IMG/VR virus record: IMGVR_UViG_3300020034_000011
Origin: an uncultured virus (IMG/VR IMGVR_UViG_3300020034_000011)
Lineage: Duplodnaviria; Heunggongvirae; Uroviricota; Caudoviricetes
Reading direction: 5' to 3' (one strand)
Length of the DNA stretch: 64,000 nt
Within the stretch, counting starts at the first letter, position 1. Each line of letters begins with the position of its first letter. This document shows positions 1 through 64,000 of this stretch, one piece after another. Under the pieces are notes generated by a model. It made no database searches, was not told where the DNA came from, and saw only the letters and a list, made by a program, of their open reading frames with translations. A program made the translations under genes and the position numbers.

Positions 1-115
1 GCCAAAAATGTCTCCGGGGGAGTATTTTCTGGAGACAATCCGAGATGGTACCCTCGGGAACCCCTTGGAAAGTCTTACCCATCCGTTACAATGAGTTGAG
101 AAAGCGAGAAGAACT

Positions 116-328
116 ATGACGCCGCCCGACCATCACGTTCCGCACGAGGACGCACACCGCGAGGTCATCGATGAGCAGCTGGAGCGCTCCAGTGACGTCG
201 CCGTGATCGCTGATCACACCGCGGCCGCTGGGGCCAACCCGACGAAGGCCGAGTACGACGCTCTCGTCGTCAAGTTCAACAAGGTCCTCGAGACCTTGCG
301 GGACTCGGGTCTCATCCCGACCGCCTAG
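116..328 (+). CDS. small virion protein, head-fibre-like
   Basis: 70 aa; motif AAAGANPTKAEYDALVVKFNKVLETLRDSGLI resembles phage head-fibre/decoration proteins. Confidence 0.45.
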   Translation: MTPPDHHVPHEDAHREVIDEQLERSSDVAVIADHTAAAGANPTKAEYDALVVKFNKVLETLRDSGLIPTA

Positions 329-411
329 TTTGATCGAGGGGTGGATGCAAACCGTGTCCACCCCTCGTGTAGGTCTAGTGTCATAGTCTCGTAACGAAAG
401 GAGAGTTCGTT

Positions 412-735
412 ATGGCACGACGTAGAGCAGCGACCTCTTCTGAAGAGCGGGAGCTACAGCTCACAAGCAAGGCTTACGATCTTGTCGAGGAACGGATCGA
501 CGCAGGAACAGCATCGTCGCAGGAACTCACGTTTTTCCTGAAGATGGGCTCGTCTCGCGAACGCCTTGAGCAAGCAAAGATTGGTCATGAGATCGAACTC
601 ATGAAGGTCAAGAAGGATGCCGAGGAAGGTCGTCAGCGGATCGAGGAGCTGTTCGTCAAGGCCATCGATGCGATTCGTGGTTACGGCGGTTCACTCAATC
701 AAGGCTCGGTTGACGGAAGTGTGGAGGAGGGTTGA
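412..735 (+). CDS. conserved phage protein (possible terminase small subunit)
   Basis: 107 aa helical protein, RBS GAAAGGAG, position at the left end before the HNH gene; function inferred only. Confidence 0.5.
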   Translation: MARRRAATSSEERELQLTSKAYDLVEERIDAGTASSQELTFFLKMGSSRERLEQAKIGHEIELMKVKKDAEEGRQRIEELFVKAIDAIRGYGGSLNQGSVDGSVEEG

Positions 736-1055
736 TGCATATCCATTGGTACCACACTGTACATGAAACTCGAGCAGCGCTCTACAGGCGTTGTCGATGT
801 GGACGCCGCAAAGTGCTGCAGCTTGGGACAACGATTCCTGAACGAAACTGGGTTGATCGCGAAGAGTTGGGTTTGATTGGCCATCCTGATGGGCCACCGA
901 TCCCGACCCCAATTACTCAGCTAGCTCCTGGTCATCCGGTGTCAGAGGACCGACGCGTTATGGCTGAGTCGTTGTGGCATTCGTTACAGAGAGGCGACAT
1001 CACTCACGCAGATCGACAGCGCATGCGACGATTGCGTGAATCGCTCTTGCGATGA
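732..1055 (+). CDS. hypothetical protein
   Basis: ORF overlaps both neighbours by 4 nt, typical of translational coupling. Confidence 0.5.
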   Translation: MMHIHWYHTVHETRAALYRRCRCGRRKVLQLGTTIPERNWVDREELGLIGHPDGPPIPTPITQLAPGHPVSEDRRVMAESLWHSLQRGDITHADRQRMRRLRESLLR

Positions 1056-1462
1056 AGCTTCGTACGTATACGGAGATGGTCAAGCTTGAAACGTTCGAAG
1101 AACGCTTCGAGTACCTGGTCCTCCATGGTAAGGTAGGAGCTGAGACGTTCGGTTTCGATCGCTGGGTCAACCAGTGGTTCTATCGGACGGTGGAGTGGCG
1201 CCGCGCACGAGACATAGTTATCCTTCGCGACGAAGCTCGCGACCTCGGGATCCCTGGCTACGAAGTGCATAGGCGTCTGTTGGTGCATCACATGAATCCG
1301 ATCACACCGGAGGACTTGGAACGTGGGGCTACTTGGGTATTGGATCCGGAGTTTCTTGTCACCACGTCGCACCGCACGCACAACGCCATTCACTATGGCG
1401 ACGATTCACTACTGGTCAAGCCGCCTGTCGAAAGACGCGCAGGCGACACCAAGCTCTGGTAA
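1052..1462 (+). CDS. HNH endonuclease (packaging-associated)
   Basis: WRRARDIVILRD...VHHMNP...THNAIH HNH signature. Confidence 0.85.
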   Translation: MKLRTYTEMVKLETFEERFEYLVLHGKVGAETFGFDRWVNQWFYRTVEWRRARDIVILRDEARDLGIPGYEVHRRLLVHHMNPITPEDLERGATWVLDPEFLVTTSHRTHNAIHYGDDSLLVKPPVERRAGDTKLW

Positions 1463-1480
1463 GAGCAAAAGGAGAACAGG

Positions 1481-2278
1481 ATGAGTAAAGACTCACGAAC
1501 CTTCAAGGTCGACGAGCCGGTCATGCGTGGTGAGGACATCCAGGACTTCCAGGGCGAAGTCAAGCGACTCTTTGAAGAACTGGACATCCACTGCCCGATC
1601 AAGGCCGATGGAATCTACGGCACGGCGACCCGCAGCTATATCGCGGCGCTGTGTAACTCGTACGGCATGATCGCCAGCCAGGTCATGAAGGATGGCGTCA
1701 CGCCTGAACTGCGGACACGCCTTCGTCATCACGACCTCACGGCTGGTGAGAACGCTCGGATGGGAACTCCCGAGCTCATCTCATATCGTCGCGCGCTGCG
1801 CAAGCGCTATGACAGCGGTGAGATCAAGGGCGTCCATCGTCCGGTCACCAAGGTGCTCGAGCATTCCTGGGGCTACCACCCCGGTGTGCATGACGGCGTC
1901 GATGTGATCACCCAGCCCGACGCAGTCACCTTCGCGATGTGCAAGGTCCGCATCATCGACGTCCGTACCAGCGGCTGGTGGGGTCTGGGCGCGCATGCGT
2001 CAGGTGGCCATCCGGTCTCTGACGGCGACGGCATCGTGCAGATGGAGATCCTCGAGAACGTCGGTCCGTTCAAGAAGGGCCACCACATCGGCTACGGTCA
2101 CAACGAGCGTCCCTTCGTTCGGGTTGGGCAGATCCTGGAGGCGGGCGACAAGATCGCTCACGCCGGGTTTGCCAACGCGTGGCATATCCATCTGATGCAC
2201 AACGACGGTAAGACGAGCAGGGGGATCGGCAACCTCGATCCCGGACCGCTGGTCGACTACGCCCTGGCACACGGGTAA
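1481..2278 (+). CDS. endolysin: peptidoglycan-binding-like N-terminus plus M23 peptidase
   Basis: MRGEDI...ADGIYG PG-binding-like motif; M23 zinc motifs HDGVD and HIH; YGH. Confidence 0.8.
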   Translation: MSKDSRTFKVDEPVMRGEDIQDFQGEVKRLFEELDIHCPIKADGIYGTATRSYIAALCNSYGMIASQVMKDGVTPELRTRLRHHDLTAGENARMGTPELISYRRALRKRYDSGEIKGVHRPVTKVLEHSWGYHPGVHDGVDVITQPDAVTFAMCKVRIIDVRTSGWWGLGAHASGGHPVSDGDGIVQMEILENVGPFKKGHHIGYGHNERPFVRVGQILEAGDKIAHAGFANAWHIHLMHNDGKTSRGIGNLDPGPLVDYALAHG

Positions 2279-2282
2279 AGAG

Positions 2283-2315
2283 CGAGGGGGAGAGTTTTCT
2301 CCCCTTCTCTTTTTT
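2283..2315 (+). terminator. intrinsic terminator
   Basis: GGGGAGA/TCTCCCC stem followed by a T tract, directly after the endolysin. Confidence 0.7.
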
Positions 2316-2362
2316 GCCTGACATCTAGACAAACGCAGTACAATCCCTAGGAGACGATCCAT

Positions 2363-2827
2363 ATGGAAGCATCACAGAGCGGTACGCCGGACTCCGGTTC
2401 GGGCAACGCTTCGAGCTCGGGCGCTCCGTCCACGTCGGGAACCACCGGCACCGACACCCCGGGTCAGCCCGCCACGACGCCGACCCCCAACACCCCGGCT
2501 ACGTCGCAGGAGACCCCGCAGCAGGACTCGGGTCTCCAGACTCCGCAGCCCGATCAGCCGGTTCCGACCGAGGATGCGCGCCAGGAGTCCGAGGCGTCTC
2601 CGCAGGACACGGGTCCGACCCAGGGCTTCGCCAAGACCGAGCAGCCTTCCTATCCGGATGGTGCCGATCAGCAGCAGGCCCACGACAAGAAGCAGATCGA
2701 GGTGGACGCGGCCCGAAGCGAGCACAACGCGCGCGCGAACGGAGGCGACGTCCAGGAGGGCGAGCGTCAGGCTGCGCGGGATGAGCACAACGCGCGCACC
2801 GCGGGCGAGTCGACGGATCAGAGCTAG
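2363..2827 (+). CDS. low-complexity S/T/P/Q-rich protein
   Basis: 154 aa, RBS AGGAG, duplicated AAR(S/D)EHNAR motif. Confidence 0.6.
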   Translation: MEASQSGTPDSGSGNASSSGAPSTSGTTGTDTPGQPATTPTPNTPATSQETPQQDSGLQTPQPDQPVPTEDARQESEASPQDTGPTQGFAKTEQPSYPDGADQQQAHDKKQIEVDAARSEHNARANGGDVQEGERQAARDEHNARTAGESTDQS

Positions 2828-2837
2828 TTGAAGTACT

Positions 2838-3020
2838 TGTGGTCCCGTCTGACCGGACTAGAGACCGGTTGTTCAAACACCACAGCCCGCAAGCTGAAGT
2901 GACCGGGATAGGCTTGTCGTAGTTTTTAGATAGATGTATGTGGTCCTGCGCAGTCGGAGACAGGGGTCTCTGGAGTGTTGGACACCACTGCCCGCGAGCT
3001 GAAGCGCTAGGATAGGCTCG
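2838..3020 (+). ncRNA. two tandem copies of a pseudoknotted RNA motif (2838-2916, 2939-3020)
   Basis: shared TGTGGTCC...ACCACWGCCCGCRAGCTGAAG...GGATAGGCTYG with compensatory changes in two helices. Confidence 0.6.
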
Positions 3021-3050
3021 CCTTTATTCGAATGCTAAAGGAGATGTGGA

Positions 3051-3467
3051 ATGGAACAGAGCATCTTGAAGAGCACCAAAGAGGTGCTGCATATTGCGGT
3101 AGATGATCCGTCGTTCGATCTCAGCATCATCACCCAGATCAACTCGGCGTTTTCCACCCTCAACGACTTGGGTGTCGGCCCTGATGACGGGTTTGTCATC
3201 GATGGGGATGCTGAGGACTGGGAAGATTTCCTGATCAGCGAGGCTGACGAAGCCAAGGCTAAAGTTCAGCGGGCGCAGATCAAGACGTTTATCCTGCTGA
3301 CTGTTCGTTTGGCCTTCGATCCTCCGCAGGTTGCGTTCTTGCTGCAGTCGGCCGAACGCCAACTCACCGAGATCACGTGGCGTATCAGCACGCGGCGTGA
3401 ACAAGCGGACTACCGAGATCCGGTCGAGGAGCTGGTTACCGAGATCGACGGCGGAGACGCGGGCTAG
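3051..3467 (+). CDS. head-tail connector/adaptor-like protein
   Basis: SILKSTKEVL...VRLAFDPPQ pattern typical of gp6-like adaptors. Confidence 0.6.
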   Translation: MEQSILKSTKEVLHIAVDDPSFDLSIITQINSAFSTLNDLGVGPDDGFVIDGDAEDWEDFLISEADEAKAKVQRAQIKTFILLTVRLAFDPPQVAFLLQSAERQLTEITWRISTRREQADYRDPVEELVTEIDGGDAG

Positions 3468-3475
3468 GAGGATGG

Positions 3476-3784
3476 ATGACTGTTTTAGGTCCGTACACGT
3501 ACAAGCTCAAGCGCGATTCGACGCGTCGATGGGCAGCTCTCAACCCGATTCTCGCAGAGGGGGAACCCGGAATTGAGCGTGAGACCGGACGGTTCAAGCT
3601 TGGTGACGGCAATACTCGATGGCTCGAGCTGCCATATTTCACCCCGGGCGACGGTGGTGGCGGTGATCCTGGCGATCCGCCTGATGATGGTTCGCTGGCC
3701 GAGCACATCAACTCGCTCCATCCTCATCCGGTCTATGACGATGGACCTTCCCTCTTTCTCCTCTACGAAAACGCAAAGGTGTAA
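3476..3784 (+). CDS. Mtd-N/hyaluronidase-N-like tail fibre-associated protein
   Basis: WAALNPILAEGEPGIERETGRFKLGDGNTRWLELPY motif. Confidence 0.7.
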   Translation: MTVLGPYTYKLKRDSTRRWAALNPILAEGEPGIERETGRFKLGDGNTRWLELPYFTPGDGGGGDPGDPPDDGSLAEHINSLHPHPVYDDGPSLFLLYENAKV

Positions 3785-3786
3785 TC

Positions 3787-4341
3787 ATGAGTCTTCAGAC
3801 ACGCCTCTCGGACCTGATTACAGCGGTCGGGACCGACGTCAAGCAGCTTCGAACCTGGGTCACCGGCTCATCCTCAGGCAATCTCACCGGCCTTACCACC
3901 ACAGTAAAGACCGACTTGGTCTCGGCAGTCAACGAGGTCAACGCAAAGCCGGGCGAGGCCGACGCTTCCGTTACGGTCAAGGGCATTATTGAGATCGCCA
4001 CTCTGGCTGAGGTGACGACGGGTACCGATACGGTGCGCGCAGTCACACCGCAAGGAGTACGACAGGAACGCACAGCACTCAAAGCCGAGATCCTCGGTGC
4101 CGGTGTTCCTGCAGCGTTGGACACACTGGATGAGCTGGCGGCAGCTCTGGCTGACGATGCCGCATTTTCTGCCACGATCACGACGGCGCTGGGTAACCGT
4201 GTCCGAACCGACACAGCCGCACAAGGTTTGACCGGACCTCAGCAGGTCAACGCGCGCACGAACATCCTTGCGCAAGACTCGGCCTCGATCGGTAATGCTG
4301 ACATCGACCTCGCTGCGCTTTATGTCGTAGCGAAGACGTGA
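3787..4341 (+). CDS. tail fibre-related protein
   Basis: KTDLVSAVNE, ASVTVKGIIEIAT and PAALDTLDELAAAL fibre motifs. Confidence 0.7.
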   Translation: MSLQTRLSDLITAVGTDVKQLRTWVTGSSSGNLTGLTTTVKTDLVSAVNEVNAKPGEADASVTVKGIIEIATLAEVTTGTDTVRAVTPQGVRQERTALKAEILGAGVPAALDTLDELAAALADDAAFSATITTALGNRVRTDTAAQGLTGPQQVNARTNILAQDSASIGNADIDLAALYVVAKT

Positions 4342-5690
4342 GTCTGCAGACACGTCTCGCTGCTCTCATTACAGCCGTCGGGGCGGACATCAAAGATCTG
4401 AAGTCCAAGACGACGCTGCTTTCGTCTTTGCCGATTGAGAACTGGCACTTTGTCGGCGGTGCTGGCGAACCCGCGTTCCAGAACAGCTGGTCCAATCTTG
4501 ATGCAACGAGAACAGCGCGATTCAAGAAGTATCCAGATGGTCGCGTTCGGCTGCAAGGATTCATCAAGACCACGGGCGCGTTGAGCACTGCCGCCTTTCA
4601 GTTGCCGGTCGGTTATCGACCATCAGTTGAAGTCGACTTTCCCGCTCTTTCGAATGGCGCATTTGGGAACGTTGTTGTCTCTGACGTTGGTAATGTGATC
4701 CCTAATGTCGGAAGCGCGACTTACGTCTGTTTGGATGGAGTTGAGTTTGACACAGGGATCTCGAGTGTCGCGCCAATCTTGGTGACCAACGTCACTCAAG
4801 AAGGCTGGCATGTCATTGGCGTGGCGGGTGAACCGGCGTTCAAGAATAGCTGGGTTGCCGAAGTTGGCGGACCTCCACCACGGTTCAAGAAAGATCCGGC
4901 TGGGGTAGTCGAGGTCCAAGGTTGGTTGAAGACTGGTACCAACAGTGTAGCGTTTACGCTTCCGGCGGGTTATCGACCTGATACAGATCTTCTAATCCCG
5001 ATCCTCATCACAAGTGGCGCTGCTGGTGGTTACATTCGCATCTTCACAAACGGTGATGTGAACATCACAAACCCAGGTGGCGTGGGCGCTTTCTTGGGTG
5101 GTATCAGCTTTCCCACAACGCAAACTACCTTCCCGGCCGCTAAGACGGACATCCCCACGGTCACGACCTTGCCATTAGGGCCGACCGATGGCGACGAGAT
5201 CTACTTCCAGACGGCGGCGATGAAGGTCGACGGCATCAAGTGGCACTTGCAGTATGATGCCAGCGCTCCAGGACTGTACAAGTGGATCTTCCTGGGCGGA
5301 GCCGAGTTGACCAATTATGCGGCCACCGGCGAGACGATCGCCAACACCTCTAATGCCGCGGTCGATCTGACGGCCACCGGAGCAGTACCTGTGGTCTTGC
5401 CTTTGGCTGGGGACTACCACATCGAAGGTGCGTTCACCTTGAACCCGAGCTCAGGCAACGTTCAAGTGAACATCCGGGCTTACCCTGGAATCAATGGTAG
5501 TGGTGGAGTCGCATTCACCGCAGTGCAAAGTTGGATCGGTAGCGCTCCGTATGGTTCTCTCCTTTCGTCAGGAAGGCAGCGAATCCAAGCATTGGCGGCT
5601 GGGACCATTCGACTTCGAGGAAGTACCAACTCTAACGCCGTGGTGCTTCTCACCTCGTGGCTTTCAGCTCGACCAATCCGTGTCGGCTAA
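4338..5690 (+). CDS. minor tail / receptor-binding protein
   Basis: two internal repeats WH.(V/I)G.AGEPAF.NSW...F.LP.GYRP. Confidence 0.7.
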   Translation: MSLQTRLAALITAVGADIKDLKSKTTLLSSLPIENWHFVGGAGEPAFQNSWSNLDATRTARFKKYPDGRVRLQGFIKTTGALSTAAFQLPVGYRPSVEVDFPALSNGAFGNVVVSDVGNVIPNVGSATYVCLDGVEFDTGISSVAPILVTNVTQEGWHVIGVAGEPAFKNSWVAEVGGPPPRFKKDPAGVVEVQGWLKTGTNSVAFTLPAGYRPDTDLLIPILITSGAAGGYIRIFTNGDVNITNPGGVGAFLGGISFPTTQTTFPAAKTDIPTVTTLPLGPTDGDEIYFQTAAMKVDGIKWHLQYDASAPGLYKWIFLGGAELTNYAATGETIANTSNAAVDLTATGAVPVVLPLAGDYHIEGAFTLNPSSGNVQVNIRAYPGINGSGGVAFTAVQSWIGSAPYGSLLSSGRQRIQALAAGTIRLRGSTNSNAVVLLTSWLSARPIRVG

Positions 5691-5716
5691 TCAACAACTC
5701 TAACGGGAGGTTCAAA

Positions 5717-7261
5717 ATGGGTAGTAACCTCGTCATCGTGGCCATCCCCGATGAGGATGATCGGGCCTACAAGCTCTCAAGCGAAAAGATCCCGCATCTC
5801 ACCTTGATGTTCTTGGGTGATTCGGACAAGGTCCAGAACATCGACAAGATCGTGCAGTTCGTGGAGCACGCTGCCAGCCAGACGCTGAAGCGCTTCTACC
5901 TTCCGGTGGATCGCCGAGACAAGATCGGTGACAACGACGCTGACGTGCTGCTCTTCAAGGTGCGCAAGCGCTATGACGGCCAAGCACTTCGGGATTTTCG
6001 CACCGCGTTGCTGCAGGACCCCAACATCAAGACGGCGTATGACTCCGCCGAGCAGCATGAGGGTCCGTGGGTCCCGCATCTCACGATGGGGTATCCGGAG
6101 TCCCCGGCCAAGAAGGACGAGTCCGACAATGAATTCGGGTTCTACGACGTCCGCTTCGTCAAGATCGCGGTTTGGGTCGACGACTACGACGGTCCCGAGT
6201 TCCTGCTCAAGGACTGGGACGACGAGGAAGATCTCCACGGGTCGGTCTACGACACCCCGTTGGCGGCTTGGAGCGGAATGGCTCAGCGTGGTCAGTCGGC
6301 TGTTGCCGAGTTGTTTGACGATGGTTTGGAGCATCACGGCGTCAAGGGCATGAAGTGGGGTGTCCGGAAGGCCGCCTCCAAGACGGGCGATCACCTCAAG
6401 GACGCGAACTTCCGTCGAAAGGCCAACAACCTGGACACGGTCACGCAGCTCGTCAATGAGGCGAGTACGAAGACGAAGAACCAGGACCTCCCCAAGATCA
6501 ACGCCAAGCACAAGGAGTTGGGAGCGAAGGTTTCCAAGACTCCGCATCTCGTTGGCGTGTCGCGAGTCCCGGCACAGAAGGCATACCGCGACGCAGTTCG
6601 TGCCGCCTACCTCAAGCGACTTCACGAAGTGGCTGAGACGAAGACGAGCAGCACCGGGAACAAGAAGTACACCATCGACGCCAAGAGCGCTACGCGGTGG
6701 AAGGTTCGGGTCAAGGATGTCGAGCATGCCGCTGGCGACTTTGAGATCGAGCTCATCCTTGATGACGACGGCTACATCAAGGACTTCGCCATGGTGGAGG
6801 ACTCGTTGGAGCATTCGATGACCGTCGCCGAGTGTGGCATGACGTTTATCGAGGGTTTTCTCGGCGATGGCACGCTCGCGCACTCTGGTGTCAAGGGCAT
6901 GAAGTGGGGTGTCCGGAAGGATCCTCCGTCGGCGGTGGCCGCCACGGCTACCTCACGCGTCCCGCACGGGAACGCGCGCAAGACCAAGATCGACACCGAG
7001 GGTGGTGAAAACCATCCGGCGCATTCAGATGCCATCAAGGTGGCCGAAGCCAAGACCAAGCTCCGCAAGAGCGGTCCCGCGGCGCTCTCCAACAACGAGC
7101 TTCGCGAAGTGGCCAATCGAGTTCAGCTCGAGCAGCAGGTGAAGCAACTGGTGCAGCCTGCAGGCAAGAAGTTCGTCAACAACCTGCTCCGCAACCAGGG
7201 CACTCAGACCGCCAATTCGGTGGCCAGCAAGCAGATCAAGAGGAAGTTCGCCCTGGCGTAG
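5717..7261 (+). CDS. 2H phosphoesterase (2'-5' RNA ligase/Acb1-like) fused to HxGVKGMKWG-repeat region
   Basis: two HxT motifs (IPHLTL, VPHLTM); two H(H/S)GVKGMKWGVRK motifs; start reassigned to ATG 5717 after GGGAGG. Confidence 0.75.
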   Translation: MGSNLVIVAIPDEDDRAYKLSSEKIPHLTLMFLGDSDKVQNIDKIVQFVEHAASQTLKRFYLPVDRRDKIGDNDADVLLFKVRKRYDGQALRDFRTALLQDPNIKTAYDSAEQHEGPWVPHLTMGYPESPAKKDESDNEFGFYDVRFVKIAVWVDDYDGPEFLLKDWDDEEDLHGSVYDTPLAAWSGMAQRGQSAVAELFDDGLEHHGVKGMKWGVRKAASKTGDHLKDANFRRKANNLDTVTQLVNEASTKTKNQDLPKINAKHKELGAKVSKTPHLVGVSRVPAQKAYRDAVRAAYLKRLHEVAETKTSSTGNKKYTIDAKSATRWKVRVKDVEHAAGDFEIELILDDDGYIKDFAMVEDSLEHSMTVAECGMTFIEGFLGDGTLAHSGVKGMKWGVRKDPPSAVAATATSRVPHGNARKTKIDTEGGENHPAHSDAIKVAEAKTKLRKSGPAALSNNELREVANRVQLEQQVKQLVQPAGKKFVNNLLRNQGTQTANSVASKQIKRKFALA

Positions 7262-7279
7262 AAGAGAGGAGGCGGCATC

Positions 7280-9046
7280 GTGGGGTTGTCCAACACTGCA
7301 GTTCCAACGTATTACGGGCAATTTCGCGATGCCGTGACGCGGGGAGACATTCCCGTCAATCGGGAGATCTCGATGGAGATGAACCGCATTGATGCGCTCA
7401 TCGCCAATCCCAACTTCTGGTATGACGACGAGGCGGTGGAAGGATTCGTTCGTTTTTGTGAAGGAGAGATGACCCTCACTGATGGGTCGGATTTACATCT
7501 CCTCTTCACATTCAAGCTTTGGGCCGAGCAGATATTCGGCTGGTTCTACTTCGATGACCGATCGGTCTACGTTCCTTCTGACGGTAACCATGGTGGACGG
7601 TACGAGACCCGTACGCTGAAGATCCGCCTGATCAAGAAGTTCTATCTCATCGTGGCCCGAGGTGCGGCGAAGTCGATGTTCGCCGCATTGGTTCAGGCAT
7701 ATTTCCTCACGGTTGACACGACGACCACGCACCAGATCACCACCGCGCCCACGATGAAGCAAGCTGAAGAGGTCATGTCGCCCTTCAGTACCGCCATTGT
7801 CCGCGCTCGTGGCCCTCTGTTCAAGTTCCTCACCGAGGGCTCGATGCAGAACACCACGGGCAATCGGATGTTGCGCCAAAAGCTGGCGTCGACCAAAAAG
7901 GGGATTGAGAACTTCCTCACGAACTCGATCCTCGAGATCCGGCCGATGACCATCAACAAGCTTCAAGGGCTTCGGTCAAAGATCGCCACAATCGATGAGT
8001 GGCTGTCCGGTGATATTCGAGAGGATGTCATCGGTGCGGTGGAGCAGGGCGCGTCAAAGCTTCCTGACTACCTCATCATCGCCATTTCCTCTGAAGGTAC
8101 CGTCCGGAACGGCTCGGGCGATACCGTGAAGATGGAGCTGATGGACATCCTCAAGGGCGAGTACCAAGCGCCCCACGTGGCCATCTGGCACTACAAGCTT
8201 GACGATGTCGAGGAAGTCGCCAACCCGGCGATGTGGCTGAAGGCCAACCCCAACCTCGGACAGACCGTCACCTACGACACCTATCAGCTGGATGTCGAAC
8301 GAGCCGAGAAGGCTCCTGCTTCGCGAAACGATATTCTCGCCAAGCGCTTCGGCATCCCCATGGAGGGCTACACCTACTTCTTCACCTACGAAGAGACGCT
8401 CTTGCATCGAGTTCGCCCGCTTGCCTACAGCGGCATGATGTGCGCACTCGGAATGGACGCCTCGCAAGGTGACGACTTCTGGGCCTTCACCTTCCTCTTC
8501 CCTCTGGGGATGAATGCGAAGGGCGAGATCCAGTTTGGCGTTGTGACACGCTCGTACATCACCGAGAGAACGCTGATGCTGCTTCAAGCGGCGATGCGTC
8601 AGAAGTACGAAGAGTTCATCACCGAAGGCTCTCTCCACGTCATGCCCGGCACCATTCTTGACTGGGAAGAGATCTACGATGATCTCGATGCGTTCATCAT
8701 CGCCAATGAGTACGACCCCGTATGCTTTGGTTACGACCCGTACAACGCCAAGGAGTTCCTCAAGCGTTGGTCTGCCGAGAACAGTGAGTTCGGCATTGAG
8801 AAGGTCATGCAGGGCGCGAAGACCGAGTCTGTCCCACTGGGCGAGCTCAAGAAGATCTCCGAAGATCGAGGCCTCATATTCGATCAGTCGTTGATGTCCT
8901 TTGCCATGGGTAACGCCGTGACGCTAGTGGATACCAATGGGAACCGGAAGCTGCTCAAGAAGCGAGCAGAAGAGAAGATCGACAATGTGGCGGCCCTCAT
9001 GGACGCCTACATCGCATTCAAGGCCCATAAGGACATGTTCGAATGA
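7280..9046 (+). CDS. terL: terminase large subunit
   Basis: Walker A VARGAAKS, Walker B ATIDE, nuclease acidic motifs LGMDAS and KIDNVAA. Confidence 0.93.
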   Translation: MGLSNTAVPTYYGQFRDAVTRGDIPVNREISMEMNRIDALIANPNFWYDDEAVEGFVRFCEGEMTLTDGSDLHLLFTFKLWAEQIFGWFYFDDRSVYVPSDGNHGGRYETRTLKIRLIKKFYLIVARGAAKSMFAALVQAYFLTVDTTTTHQITTAPTMKQAEEVMSPFSTAIVRARGPLFKFLTEGSMQNTTGNRMLRQKLASTKKGIENFLTNSILEIRPMTINKLQGLRSKIATIDEWLSGDIREDVIGAVEQGASKLPDYLIIAISSEGTVRNGSGDTVKMELMDILKGEYQAPHVAIWHYKLDDVEEVANPAMWLKANPNLGQTVTYDTYQLDVERAEKAPASRNDILAKRFGIPMEGYTYFFTYEETLLHRVRPLAYSGMMCALGMDASQGDDFWAFTFLFPLGMNAKGEIQFGVVTRSYITERTLMLLQAAMRQKYEEFITEGSLHVMPGTILDWEEIYDDLDAFIIANEYDPVCFGYDPYNAKEFLKRWSAENSEFGIEKVMQGAKTESVPLGELKKISEDRGLIFDQSLMSFAMGNAVTLVDTNGNRKLLKKRAEEKIDNVAALMDAYIAFKAHKDMFE

Positions 9047-9068
9047 TGAGAAGAAAGGAGGAGAGCTG

Positions 9069-10427
9069 ATGGCCTCAGTTGGCGCGCGACTGCAACATGC
9101 GTGGAACGCCTTCACCAACAGTGACGACGCGAACAATCGTCCAAGGTCCGGCGAGTCTTACGGCGGCAGCATCGGTAGTGGGCGCCCAGACCGTGTCCCT
9201 CTTCGGTTCTCGTTCAACGAGAGAACCCTTATTTCCTCGATCTACACCCGGATCGGGATCGACGCGGCTGCTGTCCCCATGATCCATTGTCGTAAGGATG
9301 ACCGAGATCGTTACGTGGACACCATCGACAGTGGTCTGAATCGCTGTTTGACGCTGGAAGCTAACCTCGATCAAGGCGCGCGTGCTTTCCGCCAGGATGT
9401 CGTCACCACGATCCTCGACGACGGTGTCGCAGCGATCGTTCCGGTGGATACAACCATCTCGCCCGAGGATACGGGTGGATACGACATCAAGACCCTTCGA
9501 GTGGGTCGGATCGTGCAGTGGTTCCCCGAACATATTCGGGTGAGCCTCTACAACCAGGCACGAGGCATGCGTGAAGAGATCACGCTTCCCAAGAAGATGG
9601 TGGCTATCATCGAGAACCCGCTCTATGCGGTGATGAATGAGCCCAACTCGACCCTTCAGCGACTGGTCATCAACCTTGGTCTTCTGGACGCGGTGAACAA
9701 TCAGTCCGCTTCCGGTAAGCTCGACATCCTTATTCAGCTTCCGTATGCGATCAAGACGGAAGCCAAGCGTCAGCAGGCAGAGCAACGGCGCAAGGACATC
9801 GAGTTCCAGCTTTCGGGCAGTAAGTATGGCATCGGCTACATCGATGCCACAGAGAAGATCAATCAGCTCAATCGCCCGGCTGAGAACAACTTGATGGCTC
9901 AGGTCACATGGCTGACCGAACAGCTGTATGTGCAGCTCGGTCTGACGCCTGAGATCGTCAACGGCACGGCCGACGAGAAGACCATGAAGAACTACTACGC
10001 TCGCACCATCGAGCCGATTCTGGACTCCATCGTCGAGGCCTATACCCGTACATTTCTTACCCAGACCGCTCGCACGCAGGGTCAATGGGTCATGTATTTC
10101 CGTGACCCCTTCAAGTTTGTTCCGATCGGTGGCGAAGGCGGCATTGCCGATATCGCCGACAAGTTCTCTCGTAACGAGATCGTCTCGTCCAACGAGATCC
10201 GCCAAGCCATCGGAATGCGACCGCGGCCTGAAGCCAAGGCTGACGCGCTCATCAACTCCAACATGCCTCAGGGTAAGACCGGAGTTGACATCGGTAATGG
10301 GAAAACCGGCTTTGATGCTGAGGCGACAGCAGAAGAGGTCCCTGCGGACCCGGCAGCTGCCGCCATGATCGAACAGTTGGCGAAGACCCATACCGAGGTA
10401 GATGCCGCCTTGGCCGGGGGTGGTTGA
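9069..10427 (+). CDS. portal protein
   Basis: follows terL; about 452 aa; C-terminal SSNEIRQAIG motif; start ATG 9069 after AGGAGGAG. Confidence 0.88.
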   Translation: MASVGARLQHAWNAFTNSDDANNRPRSGESYGGSIGSGRPDRVPLRFSFNERTLISSIYTRIGIDAAAVPMIHCRKDDRDRYVDTIDSGLNRCLTLEANLDQGARAFRQDVVTTILDDGVAAIVPVDTTISPEDTGGYDIKTLRVGRIVQWFPEHIRVSLYNQARGMREEITLPKKMVAIIENPLYAVMNEPNSTLQRLVINLGLLDAVNNQSASGKLDILIQLPYAIKTEAKRQQAEQRRKDIEFQLSGSKYGIGYIDATEKINQLNRPAENNLMAQVTWLTEQLYVQLGLTPEIVNGTADEKTMKNYYARTIEPILDSIVEAYTRTFLTQTARTQGQWVMYFRDPFKFVPIGGEGGIADIADKFSRNEIVSSNEIRQAIGMRPRPEAKADALINSNMPQGKTGVDIGNGKTGFDAEATAEEVPADPAAAAMIEQLAKTHTEVDAALAGGG

Positions 10428-10903
10428 TGAGGACTCCTACGGAGTACGAGATCGACCGACTGATGCACAGCTTGATTCCGGTGGTCAAGAAGCCGAAGAA
10501 GGCTGCTATCCCGCCTCCACCCAAGCCGATTGCCAGCACGACATCCACGGATGCTCGAGCTGAGCAGCGTAAGACCCTTGCCAAGTTGATTCAGAGGTTG
10601 GAGCAGAAGCTTGCGAAACTGAACGCGCTCATCAAAGAGCGGGAACAGGAAGCCGCTTCGGTCAACCACTCGGCCATGGCCAAGAAAGAGCGGAAAGCCA
10701 AAGAGAACACTACGGCTAAAGCCGCTGCTAAGCAGGCCGAGATCGATCGAAACAACAAGAAGATCATCGATCGAAATCGAGAGCCCAAGACCAAGCTAAA
10801 GGTCAAAGTCACCAAGCAACCAACGGTGGCTGAGCTCAAGGTTTTGGCGACGCGAGTCAAGGGTCAGATCGCAATCGCCAAGCAGAAGTTAGCTGCGCTC
10901 TAA
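10424..10903 (+). CDS. Lys-rich coiled-coil protein
   Basis: 159 aa between portal and capsid genes; LMH motif near the N-terminus. Confidence 0.6.
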   Translation: MMRTPTEYEIDRLMHSLIPVVKKPKKAAIPPPPKPIASTTSTDARAEQRKTLAKLIQRLEQKLAKLNALIKEREQEAASVNHSAMAKKERKAKENTTAKAAAKQAEIDRNNKKIIDRNREPKTKLKVKVTKQPTVAELKVLATRVKGQIAIAKQKLAAL

Positions 10904-10942
10904 GAGCGCCGAAGATCCAAACGGACGAAAGGAACAGTCAAA

Positions 10943-13042
10943 ATGGGAGCCACTCCCCGACTGAACTTCGGTGACTCTTCGCCGGAGAACAGCTTGATGC
11001 ATTCGGATGACGCTGTCGCGCCAGTGGTTGGCATGCGAGAGCCTGACTTCAGTGGTTGGGCGTCGAAGTACGGAATCAGGTGCACCGATGGGCGCACCAT
11101 CGAGCCGGGTACGTTCGAGCATCAGGATTCCGAGCGCTTGCCGCTGGTTTGGCATCACGGTCACTCCTCGGTCGACAACATCCTCGGACACGTCATCATC
11201 GAGCACCGTGATGAAGGCCCGTACTGCTTCGGGTACTTCAACGAGACGACGCAGGGCAAGAGCGCGAAGCTCATGGTGGAGCATGGAGACATCGACAAGC
11301 TCTCCATTTTCGCCAATGGGATCGTCGAGAAGATGAAGAAGGTTTCACACGCCTTCATGCGCGAGGTCTCGTTGGTCATCGCTGGCGCCAACTCAGGCGC
11401 AATCATCGACAACATCACTGTCGCGCATAGCGATGGGGAAGTCGACATCCACGCCGATGAGGCGATCATCTACACCGGCCTCACGCTGGAGCACGGCGTT
11501 GCTTCCGCGAAGGCGGCACCGGTCGCTCGGACCACCGACGAGCCCGTGGCCACTGACGCAACCATCGAAGAGGTCTTTGGGACCTTCTCCGATGATCAGA
11601 AGGAAGTCGTCCACTTGATGGTCGGTGCCGCGCTCGAGAGTGCCGCAACCCCCAGCGACGACAGCACCGACACCACGACCGATACCTCCGATCCGGAGAA
11701 GGTCATCACCCACGAGGATGAGGATTCGACCGAGATGACGAACGTGTTCGAGAAGAACAAGGGCAAGATTGGCGGAGACGAGCCCGAGACCATCACGCTG
11801 TCGCATGACGCGATGGGGGCGATCGGCGAGGCCGCCAAGAAGACCGGCTCCTACAAGGACGCCGTCGTGGAGTACGCGTTCAAGCACGGCATCGAGAACA
11901 TCGATGCGCTGTTCCCGGACGCGCGGAACATCACCGAGACCCCCGAGTGGGACAAGCGCCGCACCGAATGGGTCGGCGAGGTCCTGGGCAAGGTTCGCAA
12001 GAGCCCGTTCTCGCGGATCAAGTCGCTGGTGGCCAACATCACCCACCCCGAGGCCCGCGCCCGCGGTTACATCAAGGGCACGCTGAAGAAGGACGAGTTC
12101 TTCGCTCTGACCAGCCGTGTCACCACGCCTGCGACGGTCTACAAGAAGCAGCGTCTGGACCGTGACGACATCGTCGACATCACGGACTTCGACGTCGTCA
12201 TCTGGCTGAAGGGCGAGATGCGACTGATGCTCGAGGAGGAGATCGCTCGCGCGATCCTCATCGGTGACGGCCGCCTTTCGGACGACGACGACAAGGTCAA
12301 GGACCCGTCCGGCTCCACCGAGGGCGCGGGCATCCGTTCGATCCTGAACGACCACGACCTCTACGCTGCGACGTTCTACGTGGACGTCGACGGTGACCTC
12401 AAGAAGACGGATGTCGTGGATCAGGTCCTGTCCTCGATGCAGTACTTCAAGGGCTCGGGCATCCCGACGTTCTACTCGACGCAGGGCACCATCACGCAGA
12501 TGCTGCTCGCTCGCGACGAGATGGGCCGTCGCTTCTACCGCACCGCCACGGAGCTGGCCTCCGAGCTGGGCGTCGACAAGTGCGTCGCCGTCGAGCCGAT
12601 GGAAGACGAGCCCGACCTGGTCGGCATCATCGTCAACCTGCAGGACTACACCCTCGGCGCCGATCGCGGTGGCGAGACCTCGATGTTCGATGACTTCGAC
12701 ATCGACTACAACCAGTACAAGTACCTGATCGAGACCCGCGTCTCCGGCGCGCTCACCAAGATCCGCTCGGCGATCATCGTCAAGCAGGCTGGCAACGGCA
12801 TCACGCTCGTCGCCCCGACCGAGCCCACGTTCGATCCGGCAACGTCGGAGATCACGATCCACGACACGGTGGGCGTCACCTTCCGTCGCGGCGACAACAA
12901 CGCGGCTGTCACCAACGGCGGCTCGCCGTACACGGTCGCCGAGGGCGTCGACCTGAAGATCTACGCTGTCGCCAACGGCGGCTACATCCTCAAGAACAAC
13001 GTCGAGGATGAGTGGACGTACCGCGGCACCGAGGGCAGCTAG
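10943..13042 (+). CDS. prohead protease-scaffold-major capsid fusion with C-terminal Ig-like domain
   Basis: DFSGWASKY/PLVWHH/EVSLV HK97-like protease region, then capsid region ending YLIETRVSGAL. Confidence 0.88.
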   Translation: MGATPRLNFGDSSPENSLMHSDDAVAPVVGMREPDFSGWASKYGIRCTDGRTIEPGTFEHQDSERLPLVWHHGHSSVDNILGHVIIEHRDEGPYCFGYFNETTQGKSAKLMVEHGDIDKLSIFANGIVEKMKKVSHAFMREVSLVIAGANSGAIIDNITVAHSDGEVDIHADEAIIYTGLTLEHGVASAKAAPVARTTDEPVATDATIEEVFGTFSDDQKEVVHLMVGAALESAATPSDDSTDTTTDTSDPEKVITHEDEDSTEMTNVFEKNKGKIGGDEPETITLSHDAMGAIGEAAKKTGSYKDAVVEYAFKHGIENIDALFPDARNITETPEWDKRRTEWVGEVLGKVRKSPFSRIKSLVANITHPEARARGYIKGTLKKDEFFALTSRVTTPATVYKKQRLDRDDIVDITDFDVVIWLKGEMRLMLEEEIARAILIGDGRLSDDDDKVKDPSGSTEGAGIRSILNDHDLYAATFYVDVDGDLKKTDVVDQVLSSMQYFKGSGIPTFYSTQGTITQMLLARDEMGRRFYRTATELASELGVDKCVAVEPMEDEPDLVGIIVNLQDYTLGADRGGETSMFDDFDIDYNQYKYLIETRVSGALTKIRSAIIVKQAGNGITLVAPTEPTFDPATSEITIHDTVGVTFRRGDNNAAVTNGGSPYTVAEGVDLKIYAVANGGYILKNNVEDEWTYRGTEGS

Positions 13043-13062
13043 TCGTTACTAGCTGATACCTG

Positions 13063-13389
13063 ATGGCGAAGTTTCACGGCAAGGTCGGATACGCGAACCA
13101 GCCCACTGAAACTGCACCTGGCGTGCACGAGGAACCCATCACGGAACGAACCTATTCTGGCGACGTCGTTCAAAATAGGAGACAGCTTCGTGACGGTGAC
13201 CGGGTAATTCCGGGCACCACCCTCAGTAATTCGATCAGCATCGTGGCCGATGCATACGCTCGTGACCATTTCTTCGCCATCCGTTATGTGGAGTGGGCGG
13301 GGGTTCTCTGGACAGTGCCTGATGTGGAAGTCCAGACCCCCCGCCTTCTCCTTCGTTTGGGGGAGGTTTACAATGGCCCAACGGCTTGA
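13063..13389 (+). CDS. head-to-tail stopper/closure protein
   Basis: 108 aa beta-rich protein, synteny after capsid. Confidence 0.65.
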   Translation: MAKFHGKVGYANQPTETAPGVHEEPITERTYSGDVVQNRRQLRDGDRVIPGTTLSNSISIVADAYARDHFFAIRYVEWAGVLWTVPDVEVQTPRLLLRLGEVYNGPTA

Positions 13390-13672
13390 CCTCCAAGTCC
13401 TCCTTGAGGACATCACAGAGCACGTTTATTACCAGCAACCGACCGATACTCAGATGCAGTACCCCTGCATCCTATACGAACGAGATGCCTCCTGGTCGGA
13501 GCACGCTGACAATCGGCCCTACGCACGCATGAAGCGGTATCAGGTGACGGTCGTTGACCGTAACCCCGACAGCGAACTGCCAGACATTGTGGAAGAACTT
13601 AGGTTCTGCTCATTCGATCGCTCATTCAGAGCGGACGGATTGAACCACTTTGTCTTCAATCTCTTTTTCTGA
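13373..13672 (+). CDS. tail terminator protein
   Basis: VYYQQP...YPCILY motif; immediately precedes major tail; start ATG 13373. Confidence 0.7.
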   Translation: MAQRLDLQVLLEDITEHVYYQQPTDTQMQYPCILYERDASWSEHADNRPYARMKRYQVTVVDRNPDSELPDIVEELRFCSFDRSFRADGLNHFVFNLFF

Positions 13673-13688
13673 AACGGAGTAAAACAAC

Positions 13689-14576
13689 ATGACGAAGCTT
13701 GCATGGGACCTCGTCGGCGAGCGTCAGTACGAGACCGGCGTCGACCACGGCGTCCTTTACCTGCCGGACAACACCGGCGCTTACGTCGAGGGTCACGCTT
13801 GGAATGGTCTGACGACCGTTACCGAGTCGCCTTCCGGCGCTGAGTCCAACCCGCAGTACGCAGACAACATCAAGTACCTCAACCTGGTGTCGGCCGAGGA
13901 GTTCGGCGCCACGATCGAGGCGCTCACGTACCCGAAGGCGTTCGAGGAGTGCGACGGGTCGGTCCAGCCTCAGCCGGGGGTTACCCTCGGGCAGCAGGGC
14001 CGCCGGATCTTTGGCCTGTCCTACCGGTCCAAGGTCGGCAACGATCTGGAGGGTGCGGATTTCGGGTACAAGATCCACCTGGTCTACGGCGCTCTCTCGG
14101 CTCCGTCGGAGAAGGCGTACAACACGATCAACGACTCCCCTGAGGCGATCACGTTCTCGTGGGAGATCAGCACGACGCCGGTGGCGGTCGAGGGCTTCAA
14201 GCCGACGGCCCTGCTGACGATCGACTCCACCCAGGTGGATGCCGACGATCTGGCGGCCCTCGAGGAGATCCTCTACGGCACCGAGGTGGACGATCCCCGT
14301 CTGCCGCTGCCTGACGAGGTCATCACGCTGGTTGGTACGGGCACCACCAACGTCGACCTGACGGTTCCGGCCAATCAGCCGACGTTTGTCGCGGCCACGG
14401 GTGTCCTCACCCTCCCGGTCGTCTCGGGTGTCCAGTGGAAGGTCAACGGGGCCAACCGCGCCCCCGGCGCCCAGGCTGCCATCGCGGCAGGCGCTCAGAT
14501 CGAGGTCACGGCCGTTGCCACGGCCGATCACAACCTCCAGGGCGATGACGAGTGGACGTACCGCCGCGACGCATAG
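13689..14576 (+). CDS. major tail protein with C-terminal Ig-like domain
   Basis: WD..GER.YETGVDHGVLY...AWNGLT...YADNIKY tail tube signature. Confidence 0.88.
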   Translation: MTKLAWDLVGERQYETGVDHGVLYLPDNTGAYVEGHAWNGLTTVTESPSGAESNPQYADNIKYLNLVSAEEFGATIEALTYPKAFEECDGSVQPQPGVTLGQQGRRIFGLSYRSKVGNDLEGADFGYKIHLVYGALSAPSEKAYNTINDSPEAITFSWEISTTPVAVEGFKPTALLTIDSTQVDADDLAALEEILYGTEVDDPRLPLPDEVITLVGTGTTNVDLTVPANQPTFVAATGVLTLPVVSGVQWKVNGANRAPGAQAAIAAGAQIEVTAVATADHNLQGDDEWTYRRDA

Positions 14577-14584
14577 TCGCGTAA

Positions 14585-14705
14585 TTCCTCGCGGTCGCGA
14601 CTCCCAGGCAAGAGTCGGGGAGAACAGCCGAGCAGGCAGGATCCTCTACTCTCCGGGATCGCTCGTAAGTCTGTGGGAGGCACCGTAACCCGGCCACCGC
14701 GGGGG
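14585..14705 (+). ncRNA. structured intergenic RNA after the major tail gene
   Basis: nested stems TTCCTCGCGGT/ACCGCGGGGG, CTCCCAGGC/GTCTGTGGGAG, CGAGC/GCTCG, GATCC/GGATC. Confidence 0.45.
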
Positions 14706-14728
14706 CTGAAGATGAAAGGAACCAGAGA

Positions 14729-15271
14729 GTGCTCACAATTACAGTTGGAACCACCGACGTCTATGACGATGAGACCGGCACGTTCGGTATCACTGGCGGG
14801 TTCGAGCTCCAGCTGGAGCACTCTCTGGTCGCCCTTTCAAAATGGGAGGCGATTTACGAAAAGCCGTTCCTCGGTACGGCGAAGAAGACCGGGGAAGAGA
14901 TCCTTTCTTACGTTCGCTGCATGGTTGTCAGCGAAAATCCCCCGGAGGACTTTCTCACTCAGCTTTCAGAAGCGAATCTTGCGGACATCAATGCGCATAT
15001 CGACGCGAAGATGACCGCCACCTGGTTTTCTGATCAGCCGGGCAAGTCTGGAACCGGTGAAATCATCACCTCTGAGCTCATCTATTTTTGGATGTCGGTG
15101 TTCAAGATCAACTTCGATTGTGAAACGTGGCATCTCAATCGCCTGTTCACACTTATCCGCATTGCACACCTCAAGCAGCAGAAGCCGAAGAAGATGAGTA
15201 GAGCTGAGATCGTTCGACGCAATCGTGATCTCAACGAGCAGCGCAAGGCAGCCCTTGGGACAACGGGATAG
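14729..15271 (+). CDS. tail assembly chaperone
   Basis: LEHSLVALSKWE motif; synteny after major tail. Confidence 0.65.
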   Translation: MLTITVGTTDVYDDETGTFGITGGFELQLEHSLVALSKWEAIYEKPFLGTAKKTGEEILSYVRCMVVSENPPEDFLTQLSEANLADINAHIDAKMTATWFSDQPGKSGTGEIITSELIYFWMSVFKINFDCETWHLNRLFTLIRIAHLKQQKPKKMSRAEIVRRNRDLNEQRKAALGTTG

Positions 15272-15283
15272 AGAGGAGGTACT

Positions 15284-16066
15284 GTGCCCGCCATTCAGTG
15301 GGACAAGATCGGCGATCGGCGATTCGAAGCTGGTGTAGATCGCGGAGTACTCTACCTCCCCGATAAGGCGGTAGCTTGGAGCGGCCTTACGGGAATCGAG
15401 GAGAGCCCCAGTATCGATTCCAAGTCGTTCTATCAGGACGGCATCAAGTACTTGGACGTCAAGGTTCTGAGCGAGTACAGCGCCACGTTGCGTGCGCTCA
15501 CCTATCCGGATGAGTTCGATCAGGTCATGGGTATTGCCGCCGATGGGCAGGGTTTATTCATCCACGATCAGCGTGTTCGCCCGTTCAGTCTGTGCTACCG
15601 CACCAGGATTGGTAATGACGTCGCCGGAATCGATTTCGGGTATCGTCTACACATTCTTTACGACCTAATGGCAGTACCCAACAGTGCGGCTTTCGGAACG
15701 GTCGAAAGCAACGTGGATCCGGTGGAGTTCTCTTGGGCGCTCAGCAGTACCCCTCAAGCGCTTCCCGGATACCGTCCTACCGCGCATCTGTCGATCAAGT
15801 CGACCGACATCGACGCTGGCTACCTCGAGTACGTCGAGTCAATCTTGTACGGCAATGAGCTTGCCGATGCGTATTTGCCGACGATGGCTGAGATGTTCGA
15901 TCTCATCGCCAACCAGGTGACCATCGTTGACAACGGCGATGGCACGTGGACCGCGTCTGGTTCCGATCGAGTGATTCAAGACTTTGGCGATACGTTCATC
16001 ATTGGTGGCGTGTCTATTGCCGGACCGATCGACGGTCGGTACGAGTTGACCATCCCCGTGCACTAA
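15284..16066 (+). CDS. second major-tail-like (tail tube paralog) protein
   Basis: clear paralog of 13689-14576 (WDKIGDRRFEAGVDRGVLY, TYPDEF, YRLHILY). Confidence 0.8.
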   Translation: MPAIQWDKIGDRRFEAGVDRGVLYLPDKAVAWSGLTGIEESPSIDSKSFYQDGIKYLDVKVLSEYSATLRALTYPDEFDQVMGIAADGQGLFIHDQRVRPFSLCYRTRIGNDVAGIDFGYRLHILYDLMAVPNSAAFGTVESNVDPVEFSWALSSTPQALPGYRPTAHLSIKSTDIDAGYLEYVESILYGNELADAYLPTMAEMFDLIANQVTIVDNGDGTWTASGSDRVIQDFGDTFIIGGVSIAGPIDGRYELTIPVH

Positions 16067-16075
16067 GGAGGCCTA

Positions 16076-16513
16076 ATGGCTACTGTAACCGGCATGACGG
16101 CCGAAAAGATCAACGAGCTCATTGATGGGCGCGTACCAGCATCTTCGGTGGAAGTTGAGGCAACGGTCGAGGATCTGGATACCGGTGATGGGGCTTTTGG
16201 GTCTCTTGCGCTGGGTCGGGCATATCGACTGATCAAGGTGGAGGTCGACAAGCCCTGCCGTCTTCGGCTTTACGCAAGCACGGAGCAGCGAACCGCCGAC
16301 GGAGATCGCAATCGCGACGAAGATCCGCAAGGTGACCACGGCGTTATCTTGGAAGTCATCATGACTGACGAGATCCTGTCGATGAATCTGCTTCCTGCGC
16401 CTCACGGGTACACGGACGTTGTGTCCGGAACCACGCCTTTCTCCATTGTTAATGACGGGGATGACGGCGACATTACCATCACCTTCCTTGAACAAGTACT
16501 GGAGCCCGCATGA
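16076..16513 (+). CDS. minor tail protein
   Basis: tail-module position, RBS AAGGAGG. Confidence 0.55.
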   Translation: MATVTGMTAEKINELIDGRVPASSVEVEATVEDLDTGDGAFGSLALGRAYRLIKVEVDKPCRLRLYASTEQRTADGDRNRDEDPQGDHGVILEVIMTDEILSMNLLPAPHGYTDVVSGTTPFSIVNDGDDGDITITFLEQVLEPA

Positions 16514-17574
16514 TCGCATATTTGTCTACCAGTGTCAGCGATGCTGATGCTCCTGCAGCAGGCATCTTGACCCAGGATGCGATCCGCGACAACTTGCTGG
16601 ATCATGCCTCCGGAGCGTGGACCTTGGTCGAGGAGTTCAACTCTTCGGGCAGCACGATCCACTGGGTTGTTGTCAAGAACGACGGATCCTTGTCAGATGT
16701 TGGCGTGGATTTCTACGTCGTCATCGGCCGTCTCGCCGCCACCGGTCAGATTGGCATCTTTTTGGGTGAGAACTACAATGCTGGGTCGAACACCCTCGAT
16801 ACTTTCGCCCCTCGTGCTGGGGCATACTACGAGAACTCCATCCTCGCGGATCACTCATATTCCACTGGTGGCGGTTCGACAGCATCGTTTGTGCTGGGAA
16901 CGAGTTTTCCCAGTGGTGCCGTGGGACAACCAATTTGTCCAGTGCCGACCGCAGCGCCCACCATGCGTTACATCTCGATGGTCGAGAAGGACTACGCCAT
17001 TTTTGCGATCAATGGCACGGTGATCTATGTCGGTGCGCTCATTGACGACATCGTTCCCGCGGCAGGACTCGACGCGGCAGTTCCGCTCGGGTGCTTCAAT
17101 TTGTTCGATACGGGCTACCCCGGTTTCGGAAGCCTGACCCGGCATCCGATTGCTGCAGCCGATGCGCCTATGGCGGTTACCTCGCCATTTGTCTTGTTGC
17201 CAATCTGGAATGACCGAAAGACCTTTGCTCAAGCATGGGCTTTGTCTACCGGAGTCTGGCTGCATCCTGATCGGTTCCAAGACAATCGTGTGGCTGCATC
17301 TGAGTTGTATGCGCTCATGGTTGCTGGAGTCACGGGCGGTAACGCGAACAATGGCGCCGAGAAGACCGGTCTTATTCGAGGCCGATTCAAGAATCTCCGC
17401 GTTGCTACGTTCCCGGCGGCTGTCGTACAGTACGACCTCATTGTTGTCGATGGACGGAAGGCGATCGTCCTTGGCGACAAGAATCAGCTGGATTCGGGCA
17501 TTTTCGTGACGCCCAATGGCTACTACACGGACGTCAAATGGGGCTTTGTCTGTGATACCGGGGTGGTGGCCTAA
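16510..17574 (+). CDS. minor tail protein
   Basis: 354 aa beta-rich ORF translationally coupled to neighbours. Confidence 0.55.
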   Translation: MIAYLSTSVSDADAPAAGILTQDAIRDNLLDHASGAWTLVEEFNSSGSTIHWVVVKNDGSLSDVGVDFYVVIGRLAATGQIGIFLGENYNAGSNTLDTFAPRAGAYYENSILADHSYSTGGGSTASFVLGTSFPSGAVGQPICPVPTAAPTMRYISMVEKDYAIFAINGTVIYVGALIDDIVPAAGLDAAVPLGCFNLFDTGYPGFGSLTRHPIAAADAPMAVTSPFVLLPIWNDRKTFAQAWALSTGVWLHPDRFQDNRVAASELYALMVAGVTGGNANNGAEKTGLIRGRFKNLRVATFPAAVVQYDLIVVDGRKAIVLGDKNQLDSGIFVTPNGYYTDVKWGFVCDTGVVA

Positions 17575-17783
17575 TGGCGGAATTCGATGACTACGATCTC
17601 GTCACGCCGGATGTGCCTTCAGACCCGATCGATCAGATCACACCGGGCTACGATCTACACCAAGGTCTGTCCTTCGTTGATCAGATGAAGGCTTCGATCA
17701 CGCCGGTCACCGCGCATGCAAGTGGCGGTTCCAGCGGACCTCGCCCAACGTCAGGGCTCATTTTCCCCCGGGGGATGGGTTAG
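17574..17783 (+). CDS. hypothetical protein
   Basis: coupled 69-aa ORF. Confidence 0.45.
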   Translation: MAEFDDYDLVTPDVPSDPIDQITPGYDLHQGLSFVDQMKASITPVTAHASGGSSGPRPTSGLIFPRGMG

Positions 17784-17797
17784 TCCAGAAAGGAGGG

Positions 17798-18916
17798 ATG
17801 TTTATGCGGTTTCGGCTTTTTGGATACAGCGGCGTACGCCCTCCTGTTCCTGGTACCGAAGTTGTTGACCCGGTAGATCCGGGACCAGAGCCTGAGGTTC
17901 CGCCGGACGAGATCCCAGAACCTTTGACGATCGTCCTCGAAGATGGGGACACGTTTCACAAGGCGACATATTTGGCGATGGGTTACAACCGCTTTGATGT
18001 CATGTGTATCGGAGCGGCAGGTGGGCATGCGGGTCATTCCAAGCAGACCATTCCCGACAGTGGCTCGCATCGCAACTCCCTTCCGCTTGACTACGATCTC
18101 TACTGGAACTCTCTCCGTCACGTTTTCGGTGGCGCTGGAGGCGGTGGAGGGGCCCATCGGATCAAGGGTCGTTTGGCGCTTCTGCCCACCAATGTTCCTG
18201 TGATCGTCGGTGATGCGGGGGCTGATGGAGCTTACGCAGACATCACTTCGCCGTTTCACGACTGGCGAACGGGATCCGATGGTTTGGCGCATGCACCTAC
18301 GCCCAATCCGGGTGGCGATGGCGGATATTCGTCGTTCGGCACTACGATTTGTCGCGCCTCCGGAGGCAAAGGCGGCGTCGGGCTTCTCGGTGGCGCTGGT
18401 GGGGTAGGCAATTCGATCATCGCCGGTGGCGGTCCTACGCCAGCCTATATCCCGCCAAGCGGCGATCCTGGTGGTCCCGAGCATGGACCAACTTCACCAG
18501 GGCTGATGAATCCTGGCGCATGGGATGGCAAGATTGGTAAGGGTGGAGCTGGAGGCAAAGGGACGATCATCGCAGCTCTAGGTGGTTTTGGAGGCGGTGG
18601 TGTGGCTTCGCCGTTTGGTCTCGACGCAGTCAAAGGCGCAGATGGCGCATATTCAGCTGTCGATTCATCGGTATCTGGACATGGCGCTGGAGGTTTCGGG
18701 TTTGATCTTGACGGTACTCGTATCACCCCAGACGGAATCACGGGCAACAACATGCTCGTTCCAACGCATTACAGTGCCTTAGGCGCCAATCCAGGCGCTG
18801 GTGGTGGTGCTACGGCATTTCCGATCACCGGTAGTCTCACGCAACATGGATCAAAGGCCGGAGGACTTGATGGCAAAGGCGCCGTCATCATCCGGCTTAG
18901 TTATGCCATCGTCTAG
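17798..18916 (+). CDS. glycine-rich minor tail protein
   Basis: extensive GG/GxG repeats, C-terminal GAVIIRL typical of glycine-rich fibre domains. Confidence 0.7.
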   Translation: MFMRFRLFGYSGVRPPVPGTEVVDPVDPGPEPEVPPDEIPEPLTIVLEDGDTFHKATYLAMGYNRFDVMCIGAAGGHAGHSKQTIPDSGSHRNSLPLDYDLYWNSLRHVFGGAGGGGGAHRIKGRLALLPTNVPVIVGDAGADGAYADITSPFHDWRTGSDGLAHAPTPNPGGDGGYSSFGTTICRASGGKGGVGLLGGAGGVGNSIIAGGGPTPAYIPPSGDPGGPEHGPTSPGLMNPGAWDGKIGKGGAGGKGTIIAALGGFGGGGVASPFGLDAVKGADGAYSAVDSSVSGHGAGGFGFDLDGTRITPDGITGNNMLVPTHYSALGANPGAGGGATAFPITGSLTQHGSKAGGLDGKGAVIIRLSYAIV

Positions 18917-18939
18917 CCATATTCCATGGGGAGGGGTCC

Positions 18940-19314
18940 GTGCTTCAAGTTCAGACACGCGGATCCTTCAAGAACATGGAAGCGTTTGCGAAACGTGTAG
19001 CAAGCCGTAGTCAGTTCAAAGTCCTTCACAAGTATGGCCAAGCAGGCGTAGCGGCGCTCAGTACCGCTACGCCTAAAGACAAGGCCGAAACTGCGGGCTC
19101 GTGGGACTACGAGATCGTGGAGAAGTCTGGATATTTTGCTATTCACTGGTCTAACAGCCACGTGAACGACGGTGTTCCAATTGCCGTGTTGATCCAGTAC
19201 GGCCACGCCACCAGAAACGGCGGTCGTGTAGAAGGTCGGGATTACATCAATCCCGCGCTTAGACCCATATTTGACCAGATGGCAGCCGATATGTGGAGGG
19301 AGGTGACCAAGTAA
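18940..19314 (+). CDS. HK97 gp10-like tail/neck protein
   Basis: ATPKD...TAGSW...QYGH...YINPA motif; precedes tape measure. Confidence 0.7.
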   Translation: MLQVQTRGSFKNMEAFAKRVASRSQFKVLHKYGQAGVAALSTATPKDKAETAGSWDYEIVEKSGYFAIHWSNSHVNDGVPIAVLIQYGHATRNGGRVEGRDYINPALRPIFDQMAADMWREVTK

Positions 19315-22300
19315 TGTCTACCAGCATTGATGAACGAATTGTTTCAATGGCGTTTGAGAACGCCAAGTTCGAAGCCGCAGTGGCCGTAACCATGTCGACG
19401 CTGTCCAAGCTCAACCAGACGCTGGAGCAGATCGGCAAGGCCAACTCTCTCGGCGATATTGAGAAGGCAGCATCAAAGGTCACCCTCGAGCAGCCCATGT
19501 CGGCGCTCGACAAGCTCAAGACCCGTCTCTTTGGTGCGGGTCAGGGTGCCGATCAGGGACTCGGCGATATTGAGCGTGCTGGTAACAAGATCACACTCGA
19601 AGCGCCGCTCACGGCACTGGACAAGCTTCAAGCCAAGACCGGTCAGGTTGGAGCAAACGCCGCCACCGGTTTCAACGAGATCGAGCGTGCGAGCGGTCGA
19701 GTCGAGCTTGCTGGACTCTCGTCATCGATTGACTCGGTTGCCGCCAAGTTTTCCACCCTGCAGGCTGCGGCTGCTGTGGCTCTCGGCAACATCGCCTCTC
19801 AGGCGGCTATGCGCGGGGCATCGTTCGCGAAGTCTTTTGCTCTTGGTCCGGTCTCGGCCGGTCTTTCTGAGTACACGACCAACCTGAACTCGATCCAGAC
19901 GATTCTGGCCAATACGCAGAGCTCAGGCGGAAACCTCGAGACGGTCAATGCCGCGCTCAACGATCTGAATCATTACTCGGATCAGACGATTTACAACTTC
20001 GGCGAGATGGCGAAGAACATCGGTACCTTCACGGCCGCCGGTGTGAAGCTCGACACTGCCACGCAGTCCATCAAGGGTATTGCGAACCTCGCGGCACTCT
20101 CGGGCTCGAACTCGCAGCAGGCTTCGACAGCCATGTATCAGCTGTCCCAAGCCATTGCTGCGGGCAAGGTCAACCTGCAGGACTGGAACTCGGTCGTCAA
20201 CGCCGGTATGGGTGGCGAGGTCTTCCAGAAGGCGCTGTTTGATACGGGTAAGGCGATGGGGACCATCACCAACTCGCCAGTCAAACAGACCTTTGAGGAA
20301 TGGAAGAAGGCTGGTAACAGCTTCCGTCAGTCCTTGAGCGCTAATCAGAAGAGCGCTACGAAGGACACGTCAGTTCTGGCGAAGGCGCAGAAGGATGCGG
20401 CCGAATCCGTAAAGGAGGCGCATTCCTCATCGGCCGAGGCGATCGCCAATGCCTCAGAACGCGTCAAGGACACGCAGAAGTCTGCCGCCGAAGCCAATGT
20501 GAACGCGGCCAAGCGAGTCAAGGAAGCACAAGAGTCTCAGGCGGAAGCGACCGTCAATGCAGCAGAGCGCGTGAAGAGCGCACAAGAGTCTCAGGCGGAA
20601 TCGGCCAAGAGCGCATCGGACAAGGTCAAGGAAGCACAGAAGGCCGTTTCTGACTCGGCCAAGCAGACCACGATCGATGTCAAGGCCGCACAAGACGCTC
20701 AGAAGGAGACATTTCTTCAGGGCGCAGCAGACGTCAAGGCTGCTCTTGACACGGTAACCGAGGCGCGCAAGAAGCTTGTGGAGGCTATGAAGCCTCCGAG
20801 CGCCGATGAGTTGCAGGCGGCTACGGACAACCTCAAGACGGCCCAGCTCGATCAAGCTGATCTTGCCACGGCGGTCACGGATGCTCAGACCGAGCAGAAG
20901 CGAAGCGCCGAGGATCTCGCAGCCGCAGAGAAGCGTTTGCGTGACACCAGGTCTTCCGGGGGAAGTCCCGAAGAGGTTCTCGCAGCCTCACGCGCTGTTG
21001 AAGATGCTCAGAAGAGGCAGAAGGATTCCTCTGATGCAGTAGAGCGAGCGATCCTCAAGCAGAATGCCGCTACGCGTGGTCTTCATGACGCGCAGACGGA
21101 GCTGCAGGAGACGCAGCAGAAAGGCACCGATCAGGATCAAAAGGTTGTCGATGCCAAGGATTCGCTTTCTGCCGCCATCGAGAAGCAGCGGATCGCTGAG
21201 CTCAAGAACACCAAGGACAACCTCGCATCGGCAGACAAGGTCACCAAGGCCCGTCTGGACGGCATTGCTGCTCAGAAGGACGCCAGTGCCGACCTGGCCG
21301 CAGCCGAGAAGCAGCAGACCGAAATCCTTATCAAGGGGCGTAAGGCTGTTGCTGACGCTGAGAAGGATCAAGCCAAGACCATCATCGACGCGCGTGAGTC
21401 TGTCGCCAAGGCCGAGAAGGATCAAGCCGAGACGATCATTGACTCCCGTGAGTCTGTCGCCAAGGCCGAGAAGGATCAGGCCAAGACGATCAAGGACTCA
21501 CGCGAATCGGTGACCAAGGCGGAAGAGTCTGCCGCTGAGCGCATCAAGGCAGCCCGTGCTACGGCCTCAGGTAAGGACGTAGCGAGTCCTGCGCCGTCAT
21601 GGCTGACGTCAGACGTTCTGACCAGCACCCTGAAGCAGTTCACAGGGGACATGACCACGGCGCAGCTCAAGGCACAGGGCTTTAGCGATGCGCAGATCAA
21701 GAACATCCAGAAGCAGGCTCAGCTGGCCAAGGACTCGGCCACGAAGGTCAAGACGCTCGGGCAAGTATTCGATATTGCTCGAGAGACCCTTGGCTCTGGT
21801 TGGTCTGCGACGTTCAAGAACATTTTCGGTAACTTCGAAGAGGCTCGAACGACCTTCACCGGTCTTTCGACCACGATCAACGGGTTCATCAACACCAACG
21901 CCAACGCTCGTAACAAGGTGTTGAAGGATTGGAAAGAACTCGGCGGGCGTACCGTTCTTATCGAGGGCATCAAGCAGGTCTTCAAGGACCTCTTGGCGAT
22001 CCTCAAGCCCATCAAGGATGCGTTCAGAGAGATCTTCCCGCCGAAGACCGGCAAGGATCTCTTCGATCTGACCGTCAACTTCCGGGATCTGGCTAAGGCG
22101 CTGGAGCCATCGAAGGAGACGGTTGAGAATCTCAAGAGAACGTTTGCGGGTTTCTTTGCGGTAGTCCATATTGGTTGGACGATCGTCAAGGATCTCGTTG
22201 GCGTCATCTTCGATCTGCTGGGCGTGGCCGGTAAGGGCGGCGGAGGCTTCCTGAACTTCACCGGCTCGATCGGTGATTTCCTGGTGGCTCTGGACAAGGC

Positions 22301-25300
22301 GCTGACCCAGGGCGGTCTGCTCAAGGGGTTCTTCGCTGGACTGACCGCAGTGCTCAAGCTCCCGATCGAGCTGTTCAGCCATCTGGCCAAGATCATTTTT
22401 GGCTTGTTTGGCGGAGAGGACGATTCGAAGGCCTCGGCCCTTAGTGGTTCTCTGGACAAGGTCGGAAAGGCCGCAGGTCCGCTCACCCCGATTCTCGACT
22501 CGCTGAAGAAGGCGTGGGACGGGATCGTCAAGGTCTTCAAGGAAGCCAAGGAGAAAGCATCTCCATGGCTTGACCATATTGGTGAGCAGATCTCTAATCT
22601 GGGAGCGACGATCGGCAATGCGTTGTCGAATCTCGATTTCAACAAGGCCATGGGTGCGCTGCAAACCGCGTTCATTGGTGGCATTTTCCTTGCGCTCAAG
22701 AAGGCGATCTCGGGCAACAGCGGTGCGCTTACCGGTGCACTGTCGGGGCTCAACAAGGTCTTCGGTTCGCTGACGGGTACGCTTGAAGGCATGCAGCAGC
22801 GCGTCAAGGCACAGGCGATCCTGATGATCGCCGGAGCCATTGGCATTCTGGCAGCAAGCATTTTCATCCTCTCAACGATCGATCCAAAGCGACTCGCTTC
22901 CGCCCTGGCTGCTCTGGCCGTCGGGATGGGTGAGCTCATGGTCGCAATCAAGCTGATGACCACCGGTCTCGGTAAGGCTGGTATTCTCACGTTGCCGGTC
23001 CTTGCGATCGGTCTCGTTGGCGTTGCTGCGGCTACCGTTATTCTCGCGGCGGCCATGAAGATCTTCGCCACGATGAAGTGGGAGGACATCGCCAAGGGTC
23101 TGGCCGGGGTTGGTGGCGGTTTGGTTGCCATCGGTATCGGCATGAAGGCTCTTGGGCCAGGGACGCTTATCCAAGGTCCTGCGCTTATCGCCATCGCCAT
23201 CGCTCTGAACCTGCTGGCGCTCGCAGTCAAGCAGTTTGCGAGTATGAAGTGGGAAGACATGGCGAAGGGGCTTGCCGGAGTGTTCGGCGTTCTGGCAGCA
23301 GTCGCAGTGCCTCTGGCCGCTATGGGTCCCAGCATTGCGCTGGTCGGCCCAGGCTTGATCGCTGCAGGAATTGGTATCAACCTGCTGGCCAAGGCCGTCT
23401 CATCGTTCAGTGAGATGGACCCAGGCAAGATGGCGATCGGGATTCTTGGAATTGGTGCTGCTCTGGTTGTTCTCGGCGCAGCGATCTCGATGATCCCACC
23501 AACGGTCGCGCTTCAGGCGGCGGGTTTGGTTGTCCTCAGCATTGCCTTGGTTGGCATTGCTGGAGCAATCGCTTTGATGGGGAAGATGAACGTCGGGCAG
23601 ATCATCAAGGGTCTCGCGACTCTCGGTGGCGCTCTGGCGATCCTCGCCATTGGGCTTTCCGCCATGTCTGGGACGTTGATTGGTAGCGTTGCGTTGCTGG
23701 CTGCCGCTGGCGCTCTTGCGATCCTGGCACCCACGCTGGGATTCATGGGAACCCTCAATTGGGGGACCATCATCAAGGGCCTGGTAGCCATCGCATTGGT
23801 TCTCGGAACCCTGTCTGCTGTTGGACTGGTCGCCAGCGAGGGACTGGTCTCTCTGGGCATATCCTTGCTTCCGCTCGCGGGGGTGTTGGTGCTCACAGCA
23901 GGTGCGATGTTCATTTTCGCCAAGGCTCTCGCTTTGCTGGGAGACAACGGCGCCAAGGGCATTGCCGTAATGGGCACAGCGATCGTGACGTTTGTCGCGT
24001 TGCTACCGTCATTGGTCATCAACTTCCTTCAGGGGTTGGTGGACATCATTGCAGCCATTGCCGCAGTGGCGCCTAAGGTGATTGTCGCGCTGGGAGTTAT
24101 TCTCGACACGATCATCGCCTTTGTCATTGCGCAAGCACCTAAACTAGCGATAGCCATCGGGGCTTTGGTGGATGCGTTCGTTCAGGTGCTCGTTACCAAC
24201 GCACCCAAGCTGGTTGCAGCCGGGTATAAGCTCCTGATCGATTTCCTCACGGGGATTGATCAGAACATCGCAGAGATCACTACGCGGGTGGTTTCGATCA
24301 TCACCCAGTTCCTCAATGGTCTCGCAGAATCGGCTCCGAAGCTCACCGCATCAGGAGCCAATTTCCTGATCCAATTCCTCAACGGGATTGCCGCTCAGCT
24401 TCCCAAGCTGGTCGAGGCCGCGATCAACGTCGTGACCAAGTTCATCGAAGCGGTTTTCGGCAAGCTGCCGGATATTCTCCTTCTCGGCACCAAGCTCATG
24501 GTCTCCTTCATCGGAGCCATCACAGGCCAGTTGGTCAACGTGTTCAACATGGGCCTCAAGATCATCACACAACTCCTGAGCGGTCTTGCTCAGGCAGTGC
24601 CGAAGATGGTGGAGAAGGCTGGCGATATTGCCGCCAAGTTCGTCGCAGCCGTTGCCAGTGGGTTGATTCGTCTCACCACAGCTGGTGCAGACGCGTTGAT
24701 CAACTTCATCAACGGATTGGCGAACGTTATTCGTACCAAGGGTCCTGAGTTGCGTGCTGCTGGTTGGAACCTGGCAGACGCGATCATCGACGGCATGGTG
24801 GACGGCTTCAAGGAGCTCGGAAACAAGGCCATCGATTCGGTCAAGGGCGTTATTGGCGGCCTCCCAGGCGCAGCCAAGAAGGTCCTCGGGATCAACTCTC
24901 CATCGAAGGTGTTCATGGAGATCGGTAAGTTCACCGGCCAGGGTCTGGTCGTCGGTCTGCAGAGCTCGTCTGGCGACGTGGCTTCTGCGGCCGGAAACAT
25001 GGGAGACTCCGCCGTTTCGGCTATCCAAGACAGCATGAAACGCGCAGGCGACTTCATGACCCAGGTTGGGGTCGATCCGAATCCGACAATCACGCCGGTT
25101 TTGGATTTGTCCAACATCAGGAAGGGCGCCAAGGAGCTCAGTGGACTTACGGATATTCCGGGGTCGGGTGTCTCCTTCGGCATGGCTGCGTCCATCTCCA
25201 CCGAGACGCAGCAGTCTGCTGAAGAGCAGGCCGCGGCTGGTGAAGCTGTACCAGCGATCAAGTTCGAGCAGACCAACATCTCTCCGGAGCCGTTGTCGTC

Positions 25301-25385
25301 TGCCGAGGTATATCGACTGACCAACAACGAGCTCTCCAAACTCAGGAGTCAGCTCGGGTTCGTCCCAAGTCGAGAAGCGCTGTGA
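19314..25385 (+). CDS. tape measure protein
   Basis: about 2023 aa Ala-rich helical protein, hydrophobic repeats, C-terminal LGINSPSKVF; start ATG 19314. Confidence 0.93.
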   Translation: MSTSIDERIVSMAFENAKFEAAVAVTMSTLSKLNQTLEQIGKANSLGDIEKAASKVTLEQPMSALDKLKTRLFGAGQGADQGLGDIERAGNKITLEAPLTALDKLQAKTGQVGANAATGFNEIERASGRVELAGLSSSIDSVAAKFSTLQAAAAVALGNIASQAAMRGASFAKSFALGPVSAGLSEYTTNLNSIQTILANTQSSGGNLETVNAALNDLNHYSDQTIYNFGEMAKNIGTFTAAGVKLDTATQSIKGIANLAALSGSNSQQASTAMYQLSQAIAAGKVNLQDWNSVVNAGMGGEVFQKALFDTGKAMGTITNSPVKQTFEEWKKAGNSFRQSLSANQKSATKDTSVLAKAQKDAAESVKEAHSSSAEAIANASERVKDTQKSAAEANVNAAKRVKEAQESQAEATVNAAERVKSAQESQAESAKSASDKVKEAQKAVSDSAKQTTIDVKAAQDAQKETFLQGAADVKAALDTVTEARKKLVEAMKPPSADELQAATDNLKTAQLDQADLATAVTDAQTEQKRSAEDLAAAEKRLRDTRSSGGSPEEVLAASRAVEDAQKRQKDSSDAVERAILKQNAATRGLHDAQTELQETQQKGTDQDQKVVDAKDSLSAAIEKQRIAELKNTKDNLASADKVTKARLDGIAAQKDASADLAAAEKQQTEILIKGRKAVADAEKDQAKTIIDARESVAKAEKDQAETIIDSRESVAKAEKDQAKTIKDSRESVTKAEESAAERIKAARATASGKDVASPAPSWLTSDVLTSTLKQFTGDMTTAQLKAQGFSDAQIKNIQKQAQLAKDSATKVKTLGQVFDIARETLGSGWSATFKNIFGNFEEARTTFTGLSTTINGFINTNANARNKVLKDWKELGGRTVLIEGIKQVFKDLLAILKPIKDAFREIFPPKTGKDLFDLTVNFRDLAKALEPSKETVENLKRTFAGFFAVVHIGWTIVKDLVGVIFDLLGVAGKGGGGFLNFTGSIGDFLVALDKALTQGGLLKGFFAGLTAVLKLPIELFSHLAKIIFGLFGGEDDSKASALSGSLDKVGKAAGPLTPILDSLKKAWDGIVKVFKEAKEKASPWLDHIGEQISNLGATIGNALSNLDFNKAMGALQTAFIGGIFLALKKAISGNSGALTGALSGLNKVFGSLTGTLEGMQQRVKAQAILMIAGAIGILAASIFILSTIDPKRLASALAALAVGMGELMVAIKLMTTGLGKAGILTLPVLAIGLVGVAAATVILAAAMKIFATMKWEDIAKGLAGVGGGLVAIGIGMKALGPGTLIQGPALIAIAIALNLLALAVKQFASMKWEDMAKGLAGVFGVLAAVAVPLAAMGPSIALVGPGLIAAGIGINLLAKAVSSFSEMDPGKMAIGILGIGAALVVLGAAISMIPPTVALQAAGLVVLSIALVGIAGAIALMGKMNVGQIIKGLATLGGALAILAIGLSAMSGTLIGSVALLAAAGALAILAPTLGFMGTLNWGTIIKGLVAIALVLGTLSAVGLVASEGLVSLGISLLPLAGVLVLTAGAMFIFAKALALLGDNGAKGIAVMGTAIVTFVALLPSLVINFLQGLVDIIAAIAAVAPKVIVALGVILDTIIAFVIAQAPKLAIAIGALVDAFVQVLVTNAPKLVAAGYKLLIDFLTGIDQNIAEITTRVVSIITQFLNGLAESAPKLTASGANFLIQFLNGIAAQLPKLVEAAINVVTKFIEAVFGKLPDILLLGTKLMVSFIGAITGQLVNVFNMGLKIITQLLSGLAQAVPKMVEKAGDIAAKFVAAVASGLIRLTTAGADALINFINGLANVIRTKGPELRAAGWNLADAIIDGMVDGFKELGNKAIDSVKGVIGGLPGAAKKVLGINSPSKVFMEIGKFTGQGLVVGLQSSSGDVASAAGNMGDSAVSAIQDSMKRAGDFMTQVGVDPNPTITPVLDLSNIRKGAKELSGLTDIPGSGVSFGMAASISTETQQSAEEQAAAGEAVPAIKFEQTNISPEPLSSAEVYRLTNNELSKLRSQLGFVPSREAL

Positions 25386-25450
25386 CAAGCCGGGCCTCAG
25401 GGGGTTTACGCCTCTTGAGACCCGGCTCCCTAACCAACCAAGGAGACTTC

Positions 25451-26302
25451 GTGCTGACGAACGTCGAGGTACGCAGTGCATGGTCGTCGGCGCCTGATGT
25501 TCCTCTGTCGGTTGGGGTGGGCGAAGACGAAGACCCACTTCAGATCCGAGGCATTGACGGACTCGGTCCGGTCAAGGCTACGATCAACACCACGCAGAAA
25601 GCTCAGCGCGGAGCGTTCAAGACCGGTAGCAGCACCCCTGCACGCAACGTCGTGCTGACGATCGGCTTCAATCCTGATTACGTTGAGCACACGGTGTCCA
25701 GCCTGCGTGAGAAGCTTTACGGGTACTTCATGCCCGAGCAGCCGGTGAACCTTCGCATTTTCCGCGACGACAAGCCCGCGGTTGAGATCGATGGTTTCTC
25801 AGAGGGCGTTGACCCAACCATTTTCTCGAAGGATCCAGAGGTGCAGATCTCGGTCATCTGTCCCGATCCAGACTTTGTTGCCGTCGCCGCATCAATCGTG
25901 GAGGGCACGGCAAACCACGAGCCGGTCTCTGTCGACTTCACCGCTCTGAGCAATATTGCAACCAGTGCGCTGCTTGAGATCACTGCCTTGGAAGGCGATG
26001 AGACGACCTACGACGGCACGATTACCTTTGAGAAGAAGACGCTGGCCTCAGGCGCGGAGATCTTCACGGTCACCGGAACCGTAGGCGAGGACATCGTCAC
26101 GCGAATCGACTCCAGGCAAGGCGACAAGATCGCCCAAGTTGACTACGGCGTTGAGACGACCAACATCCTCAACTCGATGACCGATGACTCGGTGTGGCCC
26201 CGCATCACGCCGGGCACCAACAAGATCAAGGTCATCCTCGAGGCTGCCGCGGCCGACAAGCACTGGAAGCTCACATATTTCGATCGCTTCGGGGGCTTGT
26301 GA
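25451..26302 (+). CDS. distal tail (Dit-like) protein
   Basis: follows tape measure; GIDGLGP...CPDPDF; GTG start after AAGGAG. Confidence 0.75.
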   Translation: MLTNVEVRSAWSSAPDVPLSVGVGEDEDPLQIRGIDGLGPVKATINTTQKAQRGAFKTGSSTPARNVVLTIGFNPDYVEHTVSSLREKLYGYFMPEQPVNLRIFRDDKPAVEIDGFSEGVDPTIFSKDPEVQISVICPDPDFVAVAASIVEGTANHEPVSVDFTALSNIATSALLEITALEGDETTYDGTITFEKKTLASGAEIFTVTGTVGEDIVTRIDSRQGDKIAQVDYGVETTNILNSMTDDSVWPRITPGTNKIKVILEAAAADKHWKLTYFDRFGGL

Positions 26303-27396
26303 TGGAGCTCTACAGTCTCGACGAGACGTTCCTCAAGGACAAGGTCTTTGATGATTTCTTCTCTGTTATCTGGACCGAGCGGTTCAAGAAGAACGGCGAA
26401 GTGCTATTGGCCCTTGAGGCCTCTCCTGAACGCCTTGCCATCCTCAAGTCGGGCAAGTTCCTGAGTGAGAAAAACGCGGATGAGATCATGTTCATCCAGT
26501 CGGCTCTGGTCGACGCAGGAGTCCTCACCGTGCAGGGAGTGACACCAGAGGCGTTCCTCAATGAGCGCTATATTCGTACATCAACTTCGCCCGACGTCAA
26601 CGAGTGGAACATCGTCGACACGGCTGGAAACATCCTGTCAACGATTGTCCATGATGTGGCAATCGACGGTAGTGCTTCAGTAGGCATTGGGGGGGCGGAC
26701 AACATCATCCCATATTTGATCATCGGTGACATCGAGGACTCAGGACCCACGCTCACCCAGAAGGTCCCGTTTGGCCCGGCTTACGACGCCATGCAACCCA
26801 TCGGTGAAACCGCTGGTCTAGGGATGAAGATGTTCCTCAGCCGAGCGGATCCGTTTGGCTACGAGTTCACCTTCACGGTGTACAAGGGCTTGGATCGCAC
26901 GAGCGATCAGCTGGAGAACGATCTGGTTCGCTTTTCCTCAGCCGAGGATTCGCTGACCAACATGAAGCAGATCTCTTCCATCGTTGGGTACAAGACGGTG
27001 GTCTACGTTTTCCCGCCATCCTGGAGTCCTGCCACGGCGCCCAAGGTGGTATACGCCCCCGGGTCAGACGACACGGCTCGTGGGTTTGATCGACGGGTGC
27101 TGGTCATGCGGGCGGATGATATTTCCGAAGATGACATCACCGGTGGAGCAACGCTGGCGACGCTCATGGAGCAAGCGGGTACCGATGCCCTGGCTAACAA
27201 TAACTACACCAAGTTGGTCGATGGGGAGGTCGTTCCTCAGCCGCAATACCAGTACGGGACGCACTACAAGCTTGGTGACCTCATCGAGCTTGTGGGGCCG
27301 GATGGGGCCGTCCAGAAGGCACAGGTCACGGAGTACATCCGATCCAAGGATGCCGCCGGGGAAAAGGCGTATCCGACAGTCTCGGTTGTTGACTAG
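26302..27396 (+). CDS. minor tail (baseplate hub, Gp37-like) protein
   Basis: SVIWTERF...G and YGTHYKLGDLI motifs. Confidence 0.75.
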   Translation: MELYSLDETFLKDKVFDDFFSVIWTERFKKNGEVLLALEASPERLAILKSGKFLSEKNADEIMFIQSALVDAGVLTVQGVTPEAFLNERYIRTSTSPDVNEWNIVDTAGNILSTIVHDVAIDGSASVGIGGADNIIPYLIIGDIEDSGPTLTQKVPFGPAYDAMQPIGETAGLGMKMFLSRADPFGYEFTFTVYKGLDRTSDQLENDLVRFSSAEDSLTNMKQISSIVGYKTVVYVFPPSWSPATAPKVVYAPGSDDTARGFDRRVLVMRADDISEDDITGGATLATLMEQAGTDALANNNYTKLVDGEVVPQPQYQYGTHYKLGDLIELVGPDGAVQKAQVTEYIRSKDAAGEKAYPTVSVVD

Positions 27397-27408
27397 GAAG
27401 GGGGCGAG

Positions 27409-27627
27409 GTGAACAAGCAAACATACGAAAGCTGGTCGTTGTTTTTGGCTTTTGTGCTGAAAGCATCGGGAGTGCTGGGTATCTTTTTCGTCCCGATATT
27501 CTGGGCTCTGACGGGTCGTGTTGAACTCGCTTTTCTTCCGTTTTTCGGAACCCTTGCCGGAGTTGGTCAGGGACTCGACATCCTGAAGGAGATCTCACAA
27601 AGCAAAGGAGAAGGAGAGACCAAGTGA
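27409..27627 (+). CDS. membrane protein
   Basis: two hydrophobic segments. Confidence 0.6.
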   Translation: MNKQTYESWSLFLAFVLKASGVLGIFFVPIFWALTGRVELAFLPFFGTLAGVGQGLDILKEISQSKGEGETK

Positions 27628-27794
27628 TGAAAGCTCACACCCGCCTCACCATGAGTGCGGTAATGATCATCCTGTCCGCGCTCTTTGCCGTTCTCGTATC
27701 CAAGGATTCACAAGTTGCGTCCGCGGTTGCGCTTTGGTACGTGGCCATTCTCCTGACCGTGTTCTTTCTATCGACAGTCTGGAAGAAGCCATGA
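27627..27794 (+). CDS. small 2-TM membrane protein (55 aa, below ORF-track cutoff)
   Basis: MKAHTRLTMSAVMIILSALFAVLV...FFLSTVWKKP, coupled on both sides. Confidence 0.55.
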   Translation: MKAHTRLTMSAVMIILSALFAVLVSKDSQVASAVALWYVAILLTVFFLSTVWKKP

Positions 27795-28237
27795 CATCAG
27801 AATCCAACATCCCGGACCCGGATAGAAGGACTCTACCGGATCGGCGCAAGGCCGAGTACGACGCACTGGACGCGAAGATCGACAAGCGCTTTGATATCCT
27901 GACTGATCGAATCAGTCGATGGATCAAGAAATGCATCGTCGGCGGTGCGGTTTTGGGCTTGGGCTGTGCTCTCGGGTTGCTTGGACTTGGGTTGGTTGTG
28001 AAGCTGGTTCAAGATCAACGACTCAGTGTTCTGGTTACAAGCTGCCAGAACACCAACGAGCGCAACAAGAAGACGAACGAGGCGATCGACAACGCCATAT
28101 TGTTGCTGCCGGAAGCTAGTCGAGCAAAGGCTCGAACGGACTCTGCGCCGTTCCGGTTGATCATCAACGCGACCGTTCCGTTCACCGACGACTGCGACGC
28201 CTATGCACACAGACGCCTCAAAGGCGAGCGCGGATGA
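27791..28237 (+). CDS. membrane protein
   Basis: single TM; C-x-x-x-N pattern seen in actinophage lysis-region proteins. Confidence 0.55.
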   Translation: MTSESNIPDPDRRTLPDRRKAEYDALDAKIDKRFDILTDRISRWIKKCIVGGAVLGLGCALGLLGLGLVVKLVQDQRLSVLVTSCQNTNERNKKTNEAIDNAILLLPEASRAKARTDSAPFRLIINATVPFTDDCDAYAHRRLKGERG

Positions 28238-28635
28238 CCCATCAGACTCGGTCGATAGCCTCCAAGATGACGAAGCTGATCATCGCTGTCATGGTGGTTC
28301 AGCTTGCTGTGATCGGCTACGTATTCTTCCAGTCCTACAAGGGACGGTCGGACGTGGTCGATTCACAGCGTGATGGATGTGACCGAGGTAAGCTCGACCG
28401 CAGCGCCAATGCGCGAGGATGGCGTACCGCAGAGGACGCGCGACTGGCAACAGTGGCAAAAACCCTGCATATCAGCGCTTTTGACGCCAAGCAATTGATT
28501 CGTCAGAAGCCCAGACCAAATGATCTGCCTGATCTTGTCGCAGCACGAGAGTACAACAAGACGGCATCTGGTCTGGAGCAGCGCAGCAAGATCAAATGTA
28601 AACACGTCTTTCCGAAAGCAGGTTTGTTTCCGTGA
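28234..28635 (+). CDS. membrane-anchored protein
   Basis: N-terminal TM, two Cys. Confidence 0.55.
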   Translation: MTHQTRSIASKMTKLIIAVMVVQLAVIGYVFFQSYKGRSDVVDSQRDGCDRGKLDRSANARGWRTAEDARLATVAKTLHISAFDAKQLIRQKPRPNDLPDLVAAREYNKTASGLEQRSKIKCKHVFPKAGLFP

Positions 28636-29015
28636 TCCTTCTCAAGGGCAAGCTGTACGACTACACGAAGTACTTGGCGCAAGTCATCCTCCCGGCTCTG
28701 GCCACCTTATATCTCGCTGTGGCGGGGATCTGGGGTCTTCCTTCCGCGCAGGAGGTTGTGGGCACCATCGTGGCCATTGACGCGTTCTTGGGAGTCGTTC
28801 TCCAGCTTTCTTCGACGGCATACGCCAAGTCTGACGAGCGATTCGACGGCCAGGTCAACGTCAACGACACCTCTGAGAAGACGCTGTTTGATCTTCAGAT
28901 CGATGGCGATCCGCTCGAGGTGATCCCCAACAAAGATGTGCTGGTCCTCAAGGTGAATAAGAATCTCCCGACTCCCCTGACGCAAGATCCGGGGAAACCG
29001 TCTCCAGTGGGGTAA
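28632..29015 (+). CDS. holin (Dp-1-like)
   Basis: LYDYTKYLAQVILPALATLY...WGLP...GTIVAIDAFLGVVL. Confidence 0.8.
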   Translation: MILLKGKLYDYTKYLAQVILPALATLYLAVAGIWGLPSAQEVVGTIVAIDAFLGVVLQLSSTAYAKSDERFDGQVNVNDTSEKTLFDLQIDGDPLEVIPNKDVLVLKVNKNLPTPLTQDPGKPSPVG

Positions 29016-29023
29016 GTAGGGTT

Positions 29024-29055
29024 TCGCGAGCGAATCATCGCTTATAGTGAGACCC
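29024..29055 (+). promoter_or_regulatory. phage promoter-like motif plus TGAGACCC leader
   Basis: TCGCG-N7-CA-N7-TAGTGAGACCC. Confidence 0.75.
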
Positions 29056-29070
29056 TAACAAGGAGAACAC

Positions 29071-29403
29071 ATGTTCGCCAAGCCTCCCATCGAAACCAAG
29101 CTCGAAGAGGAGATCACTTCTCAACTCAGCAAGCTGAGTGAGACACAGGACGCCGAAGAATACGGCGCCGCCGTCGATCGCATTTCCAAGCTGCACAAGC
29201 TGAAAACCGAAGAAGCCAACACCAGCCTCGCCCGCATCACCGCGGAGCAGAAGCTGTTGCTGGATTCCCGGATCAAGCTGCCCAGCGCGGATACGCTGCT
29301 CGCCGTCGGCGCCAACCTATTCGGCATCCTGTGGCTCACCCGCTATGAGCGAGAGAAAGTGATCTCCTCCAAGGCGCTTGGCTTCGTCATGAAGCCCCGC
29401 TGA
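29071..29403 (+). CDS. cassette protein with C-terminal hydrophobic segment
   Basis: 110 aa, AAGGAG RBS, followed by terminator 29428-29466. Confidence 0.7.
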   Translation: MFAKPPIETKLEEEITSQLSKLSETQDAEEYGAAVDRISKLHKLKTEEANTSLARITAEQKLLLDSRIKLPSADTLLAVGANLFGILWLTRYEREKVISSKALGFVMKPR

Positions 29404-29526
29404 ACCCGCCACTCCAGGCGAAGTCTAAAAGGAGGAATCGTGCTAAAAACACGGTTTCTCTTTTTTCTCTTTCGAAAATTCCCGGGGGAGAATCTCGACG
29501 GAAGGTCTTAGATATTGGTTCGCGAA

Positions 29527-29558
29527 ACGCGCGAAAAACATCGCTTATAGTGAGACCC
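29527..29558 (+). promoter_or_regulatory. phage promoter-like motif plus TGAGACCC leader
   Basis: ACGCG-N7-CA-N7-TAGTGAGACCC. Confidence 0.75.
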
Positions 29559-29574
29559 CTATATAAAGGACCCC

Positions 29575-29811
29575 ATGTTCGATTACCTGTTTTTGGACAG
29601 TGCCATTCAATCCCTTCAGAAGCTCCCCAAAGAGTTCGTCTATGCCGCTTTCGCGTGCGTCACGATCATCGAGGTTCACAAGCGCCATGCGCAAGTGCAA
29701 CAATCGACGATCGCGGCCAACGCCAAGGTGCGCATTGCCGAGCTCGAAGTGGAGAAGCTGACGCTTGAACTGGACCTGCACAACGCCAGAGCCGAAAACC
29801 CCCTGCATTAG
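29575..29811 (+). CDS. cassette hypothetical protein
   Basis: 78 aa; terminator 29821-29850. Confidence 0.65.
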   Translation: MFDYLFLDSAIQSLQKLPKEFVYAAFACVTIIEVHKRHAQVQQSTIAANAKVRIAELEVEKLTLELDLHNARAENPLH

Positions 29812-29859
29812 TTCTCAAGGAGAGAATTCACCAACACGGATTCTCTTTTTACCTGCAAT

Positions 29860-29891
29860 TCGCGTGTTTTTCATCCCTTGTAATGAGACCC
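29860..29891 (+). promoter_or_regulatory. phage promoter-like motif plus TGAGACCC leader
   Basis: TCGCG-N7-CA-N7-TAATGAGACCC. Confidence 0.75.
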
Positions 29892-29910
29892 ATCTTACAA
29901 GGAGAATACC

Positions 29911-30018
29911 ATGAAGAAGAAATACGGAATGATCAACTTTCTGTTCGATGCAACAATGACCTGTTGCACGAGCGGATTGTGGCTCATCCGAGTCTACTGT
30001 CGTGAGAACCGCAACTAG
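29911..30018 (+). CDS. 35-aa membrane peptide (below ORF-track cutoff)
   Basis: MKKKYGMINFLFDATMTCCTSGLWLIRVYCRENRN; AAGGAG RBS; paralog of 32944-33102; terminator 30033-30063. Confidence 0.7.
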   Translation: MKKKYGMINFLFDATMTCCTSGLWLIRVYCRENRN

Positions 30019-30062
30019 TATGCCGTCTGAAAGTGAAAATCTGTAAACACAGGTTTTCATTT

Positions 30063-30094
30063 TCGCGTAGAAAACATAGTCTCTAATGAGACCA
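30063..30094 (+). promoter_or_regulatory. phage promoter-like motif plus TGAGACCA leader
   Basis: TCGCG-N7-CA-N7-TAATGAGACC. Confidence 0.75.
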
Positions 30095-30115
30095 CATCTA
30101 CTCAAAGGAAACACT

Positions 30116-30313
30116 ATGTTCACCAAGATCACTTCTGCCCCGAAGCGCATCGCCACGCACATCGTCAGCCATCGCGCTGCGTATGGTTACACCGCCGGAA
30201 TCATCACCGGCGGCTACATCATCCGCAAGCTCGACAGCGACACGTACGGCATGGCCATCGCCTTCATCGAGGAGAAGGGCTTGACCGACGAGTTCTTCAC
30301 CCCTGTCGATTAG
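30116..30313 (+). CDS. cassette hypothetical protein
   Basis: ATG 30116 after AAAGGAA; terminator 30320-30352; resembles N-terminus of 51806-52075. Confidence 0.65.
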   Translation: MFTKITSAPKRIATHIVSHRAAYGYTAGIITGGYIIRKLDSDTYGMAIAFIEEKGLTDEFFTPVD

Positions 30314-30384
30314 TCCCACGAGAAAGTTCGCTAACGCGGATTTTCTCTTTTTGCTGTGCCTGAGACCCTATCTAGGAGCAAGAC

Positions 30385-30642
30385 ATGAAGTATTTCATCG
30401 CGTGGTTTTTTGGCTTCGTTATCGGATCGCATTTGAACGAGCTGTATTTCCGACGGCTCGAAGAGTTGACCGACGAGGAAGACCATATCCTCGGTCAACA
30501 GTTCATGTTGGGAAACGCCAAGCCCAATGGCAAGTTGGACTACGCCGGTGAAGTGACCATCATGCAAGATCCTGATGGAAGCAAGGTGGTTGCAGTTCTT
30601 GATCCGTTCGGCTATATCGCAAAGCCCGCGGAGGCTCAGTAG
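30385..30642 (+). CDS. hypothetical membrane-anchored protein
   Basis: preceded by TGAGACCC (30361) and AGGAG. Confidence 0.6.
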   Translation: MKYFIAWFFGFVIGSHLNELYFRRLEELTDEEDHILGQQFMLGNAKPNGKLDYAGEVTIMQDPDGSKVVAVLDPFGYIAKPAEAQ

Positions 30643-32601
30643 TGCATTGGGCAGAGGCGCTTACCATTGCGCGAAACCAGCAAGACCTGTCTTACGACGA
30701 GTGGTGCGGTCTGTATCTCGACCCTCGCCCCGAGACGGTCAATAAGTTCCAGGTCAAGCGCGCATTGCGTGTCGCGCATAGGGTTCTGGTACGCAATGGT
30801 GTCATCGACAAGTCGGTGCGTCTGAGTTACGACGTGTCGTCATGAAGCACCAACACTCAGCGGATGCTACCATCAAGGTGGATATTCCGACACAAGATCT
30901 TGAGAACCTGATCGACAAGGCCACGGACTCCGTGCTTGTGATCATTGTGGCGCTTACCGGCGCAAGCATTCTCAAGTCCATATTTCGAGGTAAGCCATGA
31001 AGTACGCTGCTCTTTTTGCAATGCTTTCCATCGTGGCTGCCCTGGTCGTGTCATTTCCGGCATCGGACACGCCCACGACGTACTACACGACGATGGAACC
31101 GATCAAGCAGACCATCATCCCTCCATGCCGCTGGGATGATCTGTGTAATGGGTATGCCTCCGTCGCTCGGATGGAGGTACACAAGTACGACAGAACGTTT
31201 CTCGATTTTCTCGGGACGGACAAGGAGACCCCATGAGTGAAGACGAAGACCGAGACAAGGTCGCGAAGGACAAGCTTCTGAAGCATCAGGAGCAGATCGA
31301 GATGGCGAAAACCCTGCATACAGCAGGTCATTCCATCGGTAAGATCGCGAAGGTCATGCGAATCAGTCAGAGCACGGTTCGCATTCTGATGGCCAATGTG
31401 AAGGAATGCATCTGGTACACGGGCGAGGACTATGAGCCTCGTACCGATGGTCAGTACGGGTCCAAGCTTGCTGAGATCGAGCCGGGCGAGCTTGTGTTCC
31501 TTGTGCGTAAGCGCGTAGACGATGACTTGGTGCTGGCTGTCCCCAACGGTTGGCTCGGTGACGACAAGAACATCTCAAAGATCATGGTCGGCTACGTGAT
31601 CAACCACGACAATGTTGTGCGCTGCATCCTCAGCGTTGCACAAGAGAACAAGCAGGACGAGTACACGGTGGATTGGGTCTGTCGCAAGCTCGCCCAAGAT
31701 TCAATGGCGTTTCTCACGTGAGCGAGACGGAAGACGGCGACGAGCCAACCAACAAGCAGCTGGCGAACTTCCTGGTGGCCACCCAGCCCATGGTGGAGGG
31801 CGCAGAAGGCCTTCGGCTCATTCCCGACGTTCTTGAGCGAATCCTAGCCGCCAATCCGCATCACCGTGCTGCGGCCCTGAAGCGTCATCGCGAGTTTCAG
31901 GACTCCATTGTGGAAACCACGAAGATGATGCACGACGGGACGCTGCCCTGTCAGTTCCGTCGTACCAATGGACGAATGTGTCCTAATTTCAATAAGCCCG
32001 GAACCTACTACTGTAGGCTCCATCAAGATCCAGAGGAGTAGATTGTGACCGATGTCATTGTAGGGCTACACTCTCTGAACACCGTTCTTCAGGGGGTAGA
32101 GTTCACCAACCCCGCGTTGGCTGATACCCTCCGTGCGGATATCGAGATCGTGTCGCTTTACTCGGCGACCACGATTGATAAAGCCCCGGCTCAGGGTGCC
32201 GCAGGACGTCTACGCCAAGCCGCACTAGAACTAGCTCCTGTACACGCGCGTGTACTAAACGACGCGCTGGATGACCTGGGTTTCGAATGATCACCGGCAT
32301 CACGGTCTTCGACAATTTCTACGAGAGCTTGCGCTGGTCTAATCCCGCTATGCTCGCTCTCATGCACGATGACCTCAAGCATGTCGCGCTTGGCGGGATT
32401 TCTGGAAACCGAGAACTGCATTACTCAGCGGTTATCCGCTTGCGTGAGCGTGCGCAGTCTCTACCCACGCCGATGGCGAAGATCCTTGACCACATCTTGA
32501 CGGTGGATCTGGGATATTCGCTGACGCATCTCGAGCAGGTGCGTCAAACCAGCATCGCCATGAACGGTGCGCGGCGCTCGCGTGAAATTCATGGCGTCTA
32601 A
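30642..32601 (+). other. run of coupled small hypothetical ORFs (30642-30845, 30997-31236, 31718-32041, 32045-32290, 32287-32601)
   Basis: overlapping start/stop codons on + strand; no recognisable domains. Confidence 0.5.
31233..31721 (+). CDS. HTH DNA-binding protein
   Basis: GHSIGKIAKVMRISQSTVRILM helix-turn-helix. Confidence 0.65.
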   Translation: MSEDEDRDKVAKDKLLKHQEQIEMAKTLHTAGHSIGKIAKVMRISQSTVRILMANVKECIWYTGEDYEPRTDGQYGSKLAEIEPGELVFLVRKRVDDDLVLAVPNGWLGDDKNISKIMVGYVINHDNVVRCILSVAQENKQDEYTVDWVCRKLAQDSMAFLT

Positions 32602-32670
32602 TAGAGAGGCTATCCCATCCACCAGGATGCGATATTCGTGAGTTGACGCTTACGAAACGTCCTCTCTCTC
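32578..32670 (+). ncRNA. promoter motif plus ~65-nt three-way-junction RNA
   Basis: TCGCG-N7-CA-N7-TAAT then AGAGAGG/CCTCTCT closing two hairpins; no ORF. Confidence 0.55.
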
Positions 32671-32672
32671 TT

Positions 32673-32760
32673 TCGCGGAGAATTCATTCCGTTGAATAGA
32701 AGAGGAGAGGCTGGATCGTCCCTGTAGAGATCCTAACACCCTGACCGGTGACCTCTCTTA
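32673..32760 (+). ncRNA. promoter motif plus ~60-nt three-way-junction RNA
   Basis: TCGCG-N7-CA-N7-GAAT then GAGAGG/CCTCTC closing GGATC/GATCC and CACC/GGTG hairpins. Confidence 0.5.
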
Positions 32761-32792
32761 TAAATTTTGTCCATTTGGGAAAGGGTACTTAG

Positions 32793-32954
32793 TTGCAGAT
32801 CAAGAAGTCCAAGCGGCCGTTCCGTATTACCCTCAAGTTCCGGAACGAGGTGACCCGAGAGGTCACCGTGCAAGCAGTCGATCGCGATGCGGCCGAGCGT
32901 AAGGCTCGTAAGCGCAATCCGTCCGCGATTGGAGTGCAGCGTGATGCGGCGTAG
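32793..32954 (+). CDS. 53-aa basic protein (TTG start)
   Basis: MQIKKSKRPFRITLKF...VQAVDRDAAERKARKRNP. Confidence 0.5.
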   Translation: MQIKKSKRPFRITLKFRNEVTREVTVQAVDRDAAERKARKRNPSAIGVQRDAA

Positions 32955-33102
32955 AAAGACGATCATTTTTCTCGACCGTCCATACGCCATAGAGGTTCGC
33001 CGTGAATACGACTTCTGGTCATTTTTGGGCGACGCTTTCATGACATGTGCCACAAGTGGGATCTGGCTCATCTGGGTGTTCATCAGGGAAAGGCGCAACT
33101 AA
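32944..33102 (+). CDS. small membrane peptide
   Basis: YDFWSFLGDAFMTCATSGIWLIWVFIRERRN, paralog of 29911-30018. Confidence 0.6.
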   Translation: MRRRKTIIFLDRPYAIEVRREYDFWSFLGDAFMTCATSGIWLIWVFIRERRN

Positions 33103-33103
33103 C

Positions 33104-33904
33104 ATGGATGTGTATTACTTCGGGTGTTTGAAGCAGGCTGGGTATGGCTTCGAGCAACTCGGGCATTTTCTGTACAAGAAGCCGAGTGAAGATTCCCCGG
33201 TCTACGGCGTCGATGACACGGGCGCCGCGCCTTGGGGACTGCTGACCCTCGACGGTCACTTGGCTCCGAGAACGATCGACAACGATGAAGCTCCGCAAGG
33301 AGAGGCGCTGCTTCATCACGACAGTGGATGGACCGCTGTCAGCTTCTGGGATCGCTCAGGAGATCCGAGCGAAGGGTCTTCCTCTGCTTTCCTTATTCCG
33401 GAGACGCTGGACTTCTACGAAACCATGAACGTCGCCAATACGGCTTGGCGACGTTTGATGGCGCGTTTCGGCTTCGAGGTGGTTCTGCACGGGGCAGAAC
33501 TTCCCGGGAACTATCGGCGAGCGCATCCCCCGCTTCCCGAAGGCTCTGCCGCGATGCCTGCAGATCCATACGACGAGGCGGGTGCCCCTGAGGACCCTCA
33601 TACCAAGTCAGACAAGCGGGTCCGGGTTTGTGATCTCGAAGTGGGTGACGACTTCACGCTCGAGGATGTCAATTACGTTATTACGCGTAAGGGCGATGAC
33701 TGCATCAAGGGTCGGGGTGAGACCGAAGAAGTCGTCAGTGTGATTAGGTTCTACAACCCGCTCCGTCCACGACCGGAGCACACCGTGGATTGGTACACCA
33801 CAGTGGAGGTTTCGGAAGAAGATCCCGAAGTGACCGATGCGGAAAATCGTCACGATCAGCGTCCTCAGGCGCTCGTGCGAGAGTCATCTGAGGAGTTGGG
33901 CTAA
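33104..33904 (+). CDS. two-domain hypothetical protein
   Basis: YYFGC...GH...FWDRSGD N-terminal domain plus SH3/KOW-like C-terminal domain. Confidence 0.6.
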   Translation: MDVYYFGCLKQAGYGFEQLGHFLYKKPSEDSPVYGVDDTGAAPWGLLTLDGHLAPRTIDNDEAPQGEALLHHDSGWTAVSFWDRSGDPSEGSSSAFLIPETLDFYETMNVANTAWRRLMARFGFEVVLHGAELPGNYRRAHPPLPEGSAAMPADPYDEAGAPEDPHTKSDKRVRVCDLEVGDDFTLEDVNYVITRKGDDCIKGRGETEEVVSVIRFYNPLRPRPEHTVDWYTTVEVSEEDPEVTDAENRHDQRPQALVRESSEELG

Positions 33905-33945
33905 AGCCCAGCGCACGCCATATCTACTATCGAATTCGGAGCCAC

Positions 33946-34743
33946 ATGCAGATCATCAATGACGTCCGGCAACGAGCACAAGTGTTGCTGCAGGAGAACG
34001 CCACCACGCTGCTGACCGCGGGAGGGGTCGTCGGCACGGTGGCCACAGCGGTGCTCGCTGGTCGGGCGTCGTTCAAGGCGGCGGACATCATCCGTGAGCA
34101 CGAGCTCAACGCCATCCACACCGAGCCGGTCGACGACACCATCGTCGAAGGCACAATGGGCCTGGATCGCAAGGCCAAGGTCCTGCTGGTTGGTCCGCTC
34201 TTCATTCCTCCGGTCCTCACCGGCGGTTTGACGGTCGCCAGTATCGTGCTGGCCAACCGCATGAACGCGCAGAAAGCGGCTGCACTGGCTGCTGCGTACG
34301 GGTTGTCTCAGAAGCAACTCGAGGAGTACAAGAACAAAGTCGCCGACAAGCTGGGTGTCGCCAAGACCCAAAAGCTCGAGGATGAGCTGGCTCAGGATCG
34401 CGTAGATCGCGCAGAGGGGTCTACGCTGGTTATTGTCAGCGATGGCGAAGTGCTCTGCTTTGACGAGCCCAACGGCCGGTTCTTCAAGAGCACGATGCAG
34501 ATGATCGACTCGGCGGTGAATGCCACCAACACGGAGATCTTGCATCACGACCACGCGAGCGCGACGTTCTTCTACGAGGAGCTCGGGCTGCCCGGTACGA
34601 CGTGGACGGACGAGGTTGGCTGGAACACCGACAACCTCGTGGAGCTCAAGAAGTCGACCGTTCTCTCTCCGGAAAAGAAGCCATGCATCGCAATCGACTT
34701 CAAAGTACTCCCGTCGCGAGAGTACATCCGGCCAAGTTACTGA
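33946..34743 (+). CDS. conserved phage membrane-anchored protein (DUF6353-like)
   Basis: ENATTLLTAGGVVG...ALAAAY...FYEELG...VGW; paralog of 39588-40508. Confidence 0.65.
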   Translation: MQIINDVRQRAQVLLQENATTLLTAGGVVGTVATAVLAGRASFKAADIIREHELNAIHTEPVDDTIVEGTMGLDRKAKVLLVGPLFIPPVLTGGLTVASIVLANRMNAQKAAALAAAYGLSQKQLEEYKNKVADKLGVAKTQKLEDELAQDRVDRAEGSTLVIVSDGEVLCFDEPNGRFFKSTMQMIDSAVNATNTEILHHDHASATFFYEELGLPGTTWTDEVGWNTDNLVELKKSTVLSPEKKPCIAIDFKVLPSREYIRPSY

Positions 34744-34944
34744 TCGAAGGTCGATCAGAGCGGCAGGTCCCGGTCATGCGGTCCTGGGCCAAGCCGTACC
34801 GTGGGGTAGTCACCGGTGACTACCCCACAACAAGAAACCGCATCGATGACTATCGCCCTGTGCAATGCAAGGCGTTCAGGATGCCCGTGGTGGAAGATCA
34901 CATCACGCGGCGTCTGTAAATTAGCTCAACTCAAGGAGAGTTGC

Positions 34945-35294
34945 ATGTTGTCTCGCAAGAAGGACAAGGCCCTTACCGAGAAGGTTCTCGCCGTGCTCAA
35001 GAAGCCCGAGACCAAGTCCGGTAAGGGCAAGAAGGCCTTGGTCGCCGCTACCCTTGTGGGTGCGGCTGGCGCGGTCTTCTTCAAGAACACGGAGAAGGCG
35101 GATCACTCATGATCCGTGGAGCACTGATCTTTGCTGCCGGGCTCACGCTCGGCTACGCCAAGGCCGTCTCGCAGCAGGAGTCGACCGCCGCACTGCTGAC
35201 CGAGGCCCGGGAGCTCATCCAGGCCGCCAAGGACGCTCGCGAGTCCGACCCCGACACCACCCCCGAACCTCCCGGAGGAGATGACGCACAGTGA
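34945..35294 (+). other. two small membrane-anchored ORFs (34945-35112, 35109-35294)
   Basis: AAGGAG RBS, coupled, hydrophobic segments. Confidence 0.5.
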
Positions 35295-35466
35295 CAGAAG
35301 TGAAGGAACGCAGGCTCGGACCTGCGGTAGCCCTACTGATCTGCTTGGTGCTCGCATATCTGTGGGTCGGCTGGCAGGGGCCGGTCATCGGTCTGGTCAC
35401 GGGAACGGTGATGGCTATCGGTACCGTGTACAACCGCAAGCAGTTTTTGCGTGAGGCGGGCGGCTT

Positions 35467-35796
35467 GTGAAGCACGACCGTTTCGAGGACATCCTGGATG
35501 CGCGCCTGAAACGCATCCGGGATGTCCTGGTCGTCAAGACCGAAGAATACGCCACCGACGACCAATTGCACAACATCAGACAAGCAGCGGCTCTACAAGG
35601 CGTCGGCATGCCTCAAGCCGTTGCGGGAATGATGGCGAAACACACCGTCTCGATTTTTACCATGATCGCAGACGGCAAGCCCCACGACGTAACCAAGTGG
35701 GATGAGAAGATCACCGACCACATCGTTTGGCTGATTCTTCTAGAAGCAGCACTCATCGACAACGCCAATCCAGATCAAGGATCCCTCCCTTGCTGA
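35467..35796 (+). CDS. all-alpha NTP pyrophosphohydrolase-like (MazG/DUF1599-type) protein
   Basis: K..EY..DD.LHN...KH...WDEKITD..VWLILL pattern. Confidence 0.55.
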   Translation: MKHDRFEDILDARLKRIRDVLVVKTEEYATDDQLHNIRQAAALQGVGMPQAVAGMMAKHTVSIFTMIADGKPHDVTKWDEKITDHIVWLILLEAALIDNANPDQGSLPC

Positions 35797-36461
35797 AGAA
35801 GAGCATCATCTACACCAATCCGTTCACCCAAGCACAGGTGACCGAGGAGCACTACTTCCATCTTTCCAAGGCCGATGTGGTCGAGATGAACATGGAAGAG
35901 CACAAGGCCACCTATCGGAACAAGGAAGGCGAAGACCTCGAGGGTCTCGAGGCCAAGCTCGCGATGATTTCCGAGTCCGAGGACGCCAAGCAGATCTTGG
36001 CCGAGCTCAAGGACGTCATCCGCCGTGCTTACGGCGTGAAAGACGGCGACCGGTTCATCAAGTCGAAGGACAACTGGGACGCCTTTTCCTCGACGGAGGC
36101 ATATTCTCAGCTGCTCTTCGATCTGTACACGAATGCCACCGAGGCGGGCGAGTTCATGAGCGGGCTGCTCCCGAACAACCTCAGAGCGGAGCTTGCTGCC
36201 GCTGGCGCAACGGGTCCCAGTGGGTCTACGCCAACGCCAAGCGTGGAGGTTCCCGCAGCTCCAACCGAGCCGGAGCTCATCCCGGTCCCGGAAGCTGCGC
36301 CTGAGGAGGCCCCTCCGGCGCCCAGCATGACCGCCGAGCGCAAGGCGGTTCTCGACCTAGCATCGGCAACAAACCCGATCAAGCTCGATCAGGTTGATGT
36401 GGTCGGTGGTGACGCGCAGTACATCCAGGACGGCGTTCGTACGGGCCGCTTCCAGCTGTAG
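35790..36461 (+). CDS. conserved phage protein with Pro-rich tail
   Basis: probable TTG start 35790, LKKSIIYT...EEHYFHLSK, AYG.K...RFIKS...TEAYSQL. Confidence 0.65.
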   Translation: MLKKSIIYTNPFTQAQVTEEHYFHLSKADVVEMNMEEHKATYRNKEGEDLEGLEAKLAMISESEDAKQILAELKDVIRRAYGVKDGDRFIKSKDNWDAFSSTEAYSQLLFDLYTNATEAGEFMSGLLPNNLRAELAAAGATGPSGSTPTPSVEVPAAPTEPELIPVPEAAPEEAPPAPSMTAERKAVLDLASATNPIKLDQVDVVGGDAQYIQDGVRTGRFQL

Positions 36462-36472
36462 CACAAGCTCTC

Positions 36473-36628
36473 CTAGAGAGATGGGGTCTCAACCTGAGAG
36501 GTACCAGCGGCTAAAGCGCTAGGTATCAAACGACAGCAAATGGCACGAGGTCGTATCTAACCCAGCGAATGGGCTACGGTGTGGCGGCAAACTCGTCCGA
36601 ACGTGCCTCTCAGGCCCATATTCTCTAG
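36473..36628 (+). ncRNA. structured ncRNA copy 1 with GUCUCAA bulge
   Basis: stems CTAGAGA..ATGGG/CCCAT..TCTCTAG and CCTGAGAGGTAC/GTGCCTCTCAGG; core shared with copy 2. Confidence 0.7.
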
Positions 36629-36637
36629 AACAAAGTA

Positions 36638-36703
36638 TGTGATGTCGAGTATCCGGTAAGGGTTCGGTGCGTAAGGGACTAATCATCGCCCGGCTACATC
36701 ACA
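36638..36703 (+). ncRNA. structured RNA element between the two copies
   Basis: TGTGATGT/ACATCACA closing stem with inner CCGG/CCGG and CGGTG/CATCG. Confidence 0.4.
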
Positions 36704-36716
36704 CAAAGTCTCTCCC

Positions 36717-36839
36717 AGAGAGATGGGGTCTCAACGTAAAAGGGGTACCTGCGCGACTGCGCTCGGTATCAAACGACAGCAACCACAGGGCTCCTCAGCC
36801 GGATGTCCTGTATATTTGCGCCCTTTTTATGCCCGTTTT
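36717..36839 (+). ncRNA. structured ncRNA copy 2 with GUCUCAA bulge
   Basis: same fold as copy 1 with different stem sequences (CGTAAAAGGGGTAC/GCGCCCTTTTTATG). Confidence 0.7.
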
Positions 36840-37083
36840 ACGCGAACAAAGCAGGCTGGTTCGACCTATGCTTATGGCCTAAACATCGTGGGTTGATCAC
36901 CACGGTGCCATGAGCGGGTTTCTGACCAAGTCGAACAATAGACCACGGTACGGTATCTCAATGGCGTCTGAGCACGTCAACGAAAGATCGTGTTCGATGG
37001 AATTGGGGTAAAGGCGCACACCGGTGTATCGTGCATCGCTGCGCCTCGCTCAAATCCCACGTGCCAGCCTGCTTTGTTCGCGT
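36840..37083 (+). ncRNA. ~245-nt structured RNA closed by a perfect 20-bp inverted repeat
   Basis: ACGCGAACAAAGCAGGCTGG (36840-36859) / CCAGCCTGCTTTGTTCGCGT (37064-37083), several inner hairpins, no credible ORF. Confidence 0.6.
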
Positions 37084-37109
37084 AGAATTCACCGATTGTA
37101 ATGAGACCC
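37078..37109 (+). promoter_or_regulatory. phage promoter-like motif plus TGAGACCC leader
   Basis: TCGCG-N7-CA-N7-TAATGAGACCC. Confidence 0.75.
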
Positions 37110-37135
37110 TATACTTTCAAACTAAGGAGACCGTC

Positions 37136-37402
37136 ATGGACGCTTTTACGCCCCGCAACGTCGCCCAGTTCGTAGCCAAGACCATCATCCAAACGCAAAC
37201 CGCTGCGCTTGTTGGAACTACCATCACCGATCACACCCGCTTCGATGAAGACGACACCATCGTCCACATCGCCAGTGGCGTGACCGGCTGGTACGTTGCC
37301 GACCTGCTCAAGCCGTACAGCGACCAGATGGTGGACAAGGCTGCCGACTGGATCAACGCCCGCAAGGCCAAGAAGTCCGCCGAGACCCCCGAGTCCGAGT
37401 AA
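37136..37402 (+). CDS. cassette hypothetical protein
   Basis: ATG 37136 after AAGGAG; terminator 37410-37443. Confidence 0.7.
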   Translation: MDAFTPRNVAQFVAKTIIQTQTAALVGTTITDHTRFDEDDTIVHIASGVTGWYVADLLKPYSDQMVDKAADWINARKAKKSAETPESE

Positions 37403-37496
37403 CACCCTCGAATGAGAATCTGTAAACACAGGTTCTCATTTTTCCCAAACTTTTCAAAGCTTCGTTTCTAAACGAGAGAAGGGAGGTGAAACACAC

Positions 37497-37706
37497 ATGT
37501 GGACAATGCTCACCAGTTGGACGACTGAGCTGCGCACACTGATGGCGAGAGTGCACCTCGCTTATCTCGTCGGATCGCTTCTGACGCCTGCGCGGCTTCT
37601 TTGTCCAACGCCTCCGAATAGCAGCATGCAGCATCACCCGTGGCGGTGGCATCCGGTTATATGGGGGCGCCCGGAAGAGGCCCTAGGACTCCGGCGGCGA
37701 CTTTGA
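37497..37706 (+). CDS. possible small protein
   Basis: strong RBS GGGAGGTG, but atypical composition. Confidence 0.35.
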   Translation: MWTMLTSWTTELRTLMARVHLAYLVGSLLTPARLLCPTPPNSSMQHHPWRWHPVIWGRPEEALGLRRRL

Positions 37707-38007
37707 TCTCTTAGAGGTGTTGGACGAAAGAAGCAGGACAGAGGGGTGCGCATTCTGATTCTAGGTATCCTAACTAATCACGCACGCGCTTTTGCTTTAG
37801 CTCATCCTTTTCCAAGTAGGCCTGCTCTACTATTTCAGGAAGTCCGACTCCGGCCTTAGATCCCAGAAGATGGGCTAAGGCCGGATAGGCGTCTTTATAT
37901 CCATCAACCTCGGAGGGTCTCATGATGACGCTACACCCCACTTACTGAGTGGTCAAGTGAAAACGTCTTACGCAAAAGTAACCCATATCAGGCGTCGAAA
38001 GGTTTTG

Positions 38008-38208
38008 ATGAAGTACAGCGCTTGGATGTACGACCCAACGGTCGGCTGGGGTGGCGTCCACCGCGTCACCCTGGATGAGGCGGTCCGAATGTGTCGAGAC
38101 TTCAAGCGTGACTGGGACAACGTCGCCGTAGCGGTGACACTCCACGGCGTTGATCCCGAGCCGTATTTCGCGTTAGCGCTTTCTTTGGATCACTTGTCGC
38201 TCGCGTGA
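38008..38208 (+). CDS. hypothetical protein
   Basis: ATG 38008 after GAAAGG. Confidence 0.5.
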   Translation: MKYSAWMYDPTVGWGGVHRVTLDEAVRMCRDFKRDWDNVAVAVTLHGVDPEPYFALALSLDHLSLA

Positions 38209-38232
38209 GAAACACGGCATATAATGAGACCC
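38201..38232 (+). promoter_or_regulatory. phage promoter-like motif plus TGAGACCC leader
   Basis: TCGCG-N7-CA-N7-TAATGAGACCC. Confidence 0.75.
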
Positions 38233-38254
38233 CTATCACCAAGGAGACACCGCA

Positions 38255-38434
38255 ATGAATCAGTTCCTCGAGAACCTCAAGCGTGAGGCCGAGGCCAACC
38301 CCACAGTGACCCTCGCCGTCGCAGCTGGTCTGTTCACCGCAACAGCCAAGCTGATCGACGCCGCAGGTCGCCACAAGGGAAGCACCGCCTACGCCAAGGA
38401 TGTCGCACGCCGAGTCAAGCGCGACTCCCGGTAA
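38255..38434 (+). CDS. 59-aa cassette protein (below ORF-track cutoff)
   Basis: MNQFLENLKREAEANPTVTLAVAAGLF...; AAGGAG RBS; terminator 38446-38474. Confidence 0.7.
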   Translation: MNQFLENLKREAEANPTVTLAVAAGLFTATAKLIDAAGRHKGSTAYAKDVARRVKRDSR

Positions 38435-38481
38435 CACGTTTCAAGAAGAAGAGCCGTACTCGGCTTTTCTTTTTGCCAATC

Positions 38482-38600
38482 TCGCGCAAAAAACATGCTT
38501 TATAGTGAGAGATAGATAATTGCTGCAGATCCCGAAAGGGCAATCCGTCTACTGGTCGCAGCTTCGCAAAGACTATTACCAGTTTCTATCTTTTTCTTTT
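38482..38600 (+). ncRNA. promoter motif plus ~90-nt structured RNA
   Basis: TCGCG-N7-CA-N7-TAGT; GAGATAGA/TCTATCTT closing stem, GCTGC/GCAGC, CCC-GAAA-GGG, possible ACTGGT/ACCAGT pseudoknot, then T tract. Confidence 0.6.
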
Positions 38601-38624
38601 TGCCAATCTCGCATAAGGAACTAG

Positions 38625-39254
38625 ATGAAAGACTTCCCAGGCAACAGTCACAAGACATCGGTTCCCCCAGAGCCGAGAGAGAAGATGAAAGCGGTCACCA
38701 CCGCGACAACCGTTCGACGCAAGCGCAACCTTGGGCGCCAGTTCAAGGAGACGTTCTTCAAGGGCGATCCGCGAGGCGCCGCCGAATACGTCTTCTTCGA
38801 GGTATTGGTGCCCTCGGTCAAGGACATGCTCTTCGATGGCTTTGAGTCAGGCATCCGATCTCTTATTTACGGAGAGGATGCCAAGAAGCGTCCGAGTGGT
38901 GCCAGCGCGGGATACGCCGGTCTTGGTCATGTGGCGTATAACAGCATGAGCAGTGCAGCAAAGACCGTTCAATCTGAGCGCGTCATTTCTCGTCGTGCTC
39001 GTGCTCGTCACGATTTCGGCGAGCTGGTGATCGCCTCTCGCGAAGAGGCTGAGAACGTCCTTGATCTGATGTTCGAGACCTTGTCGCGCTATGGGTCGGT
39101 CTCCGTAGCCACGTTGTACGAGTTGACCGGTATCCAGAGCTCGCACACCGACATGAAGTGGGGCTGGACGGAGTTGCAGGGATCCAAGGCCGTGCGCACG
39201 CGTCAAGGCGGATTCCTGCTCGATCTGCCTGCACCGGTGGAGTTGAGTGGATGA
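38625..39254 (+). CDS. conserved phage protein
   Basis: 209 aa; REEAENVL...YG.VSVA.LYEL.G...WGW motif. Confidence 0.7.
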   Translation: MKDFPGNSHKTSVPPEPREKMKAVTTATTVRRKRNLGRQFKETFFKGDPRGAAEYVFFEVLVPSVKDMLFDGFESGIRSLIYGEDAKKRPSGASAGYAGLGHVAYNSMSSAAKTVQSERVISRRARARHDFGELVIASREEAENVLDLMFETLSRYGSVSVATLYELTGIQSSHTDMKWGWTELQGSKAVRTRQGGFLLDLPAPVELSG

Positions 39255-39587
39255 GCGACATCAACAGCCAGCGGGACTTTGTAGCAGGCCTATATTCCGG
39301 CCCAGGCTGGAAGGCCAAGGTCGCCAAGATGCCCGATGATCAGGTTCGGGCCATCTATCTGGGTAAGCACAACAAGGCGCCTGAGAAGCCGCCCGAGCCA
39401 ACGATTGAGGAGAGGGGTTCGGACGATTCCTCCTGAAGGCGAAGCGCCGAAGGTAGTGCCTTGTCCCGAGTGCGAGAGCACCAAGGGATATTCGCGAGTA
39501 GGAAACTTCCGTGTTCAATGCAAGGGCTGTAACGCCCTGCTCAAGAACGCAGAGGTCAACATGGAACTTCCTGAAGGAGAGAATTAG

Positions 39588-40508
39588 ATGAAGCTCGTTC
39601 CCAACGCGATCGGACGCAAGATCGCCCAGCGAGGACTCCTTGCTTCGGAGAACTCGCCCAAGATCCTGTTCGTGGGCGGGGTCGTCGGCATGCTCGGTTC
39701 GACCGTGCTTGCTTGTCGCTCCACGCTGAAGCTTGAAGAGGTCCTCGACGAAGTCGCGGCCATGAAGAAGAAGTCCGAGAAGGCCAAGCATGTGGTCGAC
39801 AGCGGCCAGGCGGAGGAAGGCACGACGTACACCGAGCAGGAGTACAAGAAGGATCTCGTCCTCATCAACATCAAGGGCTTCGGTAGTGTGGTCCGGCTGT
39901 ATGCGCCTTCGATCCTGCTCGGTGGGTTGTCTATCGCGGCTCTGACCAAGTCGCATAACATCCTGCAAGATCGCACCGTTGCTCTGACCGCGGCTTATGC
40001 CGCTGTGGACACGGCGTTCAAGAACTACCGCGAGCGCGTGATCGAGCGTTTCGGTGAGGATGCCGACCGCGACATGCGCTATGACTCAGAGCAGGTCGAC
40101 GTCGTTGACGACAAGGGCAAGGTCGTCTCGACCACTCGAGTGACAGACGCCCCTGGCTCTGTCTATGCGCGGTTCTATGACGAGTTTTCGTCACGCAACT
40201 GGTCTCCGGATCCAGACATCAACCTGCTGTTCCTCAACAACCAGCAGTGCGTCGTGAACGATCGACTGCGGGCACGTGGGCATCTGGTGCTCAACGACGT
40301 GTTCACCGAGCTTGGTATGGAGCACACCGAGGCGGGCTGCATCGTGGGCTGGCGCTGGAACAAGGATTCCGGTGACGACTACATCGACTTCGGCCACGCC
40401 AATGGCTCGAAGCAGGCCAATGATTTCTTCAACGGCCGTGAGGGCGCAATCCTGCTCGACTTCAACGTCGACGGAGTCATTTTCGACAAGATCGAGGAGG
40501 GTCGATGA
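39588..40508 (+). CDS. conserved phage protein (DUF6353-like paralog)
   Basis: NSPKILFVGGVVG...ALTAAY...LNDVF..LG...VGW...LLDFNVDG. Confidence 0.7.
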   Translation: MKLVPNAIGRKIAQRGLLASENSPKILFVGGVVGMLGSTVLACRSTLKLEEVLDEVAAMKKKSEKAKHVVDSGQAEEGTTYTEQEYKKDLVLINIKGFGSVVRLYAPSILLGGLSIAALTKSHNILQDRTVALTAAYAAVDTAFKNYRERVIERFGEDADRDMRYDSEQVDVVDDKGKVVSTTRVTDAPGSVYARFYDEFSSRNWSPDPDINLLFLNNQQCVVNDRLRARGHLVLNDVFTELGMEHTEAGCIVGWRWNKDSGDDYIDFGHANGSKQANDFFNGREGAILLDFNVDGVIFDKIEEGR

Positions 40509-41368
40509 CCAAGGTGGACGAGATTGCAGAGATCGCTGCTGACGGTGTGGCCGACGGCATGCACATCGTCAGCGAAGAGGCTCTGGCTGCCGAGAAGGTG
40601 GTACGGAGTCTTGAGGGGGCACGTATCGCCTATATCGGTCTCGGCGTGGCGATCGGATCGGTTATCGGTGGCCTGATCGCTTTCAAGGTGGCCTACACCC
40701 GTGCGGAGCTCAAGTACAACGAGATCGCCGCGCAGGAGATCGCCGACATGCGCGATCACTACAACGAAAAGCTCACGTTGCGTGAGGCAGAGCTTGCCAA
40801 GCCTGCTGTCGAGGAGTTGGCAGGCATTGTCCGCGAGGCGGGCTATGCCGAAGAAGAGCCCGCCGGAGCGCCGATTGGCGTCAGTGCTCCAGCGTCAGTG
40901 GTCGCACGAGCAGCGGAGACGGCTGCCGAAGAGCCTGTCGTGGAGCGACCTGCCGAAGAGGTCCATAACGTTTTCACGGAGGCCGAAGTGGAAGACGAGT
41001 GGGACGAGCACGCAGAACGTAAGGGTCGGTCTCCGCTCAGGCCTTACGTCATCCATATCGATGAGCGGGATGACAACACGGCGTACGACAGCGTGACCTA
41101 CACCTACTACGAAGAAGACGACGTGCTCGCCAACGAGCGCGAAGAGGTAGTGGGTAAGGACGATCGAGACGCTTTGGTCGGCGAGGCGAACCTTGGTAAG
41201 TTCGGTCACGGATCGAACGACCCCAACGTTGTCCATATCCGCAATGACCGGCTCGACATGGACATGGAGATCCTCCGTTCGCCGAACTCGTTTGCCCAAG
41301 AGGTGCACGGGTTCACGCCGGATGAGCCTCAGCAGCGTCGCGGAAGGGCCTCACCAGACGATGAGTAG
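40505..41368 (+). CDS. acidic membrane-anchored protein
   Basis: N-terminal TM; TYYEEDDVLA...VHIRN. Confidence 0.65.
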   Translation: MTKVDEIAEIAADGVADGMHIVSEEALAAEKVVRSLEGARIAYIGLGVAIGSVIGGLIAFKVAYTRAELKYNEIAAQEIADMRDHYNEKLTLREAELAKPAVEELAGIVREAGYAEEEPAGAPIGVSAPASVVARAAETAAEEPVVERPAEEVHNVFTEAEVEDEWDEHAERKGRSPLRPYVIHIDERDDNTAYDSVTYTYYEEDDVLANEREEVVGKDDRDALVGEANLGKFGHGSNDPNVVHIRNDRLDMDMEILRSPNSFAQEVHGFTPDEPQQRRGRASPDDE

Positions 41369-41900
41369 ATCTCTGGCTGAGGACTACCTTCGTTGGTTAG
41401 AGCCTCAGATCAGAGGAAGTGGTGGTCGCAGCCTCCCTGAGTGGGTGCTGCGGCTTATGGCTGACAAGGAATTTGTCTGGCTCGTCGGTATCGGCAACGA
41501 TGACAATCGTGCTGCTGACGGGCTAGACCTTCGAGCGGAGTTTTGCCACGACCGGCATATTCCGCTGAACTCCTTGTCGAGTCTTGGTCCAGCCTCTTTC
41601 CTAGAGGTTCTGATCGGGCTTTCCCGACGCCTGTCATTCATGACATCAGGTTCTGCCTCCGGGTGGGCCTGGCAGCTCGTGGACAATCTCGAGTTGCACA
41701 AGATCTCTGACCCGGAGACTCGGCGAAAGAGAAAGCGGGCTGAGGACATTCTCGACGCCTGCATCTGGCGAACCTACCGTCCCGATGGGTACGGCGGGTT
41801 TTTCCCACTGGCTTATCCAGATGATGACAAAGAAGACCAGACAAAGGTCGAGCTTTGGTATCAAATGGCGGCCTATATTGACGAACAACATCAGGAGTAA
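41361..41900 (+). CDS. conserved phage protein
   Basis: YLRWL...DDNRAADGLDLR...GGFFPL...ELWYQM. Confidence 0.65.
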   Translation: MSRSLAEDYLRWLEPQIRGSGGRSLPEWVLRLMADKEFVWLVGIGNDDNRAADGLDLRAEFCHDRHIPLNSLSSLGPASFLEVLIGLSRRLSFMTSGSASGWAWQLVDNLELHKISDPETRRKRKRAEDILDACIWRTYRPDGYGGFFPLAYPDDDKEDQTKVELWYQMAAYIDEQHQE

Positions 41901-42360
41901 CTGATGGCCGTGGATACAACTAACGAACAGCAAAGGACCGCGCAGACAGAGCCTCACGCATTTGTTTCAAGTGATGAAACGTGGAGCATCTGCAAGGTCT
42001 GCGGGCTAGGTCTTGGACGAAGCGTACATACGCGATTCATCCAGGAAGAGCCTCCCGTTCCACTCGCCTACTATGGCGACGACAATCCCGAGGTATTCGA
42101 TTAGGGAGAGTGATGGCCAAGAAGGATGCAGCTGAGTTCCTTCGCAACATGAACGCAATGAACGACGCGATGGTTGCCCGGGCTGCTGAAGCCAAGATCC
42201 AGAGCCAGGCCGGTCAGGATCCAATCCGCGTTCAGCGAGATGCTGAGCGACGAGAACAGCCCGGGCAACTTCGCGCTCGACTTAGACGTAGACGGAAAAC
42301 CGGTCAGGTCGCCAACGTCTTCGGCAACATCTACCTCGGCGAATAAGAGAAAGGAGGAGA

Positions 42361-45300
42361 ATGGACTTCTATCAGATCCGTACCCATGAGCCAAAAGAAG
42401 GACCGTTGGAGTTGTACCCCGATTTTCAAGTCGGGCGGTCAGAGGATCTGATGGTCCAAGGCGGTCGCTTCTATGCGATCTGGGACGCGGAGCAAGGCCT
42501 GTGGTCTCGTGATGAGTACGTCGTTCAGCGACTGGTCGACAAGCATCTGCTCGAAGAGGCAGACCGGCTACAAAAGGAGACCGGGCAGCGCTACCGGGTT
42601 CGGGCGATGCGCTCGTTCGGGTCCAACGCGTGGAAGCAGTTCCGGCAGTTCGTCCAGAACATCAGTGACAACGCGCAGCCGCTGGACAGCAAGTTGGTGT
42701 TCGCCAACACCGATGTCAAGCAGTCTGACTACGCCAGTAAGCGTCTTCCATATCCTCTGGAGGACAGAGAGGTTCCGGCATGGGACGAGTTGACCTCAGT
42801 GTTGTACTCCCCGGAAGAACGAGCAAAGATCGAGTGGGCGATTGGCTCTATCGTCTCGGGGGACTCGAAAAGGATTCAGAAGTTCTGCGTGCTCTATGGT
42901 CCGCCTGGTACGGGAAAGAGTACGATCTTGAACATCATCCAAGCATTGTTCGAGGGGTATACCACAACGTTCGATGGGAAAGCGTTAGGGTCATCGAACG
43001 CATCCTTCGCGACGGAGGTGTTCAAACATGGTCCGTTGGTCGCTATCCAGCACGACGGCGACCTTTCACGTCTCGAAGACAATGCGCGCTTGAACTCGAT
43101 CATTGCCCACGAAGAGATGGTGATGAACGAGAAGTACAAGGCGAGCTACTCGGCCCGAGTGGACGCGATGCTTTTTATTGGCTCCAATCAGCCGGTAAAG
43201 ATCTCTGATGCCAAGTCGGGGATCATCCGCCGGTTGATCGATATTCACCCGACCGGTGTCAAGCTCGCGCCCAAGCATTACCAGACGCTCATGGCCCAGA
43301 TCAGCTTTGAACTAGGCGGTATCGCGCAGCGTTGTCTGGATGTTTTTTTGTCTATGGGCAAGGATCACTACAACGCGTACCGCCCGTTGGAGATGATGTT
43401 GCAGACTGACGTCTTCTTCAACTTCATTGAGGCGAACTACGACGTGTTCAGCCTGCAGGACTACACCACGCTCAAGCAGGCTTACCTGTTGTACAAGGAG
43501 TACTGCGCCGACAGCGGGATCGAGCGCCCGTTGCCGATGTACAAGATGCGAGAAGAGCTCCGAAACTACTTCGAGGAGTTCAAGGACCGCGGGGAGATCG
43601 ATGGAGAGCCGGTCCGAAGCCTTTATCAGGGTTTTACGGCCGAGAAGTTCAAGGTCCCCAAGGAAGACAAGTCCGTCTTCTCGCTGGTGCTCGAGGAGAA
43701 GATCTCGCTGCTGGACGAGTTGTTGGCCGACATGCCTGCGCAACCGGCCACCGACGATGGAGTCCCCGCGAAAAAGTGGGTCAATGTCAAGTCAACTCTT
43801 TTAGATATTGATTCGCGAAAAATTCACTACGTAAAAGTTCCGGAAAACCACGTGGTGATCGACTTTGACCTGAAGGACGCCAACGGGACGAAGGCGCTGG
43901 AGAGAAACCTTGAGGTGGCCTCCCAATGGCCTGCCACATACGCCGAGATCTCCAAGTCAGGTTCAGGGATTCATCTACATTACATCTATGACGGAGATGT
44001 AACAGAGCTCGCACCGGAGTACTCGGACGGGATTGAGGTCAAGGTCTATCCGGGAGACGCTTCACTGCGTCGTCGCCTTTCGAGGTGTAACGCAGTGCCC
44101 GTGGCAACCATCAGCAGCGGGTTGCCCATCAAGGAGAGAAAGGAAAAGATGCTCACGGCGGATACGGTTCAGAGCGAGCAAGGGCTTCGCAAGCTGATCG
44201 GTAAGAACCTGCGCAAGGAGATCCATCCGGGGACCAAGTCCTCGATCGATTTCATCAAGAAGATCCTCGACGATGCGTATGAGTCGGGGATGAAGTATGA
44301 CGTGAGCGACTTGCACCAGAAGGTGCTGGTCTTTGCCAACAACTCGTCCAACCAGGCGGCGTTGGCGTTGAAGACCGTTACTGAGATGAAGTGGGCTTCA
44401 GAAGACGTGGAGAAGGAAGGCGGCGGGCTTTCCGAAGTTGCGCCGGAGACGCAAGTCACCGATGAGCGGATCGTCTTCTTTGACGTCGAGGTATATTCGA
44501 ACCTCTTCATCATCTGCTGGAAGTTTCAGGGGTCAGATCAAGTGGTGCGAATGATCAACCCCAAGCCGCATGAGGTTGAGGCGTTGTTCCGGCTGAAGCT
44601 CGTGGGGTTCTACAACCGCCGGTATGACAACCACATCATCTACGCAGCAGCGATGGGTGCGACTCCCGAAGAGCTCTTCCGCCTGAGCTCGAAGATCGTG
44701 GAAGGCAACCGTGGCGTCACCTTCGGCGCTGCGTACAACCTCTCCTACGCTGATATTTGGGACTTCTCCTCGATCAAGCAGTCCCTGAAGAAGTTCGAGA
44801 TCGACCTGGGCATCCTGCACATGGAGCTGGACATCCCTTGGGACCAGCCGGTGGACGAGAAGGACATCGAGCGGGTCGTGCGATATTGCGAGAACGACGT
44901 TCGGGCCACCGAAGCCGTCTTCGAAGATCGCAAGCAGGACTTCATTGCCCGTCAGATCCTGGCCTCACTATCAGGGTTGACCGTCAATGACACCACGCAG
45001 AACCACACAGCGAAGATCATCTTCGGCGACAACAAGAAGGCGTCGAAGGAGTTTGAGTATGTTGATTTGAGCGAGGAATTCCCGGGCTATGAGTTCAAGC
45101 TAGGGAAGAGCACTTACAGAGGCGAAGAGCCAGGCGAAGGTGGATACGTCTACGCCGAGCCTGGGATGTACGAGAATGTGGCTGTGCTGGATGTCGCGTC
45201 CATGCACCCCAACTCGCTCATCAAGCTGAACGCCTTCGGTCCGTACACCGACAAGTTCGAAGATCTCATCAAAGCTCGCATCGCGATCAAGCGCAAAGAA

Positions 45301-46176
45301 TTCAACGAAGCTGCCGAAATGCTGGACGGCAAGCTCGTACCGTTTCTCACCATTCCTCACGAGGGATGGGACATCAAGGGAGCTGATCAGCTCGCCTATG
45401 CTTTGAAGATCGTGATCAACATCGTTTACGGGCTTACGTCGGCCAAGTTCGACAACCCGTTCAGAGATATTCGCAACGTGGACAACATCGTCGCCAAGCG
45501 CGGCGCTTTGTTCATGATCGATTTGAAGCAGGCGCTTCAGAACAAGGGTGTGCGGGTCGTTCATATCAAGACCGACTCAGTGAAGATCCCTGATGCCACC
45601 AAGGAGATCATCGACTTCGTCATCGACTTCGGAACCAAGTACGGTTACGAGTTCGAGCATGAGGTGACCTACGACAGGTTCTGCCTCGTCAACGACGCGG
45701 TGTATGTGGCTGGGGTGTGGCCTGTCCCGTTTGAGGAAGGCTACCCCAAGTGGAAGTGGAGCGCGACAGGTGCGCAGTTCCAGCATCCGTACGTGTTCAA
45801 GCAGTTGTTCTCAGGAGAGGATCTGGCCTTCTCTGATTTTGGTGAAGGGCGCTCGGTGGTCAAGGGCGCCATGTACCTCGACTTGACCGACGAGGTCAAC
45901 GGCATGGAGCCCGACATCACTAAGATGCGTCACGTGGGCAAGACCGGTCAGTTTGTGCCGGTGCTCAACGGTGGCGGAACGTTGTACCGGGTCTTTGACG
46001 AGAAGTTCTACGCGGTATCCGGTACGAAGGGTCATCGCTGGTTGGAGGCAGAGATTGCCAAGACCAAGGATGACCTGCAGATCGACATGTCATATTTCGA
46101 CAAGCTGAAGGACTCGGCGATCGCAACGATCGAGAAGTTCGGGTCCTTCGAGCAATTTGTGAAGGAGCATCAATGA
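42361..46176 (+). CDS. multifunctional replication protein: SF3 helicase, AEP primase, 3'-5' exonuclease and family B DNA polymerase
   Basis: GPPGTGKS Walker A; VIDFD...SKSGSGIHLHY; FDVE/NRRYD/YCEND; LDVASMHPN, KIVINIVYG, IKTDS. Confidence 0.9.
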   Translation: MDFYQIRTHEPKEGPLELYPDFQVGRSEDLMVQGGRFYAIWDAEQGLWSRDEYVVQRLVDKHLLEEADRLQKETGQRYRVRAMRSFGSNAWKQFRQFVQNISDNAQPLDSKLVFANTDVKQSDYASKRLPYPLEDREVPAWDELTSVLYSPEERAKIEWAIGSIVSGDSKRIQKFCVLYGPPGTGKSTILNIIQALFEGYTTTFDGKALGSSNASFATEVFKHGPLVAIQHDGDLSRLEDNARLNSIIAHEEMVMNEKYKASYSARVDAMLFIGSNQPVKISDAKSGIIRRLIDIHPTGVKLAPKHYQTLMAQISFELGGIAQRCLDVFLSMGKDHYNAYRPLEMMLQTDVFFNFIEANYDVFSLQDYTTLKQAYLLYKEYCADSGIERPLPMYKMREELRNYFEEFKDRGEIDGEPVRSLYQGFTAEKFKVPKEDKSVFSLVLEEKISLLDELLADMPAQPATDDGVPAKKWVNVKSTLLDIDSRKIHYVKVPENHVVIDFDLKDANGTKALERNLEVASQWPATYAEISKSGSGIHLHYIYDGDVTELAPEYSDGIEVKVYPGDASLRRRLSRCNAVPVATISSGLPIKERKEKMLTADTVQSEQGLRKLIGKNLRKEIHPGTKSSIDFIKKILDDAYESGMKYDVSDLHQKVLVFANNSSNQAALALKTVTEMKWASEDVEKEGGGLSEVAPETQVTDERIVFFDVEVYSNLFIICWKFQGSDQVVRMINPKPHEVEALFRLKLVGFYNRRYDNHIIYAAAMGATPEELFRLSSKIVEGNRGVTFGAAYNLSYADIWDFSSIKQSLKKFEIDLGILHMELDIPWDQPVDEKDIERVVRYCENDVRATEAVFEDRKQDFIARQILASLSGLTVNDTTQNHTAKIIFGDNKKASKEFEYVDLSEEFPGYEFKLGKSTYRGEEPGEGGYVYAEPGMYENVAVLDVASMHPNSLIKLNAFGPYTDKFEDLIKARIAIKRKEFNEAAEMLDGKLVPFLTIPHEGWDIKGADQLAYALKIVINIVYGLTSAKFDNPFRDIRNVDNIVAKRGALFMIDLKQALQNKGVRVVHIKTDSVKIPDATKEIIDFVIDFGTKYGYEFEHEVTYDRFCLVNDAVYVAGVWPVPFEEGYPKWKWSATGAQFQHPYVFKQLFSGEDLAFSDFGEGRSVVKGAMYLDLTDEVNGMEPDITKMRHVGKTGQFVPVLNGGGTLYRVFDEKFYAVSGTKGHRWLEAEIAKTKDDLQIDMSYFDKLKDSAIATIEKFGSFEQFVKEHQ

Positions 46177-47546
46177 TCGAAGACAAGCTGAGCAAGGAAG
46201 AGCGGATTCGTCTCGAAGCACTGAACCAGGCGGTTCACGCGACGCCCGGTGTCCACAGAGGGGAGTCCATCGTGGATCGCGCTGTGTTTTTCGAGAAGTA
46301 CATCCGTGAAGGGAATGACAAGGAGTACGATCGCCTTGTCGCGGAAGAAGCAAGGGAAGAGGAGGCTGCCTGATGCCGGGTATTCGTACGTACACCGTTA
46401 CGCAAGAGCGAGAGCTCAAGATCATGGCGGAATCGCCTGCGGACGCAATTCGTCTGTCTGAGGTGCATTTCAGCGCAAGCGTTGACAACACCGCCGAGGA
46501 GCTCAAGAAGCCCGAGATCACGAGCGTTCAGGCGCGCAAGGACTACTGAGTCCGATGGGGATCAAGAACATCAAGGTCCTCTTCAATCACGATCTGACTG
46601 TTGACAACAGTCATTTACGACAAGTTGCGGACGCACACATGGCCGCTCTCGTCAGAGCTCACCGCCGCGGACATCATCCGTACGGGAGCATGCGACGGGA
46701 CTGCCCACTGTGCCAGAGTCCGCTTGATCAAGGAGAAGTTCGTGTCACGCCACGTAGTCGACAAGACCGAGGACGCGCGTAAGTACGTCTTCGGGTGGGA
46801 TCAGTCACTCCAGAGTTATTTCCTGCAGGTCCATCACCTGGATGCTCCAGAGGATGATCAGATCCAGGTGTGGCTGGGTGCCGACAAGGACACCCAGTTG
46901 TACGAGCTCGAGGACTTCATCCGGGAGGCTCGCAAGCATGGGTTGACGGTGAACCACGATCTTCGGCGTCAGTTGTACAAAGATCGCGATGAGGGGCTCT
47001 GATGAATCACACCACGGAAAGCGCTCTTCGCTCTGAGTTGTCGAAGACCTTGGGCGAGATCGACAAGTCGATGGCGGTGGTTCGTCACGCTGCTGAGGCC
47101 AATGGTCTCAGGCCCGAGTTGATGGTCGATGAGCGAGGGTCTTCGCGTTGGGCTCCTCTGGTGGTTGCCCGTGCGTCAATCCTGACCACCTTTGTCCAGC
47201 TTGAACTTCGCATTGAAGAGCGAGCTGAAGCGCGGAAGAGGAGGAAAGGGTGACCGAGCAGGAAGGCACGTGGTTGGACGATGGTCGGACCTTCATCCCC
47301 AAGGACGTCATGGACGAAGCCATGGCGCGCGCAGAAGGCAAGACCGTTCCTCTGAAGGATCGACCTGGCGGAGAGGTCATCGGTACCGCCAAGATCGTGA
47401 AGGGTCAATGTCAAATCACAGTCACTGACCCAGAAGCAAAGAAGGTAGTGGATGAGATGCTGCGCTTCCCCCTCACTGGGTTCAGCATCGGTATGGTTGA
47501 TCCACCCAAGTTCGAAAAAACCCCAGAAGGAGAACAGAATGGCTGA
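46173..47546 (+). other. run of small hypothetical ORFs (46173-46373, 46373-46549, 46555-46782, 46742-47002, 47002-47253, 47250-47546)
   Basis: coupled + strand ORFs. Confidence 0.5.
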
Positions 47547-48036
47547 CGAAAAGAAGACCGTGCTGCTCAAGGGTGCGCGACTCATCTTCAAGAACCTCAA
47601 GGGCGCATCCGGTCCATACAATCGGGAAGGCGACCGCAACTTCGGCGTGATCATTCCCGACCCGGCGATCGCAGAGCAGATGCTTGCCGACGGCTGGAAC
47701 ATCAAGTACCTCAAGCCCAGCCAGGAAGAGGAAGAGGCCGGTCTGGAGAAGGGTCCGCCGTGGCTGCAAGTCAAGGCTGGTTACGGCAAGGGCAAGCCGC
47801 CGAAGATCGTGATGATCTCCTCTCAGGGTGAGACCGTGCTGACCGATGAGACGGTCGAGACGCTCGATATCGCCGACATCACCAACGTCGACATCCTCAT
47901 CAACCCGTACCACTACGACGTGCAGGGCAGTCAGGGAATCTCGGCCTACGTCAAGACGATGATGGTCACCATCGAAGAGGATGAGCTGGAGCTGGAGTAC
48001 GCGGCGAGGCGAAACGAGGGACAGACACCAGGTTGA
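47539..48036 (+). CDS. single-stranded DNA-binding protein
   Basis: ARLIFKNL.G...NREGDRNF...GISAYVK; acidic C-terminus; next to polymerase. Confidence 0.65.
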   Translation: MADEKKTVLLKGARLIFKNLKGASGPYNREGDRNFGVIIPDPAIAEQMLADGWNIKYLKPSQEEEEAGLEKGPPWLQVKAGYGKGKPPKIVMISSQGETVLTDETVETLDIADITNVDILINPYHYDVQGSQGISAYVKTMMVTIEEDELELEYAARRNEGQTPG

Positions 48037-48260
48037 TCTGGTTCTTTGTTGGTATGGCGCTAGGCACCACCCTACTGCTGAACATATTCATCGTCTGGCT
48101 TCTGTGGTGGTACACCAAGAGAACTCATCGTGAGGCGAGAAGAGAGGACTAGTGATCGCAGGCTCAATTATCATGCTGGTGGGAATCCTCGTCGGATTCA
48201 TTTTAGCCAGCATCAGTTCAAGTAACTCGTAATCGAGAGAGGGACGGGAAACACACATAT

Positions 48261-49106
48261 ATGATCACGATGAAGAAATTCGTTCGCAAGCCGCTTTACG
48301 TGGAAGCGGTGCGTATCACCCGGGACAACTTCGAAGAGATGGCGACGTACTGCCAGGGTGATATCCGTTTCGATCCCAAGGGCAAGGGGTCGCGGAAGAA
48401 GTACATCCACGTCCGGGTGCACAACCCCAAGAACGAGCGCCAGAAGACGGCGTTTGTCGGTGACTGGCTGCTCTACACCGAGACGGGGTACAAGGTCTAC
48501 ACGAACAAGGCCTTCAACCTGGCGTTCGATCTCGCCGAGGGCTTCGCCGACCTGGTAGAAGAGGCTCGCGCAACGGGGAACGTGGAGCTCCCTGGCGCTG
48601 AGGAGGAGATCGAAGACGAGGTGATCGAGACTCCGCCTGACGTTGGGGTCGACGCGTTTGCGCAGCCGAATGCGCGTCTGGATGTAACAACGGGTAAGGA
48701 CTCGACGGCAATCCTCGGCGAGCCGTTGGATGAGCCGTACGAGGAGACGGCGATCCCTCAGCCGAATGAGGTGGCTGTGGATGAGTCCGACAGCGAGAAG
48801 GTACGTGTTCCGCCTCCGGCAGATGCAGGAGGAATGGCAGGATATTCCACCACAGTGCCTTCGGATGCAGTTTCCGAGATGAAGAAGGCCAAGGCGCTTA
48901 TCGAAGCCGAGGGTGGGTCGGTCGAGGAGGCCACGCCGGAGGGGATTGCCGACGCGGTGAATCAGGCGAATGCGGCGCGTCTGGCCGCAGAGGCTGCCGG
49001 GAAGAGGGTTCTCTCCGAAGAGGAACAGAAGACGATGGACTCGGACGAGATTCGAGCGTTGCTGGAGTCGGGAGAAGTTGTCCTCGCACAAGACCTTGCG
49101 GCCTGA
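48261..49106 (+). CDS. hypothetical protein with acidic tail
   Basis: KFVRKPLYVEAV...A.VGDW N-terminal domain common in phages. Confidence 0.6.
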   Translation: MITMKKFVRKPLYVEAVRITRDNFEEMATYCQGDIRFDPKGKGSRKKYIHVRVHNPKNERQKTAFVGDWLLYTETGYKVYTNKAFNLAFDLAEGFADLVEEARATGNVELPGAEEEIEDEVIETPPDVGVDAFAQPNARLDVTTGKDSTAILGEPLDEPYEETAIPQPNEVAVDESDSEKVRVPPPADAGGMAGYSTTVPSDAVSEMKKAKALIEAEGGSVEEATPEGIADAVNQANAARLAAEAAGKRVLSEEEQKTMDSDEIRALLESGEVVLAQDLAA

Positions 49107-49128
49107 GCCGTAAGAAGGAGGCAGGGGA

Positions 49129-49458
49129 ATGACGGACCAGCACAACGAGAAGCAAACCGCGCCTGATCGGTCATACAGCCAGCGGATGGACGCATTGACG
49201 ACGGCAAACGTAATTCGGATGTATCGCGCAAAGCTCAAGCGGAATGTCAAAGCTCAGCGCGTATCACTCCTTAGCCTGTTGCTCGACCCACCGGAGGAGA
49301 TCGAGACCATGAAGGTCTTTGATCTTTTGGTTTCCGCTCCGAAGTACGGTCGCGTGAAGGCAAACAAGATGCTGCAGACCTGTCGGATCTCCCCATCAAA
49401 GACGGTTGGTGGGTTGAGTGACCGGCAGCGAGCAGAGCTCGTCAGTAAACTGGGATAA
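49129..49458 (+). CDS. mihF: actinobacterial integration host factor (mIHF) homolog
   Basis: QRMDAL..AN..R..RA.LK...MKVFDLL...PKYGRVKA.K......ISPSK.V.GL..RQR..L H2TH signature. Confidence 0.85.
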   Translation: MTDQHNEKQTAPDRSYSQRMDALTTANVIRMYRAKLKRNVKAQRVSLLSLLLDPPEEIETMKVFDLLVSAPKYGRVKANKMLQTCRISPSKTVGGLSDRQRAELVSKLG

Positions 49459-49636
49459 CTTCCCTATCTGGTATAGAGCATAGGTACAGGTAGCATCTGT
49501 TTTGAAACAGGACGGTGCAATCCCGTCGACCTATATTCCATACCAGCAGTAAGCGGGCACGGAGGTTAGTGGCGCACAGCCGTGGAGCGGGAGTGGTACC
49601 CCGCATGATATTTGCTCATCTATCGAGAGGTATACT

Positions 49637-50116
49637 GTGAACAAGACGAAGTATCTGATCGCTTTGTGTTTGACGGCAATGTTCGCATGGGCAACCATGG
49701 GCGCGTCTGGTTGTGAGTCTGATGCTGACAAGGTGTCAAAGAACATCAGCACCGATGCTGAGCAGTTCAAGGTCTTGCGCAAGATCGTCGGTATCAACGG
49801 CATCACCGACAAGGTGGAGTTCGAGGTCGTCGGTCGCTGCTCCTACGAGCACGATGCCGCAAACCAAGAGCTCGTTCTGGTTTGCAAGGAGACGGACACG
49901 GAGTACAAGAAGCACACCATCGGCTTGTCTGACAACGTGTTCTTCATCTCCACGCAGTTGCAGAACCTCAAGGTGTCGACCTACCGAACGAAGATCATCC
50001 TCAAGCCGCAGAACCTCATCCCGGACTTGGATCTGGTGACGGGTAAGCAGGAGAGCGACAATCCTCCGTCGTCGGTCACAGTCCCTCCGACGACTGAGCC
50101 GCTCAAGACGCCTTAG
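49637..50116 (+). CDS. secreted/lipoprotein
   Basis: signal-like N-terminus with ASGC lipobox-like motif; ADKVSKNIS..AEQF. Confidence 0.7.
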   Translation: MNKTKYLIALCLTAMFAWATMGASGCESDADKVSKNISTDAEQFKVLRKIVGINGITDKVEFEVVGRCSYEHDAANQELVLVCKETDTEYKKHTIGLSDNVFFISTQLQNLKVSTYRTKIILKPQNLIPDLDLVTGKQESDNPPSSVTVPPTTEPLKTP

Positions 50117-50745
50117 TGAAGCAGCTCATTTTCGAGATCATCCTTGGGGTGGTCTTGGGGCTGGCGATACTCTTGTTGATTTTTGAAGTCATCGAGATTC
50201 TCGTCATGCTCTTGAGCAATGTTTCTAATCTTGACGGGACACGCCCGTCGCCGTAATTCCCGGAGACCAAGCAGCGGCTTCCAGTCGCAGAGCGGTCGTA
50301 GGGTAAATCGGCAACCCTTCTGAGTTGGCCGCAGGAGGTCCAAACCCCGGGTAGTGTCCGGGTACCAACGGGGGTCGGCTCCCGTTGGTCAGTCATATTT
50401 AGAGGAGGACTCCGTGTTCAAGAAGCTGCTCATCCCCGAAGATGGTGCAACGGTCAAGTGGTATCAGTACCCGTTTGCGCTTGGTTATGGCTTATGGCAA
50501 TTGCTCGTGACGAAGCGGAGCGTGGACTGATGGAAAACATGGAACGCGTGCAAGAGCTCATCCAGCGATCGGCCGATGCGCGTAAAGCGATGCAAGAAGC
50601 CAGAGCAGTCGAAGAGGTAGCTCGCGTCGCTCGTGTGTCTGCGGAGAGCGCTTGCGAAAAGGCTAGCGGCGAACTCGGCAAAGAGATTCGTGGGCAGGTA
50701 GATGCTTTGGTGCCGATCAAGGAAGGCGACAGGGTTTTCTAATCC

Positions 50746-50777
50746 TCGCGGGAATTTCATTGATTGTAATGAGACCC
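50746..50777 (+). promoter_or_regulatory. phage promoter-like motif plus TGAGACCC leader
   Basis: TCGCG-N7-CA-N7-TAATGAGACCC. Confidence 0.75.
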
Positions 50778-50793
50778 CTATCTAAGGAAACCC

Positions 50794-50961
50794 ATGCTTA
50801 CCACACTTTTCCGCCGTAGCGCCCACACCGTCCCCACGGTTGATTTGGAGCAGCTCGACCTGGACCTCTTGCGTATCAACTACGCAGGCAACCCTGTCGC
50901 GCAGCTTCACCTCGACCGCATGCAGACGAGTCTGAACGCTTCGCGCAACAAGGCCAAGTAG
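50794..50961 (+). CDS. 55-aa cassette protein (below ORF-track cutoff)
   Basis: MLTTLFRRSAHTVPTVDLEQLDLDLL...; AAGGAA RBS; terminator 50984-51020. Confidence 0.65.
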   Translation: MLTTLFRRSAHTVPTVDLEQLDLDLLRINYAGNPVAQLHLDRMQTSLNASRNKAK

Positions 50962-51023
50962 CACTGTTCCAGAAGTACCACTCAAAGCGAGAGCCCCTAA
51001 CACGGGCTCTTTCTTTTTTGGGC

Positions 51024-51282
51024 AGGCGGGATGTCTCTCGAGCAGCCACAAAGTAGGTCCTTCTCTATCAAAACGGTATTGGCGGGAATCAGTATCGTCA
51101 TGGACATTTGTGGTTGCTCGAAAGGCATCTCGCCTACGAGTTGGGTAGTGGTCGAACCTTGTACTTCTCCAGTCTGGGCTCCCGCTATCCAAGTAGTAAG
51201 GGCCGGTCGCCGGAAACGATCCCGGCCCTGCAGTAATGAACGGGGCGCTCGGAGGAGTGTGGTCCTCTGGCGCCCCGTTCAT
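51024..51282 (+). ncRNA. array of four strong hairpins
   Basis: 51024-51135 long stem, 51141-51192, 51199-51229, 51236-51282. Confidence 0.5.
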
Positions 51283-51315
51283 GTATTGAGACCCTATCTA
51301 CTCAAGGAGACTGCC

Positions 51316-52075
51316 ATGGCAGATCATTTCTCCCTTCTGCAGAACTTCTATTACCGCCTGGGGTGCTTAGACGGTGGACAGAAGGTTGTGGACGCAACAC
51401 GCGAAGCGCATCCGGACGATCAAGATTTGCAGCTCAAGCTTGATCGAGTGCAAACCGGTATAGACGAAGAGCGATACGAGATCAGCGAAGCTTTGGTCTC
51501 CATTCCGTTGAGCAACTAGGAGGCATCGTGGACGATCCACTGTACGTCCCACCCTGGGTTCGTAGGTTTGTCAGCTCTACGACCTTCGTTTCGGGCGCCT
51601 TGGTTGGGATCATTGTCTTCGACGTGTTTTACGTCAAGCCGAAGCTCGAGAAGAAGCAAGACGCGAACCGTCAGCTTGTCGACATGGTGAAGACCTCAGA
51701 GAAGCGCGTGGCCTATCTTGCCGTACTGATGGGCGAACATAATGTTGAACTGGAAGAGTTCGATCTCATCGCACTCAACCGCCTAAGTTAGAGAAGGGTA
51801 GTTTCATGAAAGCCAGACTCGCACGCGTCAAGAAGTACCTGTCCGATCACCGGGCACCGATCGCCTACGGCGCAGGAGTAGTTGCCGGGGCCGTCCCGAC
51901 CGCCTACATCCTTTCCAAGAAGTTTGCGACGCCCGACTTCATCCACGTCTTGATCGACATGACCCCAGAGGAGTTGGCGAAGATGTTCGAGGAGACCGGC
52001 GCCGTCGAGTTGCTCGATGTGTCGGCCATGCGAATGATCGTCGTGGAATCTTTGGCGGCGCAGCAGGGCGAGTAG
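51316..52075 (+). other. three small ORFs (51316-51519, 51528-51791, 51806-52075) ending at terminator 52081-52110
   Basis: first is preceded by TGAGACCC (51287) and AAGGAG. Confidence 0.55.
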
Positions 52076-52637
52076 TACCAAAGAGGAGCCTAAACATGGC
52101 TTCTCTTTTTGAAATTCAGATATTGGCTTGCCGAAAGGAGGTACTCGATGGCGTATAACCGAGATGGAGAAGAGACGGATTACCGAACTCTGGCGGATCT
52201 GATCGAGGATCTCATGGAGCATCCAGGTGAGCTGTTCTTGTTGGACCGCGGCTGTGAGGCTTTGGTCTATATTGCTGAGCGCGAGGAGATCCTGCTCATA
52301 TCTTGTCGCAGTGTGCTGGGATCACGAGAGGTTCGTGAAGAGACGTTGCGCCAAAAGCTCAACCGAATTCTGGAGGAAGAGTGACGTTGACGCTTGCCCA
52401 GGCCGAGGCAGAGATTGCCTGGCTGCTTGCCAAGATCAGCGAGTCGGAAGACTTCATCAATCGTGCTGAGAAGTTCTTTGCTGAAAAGCACCGTGACTGG
52501 TCTGATGAAGCGGTCATAAGCTTTGAGAAGTTTCTCGAGAGAAAGCGCGAGCAGGTGTACTGCGAGCAGACGCTTGTTGAAAAGTTAGGGTGGAGCGTCG
52601 CAATGAACCGCTCCCCAGAAAGTTAGAGAGGAATCAC

Positions 52638-53534
52638 ATGATCAGTGCTAAGACCGGCGAGGAGATGATCCCCGTTCTCTACGTGGATATCGACGACACG
52701 ATTCGTAAGGGGTACGACACCCTTGGGCGTTTTGTCAACCACCCATCGGATGTCGAAGTCTTTGAAGGTGTTGCGGACCTGCTGTGGAAGTACAAGGACT
52801 TGGGTTGGCGCATTGTCGGTGTCAGCAACCAAGGTGGTATCACTTTGGGTCATCTCGATCCAGACGACTGCTTTGCTGCGATGATCGAGACCTCGGTCCA
52901 GACGCGCCAGGCGTTCGACAAGCTCATGTGGTGTCAACATCACCCCGACGCGGACACGCCAGAGATGGCGGTCTGTTGGTGCCGTAAACCCAAGGCGGGT
53001 ATGGTCATCGAAGCGGCGTTGGCTCTGGCTGAAAAGCACCCCGGAGAGATCTACCCACCACACCTGGGCGTCTTCGTGGGAGATCGTCCAGAAGATCAGG
53101 AGTGCGCGACCAACGCAGGCCTGGCTTTCGTCGACGCTGTTGAATGGCGTGCGGGTAAGCATCTCGAGGTCGCCAAAGAGGGCGCGGCGATTGAGCGTCA
53201 TCGGGAGACCGTTATTCGGTCAGTCCAACACGGCGTCATGTCCACCGACGAAGCTCGGGAAGCCTTGGGTATGTCGAGCAAGCTCCCTTCGGATTATCTC
53301 GATCTCTCGTTGAAGATGACCGGAGTGAAGACCAAGACAGTTCCGGTCTACACGCTGGAAGTCAACGACGAGTTTGTGTTTGACGGGATGCTGTATGTCG
53401 TCACCCACAAGAACGAGCACGAGATCAAGGGTCAACGTCCGTCGCCGTATGTCGGATCGGTCACGTTTTACAAACCGCCGGTGGATGAGGGCCGTAGCGG
53501 TTGGAACACCGAGGTCATCACGGAGGACAACTGA
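52638..53534 (+). CDS. HAD-superfamily phosphatase (GmhB/HisB/PNKP-like) with C-terminal extension
   Basis: YVDIDDT, VSNQGG, CRKPKAGM, FVGDRPED motifs. Confidence 0.85.
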   Translation: MISAKTGEEMIPVLYVDIDDTIRKGYDTLGRFVNHPSDVEVFEGVADLLWKYKDLGWRIVGVSNQGGITLGHLDPDDCFAAMIETSVQTRQAFDKLMWCQHHPDADTPEMAVCWCRKPKAGMVIEAALALAEKHPGEIYPPHLGVFVGDRPEDQECATNAGLAFVDAVEWRAGKHLEVAKEGAAIERHRETVIRSVQHGVMSTDEAREALGMSSKLPSDYLDLSLKMTGVKTKTVPVYTLEVNDEFVFDGMLYVVTHKNEHEIKGQRPSPYVGSVTFYKPPVDEGRSGWNTEVITEDN

Positions 53535-53606
53535 TGGCCGTCATTTACGCGTTGATTGTCGTAAGCATTCTTGTGGCGGCATGGGTGGTGCGCGACGGTA
53601 TGAAGA

Positions 53607-55942
53607 ATGACTGAAATGAGGGGACACCTGGCGTTTATCGGTACGACGGTAGGTGGTAATACGATCATCCTCCGTCTCATTCCCTACGAAGAGAAACGTT
53701 ATAAGCCAAACCCAGGACCAGTTGTTCGGTTCGACTTCCTAGAGGATCGGTATTTCCTCTATCTGAACGACGATGAGCCTGTGGAGTTGACCAACCCACG
53801 GTTCGAGCTCTATGACGATGTTGACCTGTCGATCGTGCATATTGTCATCACCTCGCTTGAGTGGTGCGGGCGAGCGGTCGGCACACGTAAGGAATGGATC
53901 GATCGAGTCGAACTAGAGAAGAGGTATGGCCGATGAAGAAGTTCTTAGTACGTCTACGCGGATGGTGGTACAGACATATCCGTCGCTGCCACGGAGAGAT
54001 CTGCAAGGACTGCGGTCGCCCCGTTGCTCGCGGGATAGGGACGTGGTGGGATGCCCCAGACGGTCTATGGGTAGAGATCAACGACGGACCTGGTGGATGT
54101 CTCTGCCCCAAGTGCTTTGCTGATCGATGCATGGAGAAGGAGGGGCTTCTTATTTACTGGGTCCCGCTGATTGAAGCACGCAGCTTGACTCAGCAGATCG
54201 AGGATGAGAAGCTGGCGGAAGAGTCGGAACGTCTGGGTGAAATATTCGAGGCACACCTGAGACCAATTAGAAATAGACAAGATGGGAGTCGCTTAGAGTG
54301 AAGGTAGCCAAAAAAACACACAACTATCGAGTGATTGAGCTCCTTGCGCAAGACGCTGACGGTCTCGCCGCGGTAATCAACCGCTGGGCAAGACGCGGGT
54401 GGCGTTTAGTAGGTACCGCCCCAGGCAAGGACGCATATCACATCAAGCTGATCCTCGAGCGCCCGGTGTGCTTGAACCATCCACAAGATGAAAGCGCGGT
54501 TGTATGAAGATCGTTGAAACAATCACACCGGACAACGCTGACAAGGTGATCATGGGCGAGAAGGACGTCAAGATCACCTACGACACGGAGACCGGGAAGG
54601 TCGCGCTCAACACCCCGGCAATCTGGGGCGGCGACGCCAAGATGGACATGTCGAAGCTTCGTACTGTGTTAGACCAACTCGAGGCATCGACCACGTCGGT
54701 GCGCGAAGAAACACAGGACGGAGAACTGCTGCCGGTCAAGAACTTGAAGGTCGATGAGTTGTTCGCCTACAACGATCGGTTCTTCAAGGTTGTCACGAAT
54801 GACGACAACGTTGTTCACGTCATCTCAATCGATGGTCAATTCGAGGAGGACTTCTGGCATCCGAATCAGGCCATGCCGAGTGTGGATGCGAAGACTTGGT
54901 TCGAGAAGGTCCGGGTTCTGAAGGCATGAACCGTGAGCAGCTAGGCGTTCTCGGGTCGATGCTCACCTTTGCTGCGGAGAACATCCCGGGCGGTTTGAAT
55001 CTGGATGAGCAGCGTGCGGTAGAGATCTTCTGGCGATGGGCGTCGAATGATCCATTTTACGCCATTGAGGTGAGCAAGGTGGAGGTCGCGATCGAGAACG
55101 ATGGCGATATCTACATCACCGAGAACGATCGGCGTGTGATGCACGCCAGGATCAAGAGCTGGACAGAGCTACTTCTCCAGATGGGTCCTGGGGATGTCAT
55201 CGAGCTCAACAAAGAGTATGGCCCACTGGTGTTCGTGCCTCTTCGCGTCAGTATGGATCTCGAAAAGGTGGAATGGGTGGTCGAGCGTTACTGCCCGGCC
55301 GATAACACGTGGGAAGCGGTTGATCGAATCCCAGGTCAGCTTGCCACCGATTTCAAGGAGTGATGGATGGAGCACGCGCGAACTCATGAATACATGATTC
55401 ATGACATTGACTATTTGGATCATCTTGAGCGTGTTGCCAACACGTGGGCAAAAACGGGTTGGCGAGTGGTGAGCGTTACCGAGATGATGCGTGGTTTTCG
55501 AATGTTGCTTGAGCGCCCTTGGGCTGATAGGAGTGATGGATGAAGACCCTCAAAGATTCGCTTGACCATCTCGCTAGGCGTCAGGTCTCACGTGAAAGTG
55601 AGAGACGAGCAGGAAAGGTGATCACTGCGTTTGTCGAAGGGCGGGTTGACGAAGACTGCCTGAGAGCAAACCTGCGACAGGAGTATCAGCGAATGCTTGA
55701 AATGGACCCAGGCGTTAGGTAATGCCGGAAAGGAATCAATGAAACAGTTGTTCGAACGGATTCGACAGCTCATTCTCCCTAGAGGAGTGTGGGTGGCATA
55801 TCACTACGACTTCTCTGGGTTCGCCTTCTTTGACGAGGAGCTCCTCGCTCGGCGGTATGCGGGTGAGAACAACATGGGCGTGGAGTTTTGCCCTTACGGG
55901 GTAGACGTCAGACAAGAGCTTTTGCGGAGGGGTGCTCCATGA
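53607..55942 (+). other. run of small hypothetical ORFs, including CxxC protein 53933-54301 and DUF4177-like 54298-54507 and 55367-55543
   Basis: coupled + strand ORFs; N.W...GWR.V...LERP motif occurs twice. Confidence 0.5.
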
Positions 55943-56370
55943 TCGTCGGGTTCAGTGGCTCTCGCGAGGGTATGACCATGATCCAGCGAGAGAAGGTCAA
56001 GGCGGTTTTGTCGACGCTGCTGCCTGAAGAGGCGCACCACGGAGATTGCGTCGGGTCTGACGAGGGTTTCCACGAGCTCTGCCGTGAGCTGACCAGAGAA
56101 CAGTTGATCACGGTTTACATCGTGGTTCATCCGCCCATGGCCGATCAGTTCCGTGCGTTCTGTGAGGGTGACGAGACTCGTCCACCCAAGGCCTATATCG
56201 GTAGAAACCGCGACATCGTGTCAGAGGTGGGCGCCCTTATCGCCTGCCCGAAACAGGAGCTTCAGCCTCCTGAGTTGCGTGGACACGGGACGTGGTCGAC
56301 TATTCGTTATGCCACCGGTAGGATCCCGATCTATCTGATCAAGCCGTCCGGGGAACTCTCAAGGAGGTAG
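55939..56370 (+). CDS. SLOG-fold (DprA/YspA-like) nucleotide-binding protein
   Basis: IVGFSGSR...HHGDCVGSD...RNRDIV...GTWSTIRYA. Confidence 0.65.
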   Translation: MIVGFSGSREGMTMIQREKVKAVLSTLLPEEAHHGDCVGSDEGFHELCRELTREQLITVYIVVHPPMADQFRAFCEGDETRPPKAYIGRNRDIVSEVGALIACPKQELQPPELRGHGTWSTIRYATGRIPIYLIKPSGELSRR

Positions 56371-56461
56371 GATGAGTACTGAGATGCGATGGATGTTCAT
56401 CGGCATTCTGATCGCTTTCTGTGTGGATGTGGCCGGTGGCCTGATCGGCTGGTGGTGAGGT

Positions 56462-57982
56462 ATGGAACGTGACCCAACCGTTCCTAGGGAGATCTACGAT
56501 CCTGATCGAGTGAACCACGGGATCAAAGAAATTCTACGCCAGCAAGAGCACTGTGAACCGCCGAATCCCTATCGCGTTGTAGAAGCACTGCAGCATTCGT
56601 TTGGGAACGTGTATGACCCGGAGACCGGTATGTGGGTTCGGGACGTTCCATATTCGCAGGCCAACTGGAAAGGCGATGGGGTGTGATGGGTCATCGATCT
56701 CCTAAGGGTTACCCACCACCTCCAGGGCCGATCAACATCCTTACCCGTGGCGGGTACGCAAGTAAGTTGTTTCTTGAAGACAAGATCGACTTAGAAGAGT
56801 TCGAACATCGTTTGGAATTGTTGTTTGCTTTTGGAAAAGCTGACGATCCATACATCATTGACGCAGGACCGGCCGGATTTCAAAGACCGACAAAGGACAT
56901 GCACTAATGGAAGATCGTAGCGATGAAGAGATGACGTGTCAGGACTGCCTCAGGCCTTTTTCAGAGGTCATCGATTTCTTGGTGGCCGACGCGATCTGGA
57001 ATTTTGTCATGGCTGGGCAAGCGGTCACCACAATTACCATTCGTCCTGGACTGTTCGACAAGCGATTGCAGCCTCGTTCCGAGGGTGTCGGTGGGGTCGT
57101 ATGTCTCCACTGCTTCGACATCCGCGCCAAAGCAAAGAACGTCGACTACAGCGCACATCTGGTGGTTACCGGTATCGGCTCATGGATGCGTGAACCCCAG
57201 AACGGAATGCCGCTCTAAGTGACATTCGCAAGCATAACCAAAGACGTGCCGTTGATCTGTCCTCATTGCGGGTCTAACGCGCCACATGGCGACGCACGAT
57301 TCATGTGGGTCAACCTGCATTTGGAAAGCTATCTCCATCGTTGGTGGTGGAGACGAGTCAACCTTTACTATCGGTTGAAACTGAAAGGGCTTAGATGGTG
57401 GCGTTCACACACATGAAGTACGAAGCCGTAGAAGGTGAGAGATGATTCAAACGGTTTGCGATCGCTGCCAACGAGCAGGTACAAGCGATATGTTCGTAGA
57501 AGTAACGCTATCGGTCGACGGCGATACTTCTGGAACGGTGCGTCAAGGTATGACCAAACACTTTTGCCTGGATCCTGACGGAAGAACCGTTGGGTGTTAC
57601 CGAAAGGTGATGACAAAGATCATGCCCAGTTTCGAAGAGCGCGAAAGGAGGTGAGCATTGCTAGCACAGACGCAGCCACGTAGGATGAAAACGGGACAGC
57701 TTGACGGCGGATATTTGACTGGCCCTGGAGATGAAGCCAGAGACGCTGACGTCATGCTGGAAGACTGGGTCGGGCGTCCCAACTACTCAGAGCGACCGAC
57801 GGCTTACGATGACTTGGGCTGACTTATGGGCACAGACTGCATTTGCCTATGTTGTCTCAGATCTTTCAAGATGGCGAAAAGCGCAGGAGATTCTGGCTTA
57901 CATCCCGGACGTAACCTTGAATTCCGATGCTGCGTTGTTTCACAGCGGTTTTCATTATTTGTTTCATGATGGAAGGAGGTAA
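56462..57982 (+). other. run of small hypothetical ORFs, several with CxxC motifs
   Basis: 56462-56686, 56907-57218, 57219-57416, 57442-57654 and others. Confidence 0.45.
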
Positions 57983-58145
57983 CAATTGATTGACGTCGTT
58001 GCGGTTATCTTCCTATTACTCGTAGGCGTGGTAGCCGCGATATTGTCCCAAACCCAAGAACGTTGGTTACAACACGCTCTTATGGCCAGCGTCTGTTTTG
58101 CGACAGCGCAGGTGATGATCAATCGATTGTGAAAGAAGGTGACAA

Positions 58146-59360
58146 TTGCATATCCACCCGGAACTCTACCCCCATCAGCAGACGGCGCTGAGGAAGCTGA
58201 AGGACGGCTCGATCCTGTGGGGAGGGGTCGGGTCAGGTAAGTCCCGGGTTGGTCTGGCATATTACGCCTTGTCCGAGCAGCATGAGGACATCTACGTCAT
58301 CACCACCGCCAAGAAGCGCGACAGCCTGGACTGGGAGATCGAGGCTGCGCGCTTTGGTATCGGTAAAGAGCACACGCTTTACGGTAAGCTGGTGGTAGAC
58401 AGCTGGAACAACATCGAGAAGTACATCGGAGTCAAGAACGCGTTTTTCATCTTTGACGAGCAGCGACTGGTGGGAGCGGGCAAATGGTCAAAGTCATTCC
58501 TGAAGATCGCCAAGACCAACCGGTGGATTATGTTGTCCGCGACCCCCGGGGATACATGGTTGGACTACATCCCGGTTTTCGTGGCAAATGGGTTTTATCG
58601 CAACCGAACCGAGTTCAAACGCGAGCATGTTATCTACAACTCTTTCACCAAATTTCCCAAGGTGGAGAGGTATGTCGGCGTCTCACGACTGATACGCCAC
58701 CGCAACAGCATCTTGGTCGAGATGCCCTACCTGCGTCACACCAAACGCCATGCGATCAACGTCTGGTGTGACTATGACCTAGAGCTGATGAAGAAGGTCA
58801 CTGACGAGCGCTGGAACGTCTACAAGGACGAGCCGATTCGTGACGTGGCTGAGCTCTTTCACGTCATGCGCCGGGTGGTCAACTCAGACCTAAGCCGGTT
58901 ACAAGCCGCGGCCGAGCTGCTCGACAAACATCCACGCATGATCTATTTCTATAACTTCGACTACGAGCTCGACCTGTTGCGCACGGTGGGAGACTTCGTC
59001 CTGCCCGAGACAACGCTCCCCATGGCCGAGTGGAACGGCCACAAGCACGAGGGAATCCCCCTTACCCCGAAATGGGGATACCTGGTTCAGTATGCCGCAG
59101 GGGCCGAAGGATGGAACTGCGTTTCCACGGATGCCACAGCCTTTTGGAGCCTTCCATACTCCTACAAACTGTGGGAGCAGGCCCACGGCAGGATCGATCG
59201 ATTGAACACCCCGTTCACCGATCTGTACTACTACGCACTGCGCTCAAAGGCCGATATCGACTGGGCAATCTGGCGCTCGCTGATGTCCAAAAAGAGCTTC
59301 CAGACCGACCATTTCGCGCTCGAGAACGCAGAGTTCGCAGAGATGGCGAGGACCATATGA
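58146..59360 (+). CDS. SF2 (SNF2/DEAD-like) helicase
   Basis: [32 protein letters not shown]. Confidence 0.88.
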
Positions 59361-59559
59361 GAACCCCACAAGAAGAATTTGACGATTATATCTACGTTGC
59401 TCGCGCCGCTCTTTTAGACGCATTCAACATGATACAGGACGACCCTGACAGTTCAATCGTACTGTCTCCAGAACGCAAGAATCACTTGATTCAGGCAGCA
59501 AGACATCTAGATCTCGGTCGAGGAGAACAGTGATCGAATCTCGCAAAGTGCGGCTTTTA

Positions 59560-59975
59560 TCTGCCAAGGTCGAATCTTGGCAGATTTGACAGAAATGACA
59601 GAACGTGGCGCGTCGGCGCTCTATATAGGGTTGTTTAGGGTTCGGGAGGACTTGAAAAGTGGTGTACGCCGGACCACTTTTAGATACTAGTATCTAAAAG
59701 TTTTAGATATTGGAGCGTCTGCTTTTAGATATTGAAATGGCTTAGTTGGCGCGTAAACGCTCTTGCCAAGCTATTTGCCAAGATTTAGCTTGGCAAAATA
59801 AGGTGCTCATTTGCAGGGACTTCTCGCGAAATGTCATTGCCAAGATTTTTTGCGAAAAACTCTCTGATGTCATATGTATACCTAATACCCTACTCAACGC
59901 GAGAAGAAGTAGTAGTTATAGTATTAGATATTGAAACGCCCCGTTTAGAAAAGTTTTTCCTCGAAATCTTGGCAA
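59560..59975. repeat. AT-rich iteron-like region, putative replication origin
   Basis: 7 copies of TGCCAAG in both orientations, 3 of TTAGATATTG, 24-bp palindrome 59677-59700. Confidence 0.6.
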
Positions 59976-60004
59976 ATGTTGAGACCCCCACAAAAAGGAC
60001 GATT

Positions 60005-60244
60005 ATGCCCAAGGTAAAAGCAGCACCCGTCAAGGCGGTATTCAAGTCAGCTGATGACGAACTCGCGTATCACCTCGAGAAGGCCGAGGATCATCTGATC
60101 AAGGCGGTGATGTTGTTTATTCATGACAAGAAGCCCGAGCGCAATGCCGATTACTTCAAGCGGCTGGGACGTGCTCAGGAGATCGTCACGGGTCTGTTTC
60201 GCGAAGAACTAGTACGAATGCGTGGAACGAAACGGCCGAGATGA
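60005..60244 (+). CDS. hypothetical protein
   Basis: ATG 60005 after TGAGACCC (59980) and AAAGGA. Confidence 0.6.
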   Translation: MPKVKAAPVKAVFKSADDELAYHLEKAEDHLIKAVMLFIHDKKPERNADYFKRLGRAQEIVTGLFREELVRMRGTKRPR

Positions 60245-60356
60245 CTCAGATGTCGCCTCAGAGGGGCCTAGAAAGCCCGTAGAAGCCACGGAATGACAAA
60301 TTAGGGACGTTGTACCAGTAAGCCCTTAGGAACGCTTAGAACGGCTTTATGGGGCT

Positions 60357-61795
60357 GTGAGGAGAAAGAGGGCTACAACGAATGATCTAAAGGCTTGGGT
60401 GATCAAGTCTCGAGAAGAGCAACGACGAGCGCCAGAGCGATATCTCGCTTCTTATCCTGATCTGACCATGGACGAAGACTCGGTGTTGTTGACAGAAGAC
60501 CAATTCGAGAAGATCAAGCGACACTGCGGTCGTTATGACGGCTGCTTTCCTACTGGCGTATACCTCGGGAAGATGTTTCTTCGTGGCGAGTGTCTTTGCT
60601 GGTTTGCCATCGCCAAAGTCAAACCGTTGACTGATTACAGCATTGAAGTCCGACGTATTGAGTTAGTTGAAAAGGCGGTGGTAGCGTGAGCACCACATGT
60701 ACGTACGGAGTGAAGACGACGTTTTGCTCTGGTCAGGGACAAACTGCTGACCACTACCACGCCACAGTCAGGCGATTGGAAGACGGTGTAGAGCTCATCT
60801 TCACCGCTAGGTGGAATTGGCGTCTGATGCGGAAGACTCGAAGAAAGCAACTCGACAAAGAGTTCGCGCGTTACGACAAGGACATCGCGAGAATTCGAGA
60901 AGGATCGAGGACCTTAGAGCGATAACATCACATGAGTTGGCTCGGCATCTTCTTGCCGCTCCAGATCTCCCGGTTGTGACGCACGCCAACAATCACACCA
61001 CGAGCGTTACCGATTCTGTTCGAGTGGGGCGCTTGAATCTCGATCGGCTCATTATCGGTAACTTTAGCCAGGAGCGACTCAAAGAAGGAAACGATGTTGT
61101 CGAAGAGGTATACGTTGATGGCGATTGGGGGTAACAATGAGTAGCAAAGCAGCGAAGAACATGGAAGTGATCTTCAACGCCAAGAAGCACCACGATGCGA
61201 ATTGCCCATGGAAGGGTGAAGGTAAGCGCATCAACATGACTGCGTTCGACATCGATCGCATGGGCTGGGAAGAAGGCGATGTCATCGCTGGGCTGACACT
61301 GGTGGCTGATGCTAAATTGGCTACCGGTCGTTTTGAGGTTCACTGCGACAACGAGCCCAAGCCAGACATGGAGTTCAAGGACAGCATCGCTGACTTCAAG
61401 ACGAGCGATGACTTGGTGACCGCATGAGTCAAGACCGACAGGTATATCTGCTGCACTTCCTTCGTGGATGTGCGACGGCAGCCGATGAAGACAATCTGGG
61501 TGTTGAAGTGGGCCGGTTGATGCTCAATGGTCAATTGATGAACGAAGCAGCCGATGAGTTCTCGAGGATGAAGACTGCTCTCGAGCCGAAGGAATTCAAG
61601 AACAAGACGGAGAAGTTTCGTCATCATCTCGCTCGAGCACATTTTCATGCGCAGAGAGCCTATGAGCTCATGTTCGAGTCCGATGGTCCGAAACGTTCCT
61701 ACATGATGCGATCGTCGATCGGTAAGGCGCAGAACATCCTCATCACCTGGTATGTGCGAGAGACAAAGCGTCAGAGAAAGGAGAGCGAAGGGTGA
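60357..61795 (+). other. run of small hypothetical ORFs (60357-60689, 60686-60925, ~60900-61134, 61137-61427, 61424-61795)
   Basis: coupled + strand ORFs. Confidence 0.5.
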
Positions 61796-62292
61796 TTCAT
61801 GAAGACGGCTGGGTAAAGGTCGAGGGGTTTCCGAAGTACAGTGTGAACCCCCTCGGCCAGGTGCGCAAAGACTCGAACCAACGTCCGATCCGCCCACGTG
61901 TCAATAAGGAAGGAGTTGCTTACGTTGGGTTCATGAAGGGAGCGAGACAGCATATTCGTTCTCTCCCTCGGCTGGTGGCGCTTACCTTTCTCTCTCCACC
62001 TAACGCCATCTTCGATACGCCTATCAATCTGGATGGCGACCGAACGAACTGCAGGACCGACAACCTCATGTGGCGTCCTCGGTGGTATGCCGTGCGTTAC
62101 GTCAATCAGTTTGACGATCCGTATGAGAACCCCATCGACCTACCGATCAGAGCGGTGGAGACAGGAGAGACTTTCCCGAACTCATTGGCTGCGGCCTGTC
62201 GTTACGGGCTTTTGGAGTATGAAGTTGTTCAATCGATCATGAATCAGACGCTCACCTGGCCCACCCTTCAGCGATTTGAGTTGGTGGAATAG
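61792..62292 (+). CDS. NUMOD4/HNH-like endonuclease
   Basis: W..VEGFPKYSVN..G.VR; RLVALTF; DGDRTNC..DNL.W. Confidence 0.75.
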   Translation: MIHEDGWVKVEGFPKYSVNPLGQVRKDSNQRPIRPRVNKEGVAYVGFMKGARQHIRSLPRLVALTFLSPPNAIFDTPINLDGDRTNCRTDNLMWRPRWYAVRYVNQFDDPYENPIDLPIRAVETGETFPNSLAAACRYGLLEYEVVQSIMNQTLTWPTLQRFELVE

Positions 62293-62326
62293 TGTCTAGG
62301 ACCTCGCATTTTTTTCAGATATTGGA

Positions 62327-62382
62327 TCGCGCGTTTTTCGCATGATCTAATAGAAGGGGGAAACATATGCTTTCTTTTTTGC
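62327..62382 (+). promoter_or_regulatory. promoter motif variant followed by a short hairpin and T tract
   Basis: TCGCG-N7-CG-N7-TAATAG, then AGAAGGGGGAAACATATGCTTTCTTTTTT. Confidence 0.55.
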
Positions 62383-62402
62383 CTTAGCGAAAGGAGGAAA
62401 TC

Positions 62403-62714
62403 GTGACCGAAAACGCGTACCAGGCGAAGCTGATCAAGAGACTGCGCCGCATGTTCCCTGGTTGCGAGATCCTCAAGAACGATCCGGGCTACAAACAAGG
62501 CATCTGTGATCTCACGATCCTGTGGGGTGAGTTCTGGGCAATGTTGGAAGTCAAAGCATCTGCTTCTGCGCCAGAGCGACCCAATCAGCCATATTTCGTC
62601 AAGAAGCTCAACGACATGAGCTTCGCTTCGTTCATCTATCCTGAGAACGAGGAGGAGGTGCTCACTGCGCTTCAGGCAGCATTCACATCTCGAAGGGCAG
62701 CATGCGTTTCTTAG
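62403..62714 (+). CDS. VRR-NUC / Holliday-junction resolvase-like nuclease
   Basis: EN.YQ...G..DL......AMLEVK......RPNQ. Confidence 0.75.
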   Translation: MTENAYQAKLIKRLRRMFPGCEILKNDPGYKQGICDLTILWGEFWAMLEVKASASAPERPNQPYFVKKLNDMSFASFIYPENEEEVLTALQAAFTSRRAACVS

Positions 62715-63225
62715 TCCCAGTTCGTATCACTGGATCAACTATGACGAAGAGAAACTCGCCTATCGCTACAAGACACTGCAGGCAGCGATCGAGGGCGTAG
62801 AGCAACACCGGTTCGCAGCGATCGCTATCGAAGAGTGCGTCGTGCAGGACAACGAAACAACCACACTTGGGATGTACATCAATCAGTGCATCCAGTTCAA
62901 GATGGCTTCTGAGATCGTCTTGTTCTACTCACCTAACGCGTTCGGCACAGTGGACGCAATCTCTTTTCGTCACAAGCGTCTGAGGATCAGCGACCTCAAG
63001 ACCGGAGTGACGCGCACATCAGAGCATCAGCTTGAGGTCTATGCTGCGCTCTTCTGCCTCGAATACGAGGTGGACCCGTTCTCCCTACGGGGCATTGAGC
63101 TCCGTATCTATCAGGATAACGCGGTACGCGAGTACCCTGGTGATCCATATAAAATCGTGGGGATCATGGACAAGATCGTGAGATTCAATGCAATTCTCAA
63201 TCAGCTTCGAGAGGAGGTGTCGTGA
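62665..63225 (+). CDS. PD-(D/E)XK (Cas4-like) exonuclease, probable CTG start
   Basis: HAFLSPSSYHWINY N-terminus; FGTVDAI...ISDLKTG...QL.VYA. Confidence 0.75.
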   Translation: MRFRQHSHLEGQHAFLSPSSYHWINYDEEKLAYRYKTLQAAIEGVEQHRFAAIAIEECVVQDNETTTLGMYINQCIQFKMASEIVLFYSPNAFGTVDAISFRHKRLRISDLKTGVTRTSEHQLEVYAALFCLEYEVDPFSLRGIELRIYQDNAVREYPGDPYKIVGIMDKIVRFNAILNQLREEVS

Positions 63226-64000
63226 TGGAGCTAACTGAAGGAGAGTACCTGGCCCATTACGGCATTCTTCGCAAGTCGGGGCGTTATCCTTGGGGATCTG
63301 GAGAGAACCCCCATCAGCGCAGCAAGACGTTTCTCGACATCATCGATCAGCACAGGAAAGACGGGCTGAGCGAAGCTAAGATCGCTGAGCTGTACCAGCC
63401 TGTGGATTCAGAGGGAAGGAAGATCCCTCCGTTCTTCACGACGTCAGATCTTCGTGCTCTGAAGTCGAGAGCTGTGAACCTTCAGAAGCAAGCGCAGATC
63501 CGGGAAGCCACGTCTCTGCGTGAAGACAAGGGCATGAGCCCATCAGCTATTGGTCGACAGATGGGTCTCAACGAGTCGACCGTTCGCTCACTCCTCGAGC
63601 CGGGCCGTCAAGAGAAGCTCGATATCCTGCAGGAAACGGCTAACATGCTCAAGCGTCAGGTTGAGGAGAAGCCGTTCCTTGACGTTGGTGGGCAAACCGA
63701 ACGTGATCTTCCCATCTTCTCCGATATCCCAAACATCGGGATTTCGAAGGACAAGTTCAACACCGCCCTCTCCATGCTCAAGGAAGAGGGATATTCGGTC
63801 CACACGGTTCGGGTTCAGCAGGTCGGTACAGGAGAGTACACCAAGTACCGAGTTCTGGTGAAGCCTGGGGTTACACAGAAGGACGTGTTCCTCAATCGTG
63901 ATCAGATCCGAGTCATCTCTGAGAAATCAGATGATGGTGGTCGTACCTACAACGATCGAGCCCTCAAGCCGCCTCTGAGTATCGACGCCAAGCGCATTGA
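63225..64000 (+). CDS. large HTH-containing protein, truncated by the window end (candidate phage RNA polymerase)
   Basis: appears open to the window end; MELTEGEYLAHYGILRKSGRYPWGSG; HTH GMSPSAIGRQMGLNESTVRSLL; missing from the ORF track because no stop codon. Confidence 0.7.
   Translation, partial: MELTEGEYLAHYGILRKSGRYPWGSGENPHQRSKTFLDIIDQHRKDGLSEAKIAELYQPVDSEGRKIPPFFTTSDLRALKSRAVNLQKQAQIREATSLREDKGMSPSAIGRQMGLNESTVRSLLEPGRQEKLDILQETANMLKRQVEEKPFLDVGGQTERDLPIFSDIPNIGISKDKFNTALSMLKEEGYSVHTVRVQQVGTGEYTKYRVLVKPGVTQKDVFLNRDQIRVISEKSDDGGRTYNDRALKPPLSIDAKRI

Follow-up and report, generated by a model that had tools for sequence, protein, structure and literature searches.

A structured RNA family of actinobacterial phages with a stretch antisense to the leaders of a phage promoter class

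We describe a family of predicted structured RNAs, uncatalogued and common to many phages of actinobacteria, in which most members carry a G-rich stretch that is the reverse complement of the start of transcripts made from a promoter class of the same phage. Two tandem, diverged copies of this conserved RNA, here called D1 and D3, lie in the stretch of 64,000 nucleotides of an uncultured virus that we analysed as a whole (IMG/VR IMGVR_UViG_3300020034_000011; hereafter the window). The RNA is encoded on the gene strand in a large group of lytic siphoviruses that infect actinobacteria. We regard the existence of the family, the fold assigned to it and its genomic position as solid. That the RNA acts as an antisense RNA, pairing with the shared 5′ leader of the promoter class, is the reading we prefer and in our judgement an evenly balanced proposition. 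To our knowledge, the phage antisense RNAs known so far act on a single operon; an RNA recognising the tag of a whole promoter class would, if this reading is true, provide a compact means of timing or shutting off a gene programme, and an engineering handle for the widely used SEA-PHAGES model phages. Regardless of mechanism, the work adds to the known RNA families one that is uncatalogued, covaries well and has an invariant core predicted to be single-stranded. It also sharpens the description of a promoter that is a candidate for a phage-encoded non-canonical RNA polymerase, and the predictions are directly testable in harmless hosts such as Gordonia terrae, Streptomyces lividans and Arthrobacter.

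The phage and the two RNA copies

The window comes from a soil metagenome assembly and looks like a lytic siphovirus of actinobacteria. All its genes are on the plus strand. Among them are genes for a terminase, a 2030-aa tape measure protein, tail proteins and a holin, followed by numerous small genes and by those for an SSB and a primase/polymerase of 1271 aa, which is 61-63% identical to its counterparts in Gordonia cluster DJ phages and Rhodococcus phage ReqiPepy6. Comparison of the window with the phage collection gave no DNA match. The nearest record (G001) is nucleotides 1-16818 of the window itself. IMG/VR scans seeded with window proteins found no relatives, and a metagenome scan returned a single spurious, low-complexity match in an amidase, with no RNA there. 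ARAGORN reported no tRNA or tmRNA genes in the window. The conserved gene upstream of the RNAs, of which 175 phage records hold homologues, ends 12 nt short of D1, and tblastn found no phage homologue of the downstream gene 37136-37402. The features discussed below are collected in Table 1.

Table 1. Positions of the RNA copies, leaders, promoters and neighbouring genes in the window.
Feature	Position	Strand	Remarks
Leader motif without promoter consensus, ahead of tail gene 25451-26302	25417..25450	+	
Promoter and leader of gene 29071-29403	29021..29070	+	
Promoter and leader of gene 29575-29811	29520..29574	+	
Promoter and leader GAGACCCAUCUUACAAGGAG	29857..29910	+	
Promoter with variant leader GAGACCACAUCUACUCAAAGGA	30063..30116	+	the '30087 variant' of the earlier note
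Leader motif without the promoter's upstream consensus	30362..30384	+	
Conserved gene, Pfam Phage_TAC_17 (E 8e-34)	35727..36461	+	RNA family always directly 3′ of this gene
D1, first RNA copy	36473..36628	+	outer helix P0 (36473-36485 with 36615-28) around family core; predicted fold
18-mer GAGAGATGGGGTCTCAAC in D1	36476..36493	+	reverse complement resembles leader up to ribosome site
GUCUCAA bulge, between P0 and P1 of D1	36486..36492	+	minimum-energy fold
18-mer GGTATCAAACGACAGCAA in D1, with core signature (UC)AAACGACAGC	36522..36539	+	predicted single-stranded
D2, hairpin UGUGAUGU/ACAUCACA between the copies	36634..36707	+	z = -0.76, not significant alone
D3, second RNA copy	36708..36840	+	antisense block in 5′ extension; core 36732-36833; folded alone, z = -2.94
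18-mer GAGAGATGGGGTCTCAAC in D3	36718..36735	+	
18-mer GGTATCAAACGACAGCAA in D3, with family core signature	36765..36782	+	
D4, 252-nt domain	36836..37087	+	closed by 24-nt inverted repeat, arms 96% complementary; fold -124.9 kcal/mol
Promoter TTCGCG-N14-TGTAAT, then leader GAGACCCUAUAC...AAGGAG of gene 37136-37402	37075..37135	+	
Promoter and leader of gene 38255-38434	38198..38254	+	
Promoter and leader of gene 50794-50961	50743..50793	+	
Leader motif without upstream box	51288..51315	+	best predicted duplex partner of RNA 5′ block
Leader motif without upstream box, ahead of gene 60005-60244	59981..60004	+	
Large helix-turn-helix protein, first 259 aa, proposed phage RNA polymerase	63222..63998	+	last ORF; cut at window end

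Both copies hold the same two exact 18-mers, each of which occurs exactly twice in the window, with no further copy at up to 3 mismatches (chance expectation 0.08 and 0.03), and neither of which is present in IMG/VR. The repeat comprises blocks of 34 nt at 88% identity and 24 nt at 96%, and between the blocks lie stems that differ in sequence and still pair, CCTGAGAGG/CCTCTCAGG in D1 against GTAAAAGGG/CCCTTTTTAT in D3 and, in a second stem, AGCG/CGCT against GCGC/GCGC. An earlier note on this DNA, made from its letters, had proposed two RNAs with a common fold, differing but pairing stems and identical sequences in both, and these points are borne out. It had also described GUCUCAA as a one-sided 7-nt bulge in each RNA; this stands for D1, where the minimum-energy fold of the whole spacer places the bulge between two flanking helices. 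D3, when folded alone, has a 6-nt bulge at the same letters and also forms a competing 5′ hairpin, CUCUCC/GAGAGA.

The 674-nt spacer (36463-37136) as a whole has a predicted fold of -276 kcal/mol against -215.8 +/- 6.7 for its shuffles (z = -9.05; 0 of 20 shuffles as good), and pieces of 74 to 83 nt folded alone are not significant (z -0.76 to -0.82). The right arm of D4 overlaps the upstream box of the 37103 promoter. No homologue of D2, of D4 or of a further RNA at 38507 was found by blastn in the relatives' loci examined.

Other readings of this spacer were tried and rejected. An ORF at 36667-36882 was dismissed as coding because indels among family members are not multiples of three and stem changes are compensatory. 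Read by eye as a tmRNA tag frame, the AAACGAC region gave no tag-like peptide. Neither copy has a TATAAT-like or upstream box ahead of it that would give it a promoter of its own. On the minus strand, D3 reads GTCGCG-N13-TACGTT-GAGACCCC, a promoter-like arrangement with no gene downstream, and in D1 the boxes are missing.

A conserved RNA family downstream of the Phage_TAC_17-like gene

Every relative locus that bears the RNA has a single T[TC]AAACGAC signature, right after the Phage_TAC_17-like gene, and the window has two. Eight annotated phages carry it (Gravy, Pepy6, Poco6, SheRa, RosaAsantewaa, Cheesy, Argan and Yotsuba), the family being present in phages of Gordonia, Rhodococcus, Streptomyces, Arthrobacter and Curtobacterium, and a degenerate pattern recovers 36 more stretches in IMG/VR. 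The order of gene and then RNA on the coding strand is the same in the window and in all eight annotated relatives. The related phages Sporto, Loretta and Tatanka have merely a plain hairpin at the same place.

From 5′ to 3′ the layout of the RNA is ..AUGGGG (5′ strand of P1), P2 (for example GAUCAGCA/UGCUGAUC), P3 with its apical region, UAUUCCGGA, YUUAAACGACAGCCG, a variable hairpin and AACAUGYGCCC (3′ strand of P1). The family core is made up of the closing helix P1 (GGG/CCC), the hairpin P2 (with P3), an unpaired (C/U)UUAAACGACAGCC, the variable hairpin and AACAUGYGCCC. When 28 relatives are aligned with MAFFT, all cells of P2 (100%) are paired, and 6 of its 8 pairs show changes in both partners. 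For P3 the paired share is 83.7% of cells, and overall pairing reaches 82.4% of cells, against 68.8% after shuffling (0 of 500 as high) and 35-49% with slid partners. A model-fitted alignment of 40 distinct sequences is 87.5% paired, and RNAalifold independently recovers P1, P2 and the base of P3. A search of nine phage loci for a target of the invariant core UUAAACGACAGCC gave no site of at least 11 nt and no consistent site. The antisense model set out below leaves this most conserved part of the RNA unexplained.

A covariance model built from the 28 relatives, with the window left out, places D3 in the family and makes D1 a probable member. The highest-scoring match in the 64 kb is D3, with 23.2 bits and an E value of 0.0012 at that search size, scoring the same as the RNA of Arthrobacter phage Argan (23.2) and above that of Curtobacterium phage Yotsuba (20.3). 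D1 (match at 36488-36618) is the second-best local match at 10.3 bits (E 0.041 within 901 nt, filters off), and its alignment has P1, P2, the core and GUGCC in the expected places together with a 42-nt insertion. Over 49 sources the model gave 44 matches, at most one per locus, with none in Sporto, Cheesy, FP_oengus, Loretta or Tatanka.

The family appears to be uncatalogued. At gathering thresholds, Rfam 15, with its models for c4, 6S, tmRNA, ribozymes and riboswitches, gave no match anywhere in the window, and with E values up to 10 the region 36300-37250 returned only mir-3200 (21 bits against a threshold of 79). Five relatives gave tRNA only, and the SheRa RNA gave psbNH at 15.2 bits (threshold 45) and sR42 at 13.4 (threshold 38). 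The likeness to psbNH, with which ACUGUAGGGGUC is shared, was rejected as not significant (E 0.24 for a 241-nt search). An Rfam scan, a check proposed in the earlier note, has accordingly turned up no family above threshold for the RNA in window or relatives. A literature search covering ReqiPepy6, cluster DJ, actinobacteriophage non-coding RNA, GAGACCCC, TATAATGAGA and the Arthrobacter clusters AM and AU found no description of the RNA, and the accessible parts of PMC5513430 and PMC13313380 make no mention of it.

The placement of the family bears on whether the element works as RNA or as DNA. An inverted initiation sequence could in principle be a double- or single-stranded DNA site for a factor, a roadblock, an origin or a priming structure; no non-coding stretch between the structural-lysis and replication arms is larger than the spacer with the RNAs, the motif as DNA is equal in both orientations, and covariation fits RNA and single-stranded DNA alike. 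However, the eight model matches in annotated loci are all on the plus, coding strand, and the element lies inside transcription units, often 30-45 nt ahead of the next ribosome site with no intervening promoter. The G-U pairs common in the family helices likewise fit RNA, whereas the complementary strand would have A-C mismatches, and we hold a DNA-level role to be highly improbable.

The leader motif and its promoter

The motif TGAGACCC has 15 matches in the window against 3.0 +/- 1.7 expected, a number reached by 0 of 100 shuffles. Ten are on the plus strand, each 15-30 nt ahead of a ribosome site and start codon. Among the five on the minus strand, two are the RNAs themselves, one (63563-63570) is within a coding frame, and two (307-314 and 37915-37922) have no promoter or leader context. 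The earlier note had stated that a stretch common to both RNAs is the reverse complement of a motif ahead of about 11 genes; the ten exact plus-strand sites and the variant, which is real and reads TAATGAGACCACATCTACTCAAAGGA, agree with this. Its description of the motif as a common mRNA leader tag needs to be divided: the RNAs are antisense to it, in the relatives also, but the motif is not free-standing. It consists of the final T of a TATAAT-like box and the transcript start, and it sits within a phage-specific promoter of about 35 bp that is conserved in the phage group.

At the 7 full sites found by scanning, the hexamer ahead of the motif is TATAGT, TGTAAT or TATAAT, at the 30088 variant it is TCTAAT, and in the relatives TATAAT. 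The upstream box, TTCGCG in the window and TCGCA in the relatives, is 13-14 nt from the hexamer. The block tTCGCAnGAAtTACACggCC-TATAAT-GAGACCCCTAY..GAAAGGA is repeated about 5-15 times in the relatives from Gordonia, Rhodococcus, Streptomyces, Arthrobacter and Curtobacterium. The hexamer is close to TATAAT, as in a sigma-70 -10 box. The TGAGACCC promoters lack two other sigma-70 features, a -35 hexamer at a distance of 16-18 nt and, taking the start site as deduced here, a start some 7 nt past the -10 box. Promoter-driven non-coding RNAs (the Pepy6 tRNA unit, the Gravy RNA, locus L002 from 9657 onward and the window 38507 RNA) have terminal stems that reach the G right after the hexamer. Because the box spacing is unlike that of a sigma-70 -35 element and the terminal stems fold back onto this G, we infer that transcription starts at or very near it, and that the transcripts begin GAGACCCC. 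As the T belongs to the TATAAT-like box, the pairing partner of the RNA would be the first 8-20 nt of the transcripts, not the whole of TGAGACCC. In four window leaders (25417, 30362, 51288 and 59981) the motif is present and the upstream promoter consensus is missing, a hint that the motif has a function in the RNA.

The enzyme that uses the promoter block may be a non-canonical RNA polymerase encoded by the phage. The last ORF of the window encodes the N-terminus of a large helix-turn-helix protein with homologues in 250 phage records from the same phage groups, and this phage supergroup is proposed, in the accessible part of a preprint, to encode its own YonO/RdRP-like RNA polymerase (bioRxiv 10.1101/842583). 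No T7-family polymerase gene was found among the 39 window proteins scanned.

Complementarity between the RNA and its leaders

In most members the apical region holds a G-rich stretch, (GUA)GGGGUCUC, that is the reverse complement of the transcript start GAGACCCCUAC. GGGGUCUC is antisense to the first 8-12 nt of the transcripts of the promoter class (5′-GAGACCCCUAC..GAAAGGA) and the complementarity extends to about 20 nt in some phages, running in Pepy6 and Poco6 into the ribosome site. When the apical region at each of 39 loci is compared with the leaders of its own phage, the longest antisense match has a mean of 9.5 nt; the sense strand yields a mean of 5.3 nt and shuffled sequences one of 5.2 nt. 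A match of at least 8 nt starting between -2 and +4 of the leader is present in 32 of these loci and one of 7 nt in 2; the other 5 (Cheesy, Yotsuba, Argan, L022 and L039) have no antisense stretch. In some members the match reaches -1 or -2, which would be outside the RNA if transcription starts at the G.

The stretch follows its leader from phage to phage. Locus L034 has a leader with five C's (ACCCCCUACAG) and five G's in its RNA, the match continuing through CUACAG; in L046 one particular leader of six, AGACCCCUUCAC, is matched by GUGAAGGGGUCU in the RNA; and in L033 and L038 CCUU in the leader goes with AAGG in the RNA. Among 26 representatives, with their relatedness left in, the pairing sum of RNAs with leaders of their own phage is 238, against 205.5 +/- 4.9 when permuted, and 0 of 20000 permutations reach 238. 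Since the leader GAGACCCCUA is nearly invariant, most of the match is without co-variation information. The co-variation of antisense stretch and leader across phages had been named in the earlier note as a check on its proposal, and the outcome is positive. On these comparisons the antisense relation is real and tracks leader variants, which argues for selection on complementarity.

In the predicted folds the apical loop usually contains (U)AGG(G), and GGUCUC belongs to the 3′ strand of a weak stem. The motif is predicted to be unpaired with no greater probability than the other nucleotides of the apical region. The complementarity might be secondary to a structural or processing function, in which the element would be an intercistronic or 3′-end module that binds a protein as a scaffold, governs processing or stability, or terminates transcription by the phage polymerase, with no leader pairing and with a G-rich loop that is either recognised by a protein or descended from a flipped promoter-leader cassette. 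The core (P1, P2, UUAAACGACAGCC and AACAUGYGCCC) is more conserved than the antisense stretch and persists in the 5 of 39 loci without it, so that the stretch is not defining for the core family; together with the three phages that have the plain hairpin, these loci indicate that the antisense part is dispensable for the role of the core. Furthermore, the 3′ strand of the element often abuts the TCGCA box of the next promoter, an ATATT-type motif is enriched at its flanks (4/25 upstream and 7/25 downstream against about 1.5/25 expected), and the left arm of D4 repeats, in inverted orientation, the upstream box of the 37103 promoter. A mere remnant, however, would not persist in the apical loop of relatives whose protein flanking the element is 27-38% identical to that of the window, would not change along with phage-specific leader variants, and would not stay identical in both window copies beside diverged stems. 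We consider a purely structural or processing role unlikely.

The position of the stretch next to a helix also recalls 6S RNA and Ms1, which are RNA mimics of promoter DNA. A 6S-like decoy had been the alternative raised in the earlier note. By analogy, the loop would copy the template strand from +1 to +11 and either sequester the promoter-specific polymerase or template a short RNA. The antisense stretch has the sequence of the template strand of the initiation region, and its 3′ end is usually 0-4 nt from the 3′ strand of a helix, in the relatives and in the window (GGGGUCUC-AA-P1). The long promoter block without a standard -35 box (a TCGCR box 13-14 nt from TATAAT), the promoter-driven non-coding RNAs that pair back to the G after TATAAT, and the proposed YonO/RdRP-like polymerase of this phage group, with its N-terminus in the window, are also in keeping with such a decoy. 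Against this, the RNA mimics nothing upstream of +1, there being past GGGGUCUC no likeness to the complement of TATAAT or of the ACAC box, and in several phages the complementarity reaches ribosome-site letters, which a start-site mimic does not need. Compared with 6S RNA and Ms1, the window RNAs are without a large central bubble, an upstream-promoter mimic or a match to Rfam 6S or related models, and the polymerase concerned is a phage enzyme whose assignment is itself a proposal, with 259 aa in the window. A decoy or template of this kind seems to us decidedly improbable.

The window copies as atypical members

D1 and D3 depart from the other members in having a short P2 (15 and 7 nt inside) and no P3. 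The antisense stretch is not in an apical P2/P3 region; it forms instead a block 5′ of the core, CUCUCCYAGAGAGAUGGGGUCUCAAC, within a 5′ extension. This extension lies outside the family core, and its pairing with the 3′ tail makes up helix P0, which is strong in D1 but weak in D3. The reverse complement of this block resembles an entire leader including the ribosome site. The antisense block GAGAGATGGGGTCTCAAC is identical in D1 and D3 while the adjacent stems have diverged, and a 204-nt contig of low depth from another soil sample holds a third variant that keeps the block with 5 P1 positions changed. As part of the guide-like reading given below, the antisense stretch may in this phage have been relocated within the molecule and the RNA duplicated, a suggestion to which we give slightly less than even weight.

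The earlier note had observed that the match often extends beyond the core motif, as it does at the 51288 leader, where the predicted duplex with the 5′ block comprises about 23 bp including the ribosome site and, at about -37.7 kcal/mol, exceeds those of shuffled queries. Leaders make up 6 of the nine best duplex sites for the block. Nine of the ten exact-motif leaders, at -21.7 to -29.9 kcal/mol, are within the best that shuffled queries attain anywhere in the 64 kb (-27.6 to -36.9), and duplex energy was set aside as evidence because the 51288 leader alone beats the shuffled queries.

A model for leader recognition and its closest known counterparts

In the antisense model that we prefer, the RNA would be cut from the polycistronic message, or would remain in it, and would base-pair with the shared leader, which adjoins or overlaps the ribosome site. 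Pairing would alter the translation of transcripts, their stability or both across the whole promoter class. It could do so in trans, once the RNA has been processed, or in cis, within messages that arise by read-through. Feedback is possible, because the RNA would be made from the same promoters as the leader transcripts. In its most far-reaching form, one RNA would be a guide-like master switch that reads a 5′ tag (GAGACCCCUAC...) on all transcripts from the phage's own promoters, which may be specific to a phage polymerase, in more than 40 lineages and at least five actinobacterial genera; we put this form forward tentatively, leaning a little against it.

The c4 antisense RNA of phages P1 and P7 has exposed loops that pair with leader and ribosome-site sequences and shut off translation. 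It shares with the present candidate, proposed from sequence, the character of a phage-encoded folded antisense RNA in the same transcription unit as its targets. It differs in that the window RNAs have no sequence or structure likeness to it and match no Rfam family at threshold, and in that c4 acts on one operon whereas the sequence complementary to the present RNA is the 5′ start shared by a promoter class, with 11 leaders in the window. The start-associated sequences of cluster K mycobacteriophages, short conserved sequences just upstream of a subset of gene starts, are similar to the window leaders in placement and differ in sequence and in the phages concerned; we know of no partner RNA for them. 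T7-type promoters have a conserved initially transcribed sequence, form a continuous block through +1 and carry TATA right before the initiating G. The window block is also continuous through its putative +1 with the hexamer immediately before G; it differs in lacking an accompanying T7-family polymerase gene among the proteins scanned and in having a start site that is deduced from the terminal stems of non-coding RNAs.

The closest counterpart of the promoter itself is in the cluster DJ Gordonia phages Vardy and Conley, for which the accessible parts of two reports describe a 43-50-bp motif with TATAAT, repeated in the central small-gene region and treated as containing a sigma-70-type -10 box, and report no complementary RNA (PMC9671010, PMC10868162). 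This is the same promoter-plus-leader motif that contains the window TGAGACCC; here it is traced across five host genera and linked to a structured RNA.

Probable additional promoter-driven RNAs

The predicted RNA at window 38479-38600 is probably a separate small RNA with its own promoter. The promoter, TCTCGCG..TATAGT, is complete and no ribosome site follows it downstream; the initial 10 nt of the ~88-nt RNA that it would start (GAGAGAUAGA) pair with UCUAUCUUUU, which lies immediately 5' of a U-run. No homologue of this RNA was found among the related phage loci compared. A second conserved non-coding RNA is present in the Gordonia phage Gravy (L002) and the Rhodococcus phage Pepy6 (L003), and the blocks common to the two include CCUUGA.UCGC.CCUUUAGG.GAGG and GGAAGGUA.ACAGC. 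The 5' and 3' ends of the Gravy copy form a terminal stem, which is followed by AUAUUUC. The tRNA unit of Pepy6 has the same build as this promoter-started RNA. In the related phage Loretta (L011), the stretch at ~9582-9640 holds a promoter followed by a sequence that carries at its end GGUUCGAAUCC, which is like a tRNA T-arm, and this may be an unannotated tRNA-like gene.

Coordinates of the features described in this section
Feature	Location	Strand	Characteristics
Promoter and small RNA candidate	window 38479-38600	+	full promoter, terminal pairing, U-run
Second conserved non-coding RNA	L002 9657-9790 (Gravy); L003 10456-10570 (Pepy6)		begins directly at promoter in both
ATATT(T/C)-type flank motif, examples	L003 9896-9905; L002 9200-9215		
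D4, multi-hairpin domain, 252 nt	window 36836-37087	+	closing 24-nt inverted repeat, arms 96% complementary
534-aa protein, 2'-5' RNA ligase-superfamily (2H) domain and DUF7211 repeats	window 5657-7261	+	upstream of terminase

Relatives, flanks and neighbouring genes of the structured RNA

A 204-nt contig of low depth from another soil sample (run X3) holds a third diverged version of the 5' half of the structured RNA, corresponding to window 36463-36547 and set in a different sequence context, which points to more copies or relatives of the RNA in nature. The RNA of phage SheRa (L004 12551-12596) shares GUCUGG..ACUGUAGGGGUC with the Rfam family psbNH and scores 15.2 bits against it, below the threshold of 45, a weak likeness that is probably due to chance. 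An ATATT(T/C)-type motif, possibly a signal for processing or for termination, lies beside the RNA upstream in 4 and downstream in 7 of 25 representatives of the relatives, against about 1.5 of 25 expected; D1, the first tandem copy in the window, has CCCAUAUUCUC as its 3' end. The D4 domain downstream of the tandem copies has no homologue among the related phage loci compared. Since the right arm of its closing repeat extends into the upstream box belonging to the 37103 promoter, a transcript reading through could form structure across this promoter region.

The gene preceding the RNA (window 35727-36461) is a paralogue of the tail-assembly-chaperone family, of which the actinobacterial phages compared carry an extra copy mid-genome, adjoining the RNA; the counterpart in FP_oengus, a Faecalibacterium relative, stands at the usual place, 5' of the tape measure. 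The 534-aa 2H-domain protein is predicted to be an RNA-end-modifying enzyme, which may bear on a phage abundant in small RNAs.

Follow-up and report, generated by a model that had tools for sequence, protein, structure and literature searches.

A predicted two-barrel RNA polymerase with a head-type leader, and a recurrent promoter-like element, in an uncultured tailed phage

The DNA analysed here, called the window, is a stretch of 64,000 nucleotides from an uncultured virus of the Caudoviricetes (IMG/VR record IMGVR_UViG_3300020034_000011). Its right end falls within an open reading frame starting at ATG 63225, which the initial annotation, made from the sequence of the window, described as a truncated protein with an HTH and an N-terminal YLAHYG. 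The frame is indeed open to the end of the window, and truncation is a property of the window only: in the parental contig (66,393 nt) the gene is complete and encodes a protein of 931 amino acids ending at position 66020. The sequence begins MELTEGEYLAHYGILRKSGRYPWGSG, and YLAHYG occupies residues 8-13, with the L encoded at nt 63249. The genes and features at this end of the window are the following.

62403..62714, + strand: small endonuclease (phrog_93), first gene of the operon
62665..63225, + strand: Cas4/PD-(D/E)XK-like exonuclease (phrog_3953)
63225..64000, + strand: predicted single-chain two-barrel RNA polymerase, 5' 259 codons; the remainder extends to contig position 66020
63225..63302, + strand: N-terminal leader, consisting of an acidic stretch, L-A-H (63249-63257) and YG..RKSGRYPWGSG; DUF7211-like peptide
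63513..63608, + strand: N-terminal sigma4-like HTH, recognition helix ES[TS]VR

The exonuclease probably starts at CTG 62665, located after GGAGG, a start which agrees with the N-termini of its homologues. The N-terminal HTH of the polymerase (residues 97-128) matches Pfam HTH_23 (E 2.6e-5) and Sigma70_r4 (E 1.4e-4), both slightly below the curated cut-off, and a second HTH is found at about residues 900-924. A small acidic ORF (phrog_4303) lies 3' of the polymerase gene, at 6005-6343 of locus L001 (contig positions about 66004-66342); it follows the polymerase in every named relative viewed, and its product is a candidate partner of the enzyme.

Full-length homologues of the protein had been described in the initial annotation as large and carrying a DFDGD motif, in the manner of two-barrel RNA polymerases. 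The sequence beyond the window agrees with this: downstream of the SGR leader, the protein contains GADFDGD at residues 535-541, D537 being encoded at nt 64833. The genome encodes a single DxDGD-bearing polymerase, with one DxDGD in the matching ORF. The DFDGD at residues 537-541, which has the DxDxD form typical of two-barrel RNA polymerases, is invariant in 147 of 147 aligned homologues, and DxDGD is found in 386 of the 387 homologues collected by searches. Residues R294, K304, K336, R486, P488, D537, D539 and D541 are likewise present in 147/147 and D271 in 145/147; all nine are encoded beyond the edge of the 64-kb window. Eight invariant residues of two-barrel polymerases are given in the available text of PMC2919709 (Rpb2 D837, K979 and K987; Rpb1 R446, P448 and D479/481/483), and D271, K304, K336, R486, P488 and D537/539/541 fit them in a mapping based on order, motif and aligned ranges rather than on residue-level superposition.

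A structure predicted by AF2 from 80 sequences (pLDDT 89.4; low confidence over the leader, with block pLDDT 44-51 at residues 1-30) was compared to known structures by Foldseek. The top matches were QDE-1 (E 1.3e-9), P74 gp62, gp64 and RDR2; after QDE-1, RDR2 and gp64, the fold matches are large subunits of cellular polymerases. Pairwise alignment (VIA) of model residues 247-767 to QDE-1 gave Z 15.6 and rmsd 4.4 over 389 aligned positions, and alignment to gp64 of phage P23-45 gave Z 13.2 and rmsd 4.5 over 354. In the predicted structure, as aligned to QDE-1, two double-psi barrels are contained in one chain. Searches of PDB sequences with the polymerase and its profile returned HTH matches only, and a search of NCBIfam gave nothing above the cut-off. 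Taken with the motif and the invariant residues, the predicted fold makes it almost certain that the gene product is a two-barrel RNA polymerase, as had been proposed.

The family profile phrog_4291, which matches residues 3-928 with an E value of 0, is labelled 'RNA-dependent RNA polymerase' in PHROGs, and a similar label is used in RefSeq. An enzyme copying phage or host RNA would fit the best fold matches, QDE-1 and RDR2, and a weak Pfam RdRP match (E 0.02). The labels, however, rest on homology only, the tested phage enzymes of the clade are DNA-dependent, and the protein has two DNA-binding HTH domains; an RNA template is therefore judged very improbable, and the polymerase is very likely DNA-dependent.

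Matches to the polymerase occur in 250 phage records and, in 249 of these, span 80% or more of the protein. The hosts are Arthrobacter (95 records), Gordonia (55), Streptomyces (54), Lactococcus (13) and others. The capsid precursor of the same genome matches 245 records and, since its counts per named host genus equal those of the polymerase, the latter is a core gene of the phage group. Identity reaches 55.5% with proteins of cultured phages and is 39% with orf75 of Lactococcus phage 1706. Full-length homology, terminal HTHs and the place before the last ORF assign the protein to PHROG 4291, along with 1706 orf75, FP_oengus AUV56548 and the actinophage 'HTH DNA-binding domain protein' of clusters BI, AM, AU, AW, DJ, CC and EL. 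These relatives share the gene order (nuclease, exonuclease, polymerase, small ORF, genome end), the two HTHs and the DxDGD. Most of the approximately 250 deposited records carrying the family are labelled 'HTH protein', and AUV56548 is deposited as 'putative RNA polymerase'.

The polymerase call is not new: publications of 2010 and 2021 had already proposed it, and it is among the annotations of both PHROGs and RefSeq. In the available text of PMC2919709 the 1706 protein is among five families grouped as YonO-like, and that of the bioRxiv preprint 10.1101/842583 describes the HTH protein of the phage group as a putative RNA polymerase that carries DxDGD and has an HTH at either end. Both propose polymerase activity only; packaging, the His motif described below and the promoter are unmentioned in these texts. 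A search of the open literature, subscription journals lying outside its scope, found no publication on packaging, cleavage or promoters of the PHROG 4291 family, none mentioning DUF7211, PF23847 or phrog 4291, and no bench test of the family. The accessible parts of PMC13432834, PMC5883640, PMC11965321 and 10.1101/2022.11.23.517428 contain nothing on these three subjects, and the phage names, genera and accessions tried gave no match in those of the PMC10770324 supplements. What is added here is converging, indirect evidence on two points: head loading via a protease site of His type, and a promoter private to the phage.

The initial annotation had likened YLAHYG to the LxHxG motif of head-module proteins. 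The features of the head module relevant to this comparison are listed below, the slash marking the predicted cut.

5657..7261, + strand: head-module protein, 2H phosphoesterase and two DUF7211 tags, with L-x-H at 6326 and 6875
9069..10427, + strand: portal protein with N-terminal L-Q-H/A-W (9090-9104)
10943..13042, + strand: fused prohead protease (S78, residues 36-156), linker and capsid (residues 316-612)
11420, 11486, 11606, 11705 and 11798, + strand: hydrophobic-x-His linker sites within 10943..13042
11879-11887, + strand: hydrophobic-x-His at the capsid boundary, FKH/GI

The LxHxG tag of the head module is real, since the protein encoded at 5657-7261 contains two DUF7211 copies (E 1.1e-20). 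Two further hydrophobic-x-His sites are present in it besides the tags; the product is likely a polyprotein including a candidate anti-defence enzyme. The 2H phosphoesterase is a candidate destroyer of nucleotide defence signals. A profile of 10 residues around the tag His, trained solely on head tags of other genomes (16 matches, one of them spurious), was applied to all 100,005 positions of this genome; the polymerase leader takes third place, right after the two true tags, with a score of 17.7 vs 11.5 for the next position. The polymerase N-terminus ranks among or right after the true tags in six of the seven genomes tested, the one missed being Arcadia. The polymerase has no match to Pfam DUF7211 (PF23847) at E up to 1, and shares only the first ten positions of the 25-residue DUF7211 peptide, which ends in KWG. 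The flanks of the leader (acidic, acidic, aromatic, L, x, H, Y, G) are near those of 81 tagged head-module proteins, drawn from 44 of 80 head loci, and a hydrophobic-x-His precedes SGR in 372 of 380 polymerase homologues. The 'tag' is more aptly described as a likely prohead-protease site with a conserved basic peptide after it, and L-A-H at 63249-63257 is accordingly given as a predicted prohead-protease site.

The same motif was evaluated in 66 protease-capsid precursors (65 from 80 loci, after removal of incomplete and identical ones, plus that of this phage) and 45 terminases. With a residue class, [SAG], picked after the data were seen, hydrophobic-x-H[SAG] occurs per 100 residues 2.38 times in the linker, 0.01 times in the capsid domain, 0.01 in the terminase and 0.16 in the body of the polymerase. 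A rate of 1.8 is reached in the protease domain too, mostly via conserved His columns. The residue at the capsid boundary is His in 56 of the 66 precursors and Tyr in 10, and is followed by G-I. In the polymerase His is followed by Tyr, which takes this place in just 7% of the linker His sites, and an N-terminal His site is found in 26 of 59 portals only. Leader, linker and capsid boundary thus have the motif in common, as expected for substrates of one prohead protease; prohead-protease sites of T4 and SPN3US show a comparable pattern in the available text of PMC7411985. Because the motif fills the linker up to the capsid boundary, hydrophobic-x-His is likely the cut site of the prohead protease.

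Additional information comes from homologues of unusual architecture. An N-terminal extension is present in 78 of 387 homologues, a set enriched by a length-limited search and hence not a measure of frequency in the family; the His site ahead of the polymerase is kept in all 78, and 66 of the extensions contain the two HxT/S motifs of 2H phosphoesterases. The 2H domains of the extensions resemble that of the 5657-7261 head protein (best E 9e-9; 20 of 94 extensions match). In two proteins, P0323 and P0343, a true DUF7211 tag is followed by an enzyme domain, the leader and then the polymerase. Fusions of 2H domains to portal or MuF proteins are read as injected head cargo in the accessible parts of PMC5512222 and PMC9503650. 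Three long homologues (P0147, P0157 and P0270) have, in place of the leader, another short tag in common, and P0147 carries the tag-swapped polymerase behind a whole portal domain. The three form one clade (SH-aLRT 99 in a quick tree of 61 chosen rows); each is known from a single sequence, and the portal fusion from one. Searches for the DNA surrounding the tag-swapped forms returned either nothing or ordinary members. Two other fusions, P0271 (front of the polymerase and tape measure) and P0272 (DNA polymerase and back of the polymerase), were set aside as probable assembly chimeras, each joining two incomplete domains and known from a single sequence. In P0358, P0370 and their relatives, a cluster of 74 members, a P-loop kinase-like domain is N-terminal of the leader.

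The presence of the polymerase in the virion was evaluated from the record of phage 1706 (GenBank EU081845.1), where orf75, although far from the head genes, is labelled 'structural protein'. Eleven ORFs of the record bear this label and four more are named as portal, capsid or tail. In the study of 1706, 15 virion proteins were reportedly found by LC-MS/MS, a number with which the 11 + 4 = 15 labelled ORFs agree. A DUF7211-type tag is found in two ORFs of 1706, orf7 and orf75, and both belong to the labelled set. Since orf62 and orf71, which are small, untagged and outside the structural module, are labelled structural as well, the list may include contaminants. Other points count against packaging. 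The polymerase gene closes the replication half, where it follows an early-type element and is away from the head genes; the phage relatives nearest by fold or family that have been tested are non-virion enzymes, gp64 being undetectable in virions according to the available text of PMC10770324 and YonO transcribing late genes; and FP_oengus, which has an integrase, is a temperate member, so that its induced prophage must start without a virion enzyme. On balance, the polymerase is probably present in the virion, the presence of its 1706 homologue being taken from a database label. The proposal that it is packaged and injected has only indirect support, from the 1706 label, the leader profile, the His-motif linker and the fusions.

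The enzyme had further been supposed to transcribe from TCGCG promoters. TCGCG by itself is unremarkable, with 104 copies; the proposed reading of such promoters by the enzyme is supported by a fixed spacing, by the position of the sites and by the loss of sigma-A bases in FP_oengus. The pattern CGCR-N7-CR-N5-TNTDRTR, derived from the sites themselves, has 10 copies in the 64-kb window vs 0.30 expected, all on the + strand between 29025 and 62352. The ten copies, for which the short form CGC[AG]-N14-TNT[AGT][AG]T is used below, are all located in the non-structural half.

29025..29049, + strand: promoter-like element, CGCG-N14-TATAGT-GAGACCC
29528..29552, + strand: promoter-like element
29861..29885, + strand: promoter-like element (TGTAAT, without A at -11)
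30064..30088, + strand: promoter-like element (TCTAAT)
32579..32603, + strand: promoter-like element (TCTAAT)
37079..37103, + strand: promoter-like element (TGTAAT)
38202..38226, + strand: promoter-like element (TATAAT)
38483..38507, + strand: promoter-like element (TATAGT)
50747..50771, + strand: promoter-like element (TGTAAT)
62328..62352, + strand: promoter-like element ahead of the nuclease-exonuclease-polymerase operon

A degenerate eleventh copy is found at 32674, 95 nt past the 32579 copy. A profile trained on other phages recovers nine of the ten sites, and detects 7 sites in Scap1, 8 in Arcadia, 14 in ReqiPoco6 and 6 in 1706, all on the + strand and outside the structural module (controls gave 0-1 matches; the Scap1 and Arcadia sequences are partial). 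Scap1, Arcadia, ReqiPoco6 and FP_oengus each have a copy at the position that corresponds to the one in front of the operon. Sufficient DNA upstream of the gene is available for 62 of 80 polymerase loci; in these, 60 profile matches fall in the 403 kb upstream of the gene and none in the 132 kb downstream; there is 1 match in 904 kb of head-tail loci and there are 2 in 731 kb of reverse strand. A match within 1.8 kb upstream of the polymerase gene is found in 30 of the 62 loci only; anchoring on the nuclease gene reveals a -10-like core in 49 of 62, three of them seemingly accidental, and the operon copy often has a weak or lost CGC[AG] box while TATAAT is kept.

The spacer is 14 nt in 81 cases, any other length occurring in at most 5, and is fixed across hosts. 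TATAAT is the commonest -10 (64 of 117 sites), A-11 is present in 74% of the 117 and absent from 6 of the 10 in the window, and an extended TG is found in 5 of 117; TTG[AC]C[AT] at 16-18 nt from the -10 occurs in none. Promoters read by sigma-A have a spacer near 17 nt and conserve T-12, A-11 and T-7, and the element departs from them in its 14-nt spacer, its rare TG and the -10 of FP_oengus. In the early region of the latter phage the strict pattern gave no match; de novo analysis revealed the same CGCG and spacer joined to a CTTTAT-type -10, without T-12 and A-11. Its 13 copies all precede the head genes, 11 in 8.4 kb and 2 in the other 50 kb, and one of them fronts the polymerase operon. 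Because the spacer of 14 and an FP_oengus -10 without T-12 and A-11 are unlike sigma-A, a phage-coded reader is favoured.

The N-terminal HTH of the polymerase is predicted to read the CGC[AG] box by itself, no host sigma factor being needed: it keeps E117 (90%) and R121 (94%) among homologues, and its recognition helix ES[TS]VR is the same in this phage, FP_oengus and 1706. We consider it probable that the polymerase reads the CGC[AG]-N14 elements.

The elements may be read by a different machinery. The host RNA polymerase, either alone or helped by a phage activator (for instance the small HTH protein encoded at 31233), could recognize the CGC[AG]/TATAAT elements, the phage polymerase being a non-virion enzyme made in the middle period that transcribes the structural genes, as YonO transcribes the late genes of SPbeta as one operon (available text of PMC5467207); the leader would then be vestigial, or the 1706 detection a carry-over. 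The gene is preceded by an early-type element and followed almost at once by the end of the genome and the structural genes, the 1706 family is grouped with YonO-like proteins (PMC2919709, in the text available), TATAAT is the commonest -10 and a temperate member exists. Moreover, host-type promoters show no excess in positions 1-14000 of the window (4 found vs 4.1 expected). The spacer, the CTTTAT -10 of FP_oengus and the scarce TG are nevertheless unlike sigma-A, the leader is kept by nearly all homologues, in one clade a different tag or a portal takes its place, and the 1706 record calls orf75 structural; such a late role is considered unlikely. In the same region, a sigma70-like TTGGAA-N16-TACAAT at 65-92, before the first gene, is not above regional chance, and it is not evident in two relatives.

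It is slightly less likely still that the polymerase is packaged and injected as proposed while another phage factor binds the elements, the enzyme acting at other start sites (genome ends, late genes, or primers for replication or DNA entry). Evidence of packaging does not identify the target DNA, the equal polymerase and capsid counts per named genus leave no polymerase-less control tying element to gene, and another HTH gene is located among the elements. The latter, 31233-31721, gives a weak match to PHROG 3855, as does the HTH of the polymerase, and pairwise comparison detected no similarity between this small protein and the polymerase, which speaks against this alternative. Also, the ES[TS]VR helix is conserved wherever the CGC[AG] box occurs, and the elements front short non-structural genes and the polymerase's own operon.

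The ends of the contig were also inspected. The right end (L001 6350-6394) contains a GC-rich hairpin and CTGCAT, and the left end starts GCCAAAAA (window 1-30). Relatives have a 9-nt cos between the corresponding ends, and a 3' overhang at cos is noted in the record of ReqiPoco6; the contig thus resembles a whole cos genome from which the overhang is missing. The right ends of relatives (L002, L004, L005, L007, L014 and L016) carry TCGCA-N14/15-xxGCAT just before cos, an echo of the promoter geometry; the genome studied here has no CGCA there. Elsewhere, the stretches 35727-36461, 33946-34743 and 39588-40508 hold a tail-assembly-chaperone Pfam match far from the tail genes and two DUF6353 paralogues.

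Several known systems share part of these properties. YonO of SPbeta is also a single-chain two-barrel siphophage enzyme of about 100 kDa (available text of PMC5467207), placed in the same broad group (PMC2919709); it transcribes late genes, whereas the polymerase described here has a head-type leader, terminal HTHs and elements in the early region. Phage P23-45 has a private promoter motif and leaves its late genes to the host enzyme (PMC10770324, in the text available). It encodes two polymerases, the non-virion gp64, which shares the fold, and the tape-measure-fused virion enzyme gp96 (Foldseek E 1.2e-4 to our model), and relies on tape-measure delivery; the present phage has one polymerase, predicted to be a cleaved head cargo. 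The internal proteins and Alt of T4, whose capsid targeting sequence is cut by gp21, and the ejection proteins of SPN3US bear a short N-terminal propeptide on head cargo, with a motif common to scaffold and capsid (PMC7411985, in the text available). In contrast to these, the predicted cut is after His, the protease is of HK97-type S78 fused to the capsid, and the most conserved peptide lies past the predicted cut and would remain on the cargo. The crAss-like phi14:2 gp66 and the virion RNAP of N4, which has a T7 fold, are likewise virion-borne enzymes for early genes. They are much larger proteins, and are absent among the fold matches listed for our model.

The account we prefer, and hold to be somewhat better than an even bet, is that of a packaged, leader-trimmed and injected two-barrel polymerase transcribing the non-structural half from the CGC[AG]-N14 elements. 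The leader would draw the polymerase into the prohead, where the phage's own prohead protease would trim it after L-A-H; the trimmed enzyme would be injected with the DNA, and would start transcription of the non-structural half at the elements. With an element in front of the operon that encodes it, the enzyme would boost its own production. No such element is found at the late structural genes, which would be left to the host polymerase, as in P23-45, or be reached by read-through across the joined ends.

A broader, joint reading is put forward more tentatively, at slightly less than even chance. It would place these phages in a large, cross-phylum family of cos siphophages, estimated at about 4,100 stretches in IMG/VR, in which early transcription depends on a sigma-independent polymerase of 100 kDa that reads a sigma70-look-alike promoter with a spacing of its own through its sigma4-like HTH, and in which a His-specific prohead-protease code both loads the polymerase and cuts cargo polyproteins, the polymerase/2H chain being released inside the capsid.

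If the preferred account holds, these phages would possess a self-sufficient two-barrel transcription machine that is among the smallest of its kind, has a defined promoter and is available in easily grown laboratory phages. DUF7211 would gain a function, prohead-protease specificity a His-specific rule, and two-barrel virion polymerases a third delivery route. The predictions (cut site, promoter bases and HTH residues) are precise enough for direct tests.
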